A DNA stretch of 63,975 nt, filler included, from Reclinomonas americana ATCC 50394 (Eukaryota): the NCBI GenBank assembly GCA_048213135.1. It is 6 parts of 4 records of this genome, joined end to end, with 100 filler letters (N's around TTAATTAATTAA, not from the genome) between each part and the next. Parts side by side here need not be neighbours in the genome. Positions count along the whole stretch, not along the records: positions 1 to 26,119 come from PS015097.1; 5 more parts are not named here. One strand, 5' to 3'. Position numbers and translations under genes: made by a program. Positions 1 to 63,975 of the stretch are shown here, one piece after another. A model generated the notes under the pieces. It made no database searches. It had not been told where the DNA came from and saw only the letters and a list, made by a program, of their open reading frames with translations. Positions within the stretch are counted from its first letter, which is position 1. The number at the start of each line of letters is the position of its first letter.

Positions 1-2039
1 GGTACTCCGCTGCGGTGGTCACGGAGAGTCTGTTCTTTGTGTGTGTAATGTGTATGATTTGCTCGCTCCGGATTGTCACCGCCTTGCTCTGAGACATCGT
101 TCATCCCTCGCCAGGCTGCAGCCAGCACCCCACACAGCATGCGGCAGTGAGTGAGCGATATCGCTTTGTTGATGCGTGCGGGCTTAGGAAGACCGACACG
201 GGACTCGTCCATGCGATATCGGCAGAACGGACAGTCAAGGTAGTGTCACAGATGGCGCTCCACTGCTCCGTACTCCTGTCCAGCGACGTTGCATTTCAAC
301 TACCCAACACTCTCTGCCAACGAGGACTGGCATGTCGGGCTGCTTGGATACGCAGCTGTGGCCCTGCACCCAAGAATCCAATGAGCACCGAGTCAGCGAC
401 ACCGCATCTCCTTGGATCGGCCCACAGCGAGGTTGATGAGGTACATACGACGAGCCTCAAGGAACAGGAGAGGAGCGACCAGCACAGCAGCACAGCAATG
501 GAAGAGGCAGCTGCGTCGTGAGGCTCGCCTCCTCTCACCCAACTCACAATCAATGCCTCGTGCCATCAATCACACTCACAGAGGTCGGTGAATCGTCTCA
601 CGCATGCACTGTGAAGCACGGAACAACATGTGGTCATGTCGCATGCCTCTTGCCAGCACGCCTGTGTTCTGATCACACGCAGAATTGAGTTAGTCAATCT
701 CCAAGTCTCACCAACTTACTCCTCAACGCAGATACAGAATGTGCACGCACCATGTGCTATGGCGCCAGCCTCGCACGTGCCTGCAGTCCTCCATGGCCAT
801 CACCATGGTCGCTCGGCAGTGCCAGCAACAGCCAAGGTGCTCATATCATCGATCCGCTCCGACTTGCCAGCCGGGATTGAAAACGATCCACCGACCAGGC
901 CATCCATTGCACATCACGTCACGCACATCCACCCAGCCACACACTCCATGATACGCACGGCCTGCATAATTGAGGTGAGTGGGAGGGAAGGAGGAAAAGC
1001 GAGATCACGAAGAACAAGTCCACACACCTGCTTCGTGCATGGTGGGATGCGGGTGGGGAGCCGACTGAGTGAGGTGACAGCCGGCAGCGGGCGATGCACA
1101 GCACGCCTGCAACCATAACGGAACAACGAGGGGGACCTTCCCCTAAGGTGCCTGCATGTCGGTACACTGTGAGCGAATGAAATGAGGAGGGAGAGAGATA
1201 TCTGCAGCTGCTCTGTCTCACTGAAAAACACACCGATCAGCACCTGATACCAAAACGCGTTTGGTCAAGAGGCAAGGCGAGGGATGATTCAGCACACACA
1301 TCCATCCTGCAAAGGAGAGGGAGAGAGAGAGAGAGAGCGAGCAGAGTCAGTATGCAGTCAGGCCATCTCACACACTTCGGCATCGAGAAGCTCACCATGA
1401 TGGACTGGCAGGATGGCAATCGTAACACGGTGAGCGGACCAGCAGGTCGACCTCGAGCTTGTGCGGCAAGGAGGGGTGGATGACTGGGGAATCAGATGAG
1501 CGCACAAAGGCAGGGAGATGGCGGAGAAAAAGATAGACTCTGCAGGAGGCAGGAAAAAGGGAGCCGCAAGGCATGCATTCTTCAGAACGAAAGGAGAATG
1601 TCCGCGACGCACAGGCACAATGGGAAGCAGGCAGTGATGCCAAAGTGGTGCCCAAATCAAGACGCGAGGAAACAACCATAGTTGACTCGCTCTCCTGAGG
1701 CGCATACATGCACGATGAAAGGTGCACGCACAACAGACACCACAAAGAGACAGAAAGACAAATCAGCTTCCAAAATGGTTCTTCTCGCTCGCACACACAA
1801 ATGGAGGTGAGAAAGAGACACACATACAGAGGGAGACATGCTTCACGCCCGCACAATCACATTCACACGACAGGGCAACAAGCACGGGAGAACAATTCTT
1901 CATAAACAAACTCTCTCTCTTCCTCTGTCATTCTCTCTCCCCAACCTCCATCCCGCATGTTCACCCACTCTTCCTCGCAAGACACGAAAAACAACTCACA
2001 ATCACCAGCAGCCACCTTCCCTTCCTTCGACTCACCAAC

Positions 2040-4085
2040 TCAGCACCGGAAAAGGACGACCTCGGCATCCTCGACGATGAAACAGCGCAGAACCAGCTCG
2101 GCAAGACATCGTGAATCTACTTCCTCCTCGTCCTCCTGCATCTCCTGCACAGCATGCATGGCCGAGCGCGCGGCGTCGAGTTCGAGACGAGCGAGGCCAC
2201 GCGGCGTGGACCACACTCGCACCGTCCTGTCGTACCCACCCGCACTCACAATGTGCTGACCATCGGGAGAGACGGCCACGGACGAAACCCATCCAGTGTG
2301 TCCCTCCAACTGTCGTACTTCCTCGCCACTCACCAGAGACCACATCCGCACTGTGCTGTCCTCGCTCCCACTCACAATATGCTGACCGCTGGGAGTAACA
2401 GCGACGGCGCGCACCCTTCCAGTGTGTCCCTCCAATCGTCGCACTTGGTCTCCACTTATCNNNNNNNNNNNNNNNNNNNNNNNNNNNNNNNNNNNNNNNN
2501 NNNNNNNNNNNNNNNNNNNNNNNNNNNNNNNNNNNNNNNNNNNNNNNNNNNNNNNNNNNNNNNNNNNNNNNNNNNNNNNNNNNNNNNNNNNNNNNNNNNN
2601 NNNNNNNNNNNNNNNNNNNNNNNNNNNNNNNNNNNNNNNNNNNNNNNNNNNNNNNNNNNNNNNNNNNNNNNNNNNNNNNNNNNNNNNNNNNNNNNNNNNN
2701 NNNNNNNNNNNNNNNNNNNNNNNNNNNNNNNNNNNNNNNNNNNNNNNNNNNNNNNNNNNNNNNNNNNNNNNNNNNNNNNNNNNNNNNNNNNNNNNNNNNN
2801 NNNNNNNNNNNNNNNNNNNNNNNNNNNNNNNNNNNNNNNNNNNNNNNNNNNNNNNNNNNNNNNNNNNNNNNNNNNNNNNNNNNNNNNNNNNNNNNNNNNN
2901 NNNNNNNNNNNNNNNNNNNNNNNNNNNNNNNNNNNNNNNNNNNNNNNNNNNNNNNNNNNNNNNNNNNNNNNNNNNNNNNNNNNNNNNNNNGTCTGGTCGC
3001 TGGCGAGTGGGATGGAGGGTGCGACGGCTGGTGGGACACACCAGCACGGTGATGTCTGTCGCCATCACCCCTGAGGGTCATCACATCGTGAGTGGGAGCT
3101 GGGACTGCATAGTGCGGGTGTGGTCGCTGGCGAGTGGCAAGGAGGTGCGACGGATGGAAGGACACACCGACACGGTGCGGTCTGTCGCCGTCACCCCCGA
3201 TAGTCAGCATATAGTGAGTGGGAGCGGGGACTGCACCGTGCGGGTGTGGTTGCTGGCGAGCGGGGAGGAGGTGCTGCGGTTAGAGGGACATACTGGATGG
3301 GTGCAGTCTGTCGCTGTCACACCTGATGGTCAGCACATCGTAAGCGGGGGCTGGGACTCCACCGTGCGGGTATGGTCGCTNNNNNNNNNNNNNNNNNNNN
3401 NNNNNNNNNNNNNNNNNNNNNNNNNNNNNNNNNNNNNNNNNNNNNNNNNNNNNNNNNNNNNNNNNNNNNNNNNNNNNNNNNNNNNNNNNNNNNNNNNNNN
3501 NNNNNNNNNNNNNNNNNNNNNNNNNNNNNNNNNNNNNNNNNNNNNNNNNNNNNNNNNNNNNNNNNNNNNNNNNNNNNNNNNNNNNNNNNNNNNNNNNNNN
3601 NNNNNNNNNNNNNNNNNNNNNNNNNNNNNNNNNNNNNNNNNNNNNNNTCAGAGCAAGGCGGGAGAAGAAAGGCGGGAAACGGTGACAATCCGGAGCGAGC
3701 AAAATCACACACACTCACACACACACGGAGAATGGCAACCAAGGTGTGAATGTGTGCGCACTTTTGCGTGGTTGGTGTCTGTGCGTGCATTCGTGTGCTT
3801 GTGCATGTGTGTGGTTGTCGTTTGTGTGTTTGTGCATGTGCGTCTCACCACGAGTGGTCGGCACAGATCATTCAGAGTCTCCCTTCCTCAGTGAGGTCCG
3901 TCACCGTCACTCCCGATTGCCAGCACATTGTTGGTGGATGCATGGACAAGACGATTCGAGTGTGGTCTCTGGCGAGTGGCAAGGAGGTGCGACGGCTGGA
4001 GGGACACGCTGGCGGGGTGTTCTCTGTCGCCGTCACTCCTGATGGTCAGCTTATTGTCAGTGGCGGTGGAGACTGTACCGTGCTT
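2040..4085 (-). CDS. 7-blade WD40 protein, A-type paralogue, split over three contigs (2040-2460 on -, 2991-3380 and 3648-4085 flipped onto +); apparent +1 frameshift near 3018
   Basis: MATK exon at 3732-3743(+) and acceptor at 3866/3867. The pieces join base-to-base when flipped (TVL|VWSL and WSL|ISGDQ), giving 7 repeats plus the tail STPRGLARLELDAAR...VLFRC*. There is one extra G in GGGATGGAGGGTGCG relative to paralogues (error or pseudogenisation). Confidence 0.8.
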
Positions 4086-6452
4086 NNNNNNNNNNNNNNN
4101 NNNNNNNNNNNNNNNNNNNNNNNNNNNNNNNNNNNNNNNNNNNNNNNNNNNNNNNNNNNNNNNNNNNNNNNNNNNNNNNNNNNNNNNNNNNNNNNNNNNN
4201 NNNNNNNNNNNNNNNNNNNNNNNNNNNNNNNNNNNNNNNNNNNNNNNNNNNNNNNNNNNNNNNNNNNNNNNNNNNNNNNNNNNNNNNNNNNNNNNNNNNN
4301 NNNNNNNNNNNNNNNNNNNNNNNNNNNNNNNNNNNNNNNNNNNNNGGCGTCGTCCATCCCTCGCCAGGCTGCAACCAGTACCCCACACAACATGCGGTAG
4401 TGTGTGAGCGATGTGGCTTCTTTGATGAGTGTGGGAATCCGAAGACCGACATGGGACTCGTCGATGCGAAATCGGCAGAATGGACATGCGAGGTGGTGGC
4501 TCGAGGTGGTGCTCCGCTGCACCGTGCTGCTGTCCAGCGACACTCTCTTTCGACTGACCTGCATTATCTCTCAACGAGGACTGGCATGTCGGTCTGCTTG
4601 GATACGCAGCTGTGGCCCTGGTGTGCTGATGCCACAGGCACACCCGAGAATCCATGGAACGCCGAGTCTTCGAAACCTCACACCTCATTGGATCGGCCCA
4701 CAGCGAGGCTGATTAGGGGCACACGAGGATGGAACAATGAAGAAAGATAGTCACAGGGAACAGGAGAGGAGCGACCAGTACAGTAGCACGTGCACAGCGA
4801 CGGACGAGGCAGCTGCGTCGTGAGGCTCGCCTCCTCTCACCCAAGTCACAATCAATGCCTCGCGCCTTCAATCACACTCACAGTCGGCCGGTGAATCGTC
4901 TCATGCATGCACTGTGTGGCACGCAACCACGTGTCTTCGCATGCCAGTGACGAGTCCCTTGCCAGCACGCCTGTCACACAGAATTGAGTCAGTCAATCTT
5001 CAAGTCTCACCGACTTACTCCTCAACGCAGATGCAGAACACGTACGCACCAGGCCACGCGCACGTCTGCAGTCTCCCATGGCCATCACCATCATTACTTG
5101 GCGGCGACAGCAGCAACCAAGAAGCGCACATCATCGATCCGCTCCGACTTGCCAGCCGGGATTGAAAACGATCCACCGACCAGGCCACCCATCGCACAGC
5201 ACGGCAAGCATCTGTGCATCCATGGGTAGATTGCCGAGCACGCGTCTGCAGTCTTCCATGGCCACCGGTACCAGCATCATCACTCGACAGAGACGGCGGC
5301 AGCCAAGGTGCACACATCATCGATCTGCTCCGACTTGCCAGCCGGGATTGAAAACGATCCACCGACCAGGCCATCCATCGCACATCACGGCACACATGTG
5401 TACTTCCACCCAGCCACGTTATCCATGACGTGCACGGCCTGCATCATTGAGGTGAGTGGGAGGGAAGGAGGAATGAGAGATCACGAAGAACAGGGCCACA
5501 CCTGCTGAGTGCGCGGTGGGATGCGAGTGGGGAGCCGAGTGAGTGAGTTGACGGTCGACAACGGGCGATGCACAGCACGTCTGCAATCGTCACAGCCGAC
5601 GAAGAACACGCGCTTCCAAGGTGCCTGCATGACGGTGTGCTGTGAGAGATATCTGCCCTGATCTTCTCACTGAGAAACACACCGATAAGCACCTGATACC
5701 AGCACGCGGTTGGTCAAGAGACAAGCCGAGGGATGCTTCTATACACACAACCATCCCGGCAAGGGAGAGGGAGAGAAGAATCAGCATGTAGTCAGGCAAT
5801 CTCACACACTTCGGCATCGGGAAGCTCACCGTGATGGACTGGCAGGATGGCAGTTGGTGCATCTTGAGCAGACCAGAATGCTCGGCCTTGAGCGAGTGCG
5901 GAAAAGAGGGGTGGATGGCTGCGGAAGCAGATAAGCGCACAAAGGAGGGAAACGGTGGAGAAAGAGAGAGACTCTGCAAGGGAGAAAAGGGAGAGCGGAA
6001 TGACAGGCATTTTTCAGAACCGGAAGGAGAATGTCCGCGGCGCACAGGCACCATGGGAAGCAGAGCAGTGATGCCAAGGAAGTGCGCATAAGAAGACGCG
6101 AGGAAATAGACAACGGTGACTCGCTCTCCTGAGGCGCATACATGCACGACGAAAGATGCGCGCACAAGAGACATCACAACAAGACAAAAAGACAACACAG
6201 ACTCCCAAGTGATTCATCGCGCTTGAAAGAGACACGCATACAGAGAGAGACACGCTTCATGGCCACACACTCACATTCACATGACAGGGCAACAAGCACG
6301 CGAGAACAACTCTGCATCATCAACAACGATCGTTCTCTCCTCCTCTGTCGTCCTCTCTTCCCCCACCTGCACCCCCGCGCAAGACACGAAAAAACAACTC
6401 AATGACACCAGCTGCAGCAGCCACCTTCCCTCCCTCCCTTCGACTCACCGAC

Positions 6453-7606
6453 TCAGCATCGGAAAAGGACGACCTCGGCATCCTCGACGATGAAGCAGCG
6501 CAGAACCAGCTCGGGAAGGCACCGTGAATCTTGTTCCTCCTGCATCTCCTGTACAGCCCGCGTGGCCGAGCGCGCGGCGTCGAGTTCGAAGCGAGCAAGG
6601 CCGCGCGGCGTGGACCACACTCTTACGGTCTTGTCCTTGCCACCCGCGCTCACAATGTGCTGACCATCGGGAGAGACGGCCACAGACGACACCCATCCAG
6701 TGTGTTGCTCCAACTGTCGCACTTCCTCGCCACTCGCCAGAGACCATACCCGAACGGTGCTGTCTCCGTACCCGCTAACAATGTGCTCACTATCAGGGGT
6801 GACAGCGACTGACCACACCTTTTCGGTGTGTCCGTCCAGCCGTCGCACCTCCTCCCCACTTGCCAGCGACCACACTCGTACTGTGCAGTCCCAGCTCCCA
6901 CTGATAATGTGCTGACCATCGTAAGTGACGGCAACAGAGTACACCCAGTCAGTGTGTCCCTCCAACCGTCGCACTTCTTCCCCGCTCGCCAGCAACCACA
7001 CCCGCACGGTGTTGTCGAAACTGCCGCTCACAACGTGCTTACCATCGGGAGTGACGACGACAGACAACACCCAGTTAGTGTGTCCCTGCAGCCGTCGGAT
7101 ATCCTTTTCATTCGCCAGCGACCACACCCGGATGGTGCTGTCTCCGCCGCCACTCACGATGTGCTGACCATCGGGGGTGACGACGACACAATACACCCAT
7201 AAAGTGTGTCCCTCCAACCGTCGCACCTCCATCCCACTCTCCAGCAACCACACACGTAGGGTGTTGTCTGCACCTCCACTCACGATGTGCTGGCCATCAG
7301 GGGTGACGGCGACAGATTGCAACCATCCAGTGTGTCCCACCAGCCGTCGCACCTCCTTGCCACTCGCCAGAGACCACACTCGAACGGTACTGTCCATGCA
7401 TCCACCGACAATGTGCTTGCCATCGGGAGTGACGGTGACGGACCTCACTGAGGAAGGGAGACTCTGAATGATCTGTGCCGACCACTCGCGGTGAGGCGCA
7501 TGCACACAGCAACATTCGAAGACACACAAACAATAACCGCGCACATGAACAAGCACACGAATACCAACCACGCAAAGTGCGCATACATTCACACCTTTGT
7601 TGCCAT
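6453..7606 (-). CDS. 7-blade WD40 protein, A-type (exons 7595-7606, 6453-7472; 343 aa)
   Basis: ATG GCA ACA AAG|gt...cag|ATC ATT CAG. Seven repeats of the form GH-x3-V-x-SVAVTPDGQHIVSG-x2-D-x-TVRVW followed by a conserved C-terminal tail. Confidence 0.92.
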
Positions 7607-7699
7607 TCTCCGTGTGTGTGTGTGCGTGTGTGTGATGTGCTCGCTCGGGATTTGTCACCGTTTCCCGTCTTTCTTCTCCCGCCTTGCTCTGAGACGTCG

Positions 7700-9640
7700 T
7701 CCATCCCTCGCCAGGCTGCAACCAGTACCTTACACACCATACAGCAGTATGAGAGCAATGTGGCTTCTTTGATGCGTGTGGGCTTTCGAAGACCGACATG
7801 GGACTCGTCGATGGGAAATCGGCAGGTGACACAAGGTGGCGCTCCACTGCATCGCACTGCTGTCCAGCGACACTCTCTTTCGACTGACCTGCATTATCTC
7901 TCAACGAGGACTGGCATGTCGGTCTGCTTGGATACGCAGCTGTGGCCCTGCACCCGAGAATCAATTGAGCACCGAGTCAGCGACACCTCACACCTCCTTG
8001 GATCGGCCCACAGCGAGGTTGATGAGGTGCACGTCATGATGGTACGACGAAGAAGGAGAGTCACAGGGGACAGGAGAGGAGCGACCAGTACAGTAGCACG
8101 TGCACAGCGATGGACGAGGCAGCTGTGTTGTGAGACACGCCTCCTCTCACCCAAGCCCAAGTCACAATCAATGCCTCGTGCCTTCAATCATACTCACAGT
8201 CGATCGGTGCATTGTCTCATGCACGCACTGTGTGGCACGGAACCACGTGTCTTCGCATGCCAGTGACGAGTCACTTGCCAGCACGCCTGTCACACAGAAT
8301 TGAGTCAGTCAATCTCCAAGTCTCACCAACTTACTCCTCAACGCAGATACAGAACACGTACGCACCAGGCCACGCGCGCATCTGCAGTCTTCCATGGCCA
8401 TCACCATCATTACTTGGCGGCGACAGCAGCAACCAAGAAGCGCACATCATCGATTCGCTCTGACTTGCCAACCGGGATCGAGAACGATCCACCGACCAGG
8501 CCATCCATCGCACATCACGACACGCATGTGTACATCCACCCAGCCACGCTCTCCATGACGTGTACGACCTGCATAATTGAGGTGAGTGGGAGGGAAGGAG
8601 GAAAGTGAGATCACGACGAACAAGGCCACACACCTGCATCGTGTATTGGTGGGATGCGCATGCGAGTGGGGTGCCAAGTGAGTGAGGTGATGACAGCCGG
8701 CAACGGGCAATGCACAGCACGTCTGTCATCGTCACGGCCGACGGCAAGCACGTACTTCCAAAGTGTCTGCATGCCGGTGTACTGTGAGCAAAAGAATGGA
8801 GGAAGGAGAGAGATATCTGCTCTGTCACACGTGGCGAATACACCAATCAGCACCTGATACCAATCAGCACCTGATACCAACACGCGTTTGGGCAAGAAGA
8901 CAGCCGAGGGCCGGTTCTGTGATAGAGAGAGAGAGAAGAGTCAGAATGCAGTCGGGCCATCTCACGTGCACACACTTCGGTATCTAGAAGCTCACCATGA
9001 TGAACTGGCAGGATGGCAGTCGGTGCAACATGAGTAGAGAAGCATGCTCGGCCTTGAGCGTGTGCGGCAAGGAGAGGTGGATGACTGGGGAAGCAGATGG
9101 GCACACAAAGGAGAGAGATGGTGGAGAAAGATAGAGACTCTGTAAGGGACAGAGAGAGTTAGAGAGAGAGCTGCAAGACAGGCATTTTTCAGAGTCGGAA
9201 GGAGAATGTCCGCGGCGCACAGGCACAATGGGAAGCACAGCAGTGATGCCAAAGTGGTGTCAAAGCAAGATACAATGAAACAATCATCGTTGACTCGCTC
9301 TCCTGAGGCGCATACATGCACGACGAAAGATGCGCGCACAACAGACTTCACAACAAGACAAAAAAACGCAAGAGACTCCCAAGTGATTCATCGCACTTGC
9401 ACACAAATGGAGGTGAGAAAGAGACACGCATGCAGAGGGAGACATGCTTCACGCCAGCACACTCACATTCACATGAAAGGGGAACAAGCACGGGAGAGCT
9501 CCTCGTAAACAACAATCTCTGCCTTTCTCTTTCGTCTTCTCTCTTCCCCAACCTCCATCCCGCATGTTCACCAACTCTCCCTCGCAAGACACGAAAAACA
9601 ACTCACAATCACCAGCAGCCACCTTCCCTTCCTTCGACTC
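7700..9640 (-). pseudogene. Decayed multi-exon gene remnant in the long spacer (representative of 5 copies)
   Basis: Recurrent polypyrimidine-cag acceptors and gtgag/gtaag/gtgtg donors on the minus strand flank protein-like blocks (GERVTVVYFLASS.AH.GITALLP; MDGLVGGSFSIPAGKSERIDDVR; YLINLAVGRSKE). Frames are broken differently in each copy. Confidence 0.5.
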
Positions 9641-9646
9641 ACCAAC

Positions 9647-10822
9647 TCAGCACCGGAAAAGGACGACCTCGGCATCCTCGACGATGAAGCAGCGCAGCGC
9701 CAGCTCTGGAAGACATCTTGAATCTTCTTCATCCTCCTGCATTTCCTTCACAGCTCGCATGGCCGAGCGCGCGGCGTCGAGTTCGAGGCGAGCAAGGCCA
9801 CGTGGTGTGGACCACACTCGCACGGTCTCGTCATAGCCACCCGCACTCACAATGTGGAGACCATCGGGAGAGACGGCCACAGACGATACCCATTCAGTGT
9901 GTCCCTCCAACCGTCGTACTTCATCGCCACTCGCCAGAGACCACACCCTAATGGTGCTGTCTCCGCTCCCGCTCACGATATGTTGGCCGTCGGGAGTGAC
10001 GGTGACAGACGACAACCAGTCAGTGTGTCCCTCCAACTGTCGCATTAGCTGTCCACTTGCCAGTGACCATACTCGCGCTGTCTCGTCATAGCTGCCACTG
10101 ACGACGTGCTGACCATCAGGAGTGACGGCGACAGAGTATACCCCTCCGTCGTGTCCCCTCAGCCGCCGCACTTCCTCCCCACTCGCCAGCAACCACACTC
10201 GCACGGTGCTGTCTCCGCTCCCGCTAACAATGTGCTCACTATCAGGGGTGACAGCGACAGACAACACCTTATCGGCGTGTCCTTCCAGCCGTCGCACCTC
10301 CTCCCCACTCGCCAGAGACCACACTCGTATTGTGCAGTCATAGCCGCCGCTGACAATGCGCTGGCAATCGAAAGCGACGGCGACAGACATTGCCGAATTG
10401 GAGTGTCCCTTCAATCGTCGCACTTCTTCTCCACTCTCCAACGACCACACACGTACGGTACAGTCTCCACCTCCACTCACGACATGCTGGCCATCAGGGG
10501 TGATGGCGACAGACAACACCCTTCCAGAGTGTCCCTCCAGTCGTCGCACTTCTTCTCCGCTCGCCAGAGACCACACGCGAATGATTCCGTCCACACATCC
10601 ACCAACAATGTGGTTGCCGTCGGGAGTGACGGCGATGGACCTCACCACATCGAGACTCTGAATGATCTGTGCCGATCATTCGCGGTGAGACGCACACGCA
10701 GCAGCGACATTCGAAGACACGCACATGCACAAACAACTGCCGCACACACGCACGAACACACGAATGCATGCACAGACACCAACCACGCAAAAGTGCGCAC
10801 AAATTCACACCTTTGTTGCCAT
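9647..10822 (-). CDS. 7-blade WD40 protein, A-type (exons 10811-10822, 9647-10666; 343 aa)
   Basis: Same micro-exon and intron structure, 7 WD40 repeats, open frame. Confidence 0.92.
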
Positions 10823-10882
10823 TCTCCGTGCGTTGTGTGTGTGCGCGCGCGTGTGTTCGTGCGTGCGTGCGTGCGTGCGTGC

Positions 10883-10956
<74 letters not shown>

Positions 10957-11768
10957 TAAGTAAAGAGAGAGACGGAAGCACTGATTCATCGGACGGAGCA
11001 TCAACATCAACTCTCGCGCGTGTGTGCGCCTCGTGGTGCCGTCTGTGTCTCAGTGCCCCCTGTCTCTCTGCGTCCTCGTCGCGGTGCTCCCTTCTCAACC
11101 AGCAATGTGAGCGAGATGTTGCGGAATTGAATGTGCATGCATGCCTGCCGAGCCAACTCGACACGCCATGAGCATCAACTCGTCCGAGCCGCGTGTGAGT
11201 CGGGTGGAGAGGCAACAACACACGATTCTGAAAGAGAGCGAAGAGGCAGCACAGTTCGTGAGTGGGGTGCGTCACACCAGTTGTCAGGGCACACACGCAC
11301 GCGTGGGAAATGAGTGCGCAGGGCAAGCGCACTCCCTCCCCGTGGCGTGGGGTGAGAAGAGTGGCCGTCTGAATCGATGCCTAACGCGCTCTCCGTGTTC
11401 ACGCGGTGCCAGTGTGAGAGGGGGGAGGCGGGCGAAGATGCCACTTCAAAAAGCTGCAGGCTGGCATCTCCACTGCGTTCGAATGACAAAGCGACATGAG
11501 GGGTGGGTGGATGGGAGAGCGAGGACTCGCCCAACGCCGAGCAGAACGCGTGTCTATTCATTCCATGGTCTCATCTCAATCGCCCGCACTCATCCACACA
11601 CACCTCGCACCCGCATTCTCTTCTTGCAATCCCACTGCACAGCACTGTATCTGCTTTCCGGCTGCCTGCACTTGGCAAGGCAGTGGAGAAGCACGTGTGA
11701 GGCGGTGTGGCGGTCAACATGAGAGAGTCGCGCAGTGACAGCCATCAGTCATCGTACATTCATTGAGC

Positions 11769-12902
11769 TCACTCCGTCCAGCACCGTCCAGGCGCACGGC
11801 GTTCAATCATCTCTGCATCCTCCAACACGAAACACCGCAGCACAACATCGACGAGGATCCAGTCACGATCATCTTCGGCGAGAAGCTCGTTGACGGCCAA
11901 CACGGCCAGTCGTGCGGCCGCAATCTCTTGCCGCGCCAGCCCACTCGGCGAAGACCACACTCGGATCGTTTTATCCTGACTGCCACTCACGATGTGCTGG
12001 CCATCGGCAGAGACTGCAACAGACCACACCGAGCCAGTGTGCCCTTCTAAACGTCGCACTTGTTGCCCGCTCACCACCGACCACATGCGCACCGTGTTGT
12101 CCACTCCACCAATCAAAACGTGCTGGCCGTCGGGAGTGACGGCAACAGACAGCACTGCACCGTTGTGCCCCTGCACCCGTCGCACTTCTCCTCCAGTTGC
12201 CAGCGACCACATTCGTACCGTATGGTCATCGCCCCCGCTCACAACATGCTGACCGTCGGGAGAGACGGCGACAGACCACACTTTTCCAGCGTGCCCTTCC
12301 AGTCGCCGCACTTCCTTTCCACTCGCGACAGACCACACCCGAATTGTGCTGTCCCAGCTGCCACTGACAATGTGGTGACCGTCCGGCGTGATGGCGACAG
12401 AGAGCACCATGCCAGAGTGCCCCATCAACCGTCGCACAAGTGCCCCATTCGCCAGTGACCACACCCGCACTGTCTTGTCCTCACTGCCGCTCGCAACGTG
12501 CAGGCCATCGGGAGTAATGGCGACAGACAACACCCAGTCGATGTGTCCCTTCAACCGTCGCACTTCCTCTCCACTCGCCAGTGACCACACTCTCACTGTG
12601 TTATCCATACCGCCAGTCACAACGCGCTGGCCGTCAGGAGTGACAGTGACAGACATCACCCATCCAGCGTGTCCCACCAACCGCCACACCTCCTTGCCAC
12701 TCGCCAGTGACCACACTCGCACCGATCCATCATCGCCGCCGCTCACGATGCGCTGGCCATCGGGAGTGATGGCGACACATCGCACCGCGTCTGTGTGACC
12801 CCGCAAGACCTATGTCACACGATGAGACATGTACATGTACATGTATACGTAGAGCAGCCACACACGCATCCCTCGCGTGTGTGAGCGCACCTTGGTTGTC
12901 AT
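11769..12902 (-). CDS. 7-blade WD40 protein, B-type (exons 12891-12902, 11769-12809; 350 aa)
   Basis: ATG ACA ACC AAG|gt...tag|GTC TTG CGG GGT CAC. Seven repeats and a divergent tail SPSGLARQEIAAARLAV...LVDVVLRCFVLEDAEMIERRAPGRCWTE*. Confidence 0.92.
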
Positions 12903-15056
12903 TGGAACAGAAGAAGAATAAAGGACTCTAATGTCCTCTCTTTGTAGGTTCGCTTCTGTTGACTTTCTCTCTTCGGACACCTGGTCGGTACTCTACAGTG
13001 ATGGTAGTCACGAAGAGTCTATCCTCACGCGCGCGCGTGTGTGTTATGTGTGTTTGTGATTTGCTCGCTCGGGATTGTCACCGTTTCCCGCCTTTCTTCT
13101 CCCGCCTTGCACTGAGACGTCGTCCATCCCTCGCCAGGCTGCAACCAGCACCCCACACAGCATGCGGTAGTGTGGCTTTGTTGATGCTTGTGGGCTTTTG
13201 AAGACCGACATGGGACTTGTCGATGGGAAATCGGCAGAACGGACATGGAGGGTGGTGGTGGCTCGAGGTGGCGCTCCGCTGCATCGCGCTGCTGTCTGAC
13301 GACATTCTTGTTTATACTGACCTGCATTATCTCTCAACGAGGATTGGAATGTCGGGCTGCTTGGATATGCAGCTGTGGTCCAGCTGTGCTGATGCCACGG
13401 CACACCCGATCGCGAGAATCCAATGAGCAGCGAGTCAGCGACACCTCACACCTCCTTGGATCGATCCACAGCGAGGTTGATGAGGCGCACACGAGGACGG
13501 TACGATGTAGAAAAAGAGCCACACGGAACAAGAGAGGAACGGCCAGCACAGCAGCACAACGATGGAATAGACAGTCGTGTCGTGAGGCTCGCCTCCTCTC
13601 ACCCAACTCACAATCAATGCCTCGTGCCTTCAATCACACTCACATTCGGTCGGTTGAATCGTCTCATGTATGTACTGTGAGGCACAGAACCACGTGTCTT
13701 CGCATGCCAGTCACTTGCCAGCACGCCTATGTTCAGATCACACACACAGAACTGAGTCAGTCAATCTCCATGTCTCACCAACTTGCTCCTCAACGCAGAT
13801 GCAGAACACGCCCGCACCATGCGTTGCTGGCCGATCACGCGTCTGCAGTCTTCCGTGGCCACCACCATCATCACTCGGCAGAGACGGCGGCAACCAAGGC
13901 GCACACCATCGATCCGCTCCGACTTGCCAGCCGAGGATTGAAAACGATCCACCGACCAGGCCACCGGCGCACATCACGACACGCCACGCTTTCCGTGGAA
14001 TGCACGGCCTGCATAATTGAGGTGAGTGGTAGGGAAGGAGGAAAAGAGAGATCACGACGAACAGGGTCACACAACTGCTGAGTGCATGGTGGGATTCGAG
14101 TGGGGAGCCGAGTGAGTGAGGTGACGGTCGACAACGGGCAATGCACAGCACGCCTGTCATCGCCACGACATGCTTTCCATGGTCTCTGCATGCCGGTGTG
14201 CTGTGGGCAAAGAATGGAGGACGGGGAGAGAAATCTGCTCTGTCTCACTGACAAACACACCGATCAGCACCTGATACAAACACGCGTTTGTCAAGAGGCA
14301 AGCCAAGAGATGCTCACACAACCATCCTGCAAGGGAGAGAAGGAGCAGAGTCAGTATGCAGGTATGCCACCTCACACACTTCGGCATCGGGAAGCTCACC
14401 GTGATGGACTGGCAGGACGGCAATCGGAACACGGTGAGCGGACCAGCATGCTCGGCCTCGAGCGTGTGCGGCAAGGAGGGGCAGATTACTGGGGAATCAT
14501 ATAAGCGCACAACGGAGGGAGACGGCGGAGAAAGAGAGAGACTCTGCAAGGGAGAAAAAAGGGGAGAGCGGAATGACATGCATTCTTCGCAGTCGGAAGG
14601 AGAATGTCCGCAGCGCACGTGCACAATGGGAAGCAGATCTAGAGCAGTGATGCCAAAGTGGTGCACAAAAGAAGACGCGAGGAAATAGACAACGGCGATT
14701 CGCTCTCCTGCGGCACACACATGGCGACGAAAGATGCACGCACAATAAACATCACAACGAGACAGAAAGACAAAACAGACACCCAAGTGCTTCATCGCGC
14801 TTGCATACACTAGCTGAGGTGAGAAGGAGACACGCATACAGAGGGAGACACGCTTCACTACCTCTCTCTCACTCACATGATAGGGCAACAAGCACGGGAG
14901 AACAATTCATCACCATCAACAACGACCTCTCTCTCTTCCTCCTGTCATCCTCTCTTCCCCCACCTGCATCCCGCATGATCACCCACTCTCCCTCGCAGGT
15001 CACGAACAACAACTCACAATAACCAGCAGCCACCTTCCCTCTCTCAACTCACCTTC

Positions 15057-16229
15057 TCAGCATCGGAAAAGGACGACCTCGGCATCTTCGACGATGAAAC
15101 AGCGCAGAACCAGCTCGGGAAGACATCGTGAATCTTCTTCCTCCTGCATCTCCTGCACAGCCAGCATGGCCAAGCGCGCGGCGTCGAGCTCGAGACGAGC
15201 AAGGCCACGCGGTGTGGACCACACTCGCACGCTATTGTCTTGACCACCCGCACTCACAATGTGCTGACCATTGGGAGAGACGGCCACCGACGACACCCAT
15301 CCTGTGTGACCATCCAACCGCCGCACTTCCTCGCCACTTGCCAGAGACCATACCCGAACGGTGCTGTCTCCGCACCCGCTCACGATATGTTGGCCGTCGG
15401 GAGTGACGGTGACACAATACACCCATGAAGTGTGTCCCTCGAAACGTCGCACTTGGTCTCCACTCATCAGCGACCATACTCGCAGGGTGCGGTCTCCACC
15501 CCCGCTCACGATGTGCTGACCATCAGGGCTGACGGTGACACAATACACCCATCCAGTGTGTCCCCGCAGCCGTCGCACTTCCTCCCCGCTCGCCAGCAAC
15601 CACACTCGCACGGTGCTGTCTCCGCTCCCGCTAACAATGTGGTGACTATCAGGGGTGACAGCGACTGACCACACCTTATCGGCGTGTCCTTCCAGCCGTC
15701 GCACCTCCTCCCCGCTCGCCAGAGACCACACTCTCACTGTGTTATCGTAGCTGCCGCTGACAATGTGCTGGCCATCGAAGGCGACGGCGACAGACCACAC
15801 CTTATCATCGTGTCCCTCTAACCGTCGCTCTTCATCGCCACTCACCAGCGACCACACACGCACAGTACAGTCTCCACACCCACTCACTATCTGCTGGCCA
15901 TTGGGGGTGACGGCGACAGACCACACCGGACCAGTGTCTCTCTCCAGTCGTCGCTCTTCTTCTCCGCTCGCCAAAGACCACACGCGAATCGTCTTGTCCA
16001 TGCATCCACCAACAATGTGCTGGCAATCGGGAGTGACGGCGACGGACCTCACTGAGGAAGGGAGACTCTGAATGATCTGCGTCGATCATTCGCGGTGAGG
16101 CGCACACGCACAGCAACGTTGGAAGACACAAACACACTAACAACAACCACACACATGCACGAGCACACGAATGCACGCACAGACACCAACCACGCGAAAG
16201 TGCGCACACATTCACACCTTCGTTGCCAT
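15057..16229 (-). CDS. 7-blade WD40 protein, A-type (exons 16218-16229, 15057-16076; 343 aa)
   Basis: Same structure, 7 repeats, open frame. Confidence 0.92.
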
Positions 16230-18271
16230 TCTCCGTGGTGTGTTATGTGTGTGATTTGCTCGCTCGGGATTGTCATCGTTTCCCGCCTTTCTTCTCCCGC
16301 CTTGGTCTGAGACGTCCCGCATCCCTCGCCACGCTGCAACCAGTACGCCACACAGCATGCGGCAGTGTGAGCGACGTGGCTTCTTTGATGCGTGTGAGCT
16401 TTCGAAGACCGACATGGGACTCGTCTATGCGAAATTAAAATCGACAGAATGGACATGCAAGGTTACGTGGTGGTGGTGTGACGAGGTGAAGCTCCACTGC
16501 ACCGTGCTGCTGACCAGCGACACTCTCTTTTGACTGACCTGCATTATCTCTCAACGAGGACTGGCATGTCGTGCTGCTTGGATACGCAGTTGTGGCCCAG
16601 TTGTGAGAATCCATCGAGCAACCGAGTCAGCGACACCTCACACCTCGTAGGATCGGCCCACAGCAAGGTTGACGAGGTGCACGCCATGATGATACAATAA
16701 AGAAAGAGAACCACAAGGAACAAGAGAGCAGCGACCAGCATAGCAGCTCAGCGATGGAAGAGGCAGCTGTGTCGTGAGACTCGCCTCCCATCACCCAAAT
16801 CACAATCAATGCCTCGTCCCTTCAATCACACTCACAGTCAGTCGGTGAATCGTCTCATGCATGTACTGTGAGGCACGAAACCACGTGTCTTCGCATGCCA
16901 GTCACTTGCCAGCACGCCTGTGTTCAGATCACACACAGGCGGAGTCAGTCTGTCTCCCAACATGTTCCTCGAGCTCAACGCAGATGCAGAACACGCACGC
17001 ACTGTGTTGCAGGCCGAGTACGCGTCTAAAGTCACCCATGGCCATCACCATCATTACTTGGCGGCGACAGCAGCAACCAGCGTGCGCACATCATCGATCC
17101 GCTTCGACTTGCCAGCCGGGATTGAAAACGATCCACCGACCAGGCCATCCATCGCACATCACGGCACGCATGTGTACACCCACCCAGCCATGCACTCCTT
17201 GACGAGCACGGCCTGCATAATTGAGGTGAGTGGGAGAAAAAGAGGAAAGAAAGATCACGCCGAACAAGGCCACACACCTGCATCGTGCATCGGTGGCATT
17301 CAGGTGTGGAGCCGACTGAGTGAGGTGACAGCCGGCAGCGGGCGATGCACAGCACGCCTGCAATCATTACGGAACAACAACGAGGAGCACGTGCTTCCAA
17401 GGTGTCTGCATATCGGTGCGCTGTGAGCAAAAGGAATGGTAGGAAGGAGAGAGAAATCTGCTCGGTCTCACAGATGAACACACCGATCAGCATCTGGTAT
17501 CAACACGCGTTTGGGCAAGAGGCAAGGCGAGGGATGCTTCTACACATACATCCATCCTACGAGAGAGAGAGAGAGCAGAGTCAGCATGCTGGTGTGTCAC
17601 CGCACACACTTCGGTGTCGAAATGCACACCATGATGGACTGGCAGGATGGCAGTCGGAACACGGTGAGCGGACCAGCAGCTCGACCTCGAGCGTGTGCGG
17701 GAAGGAAGGGCGGATTACTGGGGAATCAGATGAGCGCACAAAGGCAGGGAGATCGCGGAGAAAGAGATGAACTCTGCAGGAGGCAGGAAAAAGAGAGCGG
17801 AATGACAGGCATTTTTCAGAACCGGAAGGAGAATGTCCGCGGCGCACAGGCACCATGGGAAGCAGAGCAGTGATGCCAAGGAGATGTGCAAAGTAAGACG
17901 CGAGGAAACAAAAATCGGTGACTCGCTCTCATGAGGCACACACATGCACGATGAAACATGCACGCACAACAGACATCACAACGAGGGGAAATGAATCACA
18001 GACTCCCAAGCGATTCTTCGAGTTTGCACACAAAATGGAGGTAAGAAAAAGGCAAGCATGCAGAGGAGACGTGCTTCACTACCTCTCTCTCACTCACATC
18101 ATAGGGCAACAAGCACAGAGAACAATTCTGCATTATCCACGTCGACTTCTCTCCTCTCGTCTGTCGTCCTCTCTTCCCCACCCGCACCCACATGATCACC
18201 CACTCTCCCTCGCAAGACGCGAAAACAACTCACGATCGCCAGCAGCCACCTTCCCTCCCTTCGACTCACAC

Positions 18272-19451
18272 TCAGCACCTGAAAAGAACAACCTCGGCAT
18301 CCTCGACGATGAAACAGCGCAGAACCAGCTCGGGAAGACATCGTGAATCTACTTCTTCCTCCTGCATCTCCTGCACCGCTCGCAGGGCCGAGCGAGCGGC
18401 GTCGAGTTCAAGGCGAGCAAGGCCACGCGGTGTAGACCACACTCTCACGGTCTTATCAAGGCCACCGGCACTCACAATGTGGAGACCATTGGGAGAGACG
18501 GCCACAGACGACACCCATCCAGTGTGTCTCTCCAACTGTCGCACTTCCTCGCCACTTGCCAGAGACCATACCCGAATGGTGCAGTCCCCACTTCCACTCG
18601 CAATATGCTGACCGTCGGGAGAGACGGCGATCGATTGTACAAATGCAGTGTGTCCCCCCAACCGTCTCACCTCCTCCCCACCTGCCAGTGACCACACTCG
18701 CACTGTGTTGTCCCTACTGCCACTCACGATGTGCTGACCATCGGGGGTGACGGCGACAGAGTATACCCAGCCAGTGTGTCCTTCCAACCGCCACACCTCT
18801 TCCCCGCTCGCCAGCAACCACACTCGCACGGTGCAGTCCCCGCTCCCGCTCACGATGTGCTGACTATCAGGGGTGACGGCGACTGACCACACATGTCCAG
18901 TGTGTCCTTCCAGCCGTCGCACCTTCTCCCCACTCACCAGAGACCACACTCGTACTGTGCAGTCCCAGCTCGCGCTAACAATGTACTGACCATCGGGGGT
19001 CACGACGACACAATACACCCATCCAGTGTGTCCCACCAGCCGTCGCACCTCCATCCCACTCTCCAGCAACCACACACGTAGGGTGTTGTCTCCACCTCCA
19101 CTCACGATGTGCTGATTATCAGGGGTGACGGCGACACAATACACCCATCCAGTGTGTCCCACCAGCCGTCGCACCTCCTTGCCACTCGCCAGTGACCACA
19201 TTCGAACGGCGCTGTCCAAGCATCCACCAACAATGTGCTTGCCGTCGGGAGTGATGGTGACGGATCCCACTACTGCGAGACTCTGAATGATCTGCCGATC
19301 ACTCGCGGTGAGACGCACACACAGCAGCGACATTCGAAGACACGCACAACAACACAAACAACAACCGCACACACGCAGAAGCACACGCCGCGAATGCACG
19401 CATAGACACCAACTACGCAAAGTGCGCATAAATTCACACCTTTGTTGTCAT
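18272..19451 (-). CDS. 7-blade WD40 protein, A-type (exons 19440-19451, 18272-19291; 343 aa)
   Basis: MTTK micro-exon, 7 repeats, conserved tail. Confidence 0.92.
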
Positions 19452-19474
19452 TCTCCGTGTGGTGTGCGTGAGAC

Positions 19475-19506
<32 letters not shown>

Positions 19507-20408
19507 TGCGTGTGTGTGTATGTATGTATGTGCGTGTGTGTGTATGTATGTATGTGCGTGTGTGTGTGTGTTTGTGTGAATAGAAGCACCAACTCTGATT
19601 CATCGGACGGAGCATCAACATCCTCCTTTCTCTCTCGCGCGCGTGCGTCTCGCGGCGCTGTTTGTGTCTCAGTGCCCCCTGTCTCTCTGCGTCCTCGTCG
19701 CGGTGCTCCATTCTCAACCTGCGATGTAAGCGAGATGTTGCGGCGTTGAATGTGCATGTGTGCATGCCGAGCCAGTTCAAACTCGACACGCCATGAGCAT
19801 CAACTCCCTCCGAGCCATGCGTGTGAGTCGGGTGGAGAGGCAACACCACACGATTCAGAAAGAGAGCGAAGAGGCAGCGCAGTTCGTGAGTGGGTGCGTC
19901 ACACCAGCTGTCGGGGCACACGCACGCGCGGGAAACGAGTGTGCTGCATGGCAAGTGCACTCCCTCCCCGTGGCGTGTGTAACGAGAAGGGTGGCCGTCT
20001 GAATCGATGCCTGGCGCGCTCTCCGTGTTCACGCACGCGGTGCCAGTGTGAGAGGGGAGAGGCGGAATGATGCCACTGGCCACTGCTTCAAAAAGCGACA
20101 GGCTGGCATCCCCGCCGCGTTCGAATGACAGGGCGACATGAGGGGTGGGTGGGTGGGAGAGCGAGGACTCGCCCAACGCCGAGCAGAACGCGTGTCTGTT
20201 CATTCCATGGTCTCATCTCAATCGCCCACACACATCCATCGTTCTCGGCATGCTCTTCTTGCAATCCCACTGCACTGCGCTGTGACGTATCTGCTTTCCG
20301 GCTCCCTCCACTTGGCAAGGCAGTGGAGAAGCACGTGTGAGGCGGTGTGGCGGTCAACAGGAGAGAGTCGCGCAGTGACAGCCATCAGTCATCGTACAAT
20401 CATTGAGC

Positions 20409-20700
20409 TCACTCCGTCCAGCACCATTCAGGCGCACGGCGTTCAATAACCGCTGCATCCTCCAGCACGAAGCACCGCAGCACAACGTCGACCAGGATCC
20501 AGTCACGATCATCTTCGTCGACAAGCACCTCGTTGACGGCCAGCACGGCGGATTGTGCGGCCGCAAGCTCATGCCGCGCGCGCCAGCCCACGCGGCGTGG
20601 ACCACACACGGATCGTTTTATCCGCACTCCACGATGTGCTGGCCATCGGGAGTAACGACGACAGAGTATACCCATCCAGTGTGTCCCCCCCAACCGTCCA
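20409..20700 (-). pseudogene. Truncated, frameshifted B-type WD40 copy (last repeat plus tail only)
   Basis: GHTGWVYSVVVTPDGQHIV, ADKTIRVWSTPRGLAR and ELAAAQSAVLAVNE...RCFVLEDAAVIERRAPEWCWTE lie in different frames. No upstream repeats or MATK exon are present. Confidence 0.85.
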
Positions 20701-21099
20701 ACGCTGTGCGCAAGAGGAACAAAGGAAAGAAAGAAGAAACAATCTGATGAGGGAGTGCACGTGGGTTGTGAAGCAAGAGGACAGACATCGGCGAACGGGA
20801 TGGAATAAGGAGAATGAGAGAGGAGTAGCGTGCTGCAATTACGTGGGTGCAAAAAGAAGAAGAGAGAGAGAGAGAGAGGGTAGGCACAAATCGGAATGGG
20901 GAGAAAGAGGATAGCAAGCGAGGAACGCGGCACAGTGACGAGCAAGCATCCCTTAATCGACACGAAGCAGAACAATGCGAGACGAGAAGAAAGAGAGAGT
21001 GGGCGCACAGAGGCATGAACAATGCAAGTGCATGACATGAAGGAAGGAGAAAAGGGCGGATCTTGAGAAGCGGACGATGGAGAGGAGGGAGGCATTGAA

Positions 21100-21480
21100 A
21101 GGGAGGCCACTGAAGAGCGATCAGCTGACACAGGAGAGAACGAAACGAGGTGAGGAGAAGGAGAGTGGGTGGAGGCGTGAAGGATGCAAGTGAAAAGAGA
21201 TCAGGAAGGAGAAAGGGACCGAAAAGGGAAGTCCTTGAAGAGCGAAACGAGGTGAAGGACAAGGAGAGTGAGAGTGGACAGAGTCGTGAGGAATGCAAGT
21301 GAAAAGAGATCAACGAAAAACAACAAGGGCGGCTTACGGGAAGGGGACAATGGAGAGGAGAGAGGCCAAGAAAGGAAGGCAATAGAAGACACAAGAACGA
21401 GCGAAACGAGGCGAGACGAGGCGAGGAGAAAGTGAGTGGGAGGAGTCGTGAAGGGTGCAAGTGAACATGACCAAGGCGAG
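21100..21480. repeat. Degenerate purine-rich tandem repeat, about 3 copies
   Basis: cgaaacgagg(t/c)ga...gagtg...cgtga..gatgcaagtgaa recurs near 21140, 21243 and 21402. Confidence 0.6.
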
Positions 21481-22429
21481 GGATGGTGGAGGCCAGGAAG
21501 AACGAGAAACAAAAGAAACGTGAATCGCTCACCTGCTCAGAATGTGAGACACAAGAACACAGTCGGCGTAGCGTGTACTCGCACCGCGTCACGGGTGCCA
21601 CAATAAGGCGGGCAAGGAGAGATCTGAATGTGATGCTGGAGCGCGCCATTGCGAGGCACATGCACACATCTCGTCGCCACGGCGCTCCGTCTCGCACAAC
21701 ACAAAGGACAGATGGTGCGATGGCAGGCCTCACTCCCCTGCGACATGAGAGCGCATGTGTGAGCAAAGAAAAAAAGCAGAGCAGCCGGCACTCGTGTGGC
21801 ACCACCACAAGCACACACCGATCGACAGAAAATGTGTGTGGGCATATTCGAGCAGTCGAGGGACACCGCGGCAAGTGACAGGATGCCGCCCAGCTGCACC
21901 TGCTGCAGTGGAGCATGTGGACCAGACGAGTCGAAATGCGTCCCGCATCTGTCGCAGAAGTGGCATCATGCGTGTCAGTTCATGACCATGCTGGTCGCCC
22001 TCCCTTCAACCTCAAATCGCAAACGATCCTCTTCTCTCTCTCTCTCTCTCCACTCCTCTCACCGCTCCCGTCAACTCACCCCGCACGTGTGTATCGTCGA
22101 ACGCCACCAGCATCACCAGTTGCTGTGGAGGAGTGCGTGACGGTCGATCAACGCAGAGCCACCAACAGGAAGAACAAGATGCGCCACATTGCGAATCCGG
22201 CGGTGGCCGACGACTGGCTCACGCGCGCTCCCATCGATATTACGCCGACTGACAAGCGACGGTCGAATGGCACCGCTCTCACACAGAATCATCGCCTGCA
22301 GGCGGAGAGCGCGATAAAGTGAGTGTGGGCGCAGAATTGGGCGAAGAAGGAGGGCGTAGAGAGTGAATCGGTGAATCTGAAGCGAGAGGGAGAGGTGGGT
22401 GGAGGAGAAAGAAGAAGGCAACGGTGGCA

Positions 22430-23640
22430 TGGCGGACAAGGGGGAGAGGGGGGAGAGGGGTGCAGAGACAGGCAGAGTACAGGCAAGAGGAGGATGAAGA
22501 CGGAAGGGGAGAGCGAAGCAGAAGAGAAGGAAGAGAAAGGAGAAGAGAAGGGAGAGGCGCGAAGACGGAAGGGAAAGGGAAGACGCGAAGGAAGGGAAAG
22601 GGAAAGAGAAGGAAGAGGCAGAGACAACAATAGAGCAATGATTCAACGAGGGAGAACACGGAAGGGAAAGGGAAGACGCGAAGGAAGAGAAAGGGAAAGA
22701 GAAGAGGCAGAGTACAGGCAAGAGGAGGATGAAGACGGAGGGGGAAAAGAAGACGCGAAGGAAGAGAAGGCAGAAGAGAATGAAGAGGCAGAGACAACAA
22801 CAGAGCAATGGTTCAACGGGGGAGAAAACGGAAGGGGAAAAGAAGATGAGAAGGAAGAGAAAGCAGAAAGCAGAAGAGAATGAAGAGGCAGAGACAACAA
22901 CAGAGCGATGATTCAACGAGGGAGAACACGGAAGGGAGAGGGAAGATGCGAAAGAAGTGAAGAAAGCAGAAGGGGAAAAGAGGCAGAGCCAACAACAGAA
23001 CGGACGGAAGGGAAAGGGGAGACACGAAAGAAGGAAAAGCAGAAGAGAATGAAGAGGCAGAGACAACAGAGCGATGATTCAACGAGGATGAAAATAGATG
23101 GGAAAGAGAAGACGAGAAGAAAGAGAAAGCAGAAAGCAGAAGAGAATGAAGAGGCAGAGACAACAACAGAGCGATGATTCAATGAGGGAGAAGATGGAAG
23201 GGAAAGGGAAGAATAGAAAGTGAAAGAGAAGGAAGAGGAAGAGACAACAGAGCGATGATTCAACGAGGGTGAAGACAGAAGAGAAAGGGAAGACGCGAAG
23301 GAAGGGAAAGCAGAAAGGGAAAAGAGGCAGAGCCAACAGAGCGACTATTCAACGAGGATGAAGACGGAATGGGAAAGGGAAGACGCGAAGAAAGAGAAAA
23401 AAGAGGGGGGCGGAGGGGGAAGAGAGAATGAAGACGGAAGGGGAAAAGAAGACGCGAAAGAAGAGAAGGCAGAAGGGGAAAAGAGGCAGAGCCAACAACA
23501 GAACGATGATTCAACGAGGGTGAAGACAGAAGAGAAAGGGAAGATGCGAAGGAAGAGAAAGCAGAAGAGAAGGAAGAGGCAGAGACAACAACTGAGCGAT
23601 GATTCAACGAGAGTGGAGAGGAAAGAGAGAGAGGCGATTG
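22430..23640. repeat. GA-rich minisatellite, about 10 degenerate copies
   Basis: Core gaggcagagacaacaacagagcgatgattcaacgagg recurs throughout. Confidence 0.85.
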
Positions 23641-23934
23641 CATGAACGCACAGATGCACATCCATCTGTCACTCTGACCAGAGCCAAGGATGAGAAGGGA
23701 AGGGCACAAAAGAGAGAGAGGAGGAAGAAGAGAACGCAGGAGGAGAACGAGTGTGTGGGGATTTGATCAACAGACGCAAAGGGACTCATCCACGACGCAT
23801 ACACACGCTCCCTCACACGAACGAGAGGGCGGAAGCGCACGCGGGCGGGAGAGAGAGAGAGAGAGAGGAGAGGAGAGGAGAGGAGAGGAGAGGAGAGGAG
23901 AGGAGAGGAGAGAGGGAGGGGGAGGAGGAGAGGA

Positions 23935-23971
<37 letters not shown>

Positions 23972-24992
23972 CAAGGAGTGAGAGAGACTCAAGTGGCGGG
24001 AAAACTGAATCGAGGTGCAACACACACACACCTCAGCAGCAGACGCGCATAGGCACACACACATACACAGACACACAGCCATGCTCACTATGAGGAGGTG
24101 GATGAGAGAGAGGGAGAGAGAAATGAGAGAAAGAGACGAAACAATGAATGCCACTTTCACACACTCTCACACACTCTCTCTTTCCAACACACTCACTCAC
24201 CTGCAGCTGGTGTGTGTGCAAGCAGCTGCTCATGCACAATGTCGACAAGCGTGCCACACTCATCCTCCTCCTCATTCTCCGAGTCTCCTCGCAAAACACA
24301 CACACGAGTGACGAGAGAATGTGCGCCAACGACGAAACACGGTCACTCGCTCACTCGCTCGTGCATGCACGATCACACGCAAGCCACACCACTGCTGCTT
24401 TGCTCGTGTATCAGCGCATCACACCACACAACAGAAGAAAGAAGAAGAAAGAGCGGCGGAGAGAGGTGAGTGGGACAAATGTTGTGACGCTGGACAACGT
24501 GTGGGCGTCTCTTCTCCCTCTCCTTGCTGGTATTGATCGCAGAGGCAGTGTGTGCAGGAGAGTGAGATGCAACGATACATTGCGCCACAACCACCACCAC
24601 CACCGCAGCCACCCAGTTCGCGATGATCGTGGTTCCCGAATCAATCGATATCGGCATTCGAATTCACGACACACTGCCGACCAAGGACGGAGGCAAGCCA
24701 TGGAGGAGGAGAAAGAGAGGAAGAGATGGATGGAGCGGCGCTGTGCCAATCTCCTTGCACAGCATGAGCATCGACTGTGGCCGATAGAGAGAGAGAGAGA
24801 GAAAAGCAAGGAAGGCGCCGGCGACTGAGTGGGAAAGTCTGTCATCCCGCTCATTGCAGCGGAGGGGAGAAAGTGGGGGAGGGGAAGGGGAGAGAGCTCA
24901 AGGAGAAAGTCGAGAGGTTGAGAGTGGGAGGAGGAGGAGGATGGCGAGTGAGGAAAACAAACCAGCAAAAACAAGCATGCAAACACACACTT

Positions 24993-25023
<31 letters not shown>

Positions 25024-25159
25024 TGCTATTGCAATCGATGGTGGTTATTGTGAAGGAAGAAAACGACAAGCAGCGTGTCGCAATGCCGCGTGCGGTCTGC
25101 ATGCAATACGCTCCTGTTTGACGAGCCAGGCATGACCGGATCAATGGTGAGAAACGGAG

Positions 25160-26119
25160 AGCGAGAGAGGGGAAGAAGGAACAATGCAACAGGGACAACT
25201 CACAGAGACGTCCGAGCCTTGCGATGCATGCACCGGCGATGGTGGGAGACAGGGAGAGAGAGACAGCTCTCCATTTGAGCGGGATCACCGATCGTGCTGC
25301 TGAACAGACACAATGAATGAATGAGTGAGCGAGGAGAGCGGGGGAGGGAGGGAGAAGGAACAATGCAACGTTAACAGGGACAACTCACAGAGACGTCCGA
25401 GCCTTGCGATGCATGCACTGGCGATGGGGGAGACAGGGAGAGAGAGACAGCTCTCCATTTGAGCAGGATCACGGATCGTGCTGCTGAACAGACACAATGG
25501 ATGAGTGAGTGAGGAGAGCGAGAGAAGGGGGAAGAAGGAACAATGCAACAGGGACGTCGACAACTCACAGAGACGTCCGAGCCTTGCGATGCATGCATCG
25601 CGATCGGCGATGGTGAGACAGCTGCAGGGAGAGAGACAACTCTCCATTTGAGCAGGATAACGGATCGTGCTGCTGAACAGACACAATGGATGAATGACTG
25701 AGCGAGGAGAGCGAGGGAGGGGAAGAAGGAACAATGCAACAGGGACAACGTTAACTCACAGAGACGTCCGAACCTTGCGATGCATGCACCGGCGATGGTG
25801 GGAGACAGGGAGAGAGAGACAGCTCTCCATTTGAGCAGGATCACGGATCGTGCTGCTGAACAGACACAATGGATGAATGACTGAGCGAGGAGAGCGAGGG
25901 AGGAGAAGAAGGAACAATGCAACACAGGCAACTCACACAGACGTCCGAACCTTGCGATGCATGCACCGGCGATAGTGGGGACAGGGAGAGAGACAACTCT
26001 CCATTTGAGCAAAATCATGGATCGTGCTGCTCAACAGACACAATGAATGAATGAGTGAGTGAGGAGCGAGGGAGGGGGAGAAGGAACAATGCAACTGGGA
26101 CAACTCACAGAGACGTCCG
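25160..26119. repeat. About 180-bp tandem repeat, more than 5 copies, running into the scaffold end
   Basis: aacaatgcaac recurs near 25180, 25359, 25539, 25730, 25913 and 26085. Confidence 0.92.
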
Positions 26120-26219
26120 NNNNNNNNNNNNNNNNNNNNNNNNNNNNNNNNNNNNNNNNNNNNTTAATTAATTAANNNNNNNNNNNNNNNNNNNNNNNNN
26201 NNNNNNNNNNNNNNNNNNN
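26120..26219. other. Artificial scaffold linker (N-TTAATTAATTAA-N); also at 33013-33112, 40362-40461, 47426-47525, 62399-62498
   Basis: Identical 100-nt blocks with a six-frame stop cassette in the centre. Confidence 0.97.
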
Positions 26220-26321
<102 letters not shown>

Positions 26322-27616
26322 GAGAGTAGTAAGAGAGTGAAAGAGCATTAAAAACGGGCTTGACAGCCTCAAGGGGAGAGCCACTGAGAGAATGAGAAAG
26401 AAGAATGCACAATCACGAAAACGGATTTGAAGAAAGGCAACAGGCTCAGAGAGAAAGAGTGAGAGATCGAGAGAGTAGTAAGAGAGTGAAAGAGCATTAT
26501 AAACAGGCTTGACACCCTCATGAGCTCAGGGAGAGAGCCTCTGAGATTGCAGAATGCAATGAAAACGGATTTGACGAGAAGCGTGTGAAGCAGCAAGTCA
26601 GGCTCACAGAGAGAGAGAGAGAGAGACTCAATGTGTGTAAGCTTGTGAATGTGTGTGCATGTGTGTGTGAGAGAGAGAGAGAGAGTGACTGTGGTGTTGT
26701 CAATCGTCGATTTCAACGGACCCGTTGTCGGCCAAATGTCGCATGATGATAATCATGATGGCCTTGCGTCGCTCCTGAATCTTCTTTTCTTCCTACACAG
26801 ACACACAAACACACACACATGAGTGTAAGAGACACAGACTCACACACACTCAGTCTGTGTCTGTGAGAGAGCACAAGAGACTCACCGAGTCACGCGCAGC
26901 GCTCTCCATTTTCATGTTGGCCAGCTGTGTGTATGTCGTGTGTGTGAGTGGTTGTCTTTCTCTGTTTGTTTGTGAGAGAAGACGAGACCTGCATGAGCTG
27001 GCGCTCGGCGAGGGCCATGATTGATTGGTGGGACAAGACGCGACGTTCTTCTCGGTGAGATAAGCTCCAAGAGCAAGTCTCTGAACTCTCTGGAATCGCG
27101 CTCAACGCTTCACAAGTGTAGTACGTTCTTAATGACTCACTTCGCGTCACGCATGAATGCAGAGCGTCTGCTTGTCAAGGTGCACCTGTGTGCCTTGACT
27201 GTTGTGTTCCTTCAAGGATGGGTCACCTGTCACGTCCTCCCATCTCGTAAACCTTGCGTTGACTCTTGATCCGAACCGTCACCTGTGCGCAAAGGTAGAG
27301 GACCTTTGACCCGTGACCCTTCTCCTTGAGCCTCCTCACCTGTTCACAGACTTGACCCTTGGCAGGCAGACATGAAAGCTGTTTGCGTATAGCTGTATCC
27401 CCACCTGGTCCATAACTGCAATGTTGTGCCACACCTCATAGTGGCCGTACCATCAAGCCAATCACGATCATGTCCCGCAACGGCGATAATCTCCTCTCCT
27501 CACACAGACTGACCATTCACGTGTCCACGACGAGGTTCCTCTGTGCGTGCTTCACTCAAACGAATACAGGAGTCTCCATAAGACGACAAACAACAACAAC
27601 TTGGGCTGTGGGCTTC

Positions 27617-30600
27617 TCAAGGCTCAATCTTGGCGTACACGGCGGCAATCCTGCAATATTCAGGCAATGAGCAACAGCAATCATGTGGAGGAGAAGCACG
27701 GACGCAAGACGCACTGCTCGGCGTAGCGGCGAGCCAGAATGGCGCGCTTGATCTTCATTCTGTAACACCAACAACAACGTGAGAACCGAAGCCACGGGCC
27801 GGAGCAAGCACAGCACACCACGCAACGTTGGGGTCAGCGCGTCGTTCTCCACCGTCCACGCTTCGCCGTCGATAATGACGGCGGCCGGGATCTCGAAGCT
27901 GTGCAGCTGCTCCACCAAACAGAGATGATGAGAAAAAAGGCGACTCGTTCAACCTCAGAAAGATCAACCACCACCCACCTTCTCGCCCTGTGCCACCTCG
28001 CGTATTTGAGCCATAATGTCGCCGGCAAGGCGCTCAGAGTGCTCCGGCAGCGCGACCGTTTGCACCATGTTCTACGAGTAAAGAGTGAGAAGAAGGGATA
28101 TGAGTTGTCGATTCTCTCGCCAATCAAGTACCTTGCCAGGCACAGGCTCAATGTTGTGGGCCTTTGCCCATGCACCAATGTTGTCCTCGCTCGGCACCAC
28201 AATGGCCATGATCTTGCTCTTGTGGCCGTCGCCGTGGATCATGATCTGACCAATCAGAGGGCAGCCGCCGCTGAACACGCCCTCTAGCTTCTCCGGTCTG
28301 CGCGCCACGAAAAAACGAGTGAGTCGGGTGTGCTGAGAAGACGACTGGCCGCAACGTGATTTGCACGCAACGCAATGTACTCGCCCAGCGAGTTCTTCAT
28401 GATCGACTTGGCGCGATCCACAATGGCAAACGTGCCGTTGGGGAACACGCGCGCAATGTCGCCGGTGCGGAACCAGCTGTGGATTGGAGAAAAGTTAGGC
28501 GAAGTATGTCACACAAGGTGCGTCTATGAATGACACTGACCCGTCGGTGAGGAACACCTCGGCGGTCTTCTCCGGCTCCTTGTAGTAGCCCTTGGACACG
28601 TTCGGGCCGCGGATGCACAGCTCGCCGTACTGGGGAATTGGGGGGAGGGGAGGGGAGAGGTCAATGAAAGAGTCGCAGAGACGAAAGTAACAGAAAGAGA
28701 CGATGAATGACGATCGAGCACACGTAGAGAGAGAGAGAGAGAGAGAGAGAAGGAGAGAAGATTGAGCAGCATGTGTTCAAGACAACGCCGACAGAGAAAA
28801 GGAGAGACAGAAGGACCGACACACAGCGCGAAAGGGAAAAGAGAAAAGGAAACGGAGAGAACAGAACAACACGACGACACCGTCAGAGAGGGGGAAACTG
28901 ACATGAAAGAGAAAGCCAGCTGGCAATGAGCGCGCTGAAGAACCAGAACGAGAGGAAGAACAATACGGCACGCACACAGAAGAAGAACAACACTACGAAA
29001 GAGGAACAAAGAAGACCGGCATGCTCAAGCACGGGAAACGAGAAAGCAAAAGGAACATACCTCGGGCAGGCGGTACGGTCCAAAGTCCGACGCGTCAAGG
29101 AACTTGATTTCTGTGGTCAACCACCATGTCAGTCACAACATCACAGAGAATGCGATAAGAGACGAGGCAGATCACCGCACCGCAGCACGGGATGGGACCA
29201 CCGAGAATGCCGGACGACAGATCGGTAGCGAGCTGGACTGTGGCACCGGCGCACTGCGAGGAGATCGATGAGTAACACCATGAGAATCCTTGACTGCCAG
29301 GAAATAATCTCACCGTCTCCGTCAGACCGTAGCTGTATCGAGAGCACACAGCACACGTGAGTCAACTGAAAGATGGACAGAGGAGTTCACAAAGAGACAC
29401 ACACAGACGCACAATCTCCGCGACAACACGCACACTTATACAGACACGCATCAGCACGCACACAAACACAAAAGAGACGATAGGAAGCAATAAATGCACA
29501 AACAAACGCATGCAAACTCACATAAACCCACGACAACCTCACACGCAGCAAAGTGCACAAAACACACACTCACACGTGAAGCAACAATACACAAACATAG
29601 ACACGCAGCAAAACTCACGAAAATACACACAGACGTGAGGCAACGATGTACACACAATGCACAGATAGCACAACGACCCCGAAACACAGGGCTGACACAA
29701 TATCCGTCTCTCTCACGCGCACACACAACGCACAAGCAGCACAACAACCCAGAGACCCAGGCTGTTAGATCATCCTTAGACAATACACAGGCAGCACCAT
29801 ATCCCCGACACACATCATCCTTCCCTCCCTCCCTCTCCCTTCCTCCCTCCCTCCTCTCTCACCCTTGCACGACCGGGCAGCAGAACACACTGCGACGCAA
29901 CACGGGCAGTGAGCGACACCAACCAAACAACGTATCTTTGGACAACTGCACCACCACCACCACGCAACACACGCAGGAAGTCCTGAATGTCGGGTCGCAG
30001 CGGTCCGCCACCGCTGATAATGGTGTGCACCTCGCCGCCGAGACGACTCTTTGTCTTGGAAAAGACGAGCTTGTCGTAGATGGGAGTGGAATCGACGACT
30101 CCTGTGCACGGTCATACTCAAATTCAGAGTCACCATACAAAAAAACAATAGTCACCGATCGCAAATGCATCGACTTACCCTCCTTCAACAGTCGGAGCTT
30201 CTTGTCGAAACCCATGGTGAAGAGCTTGCGGCGGAGGAAGCTGGAGCCGTGCACCACGCTCCAGATCTTCTCGTGCAAACGCTCAAAGATGCGCGGCACA
30301 CCGATAAAGATGGTCGGCTTCAGCTCCTCAATGTCACTGATCAGGTTGCGCACGTCGCCAGAGAAGTAGCCGACGGCACCGCCCATAGCCAGGATGCCGG
30401 CCTCGGCCACACGCTCAAAGATGTGTGCCAGCGGCAGGAACGACAGCAGGCGCTCGCCGGGTGTGAAGGAGCGCAGGTTCATCTGGATGCCCGACACGGT
30501 GGCCATCATGTTGAGGTGGGTGATTTCCACGCCCTTTGGGGTGCCAGTGGTGCCACTGCACGATGATCATGATAATGATGAGTGGGGGGAGAGGGGAGAG

Positions 30601-32011
30601 AGAGACTTGTGAAAGATGTAAAGGGATGAGCGCCCACAGAAACGAGAGCGCCAACAGAAAGGGGAACCGATCACATGAACAAGAAGAGCGACCAAGCGAA
30701 GACGAGGGCATGGATGGACAAGGGTGCAGGGCGATTAAGCAGAAGAGTGAAGGAGAGACAATAAGAGATGGCAGTTAAAGTGGAGGGTTGGAGAAGAAAG
30801 AGAGAGAAAGAGGGAAAGAGTGCAGGGAAGTGCCAACTCGCTCTGACAAACACACACACATACAAGACAGACACAAGGCATCTCACCTCGTGTACATGAT
30901 AATGGCGGTGTCGGCGGGCTCCGGCGGCTCCTCTGCGCACGGCTCCTCGGTGCCCAGTTGCAGGACCTGGGCGGGGAGAAAAGGTTAGCGGGGAACGCAG
31001 GGATGGATTGTGATCTTAACTTCTCTCTCTCACACAAACCTCATCGTACGAGTGCACATGCTTGCCGTGCTCCTCGCACTTGGCGCGCACTTCGGGAGTG
31101 ATGGAGGCCGCGTCGAACACAATGACGGTGCGGAGGGCAGCGCACTGCGGCAGAATCTCCAGCAGCTTGGGCAGGCACTGGCCCGAGACGACCACAAACG
31201 ACGACTCGGAGTGGTTCACAATGTACTCGACGGCGTTCGGGCCGAGAGTGTCGTACAGAGCGACGGTGATGGCGCCGTGGCGGTAGCAAGCGTGTTCGCA
31301 CACCTGCCACTCGAGGCGGTTCTTGGAGTAGAAGCCCACCTGAAAGAGGGAAGGGGAGGGTGAGCAGGGGAAGGGGAAGACGGAAAGGGAGGGTGAGGGA
31401 GAGGGAGAGGGAAAGAAGGGGAGAAAATGGAAAGGAAGGGCAGGGGACGGGGCGAAGAACACAACCTTGCTGCAGGTGATGAATGTGAAGAGAAGGGCAT
31501 GAACTGAAAGTTGAAATTCGACTGGCGATAAGATCGTAGAGAAAACAAGACACATGATGGAGAGCGAGCGAGCGAGAGAGAGAGAGAGACAGAGACAGAG
31601 GGAGACAGAGAGAGAGAGAGAGTGACAGACAGACAGACAGAGAGAGAGAGAGAGAGAGAGAGAAACGACGCAGAGTCGGTCACAAGTTAACTGAAGGCTA
31701 GAGCAATAAGGTGATGGGATGGAGAGATGTGCAGACGAATGAGAAAACAAGCTTGTCGCGCAATGAGAATGACGGTGGGCGAGAAGAGAACAAACAGAAG
31801 GAACAGTTACGCAGTGGTTTTACATGTCGAAACCACAGCAACTGTTCGCCACCTCACCTTTTCACCGCGTCGCAGTCCGAGTGCCTTGAATCCGCTGCCA
31901 AACTTGCCGACCTTGTCCAGCACCTCTGCAAATGTCATCCACACAAAGGGTCCCTCGCCGTTGACGCGCAGGCCAACCGCATTGCCGTCGGGATTGGTCG
32001 CGTGGCCGCAC
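27617..32011 (-). CDS. ACSL: Long-chain acyl-CoA synthetase (AMP-binding family), about 15 exons, 5' end not found
   Basis: Spliced motifs [83 protein letters not shown] and LTPTMKIKR. Stop after [10 protein letters not shown]. Confidence 0.95.
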
Positions 32012-33112
32012 CTGTTTATCGGGAAAGGGTGAGGGAGAGCGGGAGAGGGAAAGAGAGGGAGAGGGGGAGGGAGAGGGAGAGGGAGAGGGAGAGGGAGAGG
32101 GAGAGGGAGAGGGAGAGGGAGAGAAAGAGAGAGGAGACGAGAAGTGAACACAAGCAATGGCAGAAACGAACAGATGGCGCAGGTCAGAAACGGTGAGAGG
32201 GAAACAGAAAGAGACTTGTGTACGCGTGCATGTGCGTGACAGGGTGGGCAAGAGAATGGGCATTGGAGCGATACTGGCAAATACAAAGGAGAGCCACGGG
32301 GAGGGAGAGAACGAAAAAAGAAATGGAGACTGCAGAGCGAGGGAACGAAAAGCGAGAGGGACAATGAAGCAAGCACTGCCAGAAACCAACAGAGGGCGCG
32401 GATCACGGGAGGGAGAGGGAGAGGGAAAGAATACCGGGAGTGAGTGACAAAGAATTGTCAGTCACGGAATCGTGAAAGACAACAGACACGAGTGCCACAG
32501 CTGGCACAATACACATACTCGTCTCTGACAACGAAAAAAAGGCACGAATGCGTACATGTGTCGAACAGCACAAAGACTTGTCAGCAATCTTTCTCCGATT
32601 GATCACTCTCTCACAAGACTCTCTGTGTACAAGTGAGAGTGTGCGTGGACTGTGGACTGGTGTGTGTGTGTGAAGTAGAGAGAGAGAGAGAGAATGGGGA
32701 CTGCAGCACCTTAACACAAGACTCTCTGTGTACAAGTGAGAGAGTGCGCGGACAGTGGACTGGTGTGAGACAAGAGACTGAAAGAAACAGAAATGAGGAA
32801 TGATCAATCGTCACTGTCTTCTCCCTCTCTCTCACATACACTCGCTCTCTCTCTCTCTCTCTCTCACTCACACACTCTCTCACACACACACACACTCATC
32901 CTGTATCAGTGTCGGGAGAGAGTCGGAGATCGGAGCAATCTCTCTCTCACACACACTCAGTCTCTCTCTCTCTCTTATGTGTATGTGTGTGTGTGAGAGA
33001 GTCAAGAGAAAANNNNNNNNNNNNNNNNNNNNNNNNNNNNNNNNNNNNNNNNNNNNTTAATTAATTAANNNNNNNNNNNNNNNNNNNNNNNNNNNNNNNN
33101 NNNNNNNNNNNN

Positions 33113-35583
33113 GAATGGCCGCCTGGCTGTGATCCAGTTGGAGGAAGGTGAATCCGAGAAGCAGCGAGGTCATGATCGCCTGCATGAACTTCACAAAGGA
33201 GAGCAGCGGGTTCTTCAAGATGTTGCGCACGTCGCGCTGCAGCAGCGCCGTATATTGCATGAACCACGTGGCCTGCAATCGTGACAGTCAGCACACTGAT
33301 CGCCTTGCGTAACTATGGCCTTTAGTACACAACTTGGTCGTTGGCCTTGGTCCTCGACACGGGTGGGGCGCCGGGCGATTGCGTCGACTTGCGGATGCTG
33401 TCCGCGACCTGTAGCACACGGAGGTGAGTGGATGGAATGAGCGTGTTCTCAACAATGTGCACAACACGCACTCGGCGATGATCGGGAGAGTTCTCGTAGA
33501 GTCCGCGCATGCGATCCGATTCGCCTTGCGGGTTTTCGGCCTTGTGGAACGTCAGCACATCCACTGGAGAGGCGATAGTAAGCAGGTGATAGGGATACAA
33601 TGGGCGGTGGGGAGAGGGCACACGCACGTAGATGGTCGGGCGCCGAGGTGAGGTTGTCGCACGGGTAACCGGCCGCCTCGAAAACCGGCACCGACTGCAA
33701 CGCGTCGCCGTGATACACGACAACACCTCTGCGAGGGGAGAAAAATAAGTGCGGTGGCGGAAAGCTGTGCAGAGTGGCACGACGTACCGGCTGAGCAGCA
33801 GCAGCTCGTCGAACATCTTGAAGATGGCCGAGCGCGGCTGGTGAATCGTGGTGACAATGGTGCGTCCGCCGGCCGCCAGACGATTGATCACCTCCATGAT
33901 TTCGAGGGCGGTCGACGCATCCAGGCCACTCGTCTGCCGACATGCGCAATTTGCATTGTTAAAAACAATGTCGGCGACGAGATGGTCAAGAAAAGAACGC
34001 AACTGGCTCGTCGAGGAACAAAATGGCGGGTCGCGAAAGGAGTTCCACAGCAATGGAGACACTGCAAGGGAAAGGCGCCTGTGAGAGGGGAGCGCACAGA
34101 AAGGGGCCCCTGCACGGAAACCACTCACCGCTTACGCTCGCCACCCGACACTCCGCGGATAAAGGTATCGCCCACCAGCGTGTGCTCGGCGCGCTCCAGG
34201 AGCAGATCCTTGATGAGGGTGTCCACCTGCGCCAGAGCACGCGAGAATATTAGTACACCAAGAAAACAAGAGCGCTGTGCTGGCGGGGAGGCGAACCTCA
34301 GTCTTGCGCTGCTCCTCGGTGTAGTGCCTCGGCAGCTTCAGCTTGGCGTAGAACTCGAGTGTCTGGCGCACCGTCTGGGTGCCCATCAGCTGCAATGCGA
34401 GCATGTCAGCACAAAGAGAAGGGAAGGGAGGGGAAGAAGAGAAGGGAGAGAAAGAAGGGAAAGGAGAGGAAGAAGGGAAGGGGGAGAATGACTAGCAATG
34501 CGACGATTAAGTGAAGGAAGAGGAGGGCGAGGATGACGAGAAGGGCAGGGCGAGAAAGAGACGGGCGAGGAATAGAAGGGAGCCGGCAGGGCAAGAATGA
34601 AGAGAAAGCACAAAGAAGAAGAAGAAGAAGGAAAAGGCGAGGATGAAGAGAAAGGAGGGGAAGAAGTGAATGGCGAGGAAGATGGGAAGAGTGAGCAAGT
34701 TTGGAAAGACGAAATGGAAACGACTGCCAGTGATCTGAAGACACGAGCACGACTCCCACATAGACACACACCTGCTCGTACTGCTGCACGTAGCCCGACA
34801 CCTTCTGGAACTCCCTGCGCGCACAATGCAGTGAACATGGATCGAAATCCCTTCGAACGACACCACCAAAAAAACGCAACGATTTCGTCACCGGGTGTCC
34901 ATTGAGTCGAATCGTGCCGCTCGTCATGGGCTTCCGGAACGCCAAAATGTCCAACAAGCTCGTCTTGCCCTGCGCGCGCGCGGAGTCAGTTTCTCACCAA
35001 ATGCGACACATACACGAAAAGATACTCACAGCTCCGCTGGGACCCATGCATGCCAAAACTGTCGTCGACGAATGAATGAGAAACGACGCACAAAGAGAGT
35101 GAGAGTGGGGAAACGCAACAGTGTCCAGGCGCGACGACTCCACTGACATTGTCGAGGATGCGTTTGGTCGACTTTTTACCCTCGATTACCACCTATAACG
35201 GGAGGTCAGTGTTGCACACCACAAACTGTGAAGAGTGGTCGACGCCCTCACCTCTGCATCGAGGCAAATATTCTCAAAGGTGAGCGTCACTGGTGTGAAC
35301 TCGCCCAGTGTGCTGTGATGGTGATCGATATCTCCTCCAGCAGAGGGCGCCACATGAGGATCGCGCGATTGCTGCTGGTGTGATTGCATGAGCACACACA
35401 AGTCACTGTCCCTCTCTCACTTACTCACACACTCACCAGCTCAATGTCGGTGCCTGGCGAGTGATGACGTGTGTTGCCTCCGGAAGGCACAGGAGGCAGA
35501 GGCTCAGTGTAGCGCGGCGAGGGAGGCGCCACGTCTTCGAGATCTCGGCGAGGTGACTCGCGGATCGCTGAGGGGTCTTGCAT
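33113..35583 (-). CDS. ABCG: ABCG (White-like) transporter, NBD and start of TMD; 3' end cut by linker
   Basis: Walker [22 protein letters not shown], signature [12 protein letters not shown], Walker B ILFLDEP|TSGLD, TIHQPRS. Putative start MQDPSAIRE at 35583. Confidence 0.95.
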
Positions 35584-36126
35584 GCTTGCTCACACAGAAA
35601 GAGAGTGAAAGTGCGTGTGCGTGTACTCGACAGAAAGCGATCGTGTGCTTGACGTTTGCGCGCACGAGTGAGACAAAGAATGTTTGTTTCAGTCGGGTGT
35701 CGGAGTTTGTCCGAGAGCCGGGAACACCGGCGCGGTTCTTTGTCTAAAGGCTGTGTGGTGTTGGTTGAGGAGGGCCTTGTGCGTGCGTGCGCAGACTGCT
35801 GGCTCCGGCGCGGTTGCAGGCGAGCGCGCGATCATCGTCGAATTTGCGCATGATATCGAATGCATCGATCGCGATCGATGGCATCGGCGAGTCCGCGAAG
35901 CCGCTTGGCGCTTGTGTGGTGCACGCGATCGGTGCGGTACATCGCGTTGCTCGGTGTGGAAAACAAGCGCCGTTTTTGGGCTGCGCGTGTTCGAAGTCGA
36001 TGTCGATGTCGATGTCGACTTGCTTTGTGTTGCAGCCAGCTTGGCCCAACTGCAGCCTTTGGTCACAGCTGGTGAACCGCATGTGCGCGCGTGTCCTGTC
36101 ACGCATTCCACATTCTTTGATTAATC
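35584..36126. promoter_or_regulatory. Putative bidirectional promoter between ABCG and the nucleoside hydrolase
   Basis: 543 bp between divergent ATGs, CpG-rich, with a central perfect 18-bp palindrome at 35863-35880. Confidence 0.45.
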
Positions 36127-37656
36127 ATGGCCAGCAGTGGCGATCGTGACGATGAACGCACTCTCCTTGTGATTGACACGGATGCAGGTCTCTCTCTCCC
36201 TCCGTTCCGCCACTCTTCGCTCTCCCTCTGCTCACTCACACTCGCGCGTACACAGGAATTGATGACGCACAGGCGCTGATGATCGCCCTCGCCGCTGCGC
36301 AGACTCCCGCACTCAACACCGACGTCTACGCCATCACGTGTGTCACTGGCAATGTGCATGGTGCGTGAGCGAGAACACTGATTGTGATCATGTTGCTCAT
36401 TGCATTCCTCGCAGTCGATCTGGTGGCGCAGAATGTCGTCGATGTCGTGGCGCAGTTCGGCCTCTCAGTCAGCGCTGATGGAGATGCGTCGACACCCGCC
36501 AGCATGCGCGTCTTCAAAGGCTGCCAGCGAGCTCTTATCGAGAATGGTGATGGCGCCGGTGACTGGCACGGCAAGGTCTGTTGTTGCTTTTTCATCGTGT
36601 TCCGCTCCGAGCGCTCAGCAAGTGACTGTCGGTGGCGAATAGGATGGTCTCGGCGACCGCGATCTATCGGCGTTTCCGCGCACCGAGGGCGTTGTGTTCC
36701 CGCGTGAGCACGCAGCAGTGGCGCTCGTGCGCATGTTGAACGAGCGACCGCACGAACTGACGCTGGTGGCGCTCGGGCCGCTCACCAATCTCGCCATGGC
36801 GGCGCGCCTGGATCCGGCATGTCCGAGTCTCGCCAAGCGTGTGGTCATCATGGGCGGCACCATGAGCAATCGCGGCAACAAGGTGCGGGTGATCCTCTCT
36901 TTCTCTCGCGCCATGACTTCTCTCATCATGTGTGCGTGACCGCGCAGACCATGGCGGCCGAGTACAACTTTGCGCACGACCCCGAGGCGGCGCACATTGT
37001 GTTCGACGCGTTTCCGATGGTGGAGCTGGCGTCGTGGGAGCTCACGTGCGATCACGGATTGCCGCGTGAGTTTGTCGTCGGCGAGTTGTTCGCTGCCGGC
37101 TCAACATCGGCGCGGGCGCGCTTCTTTGCCGCGTTCACCCAGCACCTGCTCGACGTGGGTGCCACGTCGGTGTACCAGTCGCTGCCGATGCTCATTCCCG
37201 ACCCGCTAGCCATGATTGCGGCCATTTGCCCGACGTCGGTGATTGACTCGGAGAACAAGTATGCCGCAGTGGAGCTGGTGAGCGGTGAAGGAGTGGAGGG
37301 TTGCATGTGCTGTGGGGATCTCACACCGGTGGCGCGCAGGGTGGCATGTTTTCACGCGGTGCCGTGGTCATCGATTGGGATGGTGAGCGGAGATGCGCAC
37401 AGTGTTCTCTTCTCTCGCCACTCATGATTTTGGTGTTGTGGGAACAGGTATGCACGCCAGTGCACCAAAGCGCCACCCCGACGGCGTGTACCACCCCGGC
37501 AATGTCGTATCCGTGCAGCCCAACGTTGCGACACACCCACTTGACACTCTTCCACAGCTGCCTCTCTCACACATCCCCGTGCAGGTGCGACTTATTCGAC
37601 GCATGGACATGGAGGTGATCAAGGACATGTTCCGCCTGGCCGTCGGCGCATCCTAA
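36127..37656 (+). CDS. Inosine-uridine preferring nucleoside hydrolase family protein (multi-exon)
   Basis: VIDTDA|GIDDAQAL (DxDxGxDD), ITCVTGNV, WHGK|DGLGD, LGPLTNLA, IMGG, AEYNFAHDPEAA, IPDPLAM. Confidence 0.95.
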
Positions 37657-37707
37657 ATCTCACTGAAGTAAAAGAAAAAATGTGCTCGCATTCACTCCCC
37701 GCGTGCC

Positions 37708-40062
37708 TCACTCGGCATCCTCGCCTGCATTGAGTCGAGCAGGGTAAGACGAATGCACACACACCACAGGTCACAAACTAGCAACAACAGAAGACACACG
37801 CACCACGCATGACGGCGTACGGATTGCCGACATCGCTGTCGAGCAGTTGCATGGTGTGCACGGTCTGGTCAATGGTGATTTGCCGGTGGTGGCCCCACGG
37901 ATGATTGCAGTTGCACACCTGCACATCGCCAGTCAGCAAAAAAAAAACGCACCTCATTACCAACACAACAACTCACCCACGGGCTGTTGAATCCGTCGCA
38001 GGCACACTCCCGCCGTGCGCACTTGAAGGGAATCTTGCCGGGGTCGTGTTCCGTGTGCTTGTGCTTGCAGCGGCAGCGCAAGATCCACGATCCCTCCGCC
38101 ACAATGTAGAAGAACTTTTTGCAGGCACAATTGCGCGTTCCGCAGCGGCCGCCGAGCCTGCGTGAACAGCACGGTCAGCGCCCACCCACCACTTTTCACA
38201 AGTCCCCCAAACAGCGGCGTACCCTCCATGCTCCCGCAGTCGATGGCCACACAAGCAGCGGCACTCCTCGCGAATCGGAATGCACACACGGTCGCACGTG
38301 GAGCAATGCCACGCCAGCATCTGTTTCACCCTCGTGTGCATACGCACATCGACCTCGGCATCGACGGGAATGGCCAGCGCCGTACTCGCACCCGCAGCCC
38401 CGTGGCCGTTTGCTGCGCCATGCGTGTGCACCTCCACCACCTCTGCCTCGGCGACCATGATTGCTGTTGCCGCCGGCGCTGCTGCCGCCGCGGAAGTGGG
38501 TGGCGGCCGCCGTGCTGTTTTTACGTGGTCGTGTGTGAGGGCAAGCAGATGACAACACAAAGATAATGCTCACTCACGCACCTCCTCCGCCTCCTCTGGA
38601 GGGAACGCGTGAAGCGGCGGTGGAGACAGCAGCGGATGCATTGGTCGACACGCCTCGACTGGCGGCCGCACTGCCTGCCGGTTGCCGCGCGGCAAGTGTC
38701 GATTTCAGCATGTCTACCGCGTCGGCTGGTGGCGGTTCAACGACGCTGGTCGCCACAGTGGTTGCAGATACAGCAGTTGTTGTGGTGGTGGTGGTGGTGG
38801 TCGCGGCCACCGGCGGTTGAGGGATTCGCGGTCTGGGAGCTGCGCACGATGTCAGCAACAGATACACGGGAAACGGCAACAACAAACACACCTGGCTTTC
38901 TCGGCGCCGGCCCACTGGACTGCCGTGCCAACACGGTGCTCTGCTCACTGACCACAGCCACGGTCTCCAGCAGGGCCGCCATTGAGGCGTGCTGGCGAGG
39001 CGACACCTCCGCATCGACATTAACCGACGTGCTCATGCGCATCGCCGTGCGCTGCGCCCGCGGACTCAACAGTGCGCTCTCCGGCGCCAGAATGGCCGGC
39101 GGCGGTTCCGCATCAGCTGCCGCCTCCGCATCGCCGTCAATCTCCACGCCACTGATGAACGACGACGCCACCATATGGTGCTGATAGTGAGGCGACCGAT
39201 GGCGACCACTGGTGCCGCTGTCGGGGAGCGATGCCGCCGGCATCTGCCGCCTCCGCTGCGAGCGCGGACTGTTCACCGGGCTGGTGTCGTTGGCGACGAC
39301 AGGCGGCGGCACGGCAGTGGCTCCCGGATCGTACGCCGGCAAACTCGGTTGCCGACTATGCTGCTGCTGCGCGTGCTGTTGCTGCTGTGCCTGCCACGTC
39401 CGTCGCGCCACACTTCGCGGACTCTTGATCAGCTCATGCACGGCTTCGCCAGGCGGCGACACGGGCGACGTGGCCTCATTGTCGGTGGCGACCGGCCGCC
39501 GCGGCGGCGGTTGCGGGATCACAGGCCGCGCCTGACTCGACCGCCGCACATGCACCGGCTGCTGCTGCCACTCACCCTCATGCGGTGGTGGCGGCACAGG
39601 CGGCGCGTGATGCTGCTGTTGATGCACCGGCGGCGGCGACACATCCGGCGACGAACCCGCTCCACCCGTCACATCAGGTGGCGAGTGCGGCCCGCCCATG
39701 ATCGTCACCTGCCCGCCACGAAAGTCACTGCTGCTCGACACCTTGGCCGTGGGCTTGAACGTGGCAAACGGCAGCTTCCCACGCGACAAGTCCTTGACCA
39801 CTGGCCGCCGCGGTGCCGCCGCCACCGCCTGTCGACTCGACGGTCGACTTCCTCCACCCACAGTCGCACTCACCGCAGAGGCAAGAGGAGCAGCCGCGAT
39901 GACACCAGGCGGCTGCGATGACACACAATCAGAGTGTGCGCGATGATGCGATCATGTGAAACCGACCTGTGGAATGCTCCGTCGCATCGCCGCCGCACTT
40001 CGCGCACTAGGCAGCGGCTTAGGCGCACCTGCTCCACCATCACCACCACCATCACCGTCCAT
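37708..40062 (-). CDS. Pro/Gln/Ser-rich protein with a C-terminal Cys/His-rich FAM221 (DUF4475)-like domain
   Basis: CRCLCGHRLREH...CACKKFFYIVAEGSWILRCRCKHKHTEHD...CACDGFNSPW|VCNCNHPWGHH, preceded by a long low-complexity N-terminal exon. Putative ATG at 40062. Confidence 0.75.
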
Positions 40063-40238
40063 GATCACTGGACGCAAAAGAAAGAAAATGAGCGCGAAAA
40101 GCAACGACCACCCAGCGCGATATCGAACACACCACCACAGCACGCAACAGCAGACACGCACGCAGTCTTCGTTACACAGAAAGGACGCACACAACAACAG
40201 ACAGTCGCGAGCTTGTCGTTTTGTCACTTCACCACGCA

Positions 40239-40361
40239 ATGACTGATCGCTTGAGCGATGCTGCTCGTGCGCTCTTGCGCAGTCGTCACCAGTCGATTGC
40301 GGTTGGTTCTGTGAGCAGTGGCAGTGGCAGTGTTGGTGGCGCTGGTGTGCAGCGTGTGACA
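40239..40361 (+). CDS. Possible N-terminus of a divergently transcribed gene, cut by linker
   Basis: MTDRLSDAARALLRSRHQSIAVG... is open up to the gap. Confidence 0.35.
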
Positions 40362-40607
40362 NNNNNNNNNNNNNNNNNNNNNNNNNNNNNNNNNNNNNNN
40401 NNNNNTTAATTAATTAANNNNNNNNNNNNNNNNNNNNNNNNNNNNNNNNNNNNNNNNNNNNAACCCGGCCTGCCTCTCTCTTTCTCTCTCTGTTTTTGTT
40501 TTGCTTTCTTTCCTGGGGTTATGAACAATGCGCCCAGGCGTGTAGTAATGAGAATGAACGAAAAGAGAAAACAACAGCCAGTGTTCATCAACAATAACTA
40601 TAGAGAG

Positions 40608-40667
40608 TCAGTCGCCGAGAACGTCGTCCAGCCAGGCCTCTAGTTCTTGCACGTCGGCGGTGGTGGA
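40608..40667 (-). CDS. Orphan terminal exon (STTADVQELEAWLDDVLGD*)
   Basis: Follows a long polypyrimidine tract and a ttccag acceptor, with coding-like codon usage. Upstream exons were not identified. Confidence 0.5.
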   Translation of the reverse strand, partial: STTADVQELEAWLDDVLGD

Positions 40668-40669
40668 CT

Positions 40670-41680
40670 GGAAGGGGAAGGCAACGGGATAGTGAGAGTG
40701 CAGGGGGAGAAGGAAAGGGGGAGGAGGGGAGAAGGGGGAGGAGGGGAGAAGGGGGAGGAGGGGAGAAGGGGGAGAGAAGGGGAAGGGAAGGGAGGGAGAA
40801 GGGGAAGAGTGGCAGAAGTGAAAGGGAGAGGGAATGGGAGAATGAGTGGAAACGCAAGGAAGAGAAAGAGAGAGAGAGGAAGGGAAATGAAGCGAAGAGG
40901 AAGGACAAGCTGCAGGAACCGGAAACGGAGACGAGAATGGAACGAAGACGTCAAAGGAAAGATGGGCAGCAGGAAAGGGGAACAGAGACAAACGGAACGA
41001 TGTAAGCAAAAGGAAGGAAGAGGAGGAAGTGGAAGCAGAGAGGAAGGAAAAGCTGCAGGAACAAGAACATCGACGAGAATGGATCGATGAATAGAACGGC
41101 AGCAAAGCACGATAGAGGGAGCGGGCAACAGGAAAGGGGAACAGAGACAAACAAAACGACGTAAGCAAAGGAAGGATGAGGAGGAAGTGGAAGCAAAGAG
41201 GAATAACAAGCTGCTGGCAAAGAGGTGAACAGAACGGCGAAAGAGATCAAAGGGGAGTCGGCAAAGCAGGCAGAGGAGGATGGAGGGAGTGGGCGACAGG
41301 ACCGGGGAACAGAGACAAACAGAACGCCGTAAACGATAAGAGGCAAGGAGGGGAAGTGGAAGCAAAGAGGAAGGAAAAGCTGCAGGAACTGGAAACAGAG
41401 ACGAGAAGGGAACGATGAAAAAGGCCAAAGGAATTGCGGCAAAGCAAGAAGAGGAGGATGGAGGGAGTGGGCAGCAGGAAAGAGGAACAGGCACGCCGTG
41501 AGCGATGAAAGAGGGCAAGGAAGGAAGAGAAAGAGGAAAAAAGGGGGGTGAAGGAGGTCAAAAGGAAGACGGAAACAGGGCTGAACGACGATGTTGGACG
41601 AGCGAGCAGCAGGAGCCAAGCAGAGGCACTGTTTGGAAGAGAGAGACGGGAACTGCAAAGAGAGAAGAAGGCTCACAAGA
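40670..41680. repeat. Purine-rich degenerate minisatellite (likely intronic)
   Basis: Recurring ggaaaggggaacagagacaaac..aacga..taagc and gaagtggaagca.agagga. Confidence 0.65.
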
Positions 41681-42788
41681 TCAGTGGAGGCAGCTGTGCA
41701 TCTAAGTCTCTCTCTTGTTCTCTTTGCCTGTCTCTCTGCTCTGCTCTACCTCTCTGTGTTCTTTCTTGTTCTCTTTGCCTGCCTTCCTCTTCTCGTTCGC
41801 GCAGTCTACTCTGTTCTCTTCTCTTCTCTCTCTCTCTGTGTGTTCTCTTCTCTCTCCCTTATTCACTCACCGCCGACACCTCCCCCACTCCACTCCCCTT
41901 CTCCTCCTCCTCCTTCTCCTTCTCTCCCCTCTCCTCCCTCTGTGGCAGTCGTCGCTGAGCAGGTCGCCTCCTTCCCGAGGCCACAAACACTCCACCACTG
42001 CTGCTGCTGTTGTGATCATCAGAAGCAGGGCTGCGTGATTGCGTCCACGAGAGGCGCTGCTCGACAGAGGGACAGTGTGTGCGCACGAGGGTGCCGAGGG
42101 CGTTCAGGTCGAGTGACACGGCCATCTCTCACAAACAACGAAGGGAGAAGAATGATTGCGGACACGGGACCGAAACTCTTTGCATGAAGTTGTTCCCAGA
42201 GGCAGAAGTCCTTTTCTGAAAGCAAAAGAAGACCCAACAGGCATCGGGTCGCCTGATTATGAAGTCAGATGAGCGCTTAAATGACTTCGAGAGCTTCTGG
42301 GTGAGCGATCCGATCGCGAATTTCGTAGAGTCGCTTGTGTACAAGTACAAGCGCATCGGCACGTTGGCAAGCTCGGCAACATCCTGCCACTGTTCCAGAA
42401 ACCAATGCACGCGGTAAAGGCCTCGCAAACGTCTGGCAGCATCGCCACAGCTGCCGATGAGAAGGGGCAAACTGCTGCGGACGGCAAAGCCTCGAATGCA
42501 CTTGATGGCTCATCGGTTTCCATTGCAGACCAGGTCACTGTGTTCGAAGTGTTCCTGTCGCACTTGATGAAAGCCGATGCATTGTCGATGCGCAATCCGT
42601 GACAGCTATGAGGGCAGACGTCGCTTGACTCGTCTCCGTCACCTGCTGCCATACAACAACACAGCTTCTATCGAGGCACTCACCACCTCCCATCATCCTC
42701 TCGTTGCAAACGATACCTGCCAACACGGTTCACTGTCGCTCTGTCGGTGTTGCGTCGGCCTCTCTCATTCTCTCTCTGTGTGTGTGGC

Positions 42789-43894
42789 TCACACGCGCAC
42801 TGTTGATGCCCAGGCTGGGTATGCGGCGTACAGGTGGTCCACAGTCTGGTTGACGTCGTGGCAAAGGCCCTCGATCTCGTGGCCCCAGGCGGAGATGCTG
42901 TCGCGGTCTGTGTGGGGAGGGCATGTGGTGAGCAAGACGTGCAAGAGGCGAGCGGCGGAGGTGATGATGAGAGAGCAAGAATTTACAACCGCATGTGTAC
43001 ACACGCACGCACAGATAGAGAGTGTGTGTGTGTGAGAGAGAGAGAGCGAGAGCGAAACAACGACAGTGAACAGTGCACTTTGAGACTAGAAAATCGCACA
43101 CATGAGCAGAGAGAGAGAGAGCGATGGATGAACGAGCACACATGCTCATCACTCGCATGCAGCTAATCTAACGCTGTTCTCTCTCTCTCTCTCTCACACA
43201 CAAATGAACACGCTTAACCTCCTTTCTCTCTCTCATACGTACGCACACACAACCCGCTTCATTCTGCCTCTCTCTCTCTCTATCTCTTGCAATCACTCAT
43301 GCACTCACTATTACTGACTGCCAACAACAACACTTCTGATTCTGAGTCATCAGGACGCACCGCCGTACCCCTTCACCTTCATATCACCCCTCCTCATCCC
43401 CCCTCTCCTCACCAACCCTCCCCCTCCTTCTCCTCCACCTCCTCCACTCACCGAGATCAAAGTTGATGACATTGTCGATCTGATCAATGGTGGCATGCAG
43501 GCGATTCTCCACAATCATGCGCGACGCAATCTTCTCCGCTCGCCTCGGCTCAATGTCGAGCAGGCGGCCGAGCTCCGCCACCGTGATGTTCGAGTAGATC
43601 TTGCTGGCCGAGAGCAAGTTGTGCTCAATCACGGCGCGGTCGAGCACGGTGGTGTTGTCGGCCAGTTTCGCCTTGTGATGCTCGTCGAGGTGCTGCTCAA
43701 AGGCGATCTTCTCCTCAGCCGACAGAATTCTCTCCATGTACATTTTCTGCGTGCGCAGCGATGAGGAAAAAGCGGTGGGAAGCGAAGGAGTGGGTGTCAA
43801 ATAGACAAACCTGCAGCACCGAGAACACCTCGAGTCTTGCTGACCGTTCGTCCTTGTACAGCATGGCCAGCAGACGTGAGCGCTTTGGACCGGC
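42789..43894 (-). CDS. COPS4: COP9 signalosome subunit 4, 3' exons (PCI domain and C-terminus)
   Basis: [70 protein letters not shown], and last exon [15 protein letters not shown]...PAW. Confidence 0.93.
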
Positions 43895-44512
43895 CTGTGG
43901 GAGGAGGGAGAGGGATGAGAAGAGGGAGAAGGAGGAGAGGGTAAGGTGGGAAGGATGAGAAAATGCAGAGAGCACGAGGGTGACAAGGAAACTTCCGAAG
44001 ATTCTTTCTCATGCGCAGATGCAGAAGCATTTCTCCATCGCTCGACATTAAAACGTAATCTCACATACAACCCAGACTCGGACTCTCTTTCTCTCTCTCC
44101 CTCTCTGTAACACAAGGGCACTATCGCCACTCGACTGCTCGTGTGTCTGAACGAACGGCTTTCAAACTGGGTGGACCCCTTCACACACGTGATTAAAATC
44201 TTCTCAATCTCCTGAGAACACCCTCTCGTGCACACTCACAGCAACCACAGGTCGTCCTGTAGACACAAACGCACGTAAATGCGACTTATTGTCTCGCAAC
44301 GATGATCATATTCTCTCTCTCTCTCTCTGTGCAGAAACACTCTCTCGCACACACACATACTCATACACACACACACACACACACACACATACACACGCAC
44401 ACACACACACNNNNNNNNNNNNNNNNNNNNGAGAGAGGGAGAGAGTTTCCTCAAGTCACTTGTCCACTGCATTTACATAGTCACACACACACTCACACTC
44501 ACACACACACAC

Positions 44513-44556
<44 letters not shown>

Positions 44557-44652
44557 ACACACACACACTCACTCACTCACTCACTCACTCACTCACTTAC
44601 TCACTTTCCTCCTCACCTCCCCTTTTCCCTTTCCCTTTCCCCCTTCCCGCAG

Positions 44653-45665
44653 TCGTCGAGGACGGCTCCATTGCGGGAGACGCTCGCGAGGTGCTCGCCC
44701 TCGCCGTCGCACAACTGCAGAGCCTGCCCGATCTCGACCGACGAGTGGTGGCCGGCCGCATTTTCCTCGAGGCCTTTGCGCTGCGCACGAGCGCCTACGA
44801 GGATCTCGCCACGCAACTGCGTGAGTCACTGGCCAAGGCGCACGAGGGACTCGGAAACTTCCGTGGAGCGGCGCGTGTGTTGTCGGAGATTGCGTTGGAC
44901 ACGGGTCATCGGTGAGTGCCTCTTTCCCCCGTGTCCTTTTTTTCTGGAGCGTTTTGCGCTTGTGCTGTGCCCTCGTCATGGTCAGTTGTCTGCTGCTCAC
45001 TCTCCTTCTGTTCACGCGGGGTATTCCCTGTCCTCGTTTCTCGTGGGAAGGTCGATGTGCTGCGCTTCTTTGTGTGCAATGGAGAGTCTCCAACATCGTG
45101 TCACTCGTGGTGTACTTGTGTTTGTGAGAAGGTCGAGAAACTCGGTGTTAGTGTTGTTTCTGTGGTGTACCCGATGCTCCTGCCAAATGGTCGTGATTCT
45201 CGTGTTGCTGCGTTTGTGGGGTTTCTTCGCTCTTCCACCTTTCTCGCCAGATCTCGGGTGTCTCCGGATCGTGTTTTCAGTGCTTTCGCCTCTTGCCCAC
45301 AGCCAGCTTACTCACCGCTCTTCCCTTCCCCCTCCCCTCCCCTCCCTTCCAGCTCCTACACCGCCGCCTACAAGGCCAAGACATACGTCACCATCGCGCT
45401 GTACTATTTGATGGACGACGACGCCGTGCAAGCCGAGTCGTACAACCACCGCGCCGCCGCCTTTGTGCCCGAGCTCAAGCTCAGCGACCGTGGCGAGTAT
45501 CTGGTGGACCTGCGCTACTGGACCAACTTTGCGCGCATTCAGGACTCGAAGAAAAAGTTCTACGAGGCCTCCATGTCGTACTACAGACTGCTGCCGAAGA
45601 TCATGTTGGAGACGGAGAAGGATCAGGCGTTGGAGAAGGCCATTGTGTGTGCGGTGTTGGCGAAG
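44653..45665 (+). CDS. COPS4: COP9 signalosome subunit 4, middle exons on a flipped contig (44431-46006)
   Basis: RTSAYEDLATQLRESLA...IALDTGHR and YLMDDDAVQAESY..RA...FARIQDSKKKFYEAS...AIVCAVLAK|, which continues into AGPKRSR at 43894(-). Confidence 0.9.
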
Positions 45666-45804
45666 GTGAGGAGAGGGGGGAAAGGGAAAGGGAGAGAGAG
45701 AGGGAGAGAAAGACAAGGATCGTGTGTTTGTGTGTGGAGATCAAGGATGATCTACAGGACGACCTGTGGTTGATGTGCGTGTGTGCGCGAGAGAGTGTTT
45801 CTGC

Positions 45805-45837
<33 letters not shown>

Positions 45838-45914
45838 CTATTCATCATTTCGAGACAAGGAGGGTGCATGCGTCTCTGGAGAACAAGAATGATCTGCAAG
45901 ACGACCTGTGGTTG

Positions 45915-46006
<92 letters not shown>

Positions 46007-46072
46007 NNNNNNNNNNNNNNNNNNNNCGGAGAAAGATGATCAGATACACACACACACGCGCGCTTCCTCCTC

Positions 46073-46115
<43 letters not shown>

Positions 46116-46449
46116 TCTCCTTCTGCTTCGAACGCACCATCGGATCCAACATGACAATCATCATCATCACCTCGGCCAGTGCCGGTCCACTTGCTCGCGT
46201 CAGTGCATTCGCAATGTCACGCTTCTCGGCAAACGTAAACGCAGACGACATTTTGCTGCAACACAACAAAGAGAGAGAAAGAGAGGTGAAATTTTGAGTC
46301 GAAGTTGCGCACGAAAAGCGCGAATGCAGACACTCCCTCTGCATAACACAGCAGAGCAGGCGTGTAGGGCTTTGGATTACAACTCGAGTTTGACATGTGC
46401 ATTGCAGCTGGTCATGTATGCAAATTGATCATGATTTCGAAAGATCGTA

Positions 46450-46890
46450 CGCGTGACTGCAGCTGTGTTTCACGCGTTCAAGCTGTTAACTTGTGGATCT
46501 GTATTGAGCGACAAGCTGGCACTCTCACCCTGTAACTGTGACCGCGATAGACGGAGGGCTTTCGAATTTCTGCGCGATTTTATCGAATTCGAAAGAAAAA
46601 CTGACTGCAGCTGTTTTTGCGCGCACTCGAGCTGTTCTCTATGTGCACCGGTGCTGAGAAGCTTGTGAGCATCCGTTATGCAATTGTGGACGCGGTGAAT
46701 GGAGGACTTTTCGACTTTCTAAGCGACTTGACGATTTCAGGAGAGCGTCCTGGGGCAGTTTAGCGCGCACCCTAGCAGCTTTTAATGTGCATCTATACTA
46801 GGAGCCGTGTGGGTATTCCCCCTATAATTGTGGAAGCAGTGGACGGAGGGCTTTTCGTCAAGTTTTGCGCAAACTTCGTCAATGCATCAA
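46450..46890. repeat. Degenerate tandem repeat of about 148 bp, about 3 copies
   Basis: tgactgcagctgt at 46454 and 46602; related blocks ending ggagg(g/a)cttt(t)cg begin near 46532, 46681 and 46824. Confidence 0.6.
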
Positions 46891-47365
46891 ACGGCGAAAA
46901 CGAAATAAAATCCCTGGTATAGTGGCGGCGACGTGCACAGTTACTCTTGCCCGCTGCACATTGAGTATACTGCTCAAGCGTGCGCAGAACATTGCAACTT
47001 TTCTGCGCCAGGACAGCGGGACTGTCCACTCTCACGCCATCTAATCCCATCTTCTTCTGTGTCTGTGTGCACTCGCGTACCTTTCCATGTTTGCATCTGT
47101 CAAGTCGGCGAGCACAGGAGAGGCGCGTCAGCGCTTGGCGTTGGGGGCGCTGGAGGCCATGATGGCCGACCCGTCTCGTGACGCGGAACTCTCCGCCTTC
47201 CTCGTCAGCTGTTGCGTTAAATGAGACAGTGAGAGTAAGAGAGAGTGAGAGAGAGGTGGAAGGGGGAAGAGAGAGGAGTGAGAGTGTGTGTGAAGATATT
47301 TTCAGTGTTGTTGTCTGCTCGTGTGCGGAAGAGCGTGTGCTCAGTGCATGCTCAGGCAGGCAGGC

Positions 47366-47416
<51 letters not shown>

Positions 47417-47529
47417 GAGGAGTAGNNNNNNNNNNNNNNNNNNNNNNNNNNNNNNNNNNNNNNNNNNNNTTAATTAATTAANNNNNNNNNNNNNNNNNNN
47501 NNNNNNNNNNNNNNNNNNNNNNNNNCGTA

Positions 47530-47619
<90 letters not shown>

Positions 47620-47730
47620 GCCCTCGTCCCCACCCTTTCCCTTGTCCCCACCCTTTCCCTTCTCCTCTTACTTCCCCCTCTTACCATTCCCTTTCCCTCT
47701 GCCAGTTTGCTCACCCTTTCCTTTTTTCAG

Positions 47731-49755
47731 CCAATACGCCTACCCGCTCTCGCAACTGCCGAACGGCAAGCGCGACCGCGCCGTGGACGAGTTCGCCATT
47801 GAGGCACTCTTCACCACGCTCACCAATGTCAACTTTGACCCTTCGCGCTTCCGCGTGATGCTGCGCGAGGGCCAGCAGCTGCGCGATCGCGCCAAGGCCG
47901 CGCTGGAGAAGGCCACGGGCAAGTCGCAGTTTGTGGTGGGGCCGGCCCAGCTCAACATCGACGCCGATGCGCCGCTGGAGAAGCTGAACGCCATGGGCGA
48001 TTCGGTTCGTAGATTGACAAGTCTCTTGTTTCTCCTTTTCCACTCACGTGCTTGGGTGTTCGTACGTAGGTTGGTCTGCAGAGTCGCATGGAGGGCGGCA
48101 ACAAGGACATTGTCGGACTGCAGGAACTCGTAATGTACGGCCTGAAGGGCATGGCGGCGTATGCCGTGCATGCGCAGCGCCTGGGCGAGAGCAGCCAGGA
48201 GGTGTACGATTTCACCCACAAGGTCCTCAACTGGATGTGCACCGACGACGCCTTTGTCGCCGGTAACTGCCTGAAGATGGCCCTGGAGGTCGGCGCCATG
48301 AACTACAAGGTTTGCACATGCGTGCGCAAATGACCTCCATTGCGCGGCGTGCTGATTCTTTTCCCCACCAGGTGATGGCGTTGCTGGACAAGGCACACAC
48401 GCAGCGTTATGGCAACCCCGAGCCGACTCAGGTGCGACTTTGCTTCGTCTTTTGAGGCATTGCCTTTTTCTGTCGCTCACACTCTTTCGTGTTGCAGCTT
48501 CGCGTTACCGCCAAGAAGGGCAAGTGCATCCTGGTCTCCGGCCACGACATGCACGATCTGGAGGCGTTGTTGGAGGCAACCAAGGGCAAGGGCATCAACG
48601 TGTACACTCACGGCGAGATGCTGCCGGCCTCGGCTTACCCCGGCCTGAAGAAGGTTTCTGTGAATTGCAGTCGTTGGCCTCTGTTTGTGGTCATTAGTGA
48701 GCTGACTTGTGATGGCGGCAACCCAGTACCCGCACCTGGTGGGCAACTATGGCGGCGCGTGGCAGTTGCAAAAGTTTGAGTTCTCGCGCTTCCCGGGCTC
48801 CATTGTTGCGTGCTGTCATTGCATCTGCACGTACGCGCGCCTCGCACCTGGCACTCATCATCCTTTTCCCACGAACCAGCTGGTGACCTCGAACTGCCTG
48901 GTCGAGCCGCGCCCGTCGTACGCCAAGCGCATCTTCACCACTGGTCCCGGTGGCTGGCCCGGCGTGGAGCACCTGCCGCACGGCAAGTACGACTCGCTGA
49001 TTGCCAAGGCGCTGGCTGAGGACGGCTTCCTGGAGGACGAGCCGGAGAAGTTCATCACCATTGGTTTCGGCCACAACGCCATCCTGTCACACGCGGAGAC
49101 CATTGTCGGCGCCATCAAGGCCGGCGCCATCAAGGACTTTTACGTCATTGGTGGCTGCGACGGAGCCGAGGGCGAGCGCTCGTACTTCAAGAAGCTGGCC
49201 ACCAGCCTCGGCAAGGAGTCTGTGGTGCTGACCATGGGCTGCGGCAAGGTGTGTGTGTCTCGGTCTCCCTCTCTGTGCCAGTGAAGACATGCTCGCCTGG
49301 ATCCTCAAACGCCTTTCTTTCCTGCACGCAGTACCGTTTCAACAAGCTGGACTTTGGCACCGTCGGCGACTCGGGCATTCCGCGTCTGCTTGACCTCGGC
49401 CAGTGCAACGACTCGTACGGCGCCCTGCAAGGTTGGCACTCACGGCGACGTGCGTCTCTGTATCTGCGATCTCAGGCACTCATCCTTTTCTCCTTTCCTT
49501 TCCTATTTCGCAGTTGCTCTGGCGCTCGCCAAGGTGCTCAACACCGACGTGAACTCGCTGCCCATCAACTACGCCGTCTCGTGGTTCGAGCAAAAGGCCG
49601 TGGCCGTGCTGCTCACCCTGCTCCACCTCGGCATCAAGCGCATCCACCTGGGCCCGCACTTGCCGGCGTTCGTGCCGCCGTCGGCACTGGACCTGCTGGT
49701 GAAGAATTTTGAGCTGGCGCCCATCACCACCCCCGAGAAGGACTTCAAGCTCTAA
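47731..49755 (+). CDS. hcp: Hybrid cluster protein (prismane; hydroxylamine/NO reductase), 8 visible exons, N-terminal Cys cluster beyond the gap
   Basis: [90 protein letters not shown]. Confidence 0.97.
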
Positions 49756-49842
49756 ATCGGCAGCTGTTGGCACCACACCAATCAATGCACGATACCCATA
49801 ATATGATGAAATGCAAGCCGCTTGTACTTATATAAGTGATAT

Positions 49843-52800
49843 TCATCGCAACGCCAGTCGGCGCTTGGGTGTGAGAACGGCATAGTAGATCCACACAGAG
49901 CAAAGGCCGTGAACGTAGGGGAAGAGGCGAACGGCCACGGAGAACTTGGCCTCGCGGTGTGCCACCGTGTGCAGCTGCGTGTCCTCGATGCCACGCAAGA
50001 TGTGTGCGTCCCAACCCTGACGAGATGCGCAAGTGAGTGAGTGCACGAAGTGAAGTGAATGATGGGTCGAGATCAAACACGCGCACACACCTCTTCCCGC
50101 AAGAGTCGGAGATTGAGTTTAAAGTTGAGTGGGAAGCCCTCAATGTCGTAATTGGCGCGACGAATGCTCTCGAGCGCCGCGTCGTGCTCCTCCTCGGCAA
50201 ACGGCCGTCCGCATCGCTTCTCCTCAAACAGGCGCAGCAAGTCGGAGAACACAGTGGAACTGCACCATTCAAAAAATGAGCGATCTTCCTCTTCTTTCTC
50301 GACAGGCACTGCTCGTCGACGTAACTCGTGCCAGTTGGTGGCGCGAATGTGGTAGCGCAGTTTGACAACGAGATCGTGTACGGACTCTTGCAGCAGGAAT
50401 CGCGCATCCTCCACCAAGAGCTCGTCAATGGACTCGTACACCAACGGTGCTTGCACTGTGGACACGACGCCGGGTTTTGGGCGTTGCAACGTGAACAGTG
50501 GCTGCCATGCACGCCAGTCCGACAGGTTGTACGTGATGGTGGAGGGCGAGGTGGTGTCCTGAATGTTGGCCCACACATTGTCTTCGCTGATGACGCAGCC
50601 AATCGACTTCAGCGGGCAGTGCGGATCCAACACATCGAAGACACGACCGAGGCCGGCATCAATCAGCTGCGACAAGGCGGATGAGAATATGGTGATGGAA
50701 AGCGATGCCAAGAAACCTCGTTTTGAAAAATACCTTGACTGTGCCGCCAGGCTGTCGCCACAGCACGTACGCCGTAGTGCCGGCAGGAACCGAGTGGCCC
50801 AACACGAGGCGCACATCCTGCAAACCCATGTAAGAGTTACACATCTCATAACTCTTGCGCGATTCGTGAGATACGAACCTCATTCAGGGCAAGCATGAAA
50901 TTGCACAGCAGAATGGCGTGCTCCTCCTCGTCGCCAGCGAGCAGGTCGAGGAATTCCTGCAACGAGAGATGGTGAGGGGGCATGGATGGAAGGTACGTAT
51001 GCGAATCAACGCAACTTGCGACGTGGTCCAGACATCCGACCGATCGTAAAACGTCAAGTAGTCCTCCACGAACGGGATAAGTGACACGAAGCGCACCAGC
51101 AGTGGAATGTCTTCCATGCCCTCTGGTGGCGACTGCGGAGTGATGTAGCGACACACCAAGTCGGCTTCGCCATCCAGGTTGCCGACGAGCACACGGATCA
51201 TGCGATCGCGGTACTGTTGACTGAGCGACTGCTCCCAGTGCAGCAGCATAGCGTGCAGACCATCGTCGAGACGAGATTCACGCTGTTTGTGTGTGTGCGC
51301 GCAAGGGTGGGGTGAATATCGCTGATAATTGGTGCGAGGAGGAGAAGCGAAACACCACCCACCATATCGGCTGCAGAGGACGGTTTCGGCAGGTTGGGAT
51401 CCAGACTGACGTACAAGGAGAGCACCGACGGGGGCACTTGTCCGCGTCGCTGTACGCGCCCCACTGCAGTCTCCCAGCGACTGGCTGGCGCATCGGCGCT
51501 GGCACGCTCACTGCACACACCCATCGCAGTTATTCATCACCACAGGCCGAGGTGTTGCCGACAACATTGTGAAAAAACGCAACACCGACTGCTGCGACTG
51601 CGGTGACCATGGGGCGCCGGGGCGTCGCGAGGCTGAACGACGAGCAGCTGGCGGCGACAATGGCCGATCGCGATCGCGGTTCCGTCGCAACTCCTCGAGT
51701 TCCTCGATGCGACGACTCACCAGTGCTGGCGTGTAGGCGACGTTCACTGGTGGTGTGTCGACGATGAAGGCGCCCTCCACCTGGGTGGAGGAGGAAGGGG
51801 GAGAGGGGAGAAGGGAGAGGGAGAGGGTGAGGGAGAGGGAGAGGGAGAGGAGAAGGAGAAGGGAGAAGGGAGAGGGAGAGGGAGAGGGAGAGGGAGAGGG
51901 AGAGGGAGAGAGACCCACACACCTTTCCATTCAGATACACTGTGGGGAACGGAATGGAGATGGAGCCGAGGAAGCGATACTCGGTGCNNNNNNNNNNNNN
52001 NNNNNNNNNNNNNNNNNNNNNNNNNNNNNNNNNNNNNNNNNNNNNNNNNNNNNNNNNNNNNNNNNNNNNNNNNNNNNNNNNNNNNNNNNNNNNNNNNNNN
52101 NNNNNNNNNNNNNNNNNNNNNNNNNNNNNNNNNNNNNNNNNNNNNNNNNNNNNNNNNNNNNNNNNNNNNNNNNNNNNNNNNNNNNNNNNNNNNNNNNNNN
52201 NNNNNNNNNNNNNNNNNNNNNNNNNNNNNNNNNNNNNNNNNNNNNNNNNNNNNNNNNNNNNNNNNNNNNNNNNNNNNNNNNNNNNNNNNNNNNNNNNNNN
52301 NNNNNNNNNNNNNNNNNNNNNNNNNNNNNNNNNNNNNNNNNNNNNNNNNNNNNNNNNNNNNNNNNNNNNNNNNNNNNNNNNNNNNNNNNNNNNNNNNNNN
52401 NNNNNNNNNNNNNNNNNNNGTGTGAGAATCTCGTTGGGAGCCAGACGATCCATCTGCGTTTGCACACACACCGCTGTCAGCTCACTTGCATGTGGTCCCC
52501 CCAGCACTGCATGAACGCAACAGCTGTGGTCGACGACTCCTCCACGACAATCTCGTCAAACAAATTGATGTCGATGCTCTCGTGGATGCGCTGCACATCG
52601 TGCTCCTCATCGGATCCCCACGCGAGCGGAACCTGCTCGTAACGCCCACAGTAAGCAAAACATGTGATGACATCAGAGTACAGACCATTCACAAACCTCA
52701 AACTGCAGCTGCAGGCTCTCGTTGAAGATCGGATCGGGTCCGCGCTGCGTGGCCGTCCACTGCACCTGATCGCGGAAGCGCACCTCCACCATGGGAAACA

Positions 52801-55800
52801 CGGCATTGTCAAAGTCGAGCAGTGCTTCGGGGTCTCGTCGCTCATCGTAGTCCTCCTCGTCGTCGTCTTGCGCATCCTGTCTGTTTCCTGCGCCTCTCTC
52901 CTCCTCCTCGTCTTCCCCTGCCTCCTCCTCAGCATTCTCGTGGCCACCATCGCCACCCTGCTCCACGTCGGCTCGCTCACTGCCACGTCTTCCTTCCGCT
53001 TCTTCTTCACCGCCCTGCAGCAGTCAATCAAGTCAGCAATTGCCTCCACGACAGTAAACACGCGCATCACAACACGCAACTGCTGCGGATGACCGCGATC
53101 GACGCACAGCAGCCCGCGATCTGTGTCGCGTGGCAGAAGCATATGAGCACAGCATGCACGCAAATGTGCAGCTCCACGGCACGCAACTGACTGCCGTCCT
53201 GCTCAACGCCAACACCCGCAGCCTCCTCCTCCTCGTCGCCCTCGTTGGAGTTGCGAGCTGATTTTATTGCACGCAAGAGACATGTGAGCACGCACAACCG
53301 TTAGTCTACTAATCAACTGCACACACAACTGAAACTTTCCAAGAGGCCCGTTTGCGACCCCGAGCGATTCCGGCTGCGCACGACGACATTTGTCAGCAAC
53401 ATAACAGGAACGCGGTACGCATTCACAAGCACGAAACGTAAGTGGTGGCCGTTGATCACCACCACCGCCATCACCACCACCACGGCCACGGCCACGTCCG
53501 CCACCTCTACCTCCACCACCACGCCCCCTTCCACGCCCTGGTGGACGAGGCGGCCGTTCACCATCGTCCAGCGACCGCCGCAATTGTCGCTGCTGTTGCG
53601 CCATGCGGCGACCGCGACCATAATAACCCGGTCCACCGCCACGACCTCGACCACGGCCCCGTCCGTCTCGCTCATCGTACTCCTCCTCGTCCTCCATTTC
53701 ACGCCGCCTTCTTGCATTCTGCGTCTCCTCACGTTGCTCCAGAAATGAGCGCCGAATCGGGAGGTGGTATCCGCGGTTGATTTGCACAATGAGTCGGCAG
53801 TACTGGGGCACAATGTCGACTTCGGAGCGCGCAAAGCGGAACGGCTTGAGCGGGCGGCGAGGCAGGAAAAAGTTGCGAATGCCCTGCGAGACGAGATGAG
53901 ATGTGAAGAGCTTGCTTGACCAAAAAACGCATTGAACGCTGAAGCAAACCTGCCACAGTGCAGTGACATTGGGGAAGCGTGGTTCCACCACAAACTCCGA
54001 CGAGGCGTGGGTGCGCTTCCGTCGCGTCCGCAAGGCGAGGTGGTGACGACGCACGTGGCGGATCTGCGCCGAGTAGTCTTGCAGTTGTGCCTCCTCTTGC
54101 AGCGTGCGCTTCGAGCGGCGCAGCATCCATGGCGTGACGTCGCTGCGTCAGGGAGAGGAGAGAGAGAGCGATAAAGAGGGAGAGTGATAAAAAGAGAGAG
54201 GAGTGAGTGACAAAAAGAGAGACAGTGAGTGATAAAGAGAGAGAGAGAGAGAGAGAGTGAATAAAAAGAGAGAGAGAGTGATAACGAGAATGCAAGAGTG
54301 AGAAACAGAAATAGAGAGGAAACAGGGTGGGTGAGAGAGACAAAGAGAGTGATTCCAGTAACTTCGCGAGACAGAAAGGTAGAGTTCTTTCTATGAGAAG
54401 CCCTGCAAACCTGTCGTGCATGGGCACTGGTCCACGATACTCGCACATGCCACGAGATTGCATTCGCGACAACAATTGTCGTCGTGTGAGTGGTACTGCA
54501 CCGTGGCGCTGTTACACCAGTGGATACGACGTGAGGTGACTCGTTCCAGAATAATAGCTCACACGGACGCACGCACCACCAGTTGCATGTCCTGCTTGAC
54601 AATGTTGCTGATGGAGAAGCCCGAGTCGATCAGCTGTTCTGGATCGAGGCCTTCCAGGAGATCGTACAAGGCCGCATTGGCGGGGTCATTCGGATCCAAC
54701 TCGGCGCCGTCAAACATGTTCTGCGGCAGACACGTTAGAGTGGAGAGAAAGAGAGAAAGAGAAAAGAGTGAAGATCGCGCACCCGCAGCTCCTCCATTCC
54801 CAACAGAGTTTGCAGGGGGTTGGCGGGTATTCTTCGGCGTCTGCGAAGAGGGAAGGAGGGGTGAGTGGCAAAGGATAAAGGATGGGGAAGCAGAGAAAAG
54901 AGGTGGAAAGAGAGAAGGGAAAGGCAACAGGAAAATGAGAGAAGCGGAATAGATTAGGACAAGAGGCGGCAGAGTGGAGAAGAGAAGCAGAGAATGTCGA
55001 AGCAGGGGATAGAGGTGGAATGAGAGAAGGGATGAAGCGGCGCAGACATGAGAAAGGAAAGGAAGAGAAGGGGGAAGACATCGATGAGAAAGACAAGAGA
55101 AGCGCAACGGAGAGAAGCCAGAGTGGAGGAAGCTGCAAGAGAGGGGAAAGAGAAATAGAGAGAAAATGGGAGAAAGGGTAGAGGGAATGGACGAAAAGCA
55201 AGTGAATGATGCGCCAATGCAGAGATGAATATGAACCTTTGCTGTCGGCCAAAGGGAATCGCCAGCGCAGATGTAGGACCCTCATCCTCCGCCTCGCCGC
55301 TGCCCTTGACCGCTGCTCCAGTGGTGGCACCACTCGAAGGCGCATTGCCCTGCATCGGCACACAACCAACTCAGTTGGTCGTCGCAGATACAGCACAGTG
55401 CCACCACTATCACGACGTTACCGGCTTCATCCAGCGAATGGTGGTGGCCAGCAGACCCGTGACACGACGCGGTCCAGTGATGCATGCCAGCTCCAGCGCC
55501 GACGGTTTATCGTTGCGCAGCCGAGCAATGTCGAGGCCCTGTGAAGGAAGGAGACGGTAAGAAGAGTGATAAAGGAGAGTTGATCTCCTCGTCTGCATTG
55601 AACGCACGGCGAAATACTGTGGATTGTGCGACGCTCGCGGCTCAAACGTCAATCGGTCCTCGAACTCGACCATGGTCTCCTTGCCCCACGACCGATCGTC
55701 GTCCAGTCGAATACGCCCAGATCCCACACACCGACTGGAAGAAGTCTGTGCACACAAGCAGGATAAGGAGGCGAAACGCGACAAAAAAAGAGAAAAATGC

Positions 55801-58800
55801 GAAACACAACTCGCTCAAACACCGCAAAGTGCAGTTCCTCGGGCGGCGAGAAGAACTGAATCGAGATGATCTCCTCCAGTCGACACTGGAGCAGAGAATT
55901 CAGCTGGCCAAGCGACGATGCAGCAACCAGCGACGCGCGGCCAGGAATAAAGAAGCGGACATCCAGTTGCAGCTGTCGCAGGTGCTGTCGTCGCTTTTGT
56001 TCCTCCTGTGGTGCACGAATCAGTCAGCCCATGTGCGCATCGCCAGAGAAAGACTTGTGATTACAAGCCGACGCAACGACATTGGCCAACTCCGCCTCCA
56101 GTGTAATGTCGGAGCCAGTAACCGAGGGAATGATGATGGGCTCGTTCTCGGGACGATGGCAAGAGTCCCAGTCCTTGCGCGCATCATACTGTTAGCCTCG
56201 CAGTGATAGAACGACTCAGTATGTGTGACAAACAAACCTCCTCAACAATCCGCAAAACGTCGTCCTCGTCAAAGGTTTCCGCAGCAAATGGCGGCGGGAC
56301 TGGACGGCCGGCTTGCAGACTGCACGATGCGACGTCAGTGGCGCGGATGAAGATGCTGTGAGGAACACAGACGCACCAGTGCAACGTCTCCAGGTCGTGG
56401 TCGTGTCGTGCGAGACCCATTTCTGCCTCCCACAGATCGCGTTCCTCGGCCAGGGTTCGCGCGACTTCCTCGGCACGGGATTCTCGGCGCTGCGGGTAAA
56501 AGGGGAAGGGATGTGAGGGGAAGAAAGGAAAAGCAAGAGGAAGGGAACATAGGTGAAGAGAATAGGAGGGGGACAACAGGGGAGGGATATAGGGGGGAAA
56601 GGAAGTGATGGAGAGGAAAACATCGTAGTGCAGTGGAGAATTGTTGCAAGACAACGAGTAGAATGAGAGAGAAAGACACACACACACATTCACACACACA
56701 CGCACACACACACATACACACAGAGGCAATGGTGATCGAGATTTGCAGCACTCAAGAAATAAATAGGCTATGAAGAAAGAGAGAAAAATCAAACTCAACA
56801 TTGATGATCTTGAGAGATAAGCAGGCAAAACAGGTGGGGCAGGACGATGGAGAGACAGGCATAACCGCAGATGGAGAGGCGATACACGTCACAGAGGTAG
56901 AAAGGTTACTTGGCGACTAATGAGGGAGATTCAAGTGCAGAACGAGGGAATAGGCATGAGTGGCAGAGAGAAGATTACAGACAGACACGCAGACAGACAC
57001 ATACAAATTGAAATGGACAAACTGGCAGATTGAGAGATAGAGAATGCGTATGAGTGCATGAGAGGATGTGAGAAAGACAACAATCACACGGTGCGAGGTT
57101 AGTGGATATATATGCAGAGCCACAAGGGATGGTTGTGACAGGGAGAGACCAGAAACATTAACACGGTGAAAGTGGTGAAGCAAGACACACCGCCACCACG
57201 TCGGGCGCCGGACGCATGGCAAACTGCATGGCGAGCGCACAGGCAGTGAATTGCTGACGAGTGCGCAGCTCCTTGACGGCCTTCCACAACGAAATGATGC
57301 GCTGCACGAGTTGCCACTCGCGTGCAATCGCGTCGTCCTGCGCAAAACATAGAGGTCACTCACGATCCGCGCGTACGTGACAAAGATGACATTGTAGCAC
57401 TCACTCGCTGGCGACGCATGAGGGCGATCTCTCGCAGCAGATTGCGCCGCTGCTTCAGATCGCGCCACCGCTCCTCGCAGTCGCCGAGCGTGGCAGGTGG
57501 CAGCTGATCGAACGAGTGGCGCAGCGACTGTCGCACACATTTTTGTTGTCGTTTAGCGCTTACAACAAAAGCACCATGGAGAGAACTGCAAACCTCCACG
57601 CGCTGCTCCAAATACGACGCCTGCTCGCCCTTGTGGCACACCTGGTACTCGTCCCACGATGCCACAATTTCCAAACACAACACCGCCTCGGCGCATATCA
57701 GTGGATGGTCGAGCAGCACGACTTCGCGAAGATCCAGGTCGAGCTGGTAGACTGAGGGCGTGCTTGGTGTGTGGTCTGTGGGGAGGAGAAGGGGGCGTGA
57801 GGAGAAGGGGTATAAAAGGGAAAGAGACAAGCAAATGGCGAGGGTAAATAGAGATGACAAAAGAGGGGGAGAATGAAAGAACGGAGGAGGGGCGGGGAGA
57901 TAACACAGAAACGACAAGGGGTAAAATTGAGAGCAGAACGACGACGGGCGACAATACAGGCGGGAAACGTCAGACAGAGGTTGATGAATGAGAGGGAGTG
58001 CGAGTGAGAGGAAAGCAAGAAAGTGAGAAGGAGAGCAGCAGGAAGGAGCACGAAGAACATAATGGCGAGCGATGGAGATACAATGAAATATGTAAGAGTA
58101 AACAGGAGATACAGAGATGGAGAGACAGTGAAAAAACCGGAAGCGTAATGCAAGCGAGAAAGGGGAACCGAGGAAACAGGAGATTCAGAGTGAGCGATGG
58201 TAAGAGAGTGAAGAACTTCCGAAAGCGCAATGCAAGCGAGAAAAGGGAAGCGAGGAAACAGGAGATTCAGAGTGAGCGATGAGAGACCGTGAAGCACGAA
58301 GTGAAGGAAGCAAGATCGAGGGAAAAGACTGAACGAGAGTGTGCGATAGAGAGAAAAGTGCAAGCGAGAAGGGAACAGCACAGCAGACAAATATAGACGG
58401 ATATGACACACAACACACACACACACACACACACACGCGCGCGCGCGCGGCAAAAGAGCAACATACGAGCACAAGTCAATGCTCGCACTTCAACACAAAG
58501 TGACCCACCATGACCGCGTGCCAGATCTGCAATCGCCTTTCCACCAGCAAAGTGCGGGTCTTGCTGGTACACAACAATGTGGTGGCGCGTCTGTGCGCGC
58601 TCGTGAGCACTGAGTGCACATCAGAATCCTTCCACCTGCACTTACCAGCGCCAGTCGACCTCCCGGCGGCATCAACATTGACTGAAAGTAGCTGCGCAAC
58701 AAGCGCGTGTCACGATCCAGCGGTTCCGGCAGCGAGTCGAGGATGGGCTTGAGCAGGAAACGATCGGCACTGCTCCAGCCGACAAATGTGAGGCCACAAC

Positions 58801-60104
58801 AAACAACGGAATACGACCAAGCTGTAACAAACCGTTCCGCCTGCAGCAAGTGGTGCTCGAACCACGCCTGCTTGTTCAGACGAGCGTAGAACGGCAGCGG
58901 ATCCTCGTAAATGCCTTCTGATTCAAGCTGCAAGGCGCTGTCATGTAAGCACTCGACAGAGAGATTCACCATGGAGTTGGTGTAGAAAACGAACATGCGA
59001 GCGATCCTCCATGCCCGGAAACGGACGGCGCTCCCACGCAGTGGCCATGTCTTCCAGTGCCTGCACCAGCTCGCGCACTTTCTCGTCCATCATGGCATTG
59101 CCTTTCGTGCGCAATACTTGCGCTCGTCGTCGCCAATGCTCAGACACGGAGACGAGAGCGCCGTTGGAGCCCTCGGCAGGTGGACGCTCCCCTGTAAAGT
59201 AGTACAGGCGGGCGTCCTGTGCGGGCGATGGCGCGGAGTGAGTGCGTGGAGTCAGTAGGCGACGGCGGAGTTCACGCAACGACGGCTGCTTGGCGATCCC
59301 AGTCAATGCACTTGGCGTTGGCGACGAGAGCCACCGCCATGCGATCGCGCTCCCAGTCTTGATGGGCGAGTTCGCGCTCGAACTCTGTGTCGAGGAGGGT
59401 GGCCTGGGGAAGGAGGGAGGGAAGGGGAAGGAGGGAAGGGAGGGGAAGGAGGGAAGGGAGGGGAAGGAGGGAAGGGAGGGGAAGGAGGGAAGGGAGGGGA
59501 AGGAGTGAGATAGAGATCTAGACAGTAGTAGGTAGGAAAAGTCTTGAACTCCAAGAACAAAGCACGCAATGTGATTGAATAAATCGTGAATGACGCGAGT
59601 GAGTGCACGGGAGAACGGGCATCATCTCAGTTGGCAACGACGCAGAGAGCAAGGAAAGAGAGCACTGAATGTGACGGAGAGAAGGCGAACAACGCGAGTG
59701 TGTGCAAGGGAGCATAGGCGTCATCTCAGTTGGTAACGACTCGGAGAGAAAGGGAAGAGTGCACTGAATGTGACTGAGAGAAAGGCGAACGCTGCAAGTG
59801 ATTAAATACGAGAATGGGCATCAACTCAGTTGGCAACCACTCGAAGGGAAAGGGAAAGAGAAAACTGAATGTGACAGTGTCCACGCATTTGTAACAACAT
59901 GACATGCAGGTTACAAAGATTGTCGCATCGTCTCACCTCCTGACCAAGCTCCGGATCTGCTTCCACGCCCTCCTGGTCGGTGCCCACCTCATCCTCACCC
60001 GGCTCATCTTCCGGCTCCTCAAATTCGGGCTCGTCGTCCTCGCCGTCACCGTCCTCATCGTCGTCGCCACCGCCTCGGTTGTTAGAGTCCTCCAGTCGTG
60101 ATTG
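49843..60104 (-). CDS. CC2D2A: CC2D2A/MKS6-like ciliary transition-zone protein (C2 plus CEP76/transglutaminase-like C-terminus), many exons, 5' end uncertain
   Basis: ELDPNDPANA, PRRPLKP.R, LIVQINRGYHLPIR, NLFDEIV, RFLGSISIPFPTVYLN|.VEG.F, LVRFVSLIPF, GDEEEHAILLCNF, CPLKSIGCV...NVWANIQ, and FSVAVRLFPY...SVWIYYA at the C-terminus. Confidence 0.9.
59590..59880. repeat. Intronic tandem repeat of about 100 bp, 3 copies
   Basis: tcagttgg(c/t)aac...actgaatgtgac recurs near 59627, 59727 and 59826. Confidence 0.7.
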
Positions 60105-61931
60105 CTGTGTATTACATGAGGGAAGGACGACATGGAGTGATGCGTCCGAATCCGAACGAAACTTGGAGGGTGGTCGACAGCGGCAGCATTCCACGACCAC
60201 GACCGACGACGCGAGAGGCGAATATCTGCACGCGACGTGAGTGTGAGGGTCGAGTCACGTCAGGCGTTGCGAAGAGGAGGATCACACATGTTCAACAAAG
60301 TGACGAGCGGCGATGACCAAGCGATAAAGAAAGCAAGAAAAGAGACTGTCATCGTTCTCAATCCTCGACGCACATTCGATGTTCAAAGAACGAGGAATGG
60401 CTGCGGTCTCTTCTCCCACGCAAAAAGACGAACAGTGATGACCAAGGCGATAGACGCAATCCTCGAGTCACAACAGGCGATAACAGTGGTGTCTTCTCGA
60501 CTAATCAGCGGCGATGTGCAAGCGACAGAGTAACAGACAAAGCAAAGTGGACACATCTTCGCACGGATGCGGTCCCTTCTCACAAAGCACAGCGAAATCA
60601 GCACAATGACGACGAACAGCGATGTACAAGCGATAGATGAGGCAAAGCAATGAGTCTGTTCTCGCTCTCCGTCCTCGAGACACAAGGTGTTGCAATGGCT
60701 GCGGTCTCTTCTCATGCAACGATCGTCCGTGACACACGCGCATCGCATCAACAAGCACACAGCGCAATGCCTTGCAGCTCCTCTCTCTCCCCCTTTCTCT
60801 CCCTCTCTCTCCCTCGCGCAACTGGCTCTCCCGTCGACAACTGCGGCGACAAGACCGATCGCGGCGACGGCGAAGGCGACACATGCTGCGACGGTTGCTG
60901 GGGAGAAGGCGCAAAGAGTGCCGCACTACCTCGTCCAAGCCCTCGACCAGAGGCCGCTGAGCGTGAAACAACACACAGTAAGAGAGAGAGAGAAGAGAGA
61001 GAGATTAAGAGTGTGATCGCAACTGCCTGCAAAGAGCGCCATCTGTGATCGCGCAAGTCGATCGACACTGCTTTCGCTCTCACTGGGAGAGAGTCGCTCT
61101 GCGGCGCTGGCATCGAGTGCCTGATCGATCAGTGTGTGAGTGGGTGAGTGGCGGGAAAACGGACATTGTATCGTTTTATTCGTGTGAGTTTGTGAGTGAA
61201 TGTGTGTGTGCGTTTGACAGACCGAGAGTGGAGGCAGTCCACGACCACGGCCAAGCATGTGTGAGCTGCGAGAGACAGAGAGACGAAGCGCTTGAGATGA
61301 CAAACTGCCGGTGCGCGAGCACATCCGAACACCATGACTTCGCAAGGCTTGAGCGTACCTCGTTGAACAGAGGAGCGTGAGACAGAGGGTCTGTTGATGA
61401 GCTTTGCTGTTGGCCTTGTCGGCGATTTTTGTCGTGATCGTGGTGGGAAGAAATCAACGTCGACGTCGACACTGACGTTTCATGCCCAGCTGGCGAGCTC
61501 GAATGCAAACGACTTTGCTTCACGAGGAGCATGCAAGCAACAACAGCGTACCTTGCTCATAGATGGCTATGCACGCTGCTTGCTCAGCGCTTTGATCGAC
61601 TTCGACTTCTTCGCGACGTTGACAGCCAGCTTGCATCTGCTGCCCGACCAGCTCTCCACGACACAGAGAGACCTTCATCCAGTCATTCTACACATGCACA
61701 GTGCTTCAGTTTCACTGCATGCCCTCGCGTACGCAGGCCGGACAACTCGGAAGTTCTCATTTCGAATTCTCCGTAACTTTCTCTGTGAACACTCTTCCTC
61801 CACCTTCACCACTGGCTTCTTGCAGATCGACGTCGCTGTCTACTACGGTGCCCGTTCCCTCTCCTTCTCCATCTCCGATGAGCAGGACAATCGGGGGTCA
61901 TTGTGCCATCAAACACAGTCAAACGAAACCA

Positions 61932-62023
61932 ATGCGCGCGCTTCTCGTTTGCTTTGCACTTCTCAGTGCGTGCATTGTGCTCGCCGATGCACACATTTGT
62001 GTGATTGAGCCGCATCAACGCGG
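61932..62023 (+). CDS. First exon of a secreted protein with mature N-terminal His (MRALLVCFALLSACIVLADA|HICVIEPHQRG)
   Basis: Hydrophobic signal peptide with an A-x-A cleavage site, followed by a gtgcg donor. Confidence 0.6.
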
Positions 62024-62274
62024 GTGCGTACAGACAGAGAGCAGTCTCTCTCTGTGTTATCAAGACTCACTCTTGTGTCTCTCTTTCGTGACTCAGAAAG
62101 CTGAACTTGGGTGATGGTGAGTGCGATTGTGAGAGTGTCTCTCTCTTTGTGTGTGTATCAGTGGACTGATGCACGTGTTGTGTGTGCAGGAGGCGATCGT
62201 TGCGTTCATGGGCGCTTTTCGGAGAAATGCAAGAAACGATAGAGAGAGAGAGAGAGAGAGAGAGGAGGGAGGAG

Positions 62275-62309
<35 letters not shown>

Positions 62310-62498
62310 CGTGTCGTTGTTCGACTAGTAGTAGTCGTACCCTTTACCCCGTTTCCCGTTCCTTCCTTTCCTTCCTACCTACCTACCGAAGGGCGGTANN
62401 NNNNNNNNNNNNNNNNNNNNNNNNNNNNNNNNNNNNNNNNNNTTAATTAATTAANNNNNNNNNNNNNNNNNNNNNNNNNNNNNNNNNNNNNNNNNNNN

Positions 62499-63925
62499 GT
62501 CAAGAAGAGTGCCGTCAAGAACACGACATCGCGCGCCGCGAGCGACAAGAGCAGCACCGCACCGCCGTCGGCCGTGTCACAGCGACCCAAGCGCTCCACC
62601 AAATTCCACCTCCCCCTCGACGATCTCTTGTCGGAGGAAGACGATGGCGCCGACGAGGAGGATGATGACAGCGACGATGACGGAGTTGTGGATCAAGACG
62701 AGGATGCAGAGATGACAGGTTCAAGCGAAGATGACGCGGCAATAGAAGATGAACGTCCGCGCAAGGTATGTGTCGTCTGCTTTGAATCTTCACACCGACA
62801 TGTGTTGCTGAGACACATTTTGGGTGCCACCACACGCACAGTCTTCCAGCAAACTGCCTGGTATCAAGGTATGTCGCCACTACTCGTTTTGTGCCTTCAT
62901 CTCTTTCCCTCCCTCTCTCTGTATTTGGTGGCAACGGCATGGTGGTATACGCATGATTGCGCGTCGAGTAGAATGTTGTGCCTGTGCATGTTCTTGTTTT
63001 TCGTCCCATTGTTCCCAAGTCAATGCCGGCAACAAGCAGCAGCGCAGCGACGAAAGATGAAGCAGAAAAAAACGCAGGAAAGAGAGAAAATGTGAAACCG
63101 GCGCGACTGTGTCGCACGTGTGTCTATGTGTTCGAGTGAGAGTGCGAGTGAGAAAAGAGTCGCATTCAACCTGTACCCCGTGTTCTTTGTTATGTGTGTA
63201 GAAAACCGAACGCTGTGAGAGGACCGCGCCACTCATACAAAGCGCACTCCATACAGGGCACATCCAGTGGCATTCCACCTGCAGCGCGCCTCGACGTCCA
63301 GAAATTGGTTGGTGTTGATTTCCCCTGTTTTTCCGCGATATTTGACAATAACCCACCCTCGAAATGCATGCGGTCACAGAATCACCAGCTCCGTGACTCG
63401 CTGGATCGTCAGGGTGGTCTCGCCAACATTAGTCACCTGCCGGGATTGAGGCGTCTCATGAGGGAGCACCAGACACTGGCCGCTCGCGATCGACTGCTGG
63501 AGGTTGTCGAAAAGACCTCGGCGCAAGTGATTGTCTATCAGTGAGTCATCATCTACACGACGCTTTTCTCTACTGTTCTCTTGGTGCTACTACTCTTTCG
63601 CAAATTCTTTGCTTCCATGTTTCTTCTCCTTGTCGCTCTCCCTCTCCAATCCCTCTGCCTGCTCGTTCCTCACTCATATCACCACCTCTCAGCATTGCCG
63701 ACGACCGCAACACTGCCGAGATCATCAAGGACTGGGTGGACGCCACGATTAGCAGTCTGGTCGCACAAGATACCGGCTCGTCCCTGCACGACAGATATCG
63801 ACGGTTCGCCGTGCGCCTCCTCGCCCAATGTCGACGGCTGCCATTCTCCATCGACGTGATTCGTCAGACTGAGTTTGGCCGGTCCATTCAACGCTGCATC
63901 AAGCTGGCGGATAAACTACCAGCAG
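62499..63925 (+). CDS. Acidic, probably nuclear protein with a TFIIS N-terminal (LW)-like domain, partial
   Basis: D/E-rich exon 62499-62766. Later exons read ...EIIKDWV...LLAQCRRLPFSIDVIRQTEFGRSI, resembling the LP.+...L..T.+G+.+ motif. Confidence 0.55.
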
Positions 63926-63975
63926 GTACTGCACATGTGATATCGAGATCTCGTGATCCTCTCGGAAAATAAGAT

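Follow-up and report, generated by a model that had tools for sequence, protein, structure and literature searches.

The left part of a 63,975-nucleotide stretch of DNA from Reclinomonas americana ATCC 50394 (GCA_048213135.1; six parts of four records of this genome joined end to end with filler, hereafter the window) carries a series of similar WD40 genes, and the question raised by this locus is whether the genes form a diversified recognition system, as an initial annotation had proposed by analogy with fungal non-self receptors, or a family with another role. The locus is a tandem array of at least seven units that extends beyond the window on the left and belongs to a lineage-restricted gene family. 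It contains five intact genes (A–E), a gap-broken gene (G) and a 3' remnant (F), all placed on the minus strand from 2040 to 20686, which agrees with the five intact copies, one reconstructable copy and one pseudogene described at the outset (Table 1). The array is built of a unit of ~3.2 kb, copies of which are ~80% identical in nucleotides, and arrays with a 126-nt period were detected by TRF at 2994–3380, 6649–7443, 9846–10581, 11979–12722, 15217–16052 and 18469–19261. The stretch 79–2460 aligned with 13102–15468 at 80%, so the array runs past the left edge; position 1 of the window projects to ~13024, close to the position (near 12987) to which position 1 had been likened in the initial annotation, which held a leftward continuation to be probable. 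To the right of 20686 no WD40 match was found by tblastn in the window, and copy F marks the array's limit on that side.

Copy G and the left end of the array are known from a gapped assembly, in which copy G is interrupted by N runs at 2461–2990, 3381–3647 and 4086–4345, and its two plus-strand pieces are probably misoriented small contigs. Copy F matched residues 296–350 of protein C at 80% identity in tblastn, with a match to residues 281–304 in a different frame. Between copies, the nucleotide divergence of ~20%, in gene and spacer alike, is well beyond that of haplotype or assembly duplication. The proteins of A, B, D and E are just 74–82% identical to one another in amino acids and hence represent real paralogues, not assembly duplicates, and C is 60–61% identical to these four. 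Identities among the type-1 spacers were 82.6–86.8% over ten pairs with numerous indels, the spacer at the left edge being 82.6–83.5% identical to the other four, and the two type-2 spacers were 86.6% identical with patchy blocks of 60–98%. A Pfam search of the 117 spacer ORFs of at least 50 aa left 115 without a family and two with sub-threshold chance matches.

Table 1. Positions of the genes, partial copies and spacers of the WD40 array in the window
Feature	Position	Strand	Description
Spacer downstream of copy G	79-2039	-	within ~3.2 kb unit; touches left window edge
Copy G, 3' piece	2040-2460	-	stop, tail and final ~2 blades; tblastn match to D residues 208-343, 82% identity
Copy G, middle piece	2991-3380	+	~3 WD40 units; 126-nt period repeated 3.1 times in TRF; BLAST matches to unit D in reverse order; plus-strand tblastn matches
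Copy G, 5' piece	3648-4085	+	upstream region, ATG at 3732, intron and first ~1.5 blades; 86% to unit D reversed; tblastn match to D residues 2-76, 81%
Type-1 spacers	12903-15056 (example), 4348-6452, 7607-9646, 16230-18271	-	~2.0-2.2 kb
Gene A (type 1)	6453-7606	-	exon 1 7595-7606; intron 7473-7594 (122 nt); exon 2 including stop 6453-7472; 343 aa
Gene B (type 1)	9647-10822	-	exon 1 10811-10822; intron 10667-10810 (144 nt); exon 2 9647-10666; 343 aa
Type-2 spacers	10823-11768 (downstream of C), 19452-20408 (downstream of F)	-	~0.95 kb
Gene C (type 2, diverged)	11769-12902	-	exon 1 12891-12902; intron 12810-12890 (81 nt); exon 2 11769-12809; 350 aa
Gene D (type 1)	15057-16229	-	exon 1 16218-16229; intron 16077-16217 (141 nt); exon 2 15057-16076; 343 aa
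Gene E (type 1)	18272-19451	-	exon 1 19440-19451; intron 19292-19439 (148 nt); exon 2 18272-19291; 343 aa
Copy F, type-2 3' remnant	20409-20686 (also given as 20412-20686, ~275 nt)	-	partial last blade, tail and stop; frameshift; without 5' part

Each intact gene consists of a 4-codon exon 1, a GT..AG intron of 81–148 nt, seven 42-residue WD40 units and a tail of 52–60 residues, as anticipated by the annotation of a micro-exon, seven 126-nt repeats and a tail of ~55 aa. Seven R[V/M/I]W motifs per gene were spaced exactly 42 residues apart in A–E, and A, B, D and E each have one additional residue in blade 7. The pattern ATG-(G/A)CN-ACN-AAG followed by GT was found six times below position 25000, five times upstream of A–E and once at 3732 on the plus strand; the micro-exon is thus conserved ahead of every intact gene, even C with its greater divergence. 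Its splicing, as read from the sequence, would join it to a conserved acceptor and restore the frame despite the differing intron lengths (122, 144, 81, 141 and 148 nt).

The Pfam WD40 model (PF00400) matched seven stretches in four of the five proteins and six in E, with E-values of 1e-75 to 1e-84 and scores of 245–273 bits against a cut-off of 27. The best 25 of the 48–52 Pfam families matched per protein were all WD40 or beta-propeller models, and among these no non-WD40 domain was found in A–E, consistent with the claim that NACHT, kinase and other domains are absent. An AlphaFold2 model of exon 2 of gene D listed 27 strands and averaged a pLDDT of 89.5, most of the propeller blocks exceeding 90, and Foldseek aligned its propeller, and only this part, to the seven-bladed structures 5yzv and 7big with a target TM of 0.95 and 40% identity. 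From this model the proteins are predicted to adopt a closed seven-bladed propeller fold, and a short N-terminal strand, the first four codons of which lie on the micro-exon, probably closes the ring. The best protein matches were 50–56% identical across the WD part with a query coverage of ~82%, the repeats of the array being consensus-like, as in bacterial and fungal STAND or NLR-associated WD40s, and no prediction for the array genes was found in the public protein collection searched. Copies A–G thus bear out a family of stand-alone single propellers with a remnant and gene-to-gene divergence.

No part of the gene is better conserved than the C-terminal tail (52–56 aa in type 1, about 60 aa in type 2), which has ~88% nucleotide identity; blade 7 is also among the most conserved. 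When modeled alone, the tail was a two-helix hairpin with a pLDDT of 86; in the full-length model its pLDDT dropped from 72 to 37 and its helix segmentation was unlike that of the tail-only model. A Pfam scan of nine tails with E ≤ 10 detected no family, SOCS box and F-box included, apart from one chance RRM_1 match at 0.046, and a search against PDB sequences gave nothing below an E-value of 0.9, nor was a fold match found. The tail is accordingly a predicted helical hairpin that would belong to no described family. Outside the array, the tail was found in just two public proteins, each time together with a WD40 propeller: P0121, an EST product of Reclinomonas americana, and P0122, from a contig.

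Purifying selection acts on both the beta-strand scaffold and the hairpin of the paralogues. Among the six pairs of A, B, D and E, the tail had a dN/dS of 0.07–0.16 and the scaffold one of 0.23–0.39, indicating that selection keeps the ORFs open, and all indels in the coding sequences were in frame whereas spacer pairs showed 164–575 gap columns. In a simulation with 10% random substitutions, the ORF was still open in 145 of 5000 trials, a chance of ~0.03 that corresponds to ~2e-8 for five ORFs if independent. The middle blades were, at 72–76% nucleotide identity, less conserved than the introns (86–91%), the spacers (83–87%) and the tail.

Within each gene, the repeats had a mean identity of 59–62% in amino acids and 68.6% in nucleotides (63–72% aa for blades 2–6), and the highest value for any pair of repeats inside one gene was 79% aa. 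The largest threshold at which at least six repeats had all pairwise identities at or above it was 0.50–0.57 across the five genes, a value obtained from a fixed 42-column alignment as against the Needleman–Wunsch alignment of Hu et al. 2017 (PMC5587647). According to the portion of that article available to us, ‘moderately repetitive’ WD40 proteins have an internal identity of 0.4–0.7, a class into which all five proteins fall with their 0.50–0.57 and which makes up about 2% of the WD40 proteins of fungi and protists. The description of the genes as internally homogeneous was therefore overstated, their repeats being below the 85% of HET-E-type proteins. Repeat number was seven in five of the five intact genes. 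The units were mostly grouped by blade index, with the exception of A6, which grouped with B4, D4 and E4 (support 91/85 and 93/89; five genes, one genome); this grouping supports some relocation of repeat units.

Sequence entropy along the unit peaked at positions 23, 7, 5 and 25. For the WD40 unit, Wu et al. 2012 (PMC3419727), in the part of the paper at hand, provide a hotspot rule that yields positions 5, 7 and 23, and this a priori set differed in 63% of paralogue pairs compared with 24% for the remaining 39 positions, a value matched by only 333 of 100 000 random position triples. Differences between the paralogues are concentrated on R1-2, R1, D-1 and the neighboring loop positions, that is, on the propeller's top face. 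WD40 propellers usually bind their peptide or protein ligands on this face, and in many WD40 proteins the repeats differ most from one another at its positions. Of the suggestion that the genes encode variable binders, the placement of the variation was upheld, but a dN/dS clearly above 1 was not found at the variable codons: the values were 0.61–1.04 for six positions per blade (five sequences; the set was picked after the entropy had been seen), and relaxed constraint accounts for them as well as selection for diversity does.

Taken together, we favor, with a probability of roughly 0.6, a selectively maintained tandem family of adaptors in which propeller heads varied on the top face share a hairpin handle. 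The tail would serve as the common handle, docking to a shared partner or self-associating, and the diversified top faces would be the heads, each binding different ligands. Few kinds of adaptor are as common in eukaryotes as WD40 propellers. Candidate processes for the array proteins include proteostasis, the cilium or cytoskeleton, and defence.

Rather unlikely in our view is the alternative that the top face is unconstrained, the conserved function being that of the tail or of a different surface of the propeller, and that the copies, largely redundant, persist for the sake of dosage or through a slow, neutral birth-and-death process. The dN/dS of the variable codons is compatible with neutrality, conservation is highest in the tail and blade 7, and all copies have the same length and architecture; yet in all five full copies the frame is still open, the splice sites are kept and the scaffold is constrained at ~20% nucleotide divergence, the proteins are 18–26% diverged whereas pure dosage arrays are usually homogenised, and the hotspot residues are often W, Y, F, K or R rather than small fillers.

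We regard as unlikely the proposal that the array is a HET-D/HET-E-like non-self repertoire for cell-autonomous immunity or allorecognition, for which an unlinked partner would supply the signalling. Its proponents could point to the resemblance of the repeats to bacterial and fungal STAND/NLR WD40s, with a prokaryotic top fold match, to the infrequent class of internal identity, and to the tandem birth and death witnessed by remnant F. Like the HNWD/NWD proteins of Podospora anserina (HET-E and HET-D as well as HET-R), as characterized in the accessible text of Dyrka et al. 2014 (PMC4986451), the array proteins form a paralogous family of 42-residue consensus-like WD40 units with top-face variation and, as A6 suggests, some unit exchange. 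The same source gives an internal repeat identity of >85% for the Podospora proteins, however, against 59–62% (79% at most) in the array, where the repeat number is seven in all five intact genes. NACHT, NB-ARC, HET, TIR and other effector domains were found neither among the best 25 Pfam families of each protein nor in the 117 spacer ORFs, and the proteins, in place of an N-terminal effector domain, start just four codons ahead of the closing strand and blade 1. Furthermore, they carry an orphan C-terminal hairpin, the host is a protist and not a fungus, dN/dS does not clearly exceed 1, and the copies, judged by a spacer divergence of ~15%, are old and not those of a fast-turnover cluster. 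The analogy with HET-D/HET-E was consequently not sustained. Also unlikely is a NOD-free receptor repertoire of the jakobid lineage, in which the heads would be diversified by point change and blade exchange and the hairpin would plug into one signalling or effector partner, making a split counterpart, based on WD40, of NLR sensors. Nothing so far links the genes to immunity, and for this lineage-specific gene family an immune role is unsupported speculation. That the array has no function, being made of pseudogenes in decay or of one or two genes multiplied by the assembly, is highly improbable: copy G has three N gaps and two inverted fragments, F is just a remnant and the public protein collection searched gave no prediction for the genes, but the copies differ by ~20% across gene and spacer, the tail dN/dS is low, five open ORFs are not expected by chance, and a related mRNA is known from the Reclinomonas americana EST product.

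The varied adaptor family that we favor can be placed among known WD40 systems. Gcp1-3, Pex7-like WD40 proteins that co-occur with the mitochondrial T2SS in jakobids, are nearest to Pex7 in the available account of Horvathova et al. 2021 (PMC8134430), while the array proteins, compared with Gcp1-3 by description only, are nearest to consensus-like prokaryotic WD40s and WDR5. Prokaryotic repetitive WD40s (5YZV from Thermomonospora, and 2YMU) gave the best structure and sequence matches (Foldseek E-value 1e-30), and the array propellers are moderately repetitive, like the prokaryotic WD40 classes in the consulted part of Hu et al. 2017 (PMC5587647). Unlike these, the array genes are eukaryotic, with a spliceosomal-type intron and eukaryotic neighbors, and encode a single stand-alone propeller followed by a hairpin that lies outside all of the matches. 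WDR5, a conserved housekeeping gene product and an adaptor acting via its top face, is likewise a single seven-bladed propeller of similar size (Foldseek query TM 0.81, 30% identity), but the array genes are tandemly amplified, most variable on that face and extended by the hairpin. WSB1 has a WD40 propeller followed by a C-terminal SOCS box, a helical docking module; the array proteins share the order of propeller and short helical module, which by analogy may dock to a common partner, but have no SOCS box in the nine tails. To our knowledge, consensus-like WD40 repeats otherwise occur mostly in bacteria and fungi, joined to STAND ATPases or kinases; the array has a consensus-like propeller that stands alone, is tandemly amplified with a varied binding face, and bears a tail of such restricted occurrence. 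If the tail is a docking or oligomerisation module, the array would illustrate ‘one handle, many heads’ in a natural and compact form, and the family would in addition serve to mark the lineage of a protist group from which few samples exist.

We confirmed the tandem WD40 array in this gapped eukaryotic scaffold. TRF reported six arrays with a period of 126 nt, and stop-to-stop frames gave five long WD40 ORFs on the minus strand (genes A–E, each with seven 42-residue blades). The repeating unit is a gene with its flanks, about 3.2 kb long, with about 80% nucleotide identity between units. Along the minus strand the copies are ordered F-E-D-C-B-A-G and fall into type 1 (A, B, D, E and G) and type 2 (C and F). 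Copy F is a frameshifted 3′ remnant, to the right of which (beyond 20686) no WD40-like sequence was found. The three N runs within the array divide copy G into three pieces that together hold about 6.6 blades, and the middle and 5′ pieces of this copy, which lie in the orientation opposite to the rest, are most simply explained as misplaced small contigs. Since the window begins inside the spacer of a repeat unit (position 79 aligns to 13102), the array continues leftward, as the initial annotation had supposed.

Coordinates of the WD40 array and of other features in the window
Feature	Position	Strand	Description
Gene A	6453-7606	-	type 1
Gene B	9647-10822	-	type 1
Gene C	11769-12902	-	type 2
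Gene D	15057-16229	-	type 1
Gene E	18272-19451	-	type 1
Copy G	2040-4085		type 1, cut by N runs
Copy F	20412-20686		type 2, ~275 nt
~3.2 kb unit copies	79-2460; 4348-7819; 7611-10843; 12810-16500; 16234-19459		nucleotide alignment
126-nt arrays (six)	spread over 2994-19261		TRF
N runs within the array	2461-2990; 3381-3647; 4086-4345
Tracts after stops of C and F	approximately 11668-11767; 20308-20408		~100 nt
GGTGAGT after gene D	15047-15053
GA-rich repeat	22561-23628		periods 170/266 nt
GA-rich repeat	40963-41490		periods 168/178 nt
Tandem repeat	25156-26104		period 183 nt, 5.2 copies, 86% matches
AMP-binding enzyme	29862-31819	-	exons E 1e-25 and 1e-14
Inosine-uridine nucleoside hydrolase	36708-37424	+	E 1e-12
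PCI-domain protein	43387-44235	-	E 3e-16
CEP76 peptidase-like domain	50076-50879	-	E 2e-13
Paired 44-N runs	26120-26219; 33013-33112; 40362-40461; 47426-47525; 62399-62498		12 bases between runs

Protein identity was 74–82% among type 1 genes and 60–61% between type 1 and C, and spacer identity was 82.6–86.8%, a divergence far too great for haplotigs or assembly duplication to be the source of the copies. The spacing of the genes also fits a single duplication of an 8.6 kb super-unit (F-E-D = C-B-A), which would make A the partner of D, and B that of E. In protein sequence, however, A was nearest to E (81.6%) and B to D (79.5%), and the spacers gave no pattern matching the super-unit pairing; the history of the array may therefore be mosaic or shaped by gene conversion. 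Separately, the stretches directly after the stops of C and F were identical at 97 of 100 positions, with 86.6% identity over their entire spacers and 80–90% over the coding remnant; this tract may be a conserved 3′-UTR element or a recent conversion tract.

None of the five WD40 ORFs starts with an ATG close to blade 1. The sequence of gene D has an ATG and three further codons followed by GT, with a CAG acceptor 141 nt on, after which the ORF is in frame. The corresponding pattern, ATG-(G/A)CN-ACN-AAG-GT, has six matches below position 25000: upstream of all five ORFs, including that of the diverged gene C, the flanks of which are otherwise unlike those of the other copies, and once on the plus strand at 3732, inside one of the copy G fragments. 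If this exon is spliced to the conserved acceptor, the predicted protein has 343 aa in A, B, D and E (introns of 122, 144, 141 and 148 nt, respectively) and 350 aa in C (intron of 81 nt). Because the spliced frame is restored in every gene although the intron lengths are unequal modulo 3, and because the pattern is conserved in C, there is good evidence at the sequence level for a 4-codon micro-exon. In A, B and D the start codon has the context AGA-ATG-G. At the other end of the type 1 genes, a consensus splice-donor-like GGTGAGT lies 3–6 nt past the TGA stop, at the same place in A, B, D and G and in a variant form in E; it might mark a 3′-UTR intron, or may have been conserved simply through the ~85% identity of the flank.

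Mean repeat identity within genes was 59–62% at the amino acid and 68.6% at the nucleotide level, rising to 63–72% at the amino acid level for blades 2–6; the maximum for any within-gene pair was 79%. On the scale of Hu et al. (2017, PMC5587647), internal identity was 0.50–0.57, the range which that source terms moderately repetitive and reports as nearly missing from animals and plants and as making up about 2% of the WD40s of fungi and protists. Since these values are below the >85% identity given as the repeat criterion for fungal NLRs by Dyrka et al. (2014, PMC4986451), the description of the genes as internally homogeneous is only relatively true. In a maximum-likelihood tree of all 35 units most nodes were unresolved, and units grouped mostly by blade index, with strong support for blades 1 and 7 and partial grouping of blades 2, 3 and 6. 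Unit A6, however, clustered with B4, D4 and E4, at support values of 91/85 and 93/89, and no unit from A stood in the blade-6 clade; some relocation of units has thus occurred, while the number stayed fixed at seven.

Pfam WD40 matched all five proteins (E 1e-75 to 1e-84) in seven stretches in four of them and six in E, and the best 25 of the 48–52 Pfam families per protein were all WD40 or beta-propeller models. Among 117 spacer ORFs (stop-to-stop, at least 50 aa, five spacers), 115 matched nothing in Pfam at E<=0.01, and the hits of the other two, at 16.8 and 16.3 bits, fell short of their respective cut-offs (50 and 25). As far as domain models show, the proteins are therefore stand-alone propellers, as the initial annotation had it. 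An AlphaFold2 model of the exon-2 protein, built on a five-copy alignment, had a mean pLDDT of 89.5 and 27 strands, four per blade in six blades and three in the last, for which the N-terminal residues would be the obvious candidate to supply the missing closing strand. The best Foldseek matches were a prokaryotic WD40 domain (5yzv, 40% identity, target TM 0.95), designer 7-bladed propellers, 2ymu and WDR5 (30% identity), each aligned across about 284–294 columns, the propeller only. A sequence search found 3178 proteins at E<=0.001 (8000 candidates scored), and the best among the matches listed had 50–56% identity over about 82% of the query, the WD part.

The part outside the propeller is a tail of the last 52–60 residues, nearly invariant among type 1 copies. 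Its profile HMM matched only two of 1.84 billion representative proteins, P0121 (E 1e-20) and P0122 (E 4e-10), and 17 invariant columns are common to nine sequences including type 2 and these two. P0121, by its EukProt label a Reclinomonas americana EST product and the only tail relative with a named source, a jakobid, represents a related mRNA elsewhere and is 66% identical to gene D across the last blades and tail. From this single hit, the window itself may come from a jakobid or a relative of one. P0122, a 394-aa contig product, is colinear with gene C at 31% identity; its blades are degenerate and non-repetitive, and it shares the tail. In word-indexed searches, tail residues 284–339 gave 0 of 99 candidates at E<=10, and the tail profile returned P0122 alone among longer proteins. 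The tail matched no Pfam family at E<=10, apart from one chance RRM_1 hit (E 0.046) among nine tails, no PDB sequence (best E 0.91) and, usably, nothing in the ESM Atlas. A SOCS-box or BC-box reading of the tail was set aside, as it was likewise without Pfam support at that threshold. Folded alone from the nine sequences, the tail was predicted as a helix-loop-helix hairpin (pLDDT 86); in the full-length model it was helical at low confidence. Foldseek gave no match to the tail model at E<=0.001, and the 17 at E<=10 were all generic helical hairpins.

Constraint on the coding sequence was evident in Nei-Gojobori comparisons of A, B, D and E (six pairs), where dN/dS was 0.07–0.16 in the tail and 0.23–0.39 in scaffold codons. 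Length differences between coding sequences were whole codons without exception, and spacer pairs had 164–575 gap columns. When 10% change was simulated with substitutions only, 145 of 5000 trials kept the ORF open, so that five open ORFs would be unexpected without selection.

Between paralogues, variation was concentrated on the top face. Entropy over the 35 units was highest at unit positions 23, 7, 5, 25, 42, 36, 4 and 3. The hotspot rule as set out in Wu et al. (2012, PMC3419727) takes R1, flanked by V/L/I residues, R1-2, two residues ahead of it, and D-1, directly ahead of the tetrad Asp; applied here it designates positions 7, 5 and 23, a set thus defined a priori. These positions differed in 63% of type 1 same-blade paralogue pairs versus 24% at the other 39, a level reached by only 333 of 100 000 random position triples. 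At six variable positions per blade, picked after the entropies had been seen, dN was 0.51–0.77 versus 0.09–0.14 in the scaffold, and dN/dS was 0.61–1.04. Because this set is post hoc, dS is also raised there and none of the ratios clearly exceeds 1, the rates fit relaxed constraint as well as selected diversification. In 100-column windows, nucleotide conservation was 72–76% in the middle blades, below that of the introns (86–91%) and most spacer, and blade 7 with the tail was best conserved (~88%).

To the right of the array, on parts of the window that need not adjoin it in the genome, we found multi-exon genes for an AMP-binding enzyme, a nucleoside hydrolase, a PCI-domain protein and a CEP76-like domain. 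The CEP76 family is tied to centrioles and cilia, and its presence would be in keeping with a flagellate as host. Higher-order tandem repeats rich in purines (GA) lie directly right of the array and again further along, and a 183-nt tandem repeat was also found. The paired 44-N runs, several of which adjoin microsatellites, look like a convention of assembly or scaffolding rather than a biological feature.

Scaffold and orphan tail are under constraint, the top face varies, the tandemly amplified copies include a remnant, and a distant relative has ordinary repeats. Taken together, this points most readily to single-propeller adaptors, a family restricted to its lineage, in which a shared handle is combined with heads that have diversified. 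The variable top face would allow different paralogues to bind different ligands, and the conserved hairpin tail could serve docking or oligomerisation. An immune or allorecognition role is one possible use of such a handle-and-heads scheme, and in our estimate an unlikely one. The interpretation in the initial annotation is partly supported. We found no paper describing this family in the literature on WD40 repeats, NLRs, Reclinomonas americana and jakobids. The proposed likeness to the Podospora HET-D/HET-E receptors fails the defining tests of that type: whereas HET-E-type proteins combine NACHT and an effector domain, neither was present in the array genes or spacer ORFs, internal repeat conservation is below 85%, and the repeat number is fixed. 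Another candidate identity, Gcp1-3, was set aside on its description in Horvathova et al. (2021, PMC8134430), where these jakobid-restricted WD40 proteins are placed nearest to Pex7, whereas the nearest matches of the array genes are of a different kind.

What the first reader, a model, noticed from the sequence alone, without database searches (positions are those of the whole stretch)
6453..19291. Hypervariability concentrated at the propeller top-face positions
Seen: in the consensus VRRLEGH-x-x-X-V-X-SVAVTPDGQHIVSG-x-X-D-x-TVRVWSLASGEE the scaffold is largely conserved. In contrast, GH+3 takes W/K/R/S/G/P/H/F/A/M, GH+5 takes Q/Y/L/W/S/M/R, and the residue before D takes A/G/F/W/Y/R/D/M/E/V/Q/K/L. 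Known: these match the WD40 top-face ligand-binding hotspots (R1-2, R1, D-1), the same class of sites reported under positive selection in fungal HNWD repeats. Inference: diversifying selection on binding specificity.
Basis: partly seen in the sequence, partly recalled or inferred. Interest (0 to 1): 0.72.

Follow-up and report, generated by a model that had tools for sequence, protein, structure and literature searches.

The report
Tandem WD40 genes, variable binding face
Five neighbouring genes of a protist each make a small ring-shaped binding protein with a shared tail, and the few residues on the ring's gripping face change modestly faster than silent DNA, a pattern already known from fungal self/non-self receptors and common in repetitive proteins of this fold.

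Summary
Each has a predicted 4-codon first exon, one intron, seven WD40 blades and a ~55-aa orphan helical tail; that gives 35 repeats, and 42 only with gap-broken pieces at 2040-4085. My codon models give omega 1.4-2.0 at these sites against 0.1-0.6 for the scaffold, and 0 of 77 and 0 of 55 neutral simulations reached the signal. It weakens to p about 0.02-0.05 with double-hit or rate-variation terms, and no single site passes FEL. Blades are mosaic (PHI p 0.002-0.07), but only 72% identical within a gene. There is no NACHT, so these are not NLRs. The same columns vary in 17 of 20 unrelated repetitive WD40 proteins. The tail's only sequence relatives are a Reclinomonas americana EST and one unnamed WD40 protein. 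The scan has already noted this family many times on other pieces of this genome. Best reading: a moderately selected repertoire of stand-alone binding adaptors with unknown ligands.

The parts
6453..7472 (-). Gene A1, main exon: 7 WD40 blades + tail + stop (343-aa protein with exon 1)
   Evidence: model pLDDT 89, 7-blade propeller
7473..7606 (-). A1 intron 1 (7473-7594, GT-AG, 122 nt) and predicted first exon ATG-x-x-AAG (7595-7606, MATK)
   Evidence: motif conserved in all six copies that have a 5' end, absent from 21001-63975; not confirmed by RNA
6456..6617 (-). A1 C-terminal tail (~54 aa), predicted helix-acidic loop-helix
   Evidence: pN/pS 0.034/0.268 over A0-A4; homologues P0121, P0122
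9647..10822 (-). Gene A2 (exon 1 10811-10822, intron 10667-10810, WD40+tail exon 9647-10666; 343 aa)
11769..12902 (-). Gene B1, divergent subtype (exon 1 12891-12902, intron 12810-12890, exon 11769-12809; 350 aa; 61% identical to A1)
15057..16229 (-). Gene A3 (exon 1 16218-16229, intron 16077-16217, exon 15057-16076; 343 aa)
18272..19451 (-). Gene A4 (exon 1 19440-19451, intron 19292-19439, exon 18272-19291; 343 aa)
2040..2460 (-). A0 3' piece: last blades + tail, cut by an N gap (outside the finding's coordinates)
2991..3380 (+). A0 middle piece: about three blades between two N gaps, opposite orientation, one 1-base irregularity near its start
3732..4085 (+). A0 5' piece: exon 1 (3732-3743), intron (3744-3866), blades 1-2, cut by an N gap; opposite orientation
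20409..20690 (-). B2 relic: part of one blade, broken by frameshifts, plus a B-type tail; 5' part missing
4346..6452 (.). Duplicated non-coding spacer (similar copies at 1-2039, 7610-9646, 13040-15056, 16240-18271), 13-17% different between copies
   Evidence: no codon periodicity, 111 of 159 gaps not multiples of 3; no Rfam match

Best explanation
A tandem cluster of paralogous genes for stand-alone 7-bladed WD40 propellers with a constant two-helix tail, in a flagellated protist that is probably a jakobid. Shown from sequence or calculation: the gene anatomy (the intron is predicted, not seen in RNA); scaffold and tail under purifying selection; the four top-face positions (R1-2, R1, D-1, D+1) and GH+2 change about 1.4-2 times faster than silent sites; blades are exchanged between genes in whole or in part. 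Inferred: gene duplication plus gene conversion supply new blade combinations, and selection favours new top-face chemistry, so each protein grips a different target. The proteins lack a signal peptide, so the targets are intracellular, most plausibly foreign proteins of viruses or bacteria. The tail hands the bound target to one shared cellular partner, as the adaptor box of a substrate receptor does; a ubiquitin ligase is the likeliest single guess, at about 25%, and is untested. The confidence refers to 'diversifying selection on the binding face of a family of adaptors', not to the identity of partner or ligand.
For: Entropy ranks D-1, R1, D+1, R1-2 first to fourth of 42 columns; 32 distinct four-residue combinations among 35 blades. 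Own MG94-type models on the ML tree: M1a/M2a LRT 16.0 (omega 1.98), M7/M8 37.0, M8a/M8 16.1 (omega 1.79). M8a/M8 holds under GY94, F1x4, a scaffold-only tree and A genes only (LRT 23.1, 15.9, 18.3, 9.7). Four-site class: omega 1.96 (approx. interval 1.57-2.46), LRT 21.4; 1.77 and 1.61 with double hits. With ML trees: all 42 repeats 1.95/1.71, internal 30 repeats 1.62/1.40, internal 25 repeats 1.73/1.49 without/with double hits. Null with omega 1 and two trees: 0 of 77 reached LRT 14.2 (max 4.4). Null with gamma site rates and double hits: 0 of 55 reached LRT 17.7 (max 9.1). Tree-free: in 8 disjoint closest pairs hot-site pN 0.274 against scaffold pS 0.165 and scaffold pN 0.046. Silent sites are not slowed relative to non-coding DNA: blade-7 pS 0.217, tail pS 0.268, spacer 0.13-0.17. 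Loop columns 1-7 and 25-28 have omega 0.07-0.86, so not all surface positions are free. Hot sites are 29% W/Y/F against 0% at three other variable columns. Mosaicism: PHI p 0.002-0.035 on scaffold sites; A1 blade 6 is 90% identical to blade 4 of A2 and A3; A2/A3 blade 6 are 94% alike in one half but 83% overall. All five reading frames are intact. Tail: pN/pS 0.13, expressed in a Reclinomonas americana EST, and kept on a very divergent propeller, P0122.
Against: Effect size is small and model-dependent. M8a/M8 drops to LRT 3.6 (omega 1.39) with double hits, and to 0.75 for internal repeats on a FastTree tree (6.5 on an ML tree). Two half-specific trees give omega 1.38, LRT 3.8. Gamma site rates give p 0.014-0.019. 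No site is significant in FEL with its own synonymous rate, and the pooled hot class gives alpha 1.43, beta 1.94, LRT 0.89. Counted hot-site pS is about equal to hot-site pN (few sites, inflated by multi-base codons). The synonymous rate around the b-c turn is 1.7 times average, which leaves D+1 near 1 locally. The 12 terminal blades alone are not significant (LRT 2.9). PHI on all sites gives p 0.074. The pattern is generic for repetitive WD40s (Hu et al. 2017, PMC5587647, passage). No ligand, partner or immune role was shown.
Confidence: 0.62

Rival explanations
1. Relaxed constraint: the top-face loop residues are simply the positions a repetitive propeller tolerates best, drift at about the neutral rate, and look faster because of local mutation-rate variation, multi-base changes and short conversion tracts.
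For: Same columns vary in 17 of 20 unrelated repetitive WD40s. FEL finds no significant site. Pooled alpha-free test LRT 0.89. Double-hit rate is non-zero even on the scaffold (0.04, LRT 7.8). Site-rate variation is real (LRT 5-7).
Against: Neutral simulations with recombination or with rate variation plus double hits never reached the observed statistic (0 of 77, 0 of 55). The pooled alpha is not significantly different from 1 (LRT 1.4 or less). Aromatic enrichment and only 1 proline in 136 hot residues. Other loop columns are constrained.
Confidence: 0.22
2. Stable sub-functionalisation: each paralogue gained a fixed endogenous partner in an early burst of adaptation and is now conserved; there is no continuing arms race or immune role.
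For: Blades 1 and 7 are position-specific and most blades match the same position in other A genes. Repeats are old (72% nt identity within genes). Neighbours found are housekeeping genes.
Against: Even the closest blade pairs differ at hot sites (7 of the 8 closest disjoint pairs). There is out-of-register blade exchange and a relic copy, B2, as in birth-and-death families.
Confidence: 0.1
3. The propellers are detached sensor modules or donor cassettes for NACHT-WD40 receptors elsewhere in the genome: they either work in trans with an NLR or mainly supply repeats to it by gene conversion.
For: Same four sites as HNWD. Unchecked earlier notes describe NLR genes beside similar arrays on other pieces of this genome; leads only.
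Against: No NACHT among 147 ORFs scanned at 21.4-64 kb. A strongly conserved start exon and tail argue for independent proteins rather than silent cassettes.
Confidence: 0.06

Closest known systems
WD40 sensor domains of Podospora anserina HNWD/NWD NLRs (HET-D, HET-E, HET-R); Paoletti et al. 2007 PMC1805685, Ament-Velasquez et al. 2025 PMC12222747, PMC13449251 (passages read)
   Same: 126-nt intronless repeats; the same four selected positions (codons 7, 9, 25, 27 = my columns 17, 19, 35, 37), plus neighbours 10 and 11 of the later seven-site list matching my columns 15 and 16; repeat exchange between genes.
   Different: No NACHT or HET domain; exactly seven blades per gene in all five intact genes; repeats 60-82% identical within a gene rather than 80-100%; diversity spread over tandem paralogues; weaker selection signal; orphan C-terminal tail.
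Moderately/highly repetitive WD40 proteins (Hu et al. 2017, PMC5587647, abstract and passages; PDB 5yzv, 2ymu)
   Same: Consensus-like blades with DHSW tetrads; fold match to 5yzv with rmsd about 1 A; the paper reports high diversity at the hotspot sites of such repeats.
   Different: Here a eukaryotic tandem gene family with a shared tail, and a measured omega above 1; internal identity falls in the moderately repetitive class.
WD40-SOCS-box (WSB1/2) and F-box-WD40 substrate receptors of cullin-RING ligases (recalled, not fetched)
   Same: Architecture of one propeller plus a short helical module; the tail has an LPELVLRCF stretch with an F-box-like hydrophobic pattern (likeness judged from memory).
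   Different: No Pfam F-box or SOCS match at E <= 10, no PDB sequence match; the LP is not kept in the B subtype or P0122.
Reclinomonas americana EST protein EP00694_P005839 (P0121) and unnamed Logan protein P0122
   Same: Same tail; P0121 is 70% identical over the tail and carries a near-consensus last blade; P0122 has a B-type tail.
   Different: P0121 is a partial, uncharacterised EST product; P0122 has a divergent, non-repetitive propeller (31% identity to B1).

Membership tests
WD40 beta-propeller | Seven WD40 repeats forming a closed propeller | tested here: met
   PF00400 with 7 stretches in each of 5 proteins; model with 27 strands of 3 or more residues, pLDDT 89; Foldseek TM 0.95 to 5yzv
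WD40 beta-propeller | DHSW tetrad | tested here: met
   D 35/35, W 35/35 (both alignment anchors), H 30/31, S/T 30/35
HNWD/NWD fungal NLRs | Central NACHT domain | tested here: not met
   Predicted proteins are 343-350 aa, fully accounted for by 4 aa + 7 blades + tail; spacer is non-coding; no NACHT in 147 other ORFs scanned. Rests on a gene model without RNA support.
HNWD/NWD fungal NLRs | N-terminal effector domain (HET or other) | tested here: not met
   N-terminus is M(A/T)TK followed directly by the propeller
HNWD/NWD fungal NLRs | High internal conservation (80-100% repeat identity) | tested here: not met
   Mean within-gene nucleotide identity 0.72, range 0.60-0.82; amino-acid 0.63-0.70
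HNWD/NWD fungal NLRs | Four top-face codons under positive selection | tested here: met
   Same positions; pooled omega 1.4-2.0; weak under the strictest models and not significant site by site
HNWD/NWD fungal NLRs | Repeat exchange within and between genes | tested here: met
   PHI p 0.002-0.035 on scaffold sites (0.074 on all sites); out-of-register and half-blade matches
HNWD/NWD fungal NLRs | Non-self recognition triggering cell death | not testable with these tools
   needs experiment
Highly-repetitive WD40 (Hu et al. 2017, cut-off 0.7) | Six repeats all pairwise >= 0.7 identical | tested here: not met
   Minimum pairwise identity among blades 2-7 is 0.52-0.60, which meets the 0.4 cut-off of the moderately repetitive class; ungapped approximation of the paper's method
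F-box or SOCS-box substrate receptors | Sequence match to an F-box or SOCS-box profile | tested here: not met
   7 tails, Pfam at E <= 10: none (one chance RRM hit); PDB sequence profile searches none. Short divergent boxes can be missed.
F-box or SOCS-box substrate receptors | Fold likeness of the tail | tested here: inconclusive
   Tail model pLDDT 67, two-helix hairpin; only generic hairpin matches
F-box or SOCS-box substrate receptors | Binding to Skp1 or Elongin B/C | not testable with these tools
ESCRT-I steadiness box (Vps23 core) | Profile similarity to the SB hairpin | tested here: not met
   hhalign of 9 tails against 29 Asgard PF09454 matches: probability 0.06; PF09454 not hit. Eukaryotic Vps23/Vps37 profiles were not compared directly.
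ESCRT-I steadiness box (Vps23 core) | Fold likeness | tested here: inconclusive
   2caz_D Z 7.5, rmsd 1.6, 53 aligned, 6% identity; 4 ESCRT-I entries in the top 50, all within the range of unrelated hairpins

The most novel reading that the evidence does not exclude
These genes are one cluster of a genome-wide innate-immune repertoire in a jakobid: many stand-alone WD40 receptors, diversified by blade shuffling and selection at the HNWD sites, all plugging through a new two-helix domain into one effector (for example a cullin-type ubiquitin ligase), to recognise and destroy proteins of giant viruses or intracellular bacteria without any NLR ATPase.
Probability: 0.22. Interest if true: 0.8.

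Novelty: new variant of a known kind. Interest (0 to 1): 0.46.

Why it matters
How free-living protists recognise intracellular enemies is largely unknown. If the reading holds, a deep-branching eukaryote has arrived independently at the HNWD way of diversifying a WD40 surface, but in small stand-alone proteins with an undescribed constant tail. The tail is a single, cheap handle: one pull-down would name the pathway. The flagged observation alone, variable top-face residues, is not surprising; it is published for HNWD and for repetitive WD40s in general.

Tried and rejected
One long repeat protein or a single array: rejected; stops, tails and spacers separate five genes. Spacer as N-terminal exons or a second gene: rejected; no codon periodicity and frame-breaking indels, no Rfam family. 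Own-genome search: no genome is held, so family size could not be counted. Sequencing runs: none was listed. Tail homologue searches: none among near-length proteins; 1 hit among 1.84 billion representatives; 1 hit among longer proteins, 8000 candidates scored; none in metagenome contigs; the 2 viral loci are one phage DNA polymerase end, a chance match; ESM Atlas gave nothing usable; Pfam and PDB sequence searches gave nothing. Tail fold searches gave only generic hairpins. ESCRT-I steadiness-box idea, prompted: no profile similarity to Asgard members and no match of the tail profile in 2 Asgard genomes; dropped. Tail homodimer prediction: no verdict (score 0.01, uncertain fold). The result that internal repeats alone show no signal was partly a tree artefact (LRT 0.75 on a FastTree tree, 6.5 on an ML tree); both are reported. 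Literature: searches listed no paper on such a family in jakobids; the library lacks most subscription papers and I read no supplements.
Full report
Setting. The window is eukaryotic draft sequence: GT-AG introns, microsatellites and N gaps. Pfam hits in the rest of the window include an AMP-binding enzyme, a nucleoside hydrolase, FAM221, a PCI domain, a prismane protein and CC2D2A/CEP76-type domains (147 ORFs of 95 aa or more scanned after a low-complexity filter). CC2D2A suggests a flagellate (recalled knowledge). No genome is held for the window.

Anatomy. The flagged stretch holds five minus-strand ORFs, each with seven Pfam WD40 stretches at 42-residue spacing (43 for the last blade of A genes) and a tail of about 55 residues. 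Four are A-type (74-82% identical to A1) and one is B-type (61%). Upstream of each lies a 12-nt exon (ATG, two codons, AAG) followed by an 81-148-nt GT-AG intron; splicing gives 343-350-aa proteins starting M(A/T)TK. The motif occurs six times in the cluster and never in 21001-63975. It is a prediction; no RNA was available. A sixth gene, A0, lies in three pieces between N gaps at 2040-4085, two of them inverted, probably by scaffolding. A relic, B2, at 20409-20690 has a frameshifted part-blade and a tail. The block 5220-12044 matches 13817-20686 at 80%. The spacers differ by 13-17%, show no codon periodicity and have mostly frame-breaking indels.

Observation. The coordinates hold 35 repeats; 42 needs the A0 pieces. 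Wu et al. 2012 define R1-2, R1 and D-1 as top-face hotspots (PMC3419727, passages). Paoletti et al. 2007 report HNWD codons 7, 9, 25, 27 under positive selection, in the d-a loop and the b-c turn on top of the propeller (PMC1805685, passages); the spacing equals my columns 17, 19, 35, 37. The seven-position list in PMC12222747 (passages) adds my columns 15 and 16. In the AlphaFold model of A1 (pLDDT 89) these residues fall just before or at the start of strand a and between strands b and c (residue numbers against the DSSP). I had no coordinates, so 'one face' rests on this strand register and standard WD40 geometry. The model matches 5yzv at about 1 A rmsd. The pattern is generic: of 120 database hits, 52 had five or more canonical repeats, 20 of these had internal identity of 0.6 or more, and 17 of the 20 had at least three of the four columns in their top eight. 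Hu et al. 2017 say the same of highly repetitive WD40s (PMC5587647, passage).

Selection. No codeml was at hand, so I wrote MG94/GY94-type site models (M0 branch lengths, rescaled). On the 35 repeats: M1a/M2a LRT 16.0, M7/M8 37.0, M8a/M8 16.1, positive class omega 1.8-2.0 at 12-15% of sites, with columns 16, 17, 19, 35, 37 (and 12 under M8) assigned to it. The M8a/M8 result held under other frequency models, a scaffold-only tree and A genes only, but fell to 3.6 with double-hit mutations and to 0.75 for 30 internal repeats on a FastTree tree; on ML trees the latter was 6.5, and all 42 repeats gave 18.4. Fixing the four HNWD sites as a class gave omega 1.96 (LRT 21.4), 1.77 with the scaffold's double-hit rate and 1.61 with a free one, against scaffold classes of 0.17 and 0.58. 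With gamma-distributed site rates omega was 1.75, p 0.014-0.019. Nulls at omega 1 never reached the observed statistic: 0 of 77 with two trees (30 repeats, blade 1s excluded) and 0 of 55 with rate variation and double hits. Against this, half-specific trees gave omega 1.38, LRT 3.8; FEL found no significant site; and freeing the hot class's synonymous rate gave alpha 1.43, beta 1.94, LRT 0.89. Tree-free counts show hot-site pN above scaffold pS in every divergence bin, but hot-site pS is of similar size. Silent sites are not slower than non-coding DNA. Verdict: positive selection is likely, modest, and not proven site by site.

Shuffling. PHI-type tests give p 0.002-0.035 on scaffold sites and 0.074 on all sites. 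A1 blade 6 is 90% identical to blade 4 of A2 and A3, and several blades match one partner in one half only. Blades 1 and 7 stay position-specific. Mean identity within a gene (0.72) equals that between genes (0.72) and is below same-position identity among A genes (0.80). This fits duplication with occasional conversion, not the tight within-gene homogenisation of HNWD (80-100%; PMC13449251, passages).

Tail. It is more conserved than the propeller scaffold (pN/pS 0.034/0.268) and is predicted as helix, acidic loop of variable length, helix (pLDDT 67). Its only relatives found are P0121, a Reclinomonas americana EST product 70% identical over the tail, and P0122, an unnamed divergent WD40 protein with a B-type tail. 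P0121 shows that such a tail is transcribed in frame with WD40 blades and suggests that the window is from a jakobid (inference). No F-box, SOCS-box or other family matched. Fold searches returned generic hairpins, including four ESCRT-I entries (PMC10936438 describes this steadiness-box hairpin; passages), but a profile comparison with 29 Asgard PF09454 matches was negative.

Mechanism. Most likely each gene encodes an intracellular adaptor: a variable top face binds a target, and a constant tail links it to a shared partner. Duplication and conversion supply variants, and selection keeps new top faces. Anatomy, purifying selection on scaffold and tail, mosaicism and the raised omega are shown by calculation; ligand, partner and immune role are inferred. 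Confidence 0.62, against 0.22 for relaxed constraint, 0.10 for old fixed sub-functionalisation and 0.06 for NLR-linked cassettes.

Known and new. It works like the HNWD sensor surface but is not an NLR. Variable hotspots in repetitive WD40s are published. What I did not find in print (searches; listings and abstract openings only) is a tandem family of stand-alone, selected propellers with this tail in a jakobid. Earlier notes of this scan describe the same family on many other pieces of this genome; they are unchecked and not independent support. I reached the gene-cluster and selection reading before opening them. Several call the genes intronless; at this locus a short first exon and an intron are predicted. 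Interest 0.46.

Noticed in passing
window 4346-6452 and its copies: The non-coding spacer keeps donor-like (GTGAG/GTGTG), branch-point-like and polypyrimidine-AG signals on the minus strand, including a donor a few bases after the A-gene stop and a 144-nt exon-like block; it may be a spliced 3' UTR or non-coding RNA.
   Followed up: partly
window 11769-11775 and 20409-20415: The stop codon of the B-type genes lies inside a donor-like GTGAG, so the B proteins may be spliced to a further exon.
   Followed up: no
repeat columns 31-40 versus 13-22: The synonymous rate is about 1.7 around the b-c turn but about 0.5 around R1-2/R1; unexplained; short conversion tracts hitch-hiking with D-1 are one possibility.
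   Followed up: partly
window 5220-12044 / 13817-20686: A segmental duplication (80% identity) spanning A1-A2-B1 and A3-A4-B2, yet blade similarities do not follow it (A2 blade 4 and A3 blade 4 are 96% identical).
   Followed up: partly
window 48456-49752 (+): Split gene for a prismane (hybrid-cluster) protein, a family mostly known from prokaryotes and anaerobic protists (recalled).
   Followed up: no
window 50076-56023 (-): Exons matching CC2D2A N-terminal C2 and CEP76-peptidase-like domains: a ciliary transition-zone gene.
   Followed up: no
window 29862-31819 (-), 36643-37424 (+), 37872-38174 (-), 43387-44235 (-): Exons of an AMP-binding enzyme, an inosine-uridine nucleoside hydrolase, a FAM221 protein and a PCI-domain protein.
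   Followed up: no
window 25156-26104 and 22438-23631: A 183-bp tandem repeat (5.2 copies, 86% matches) running into a gap, and a purine-rich degenerate repeat array.
   Followed up: no
window 26120-26219, 33013-33112, 40362-40461, 47426-47525, 62399-62498: Pairs of 44-N runs around a 12-base insert (an all-frame-stop palindrome at the one site read): an assembly linker, so the pieces are scaffolded.
   Followed up: no
P0122: An unnamed Logan protein with a divergent non-repetitive WD40 propeller and a clear B-type tail; the tail is older than the repetitive blades or was moved as a module.
   Followed up: partly
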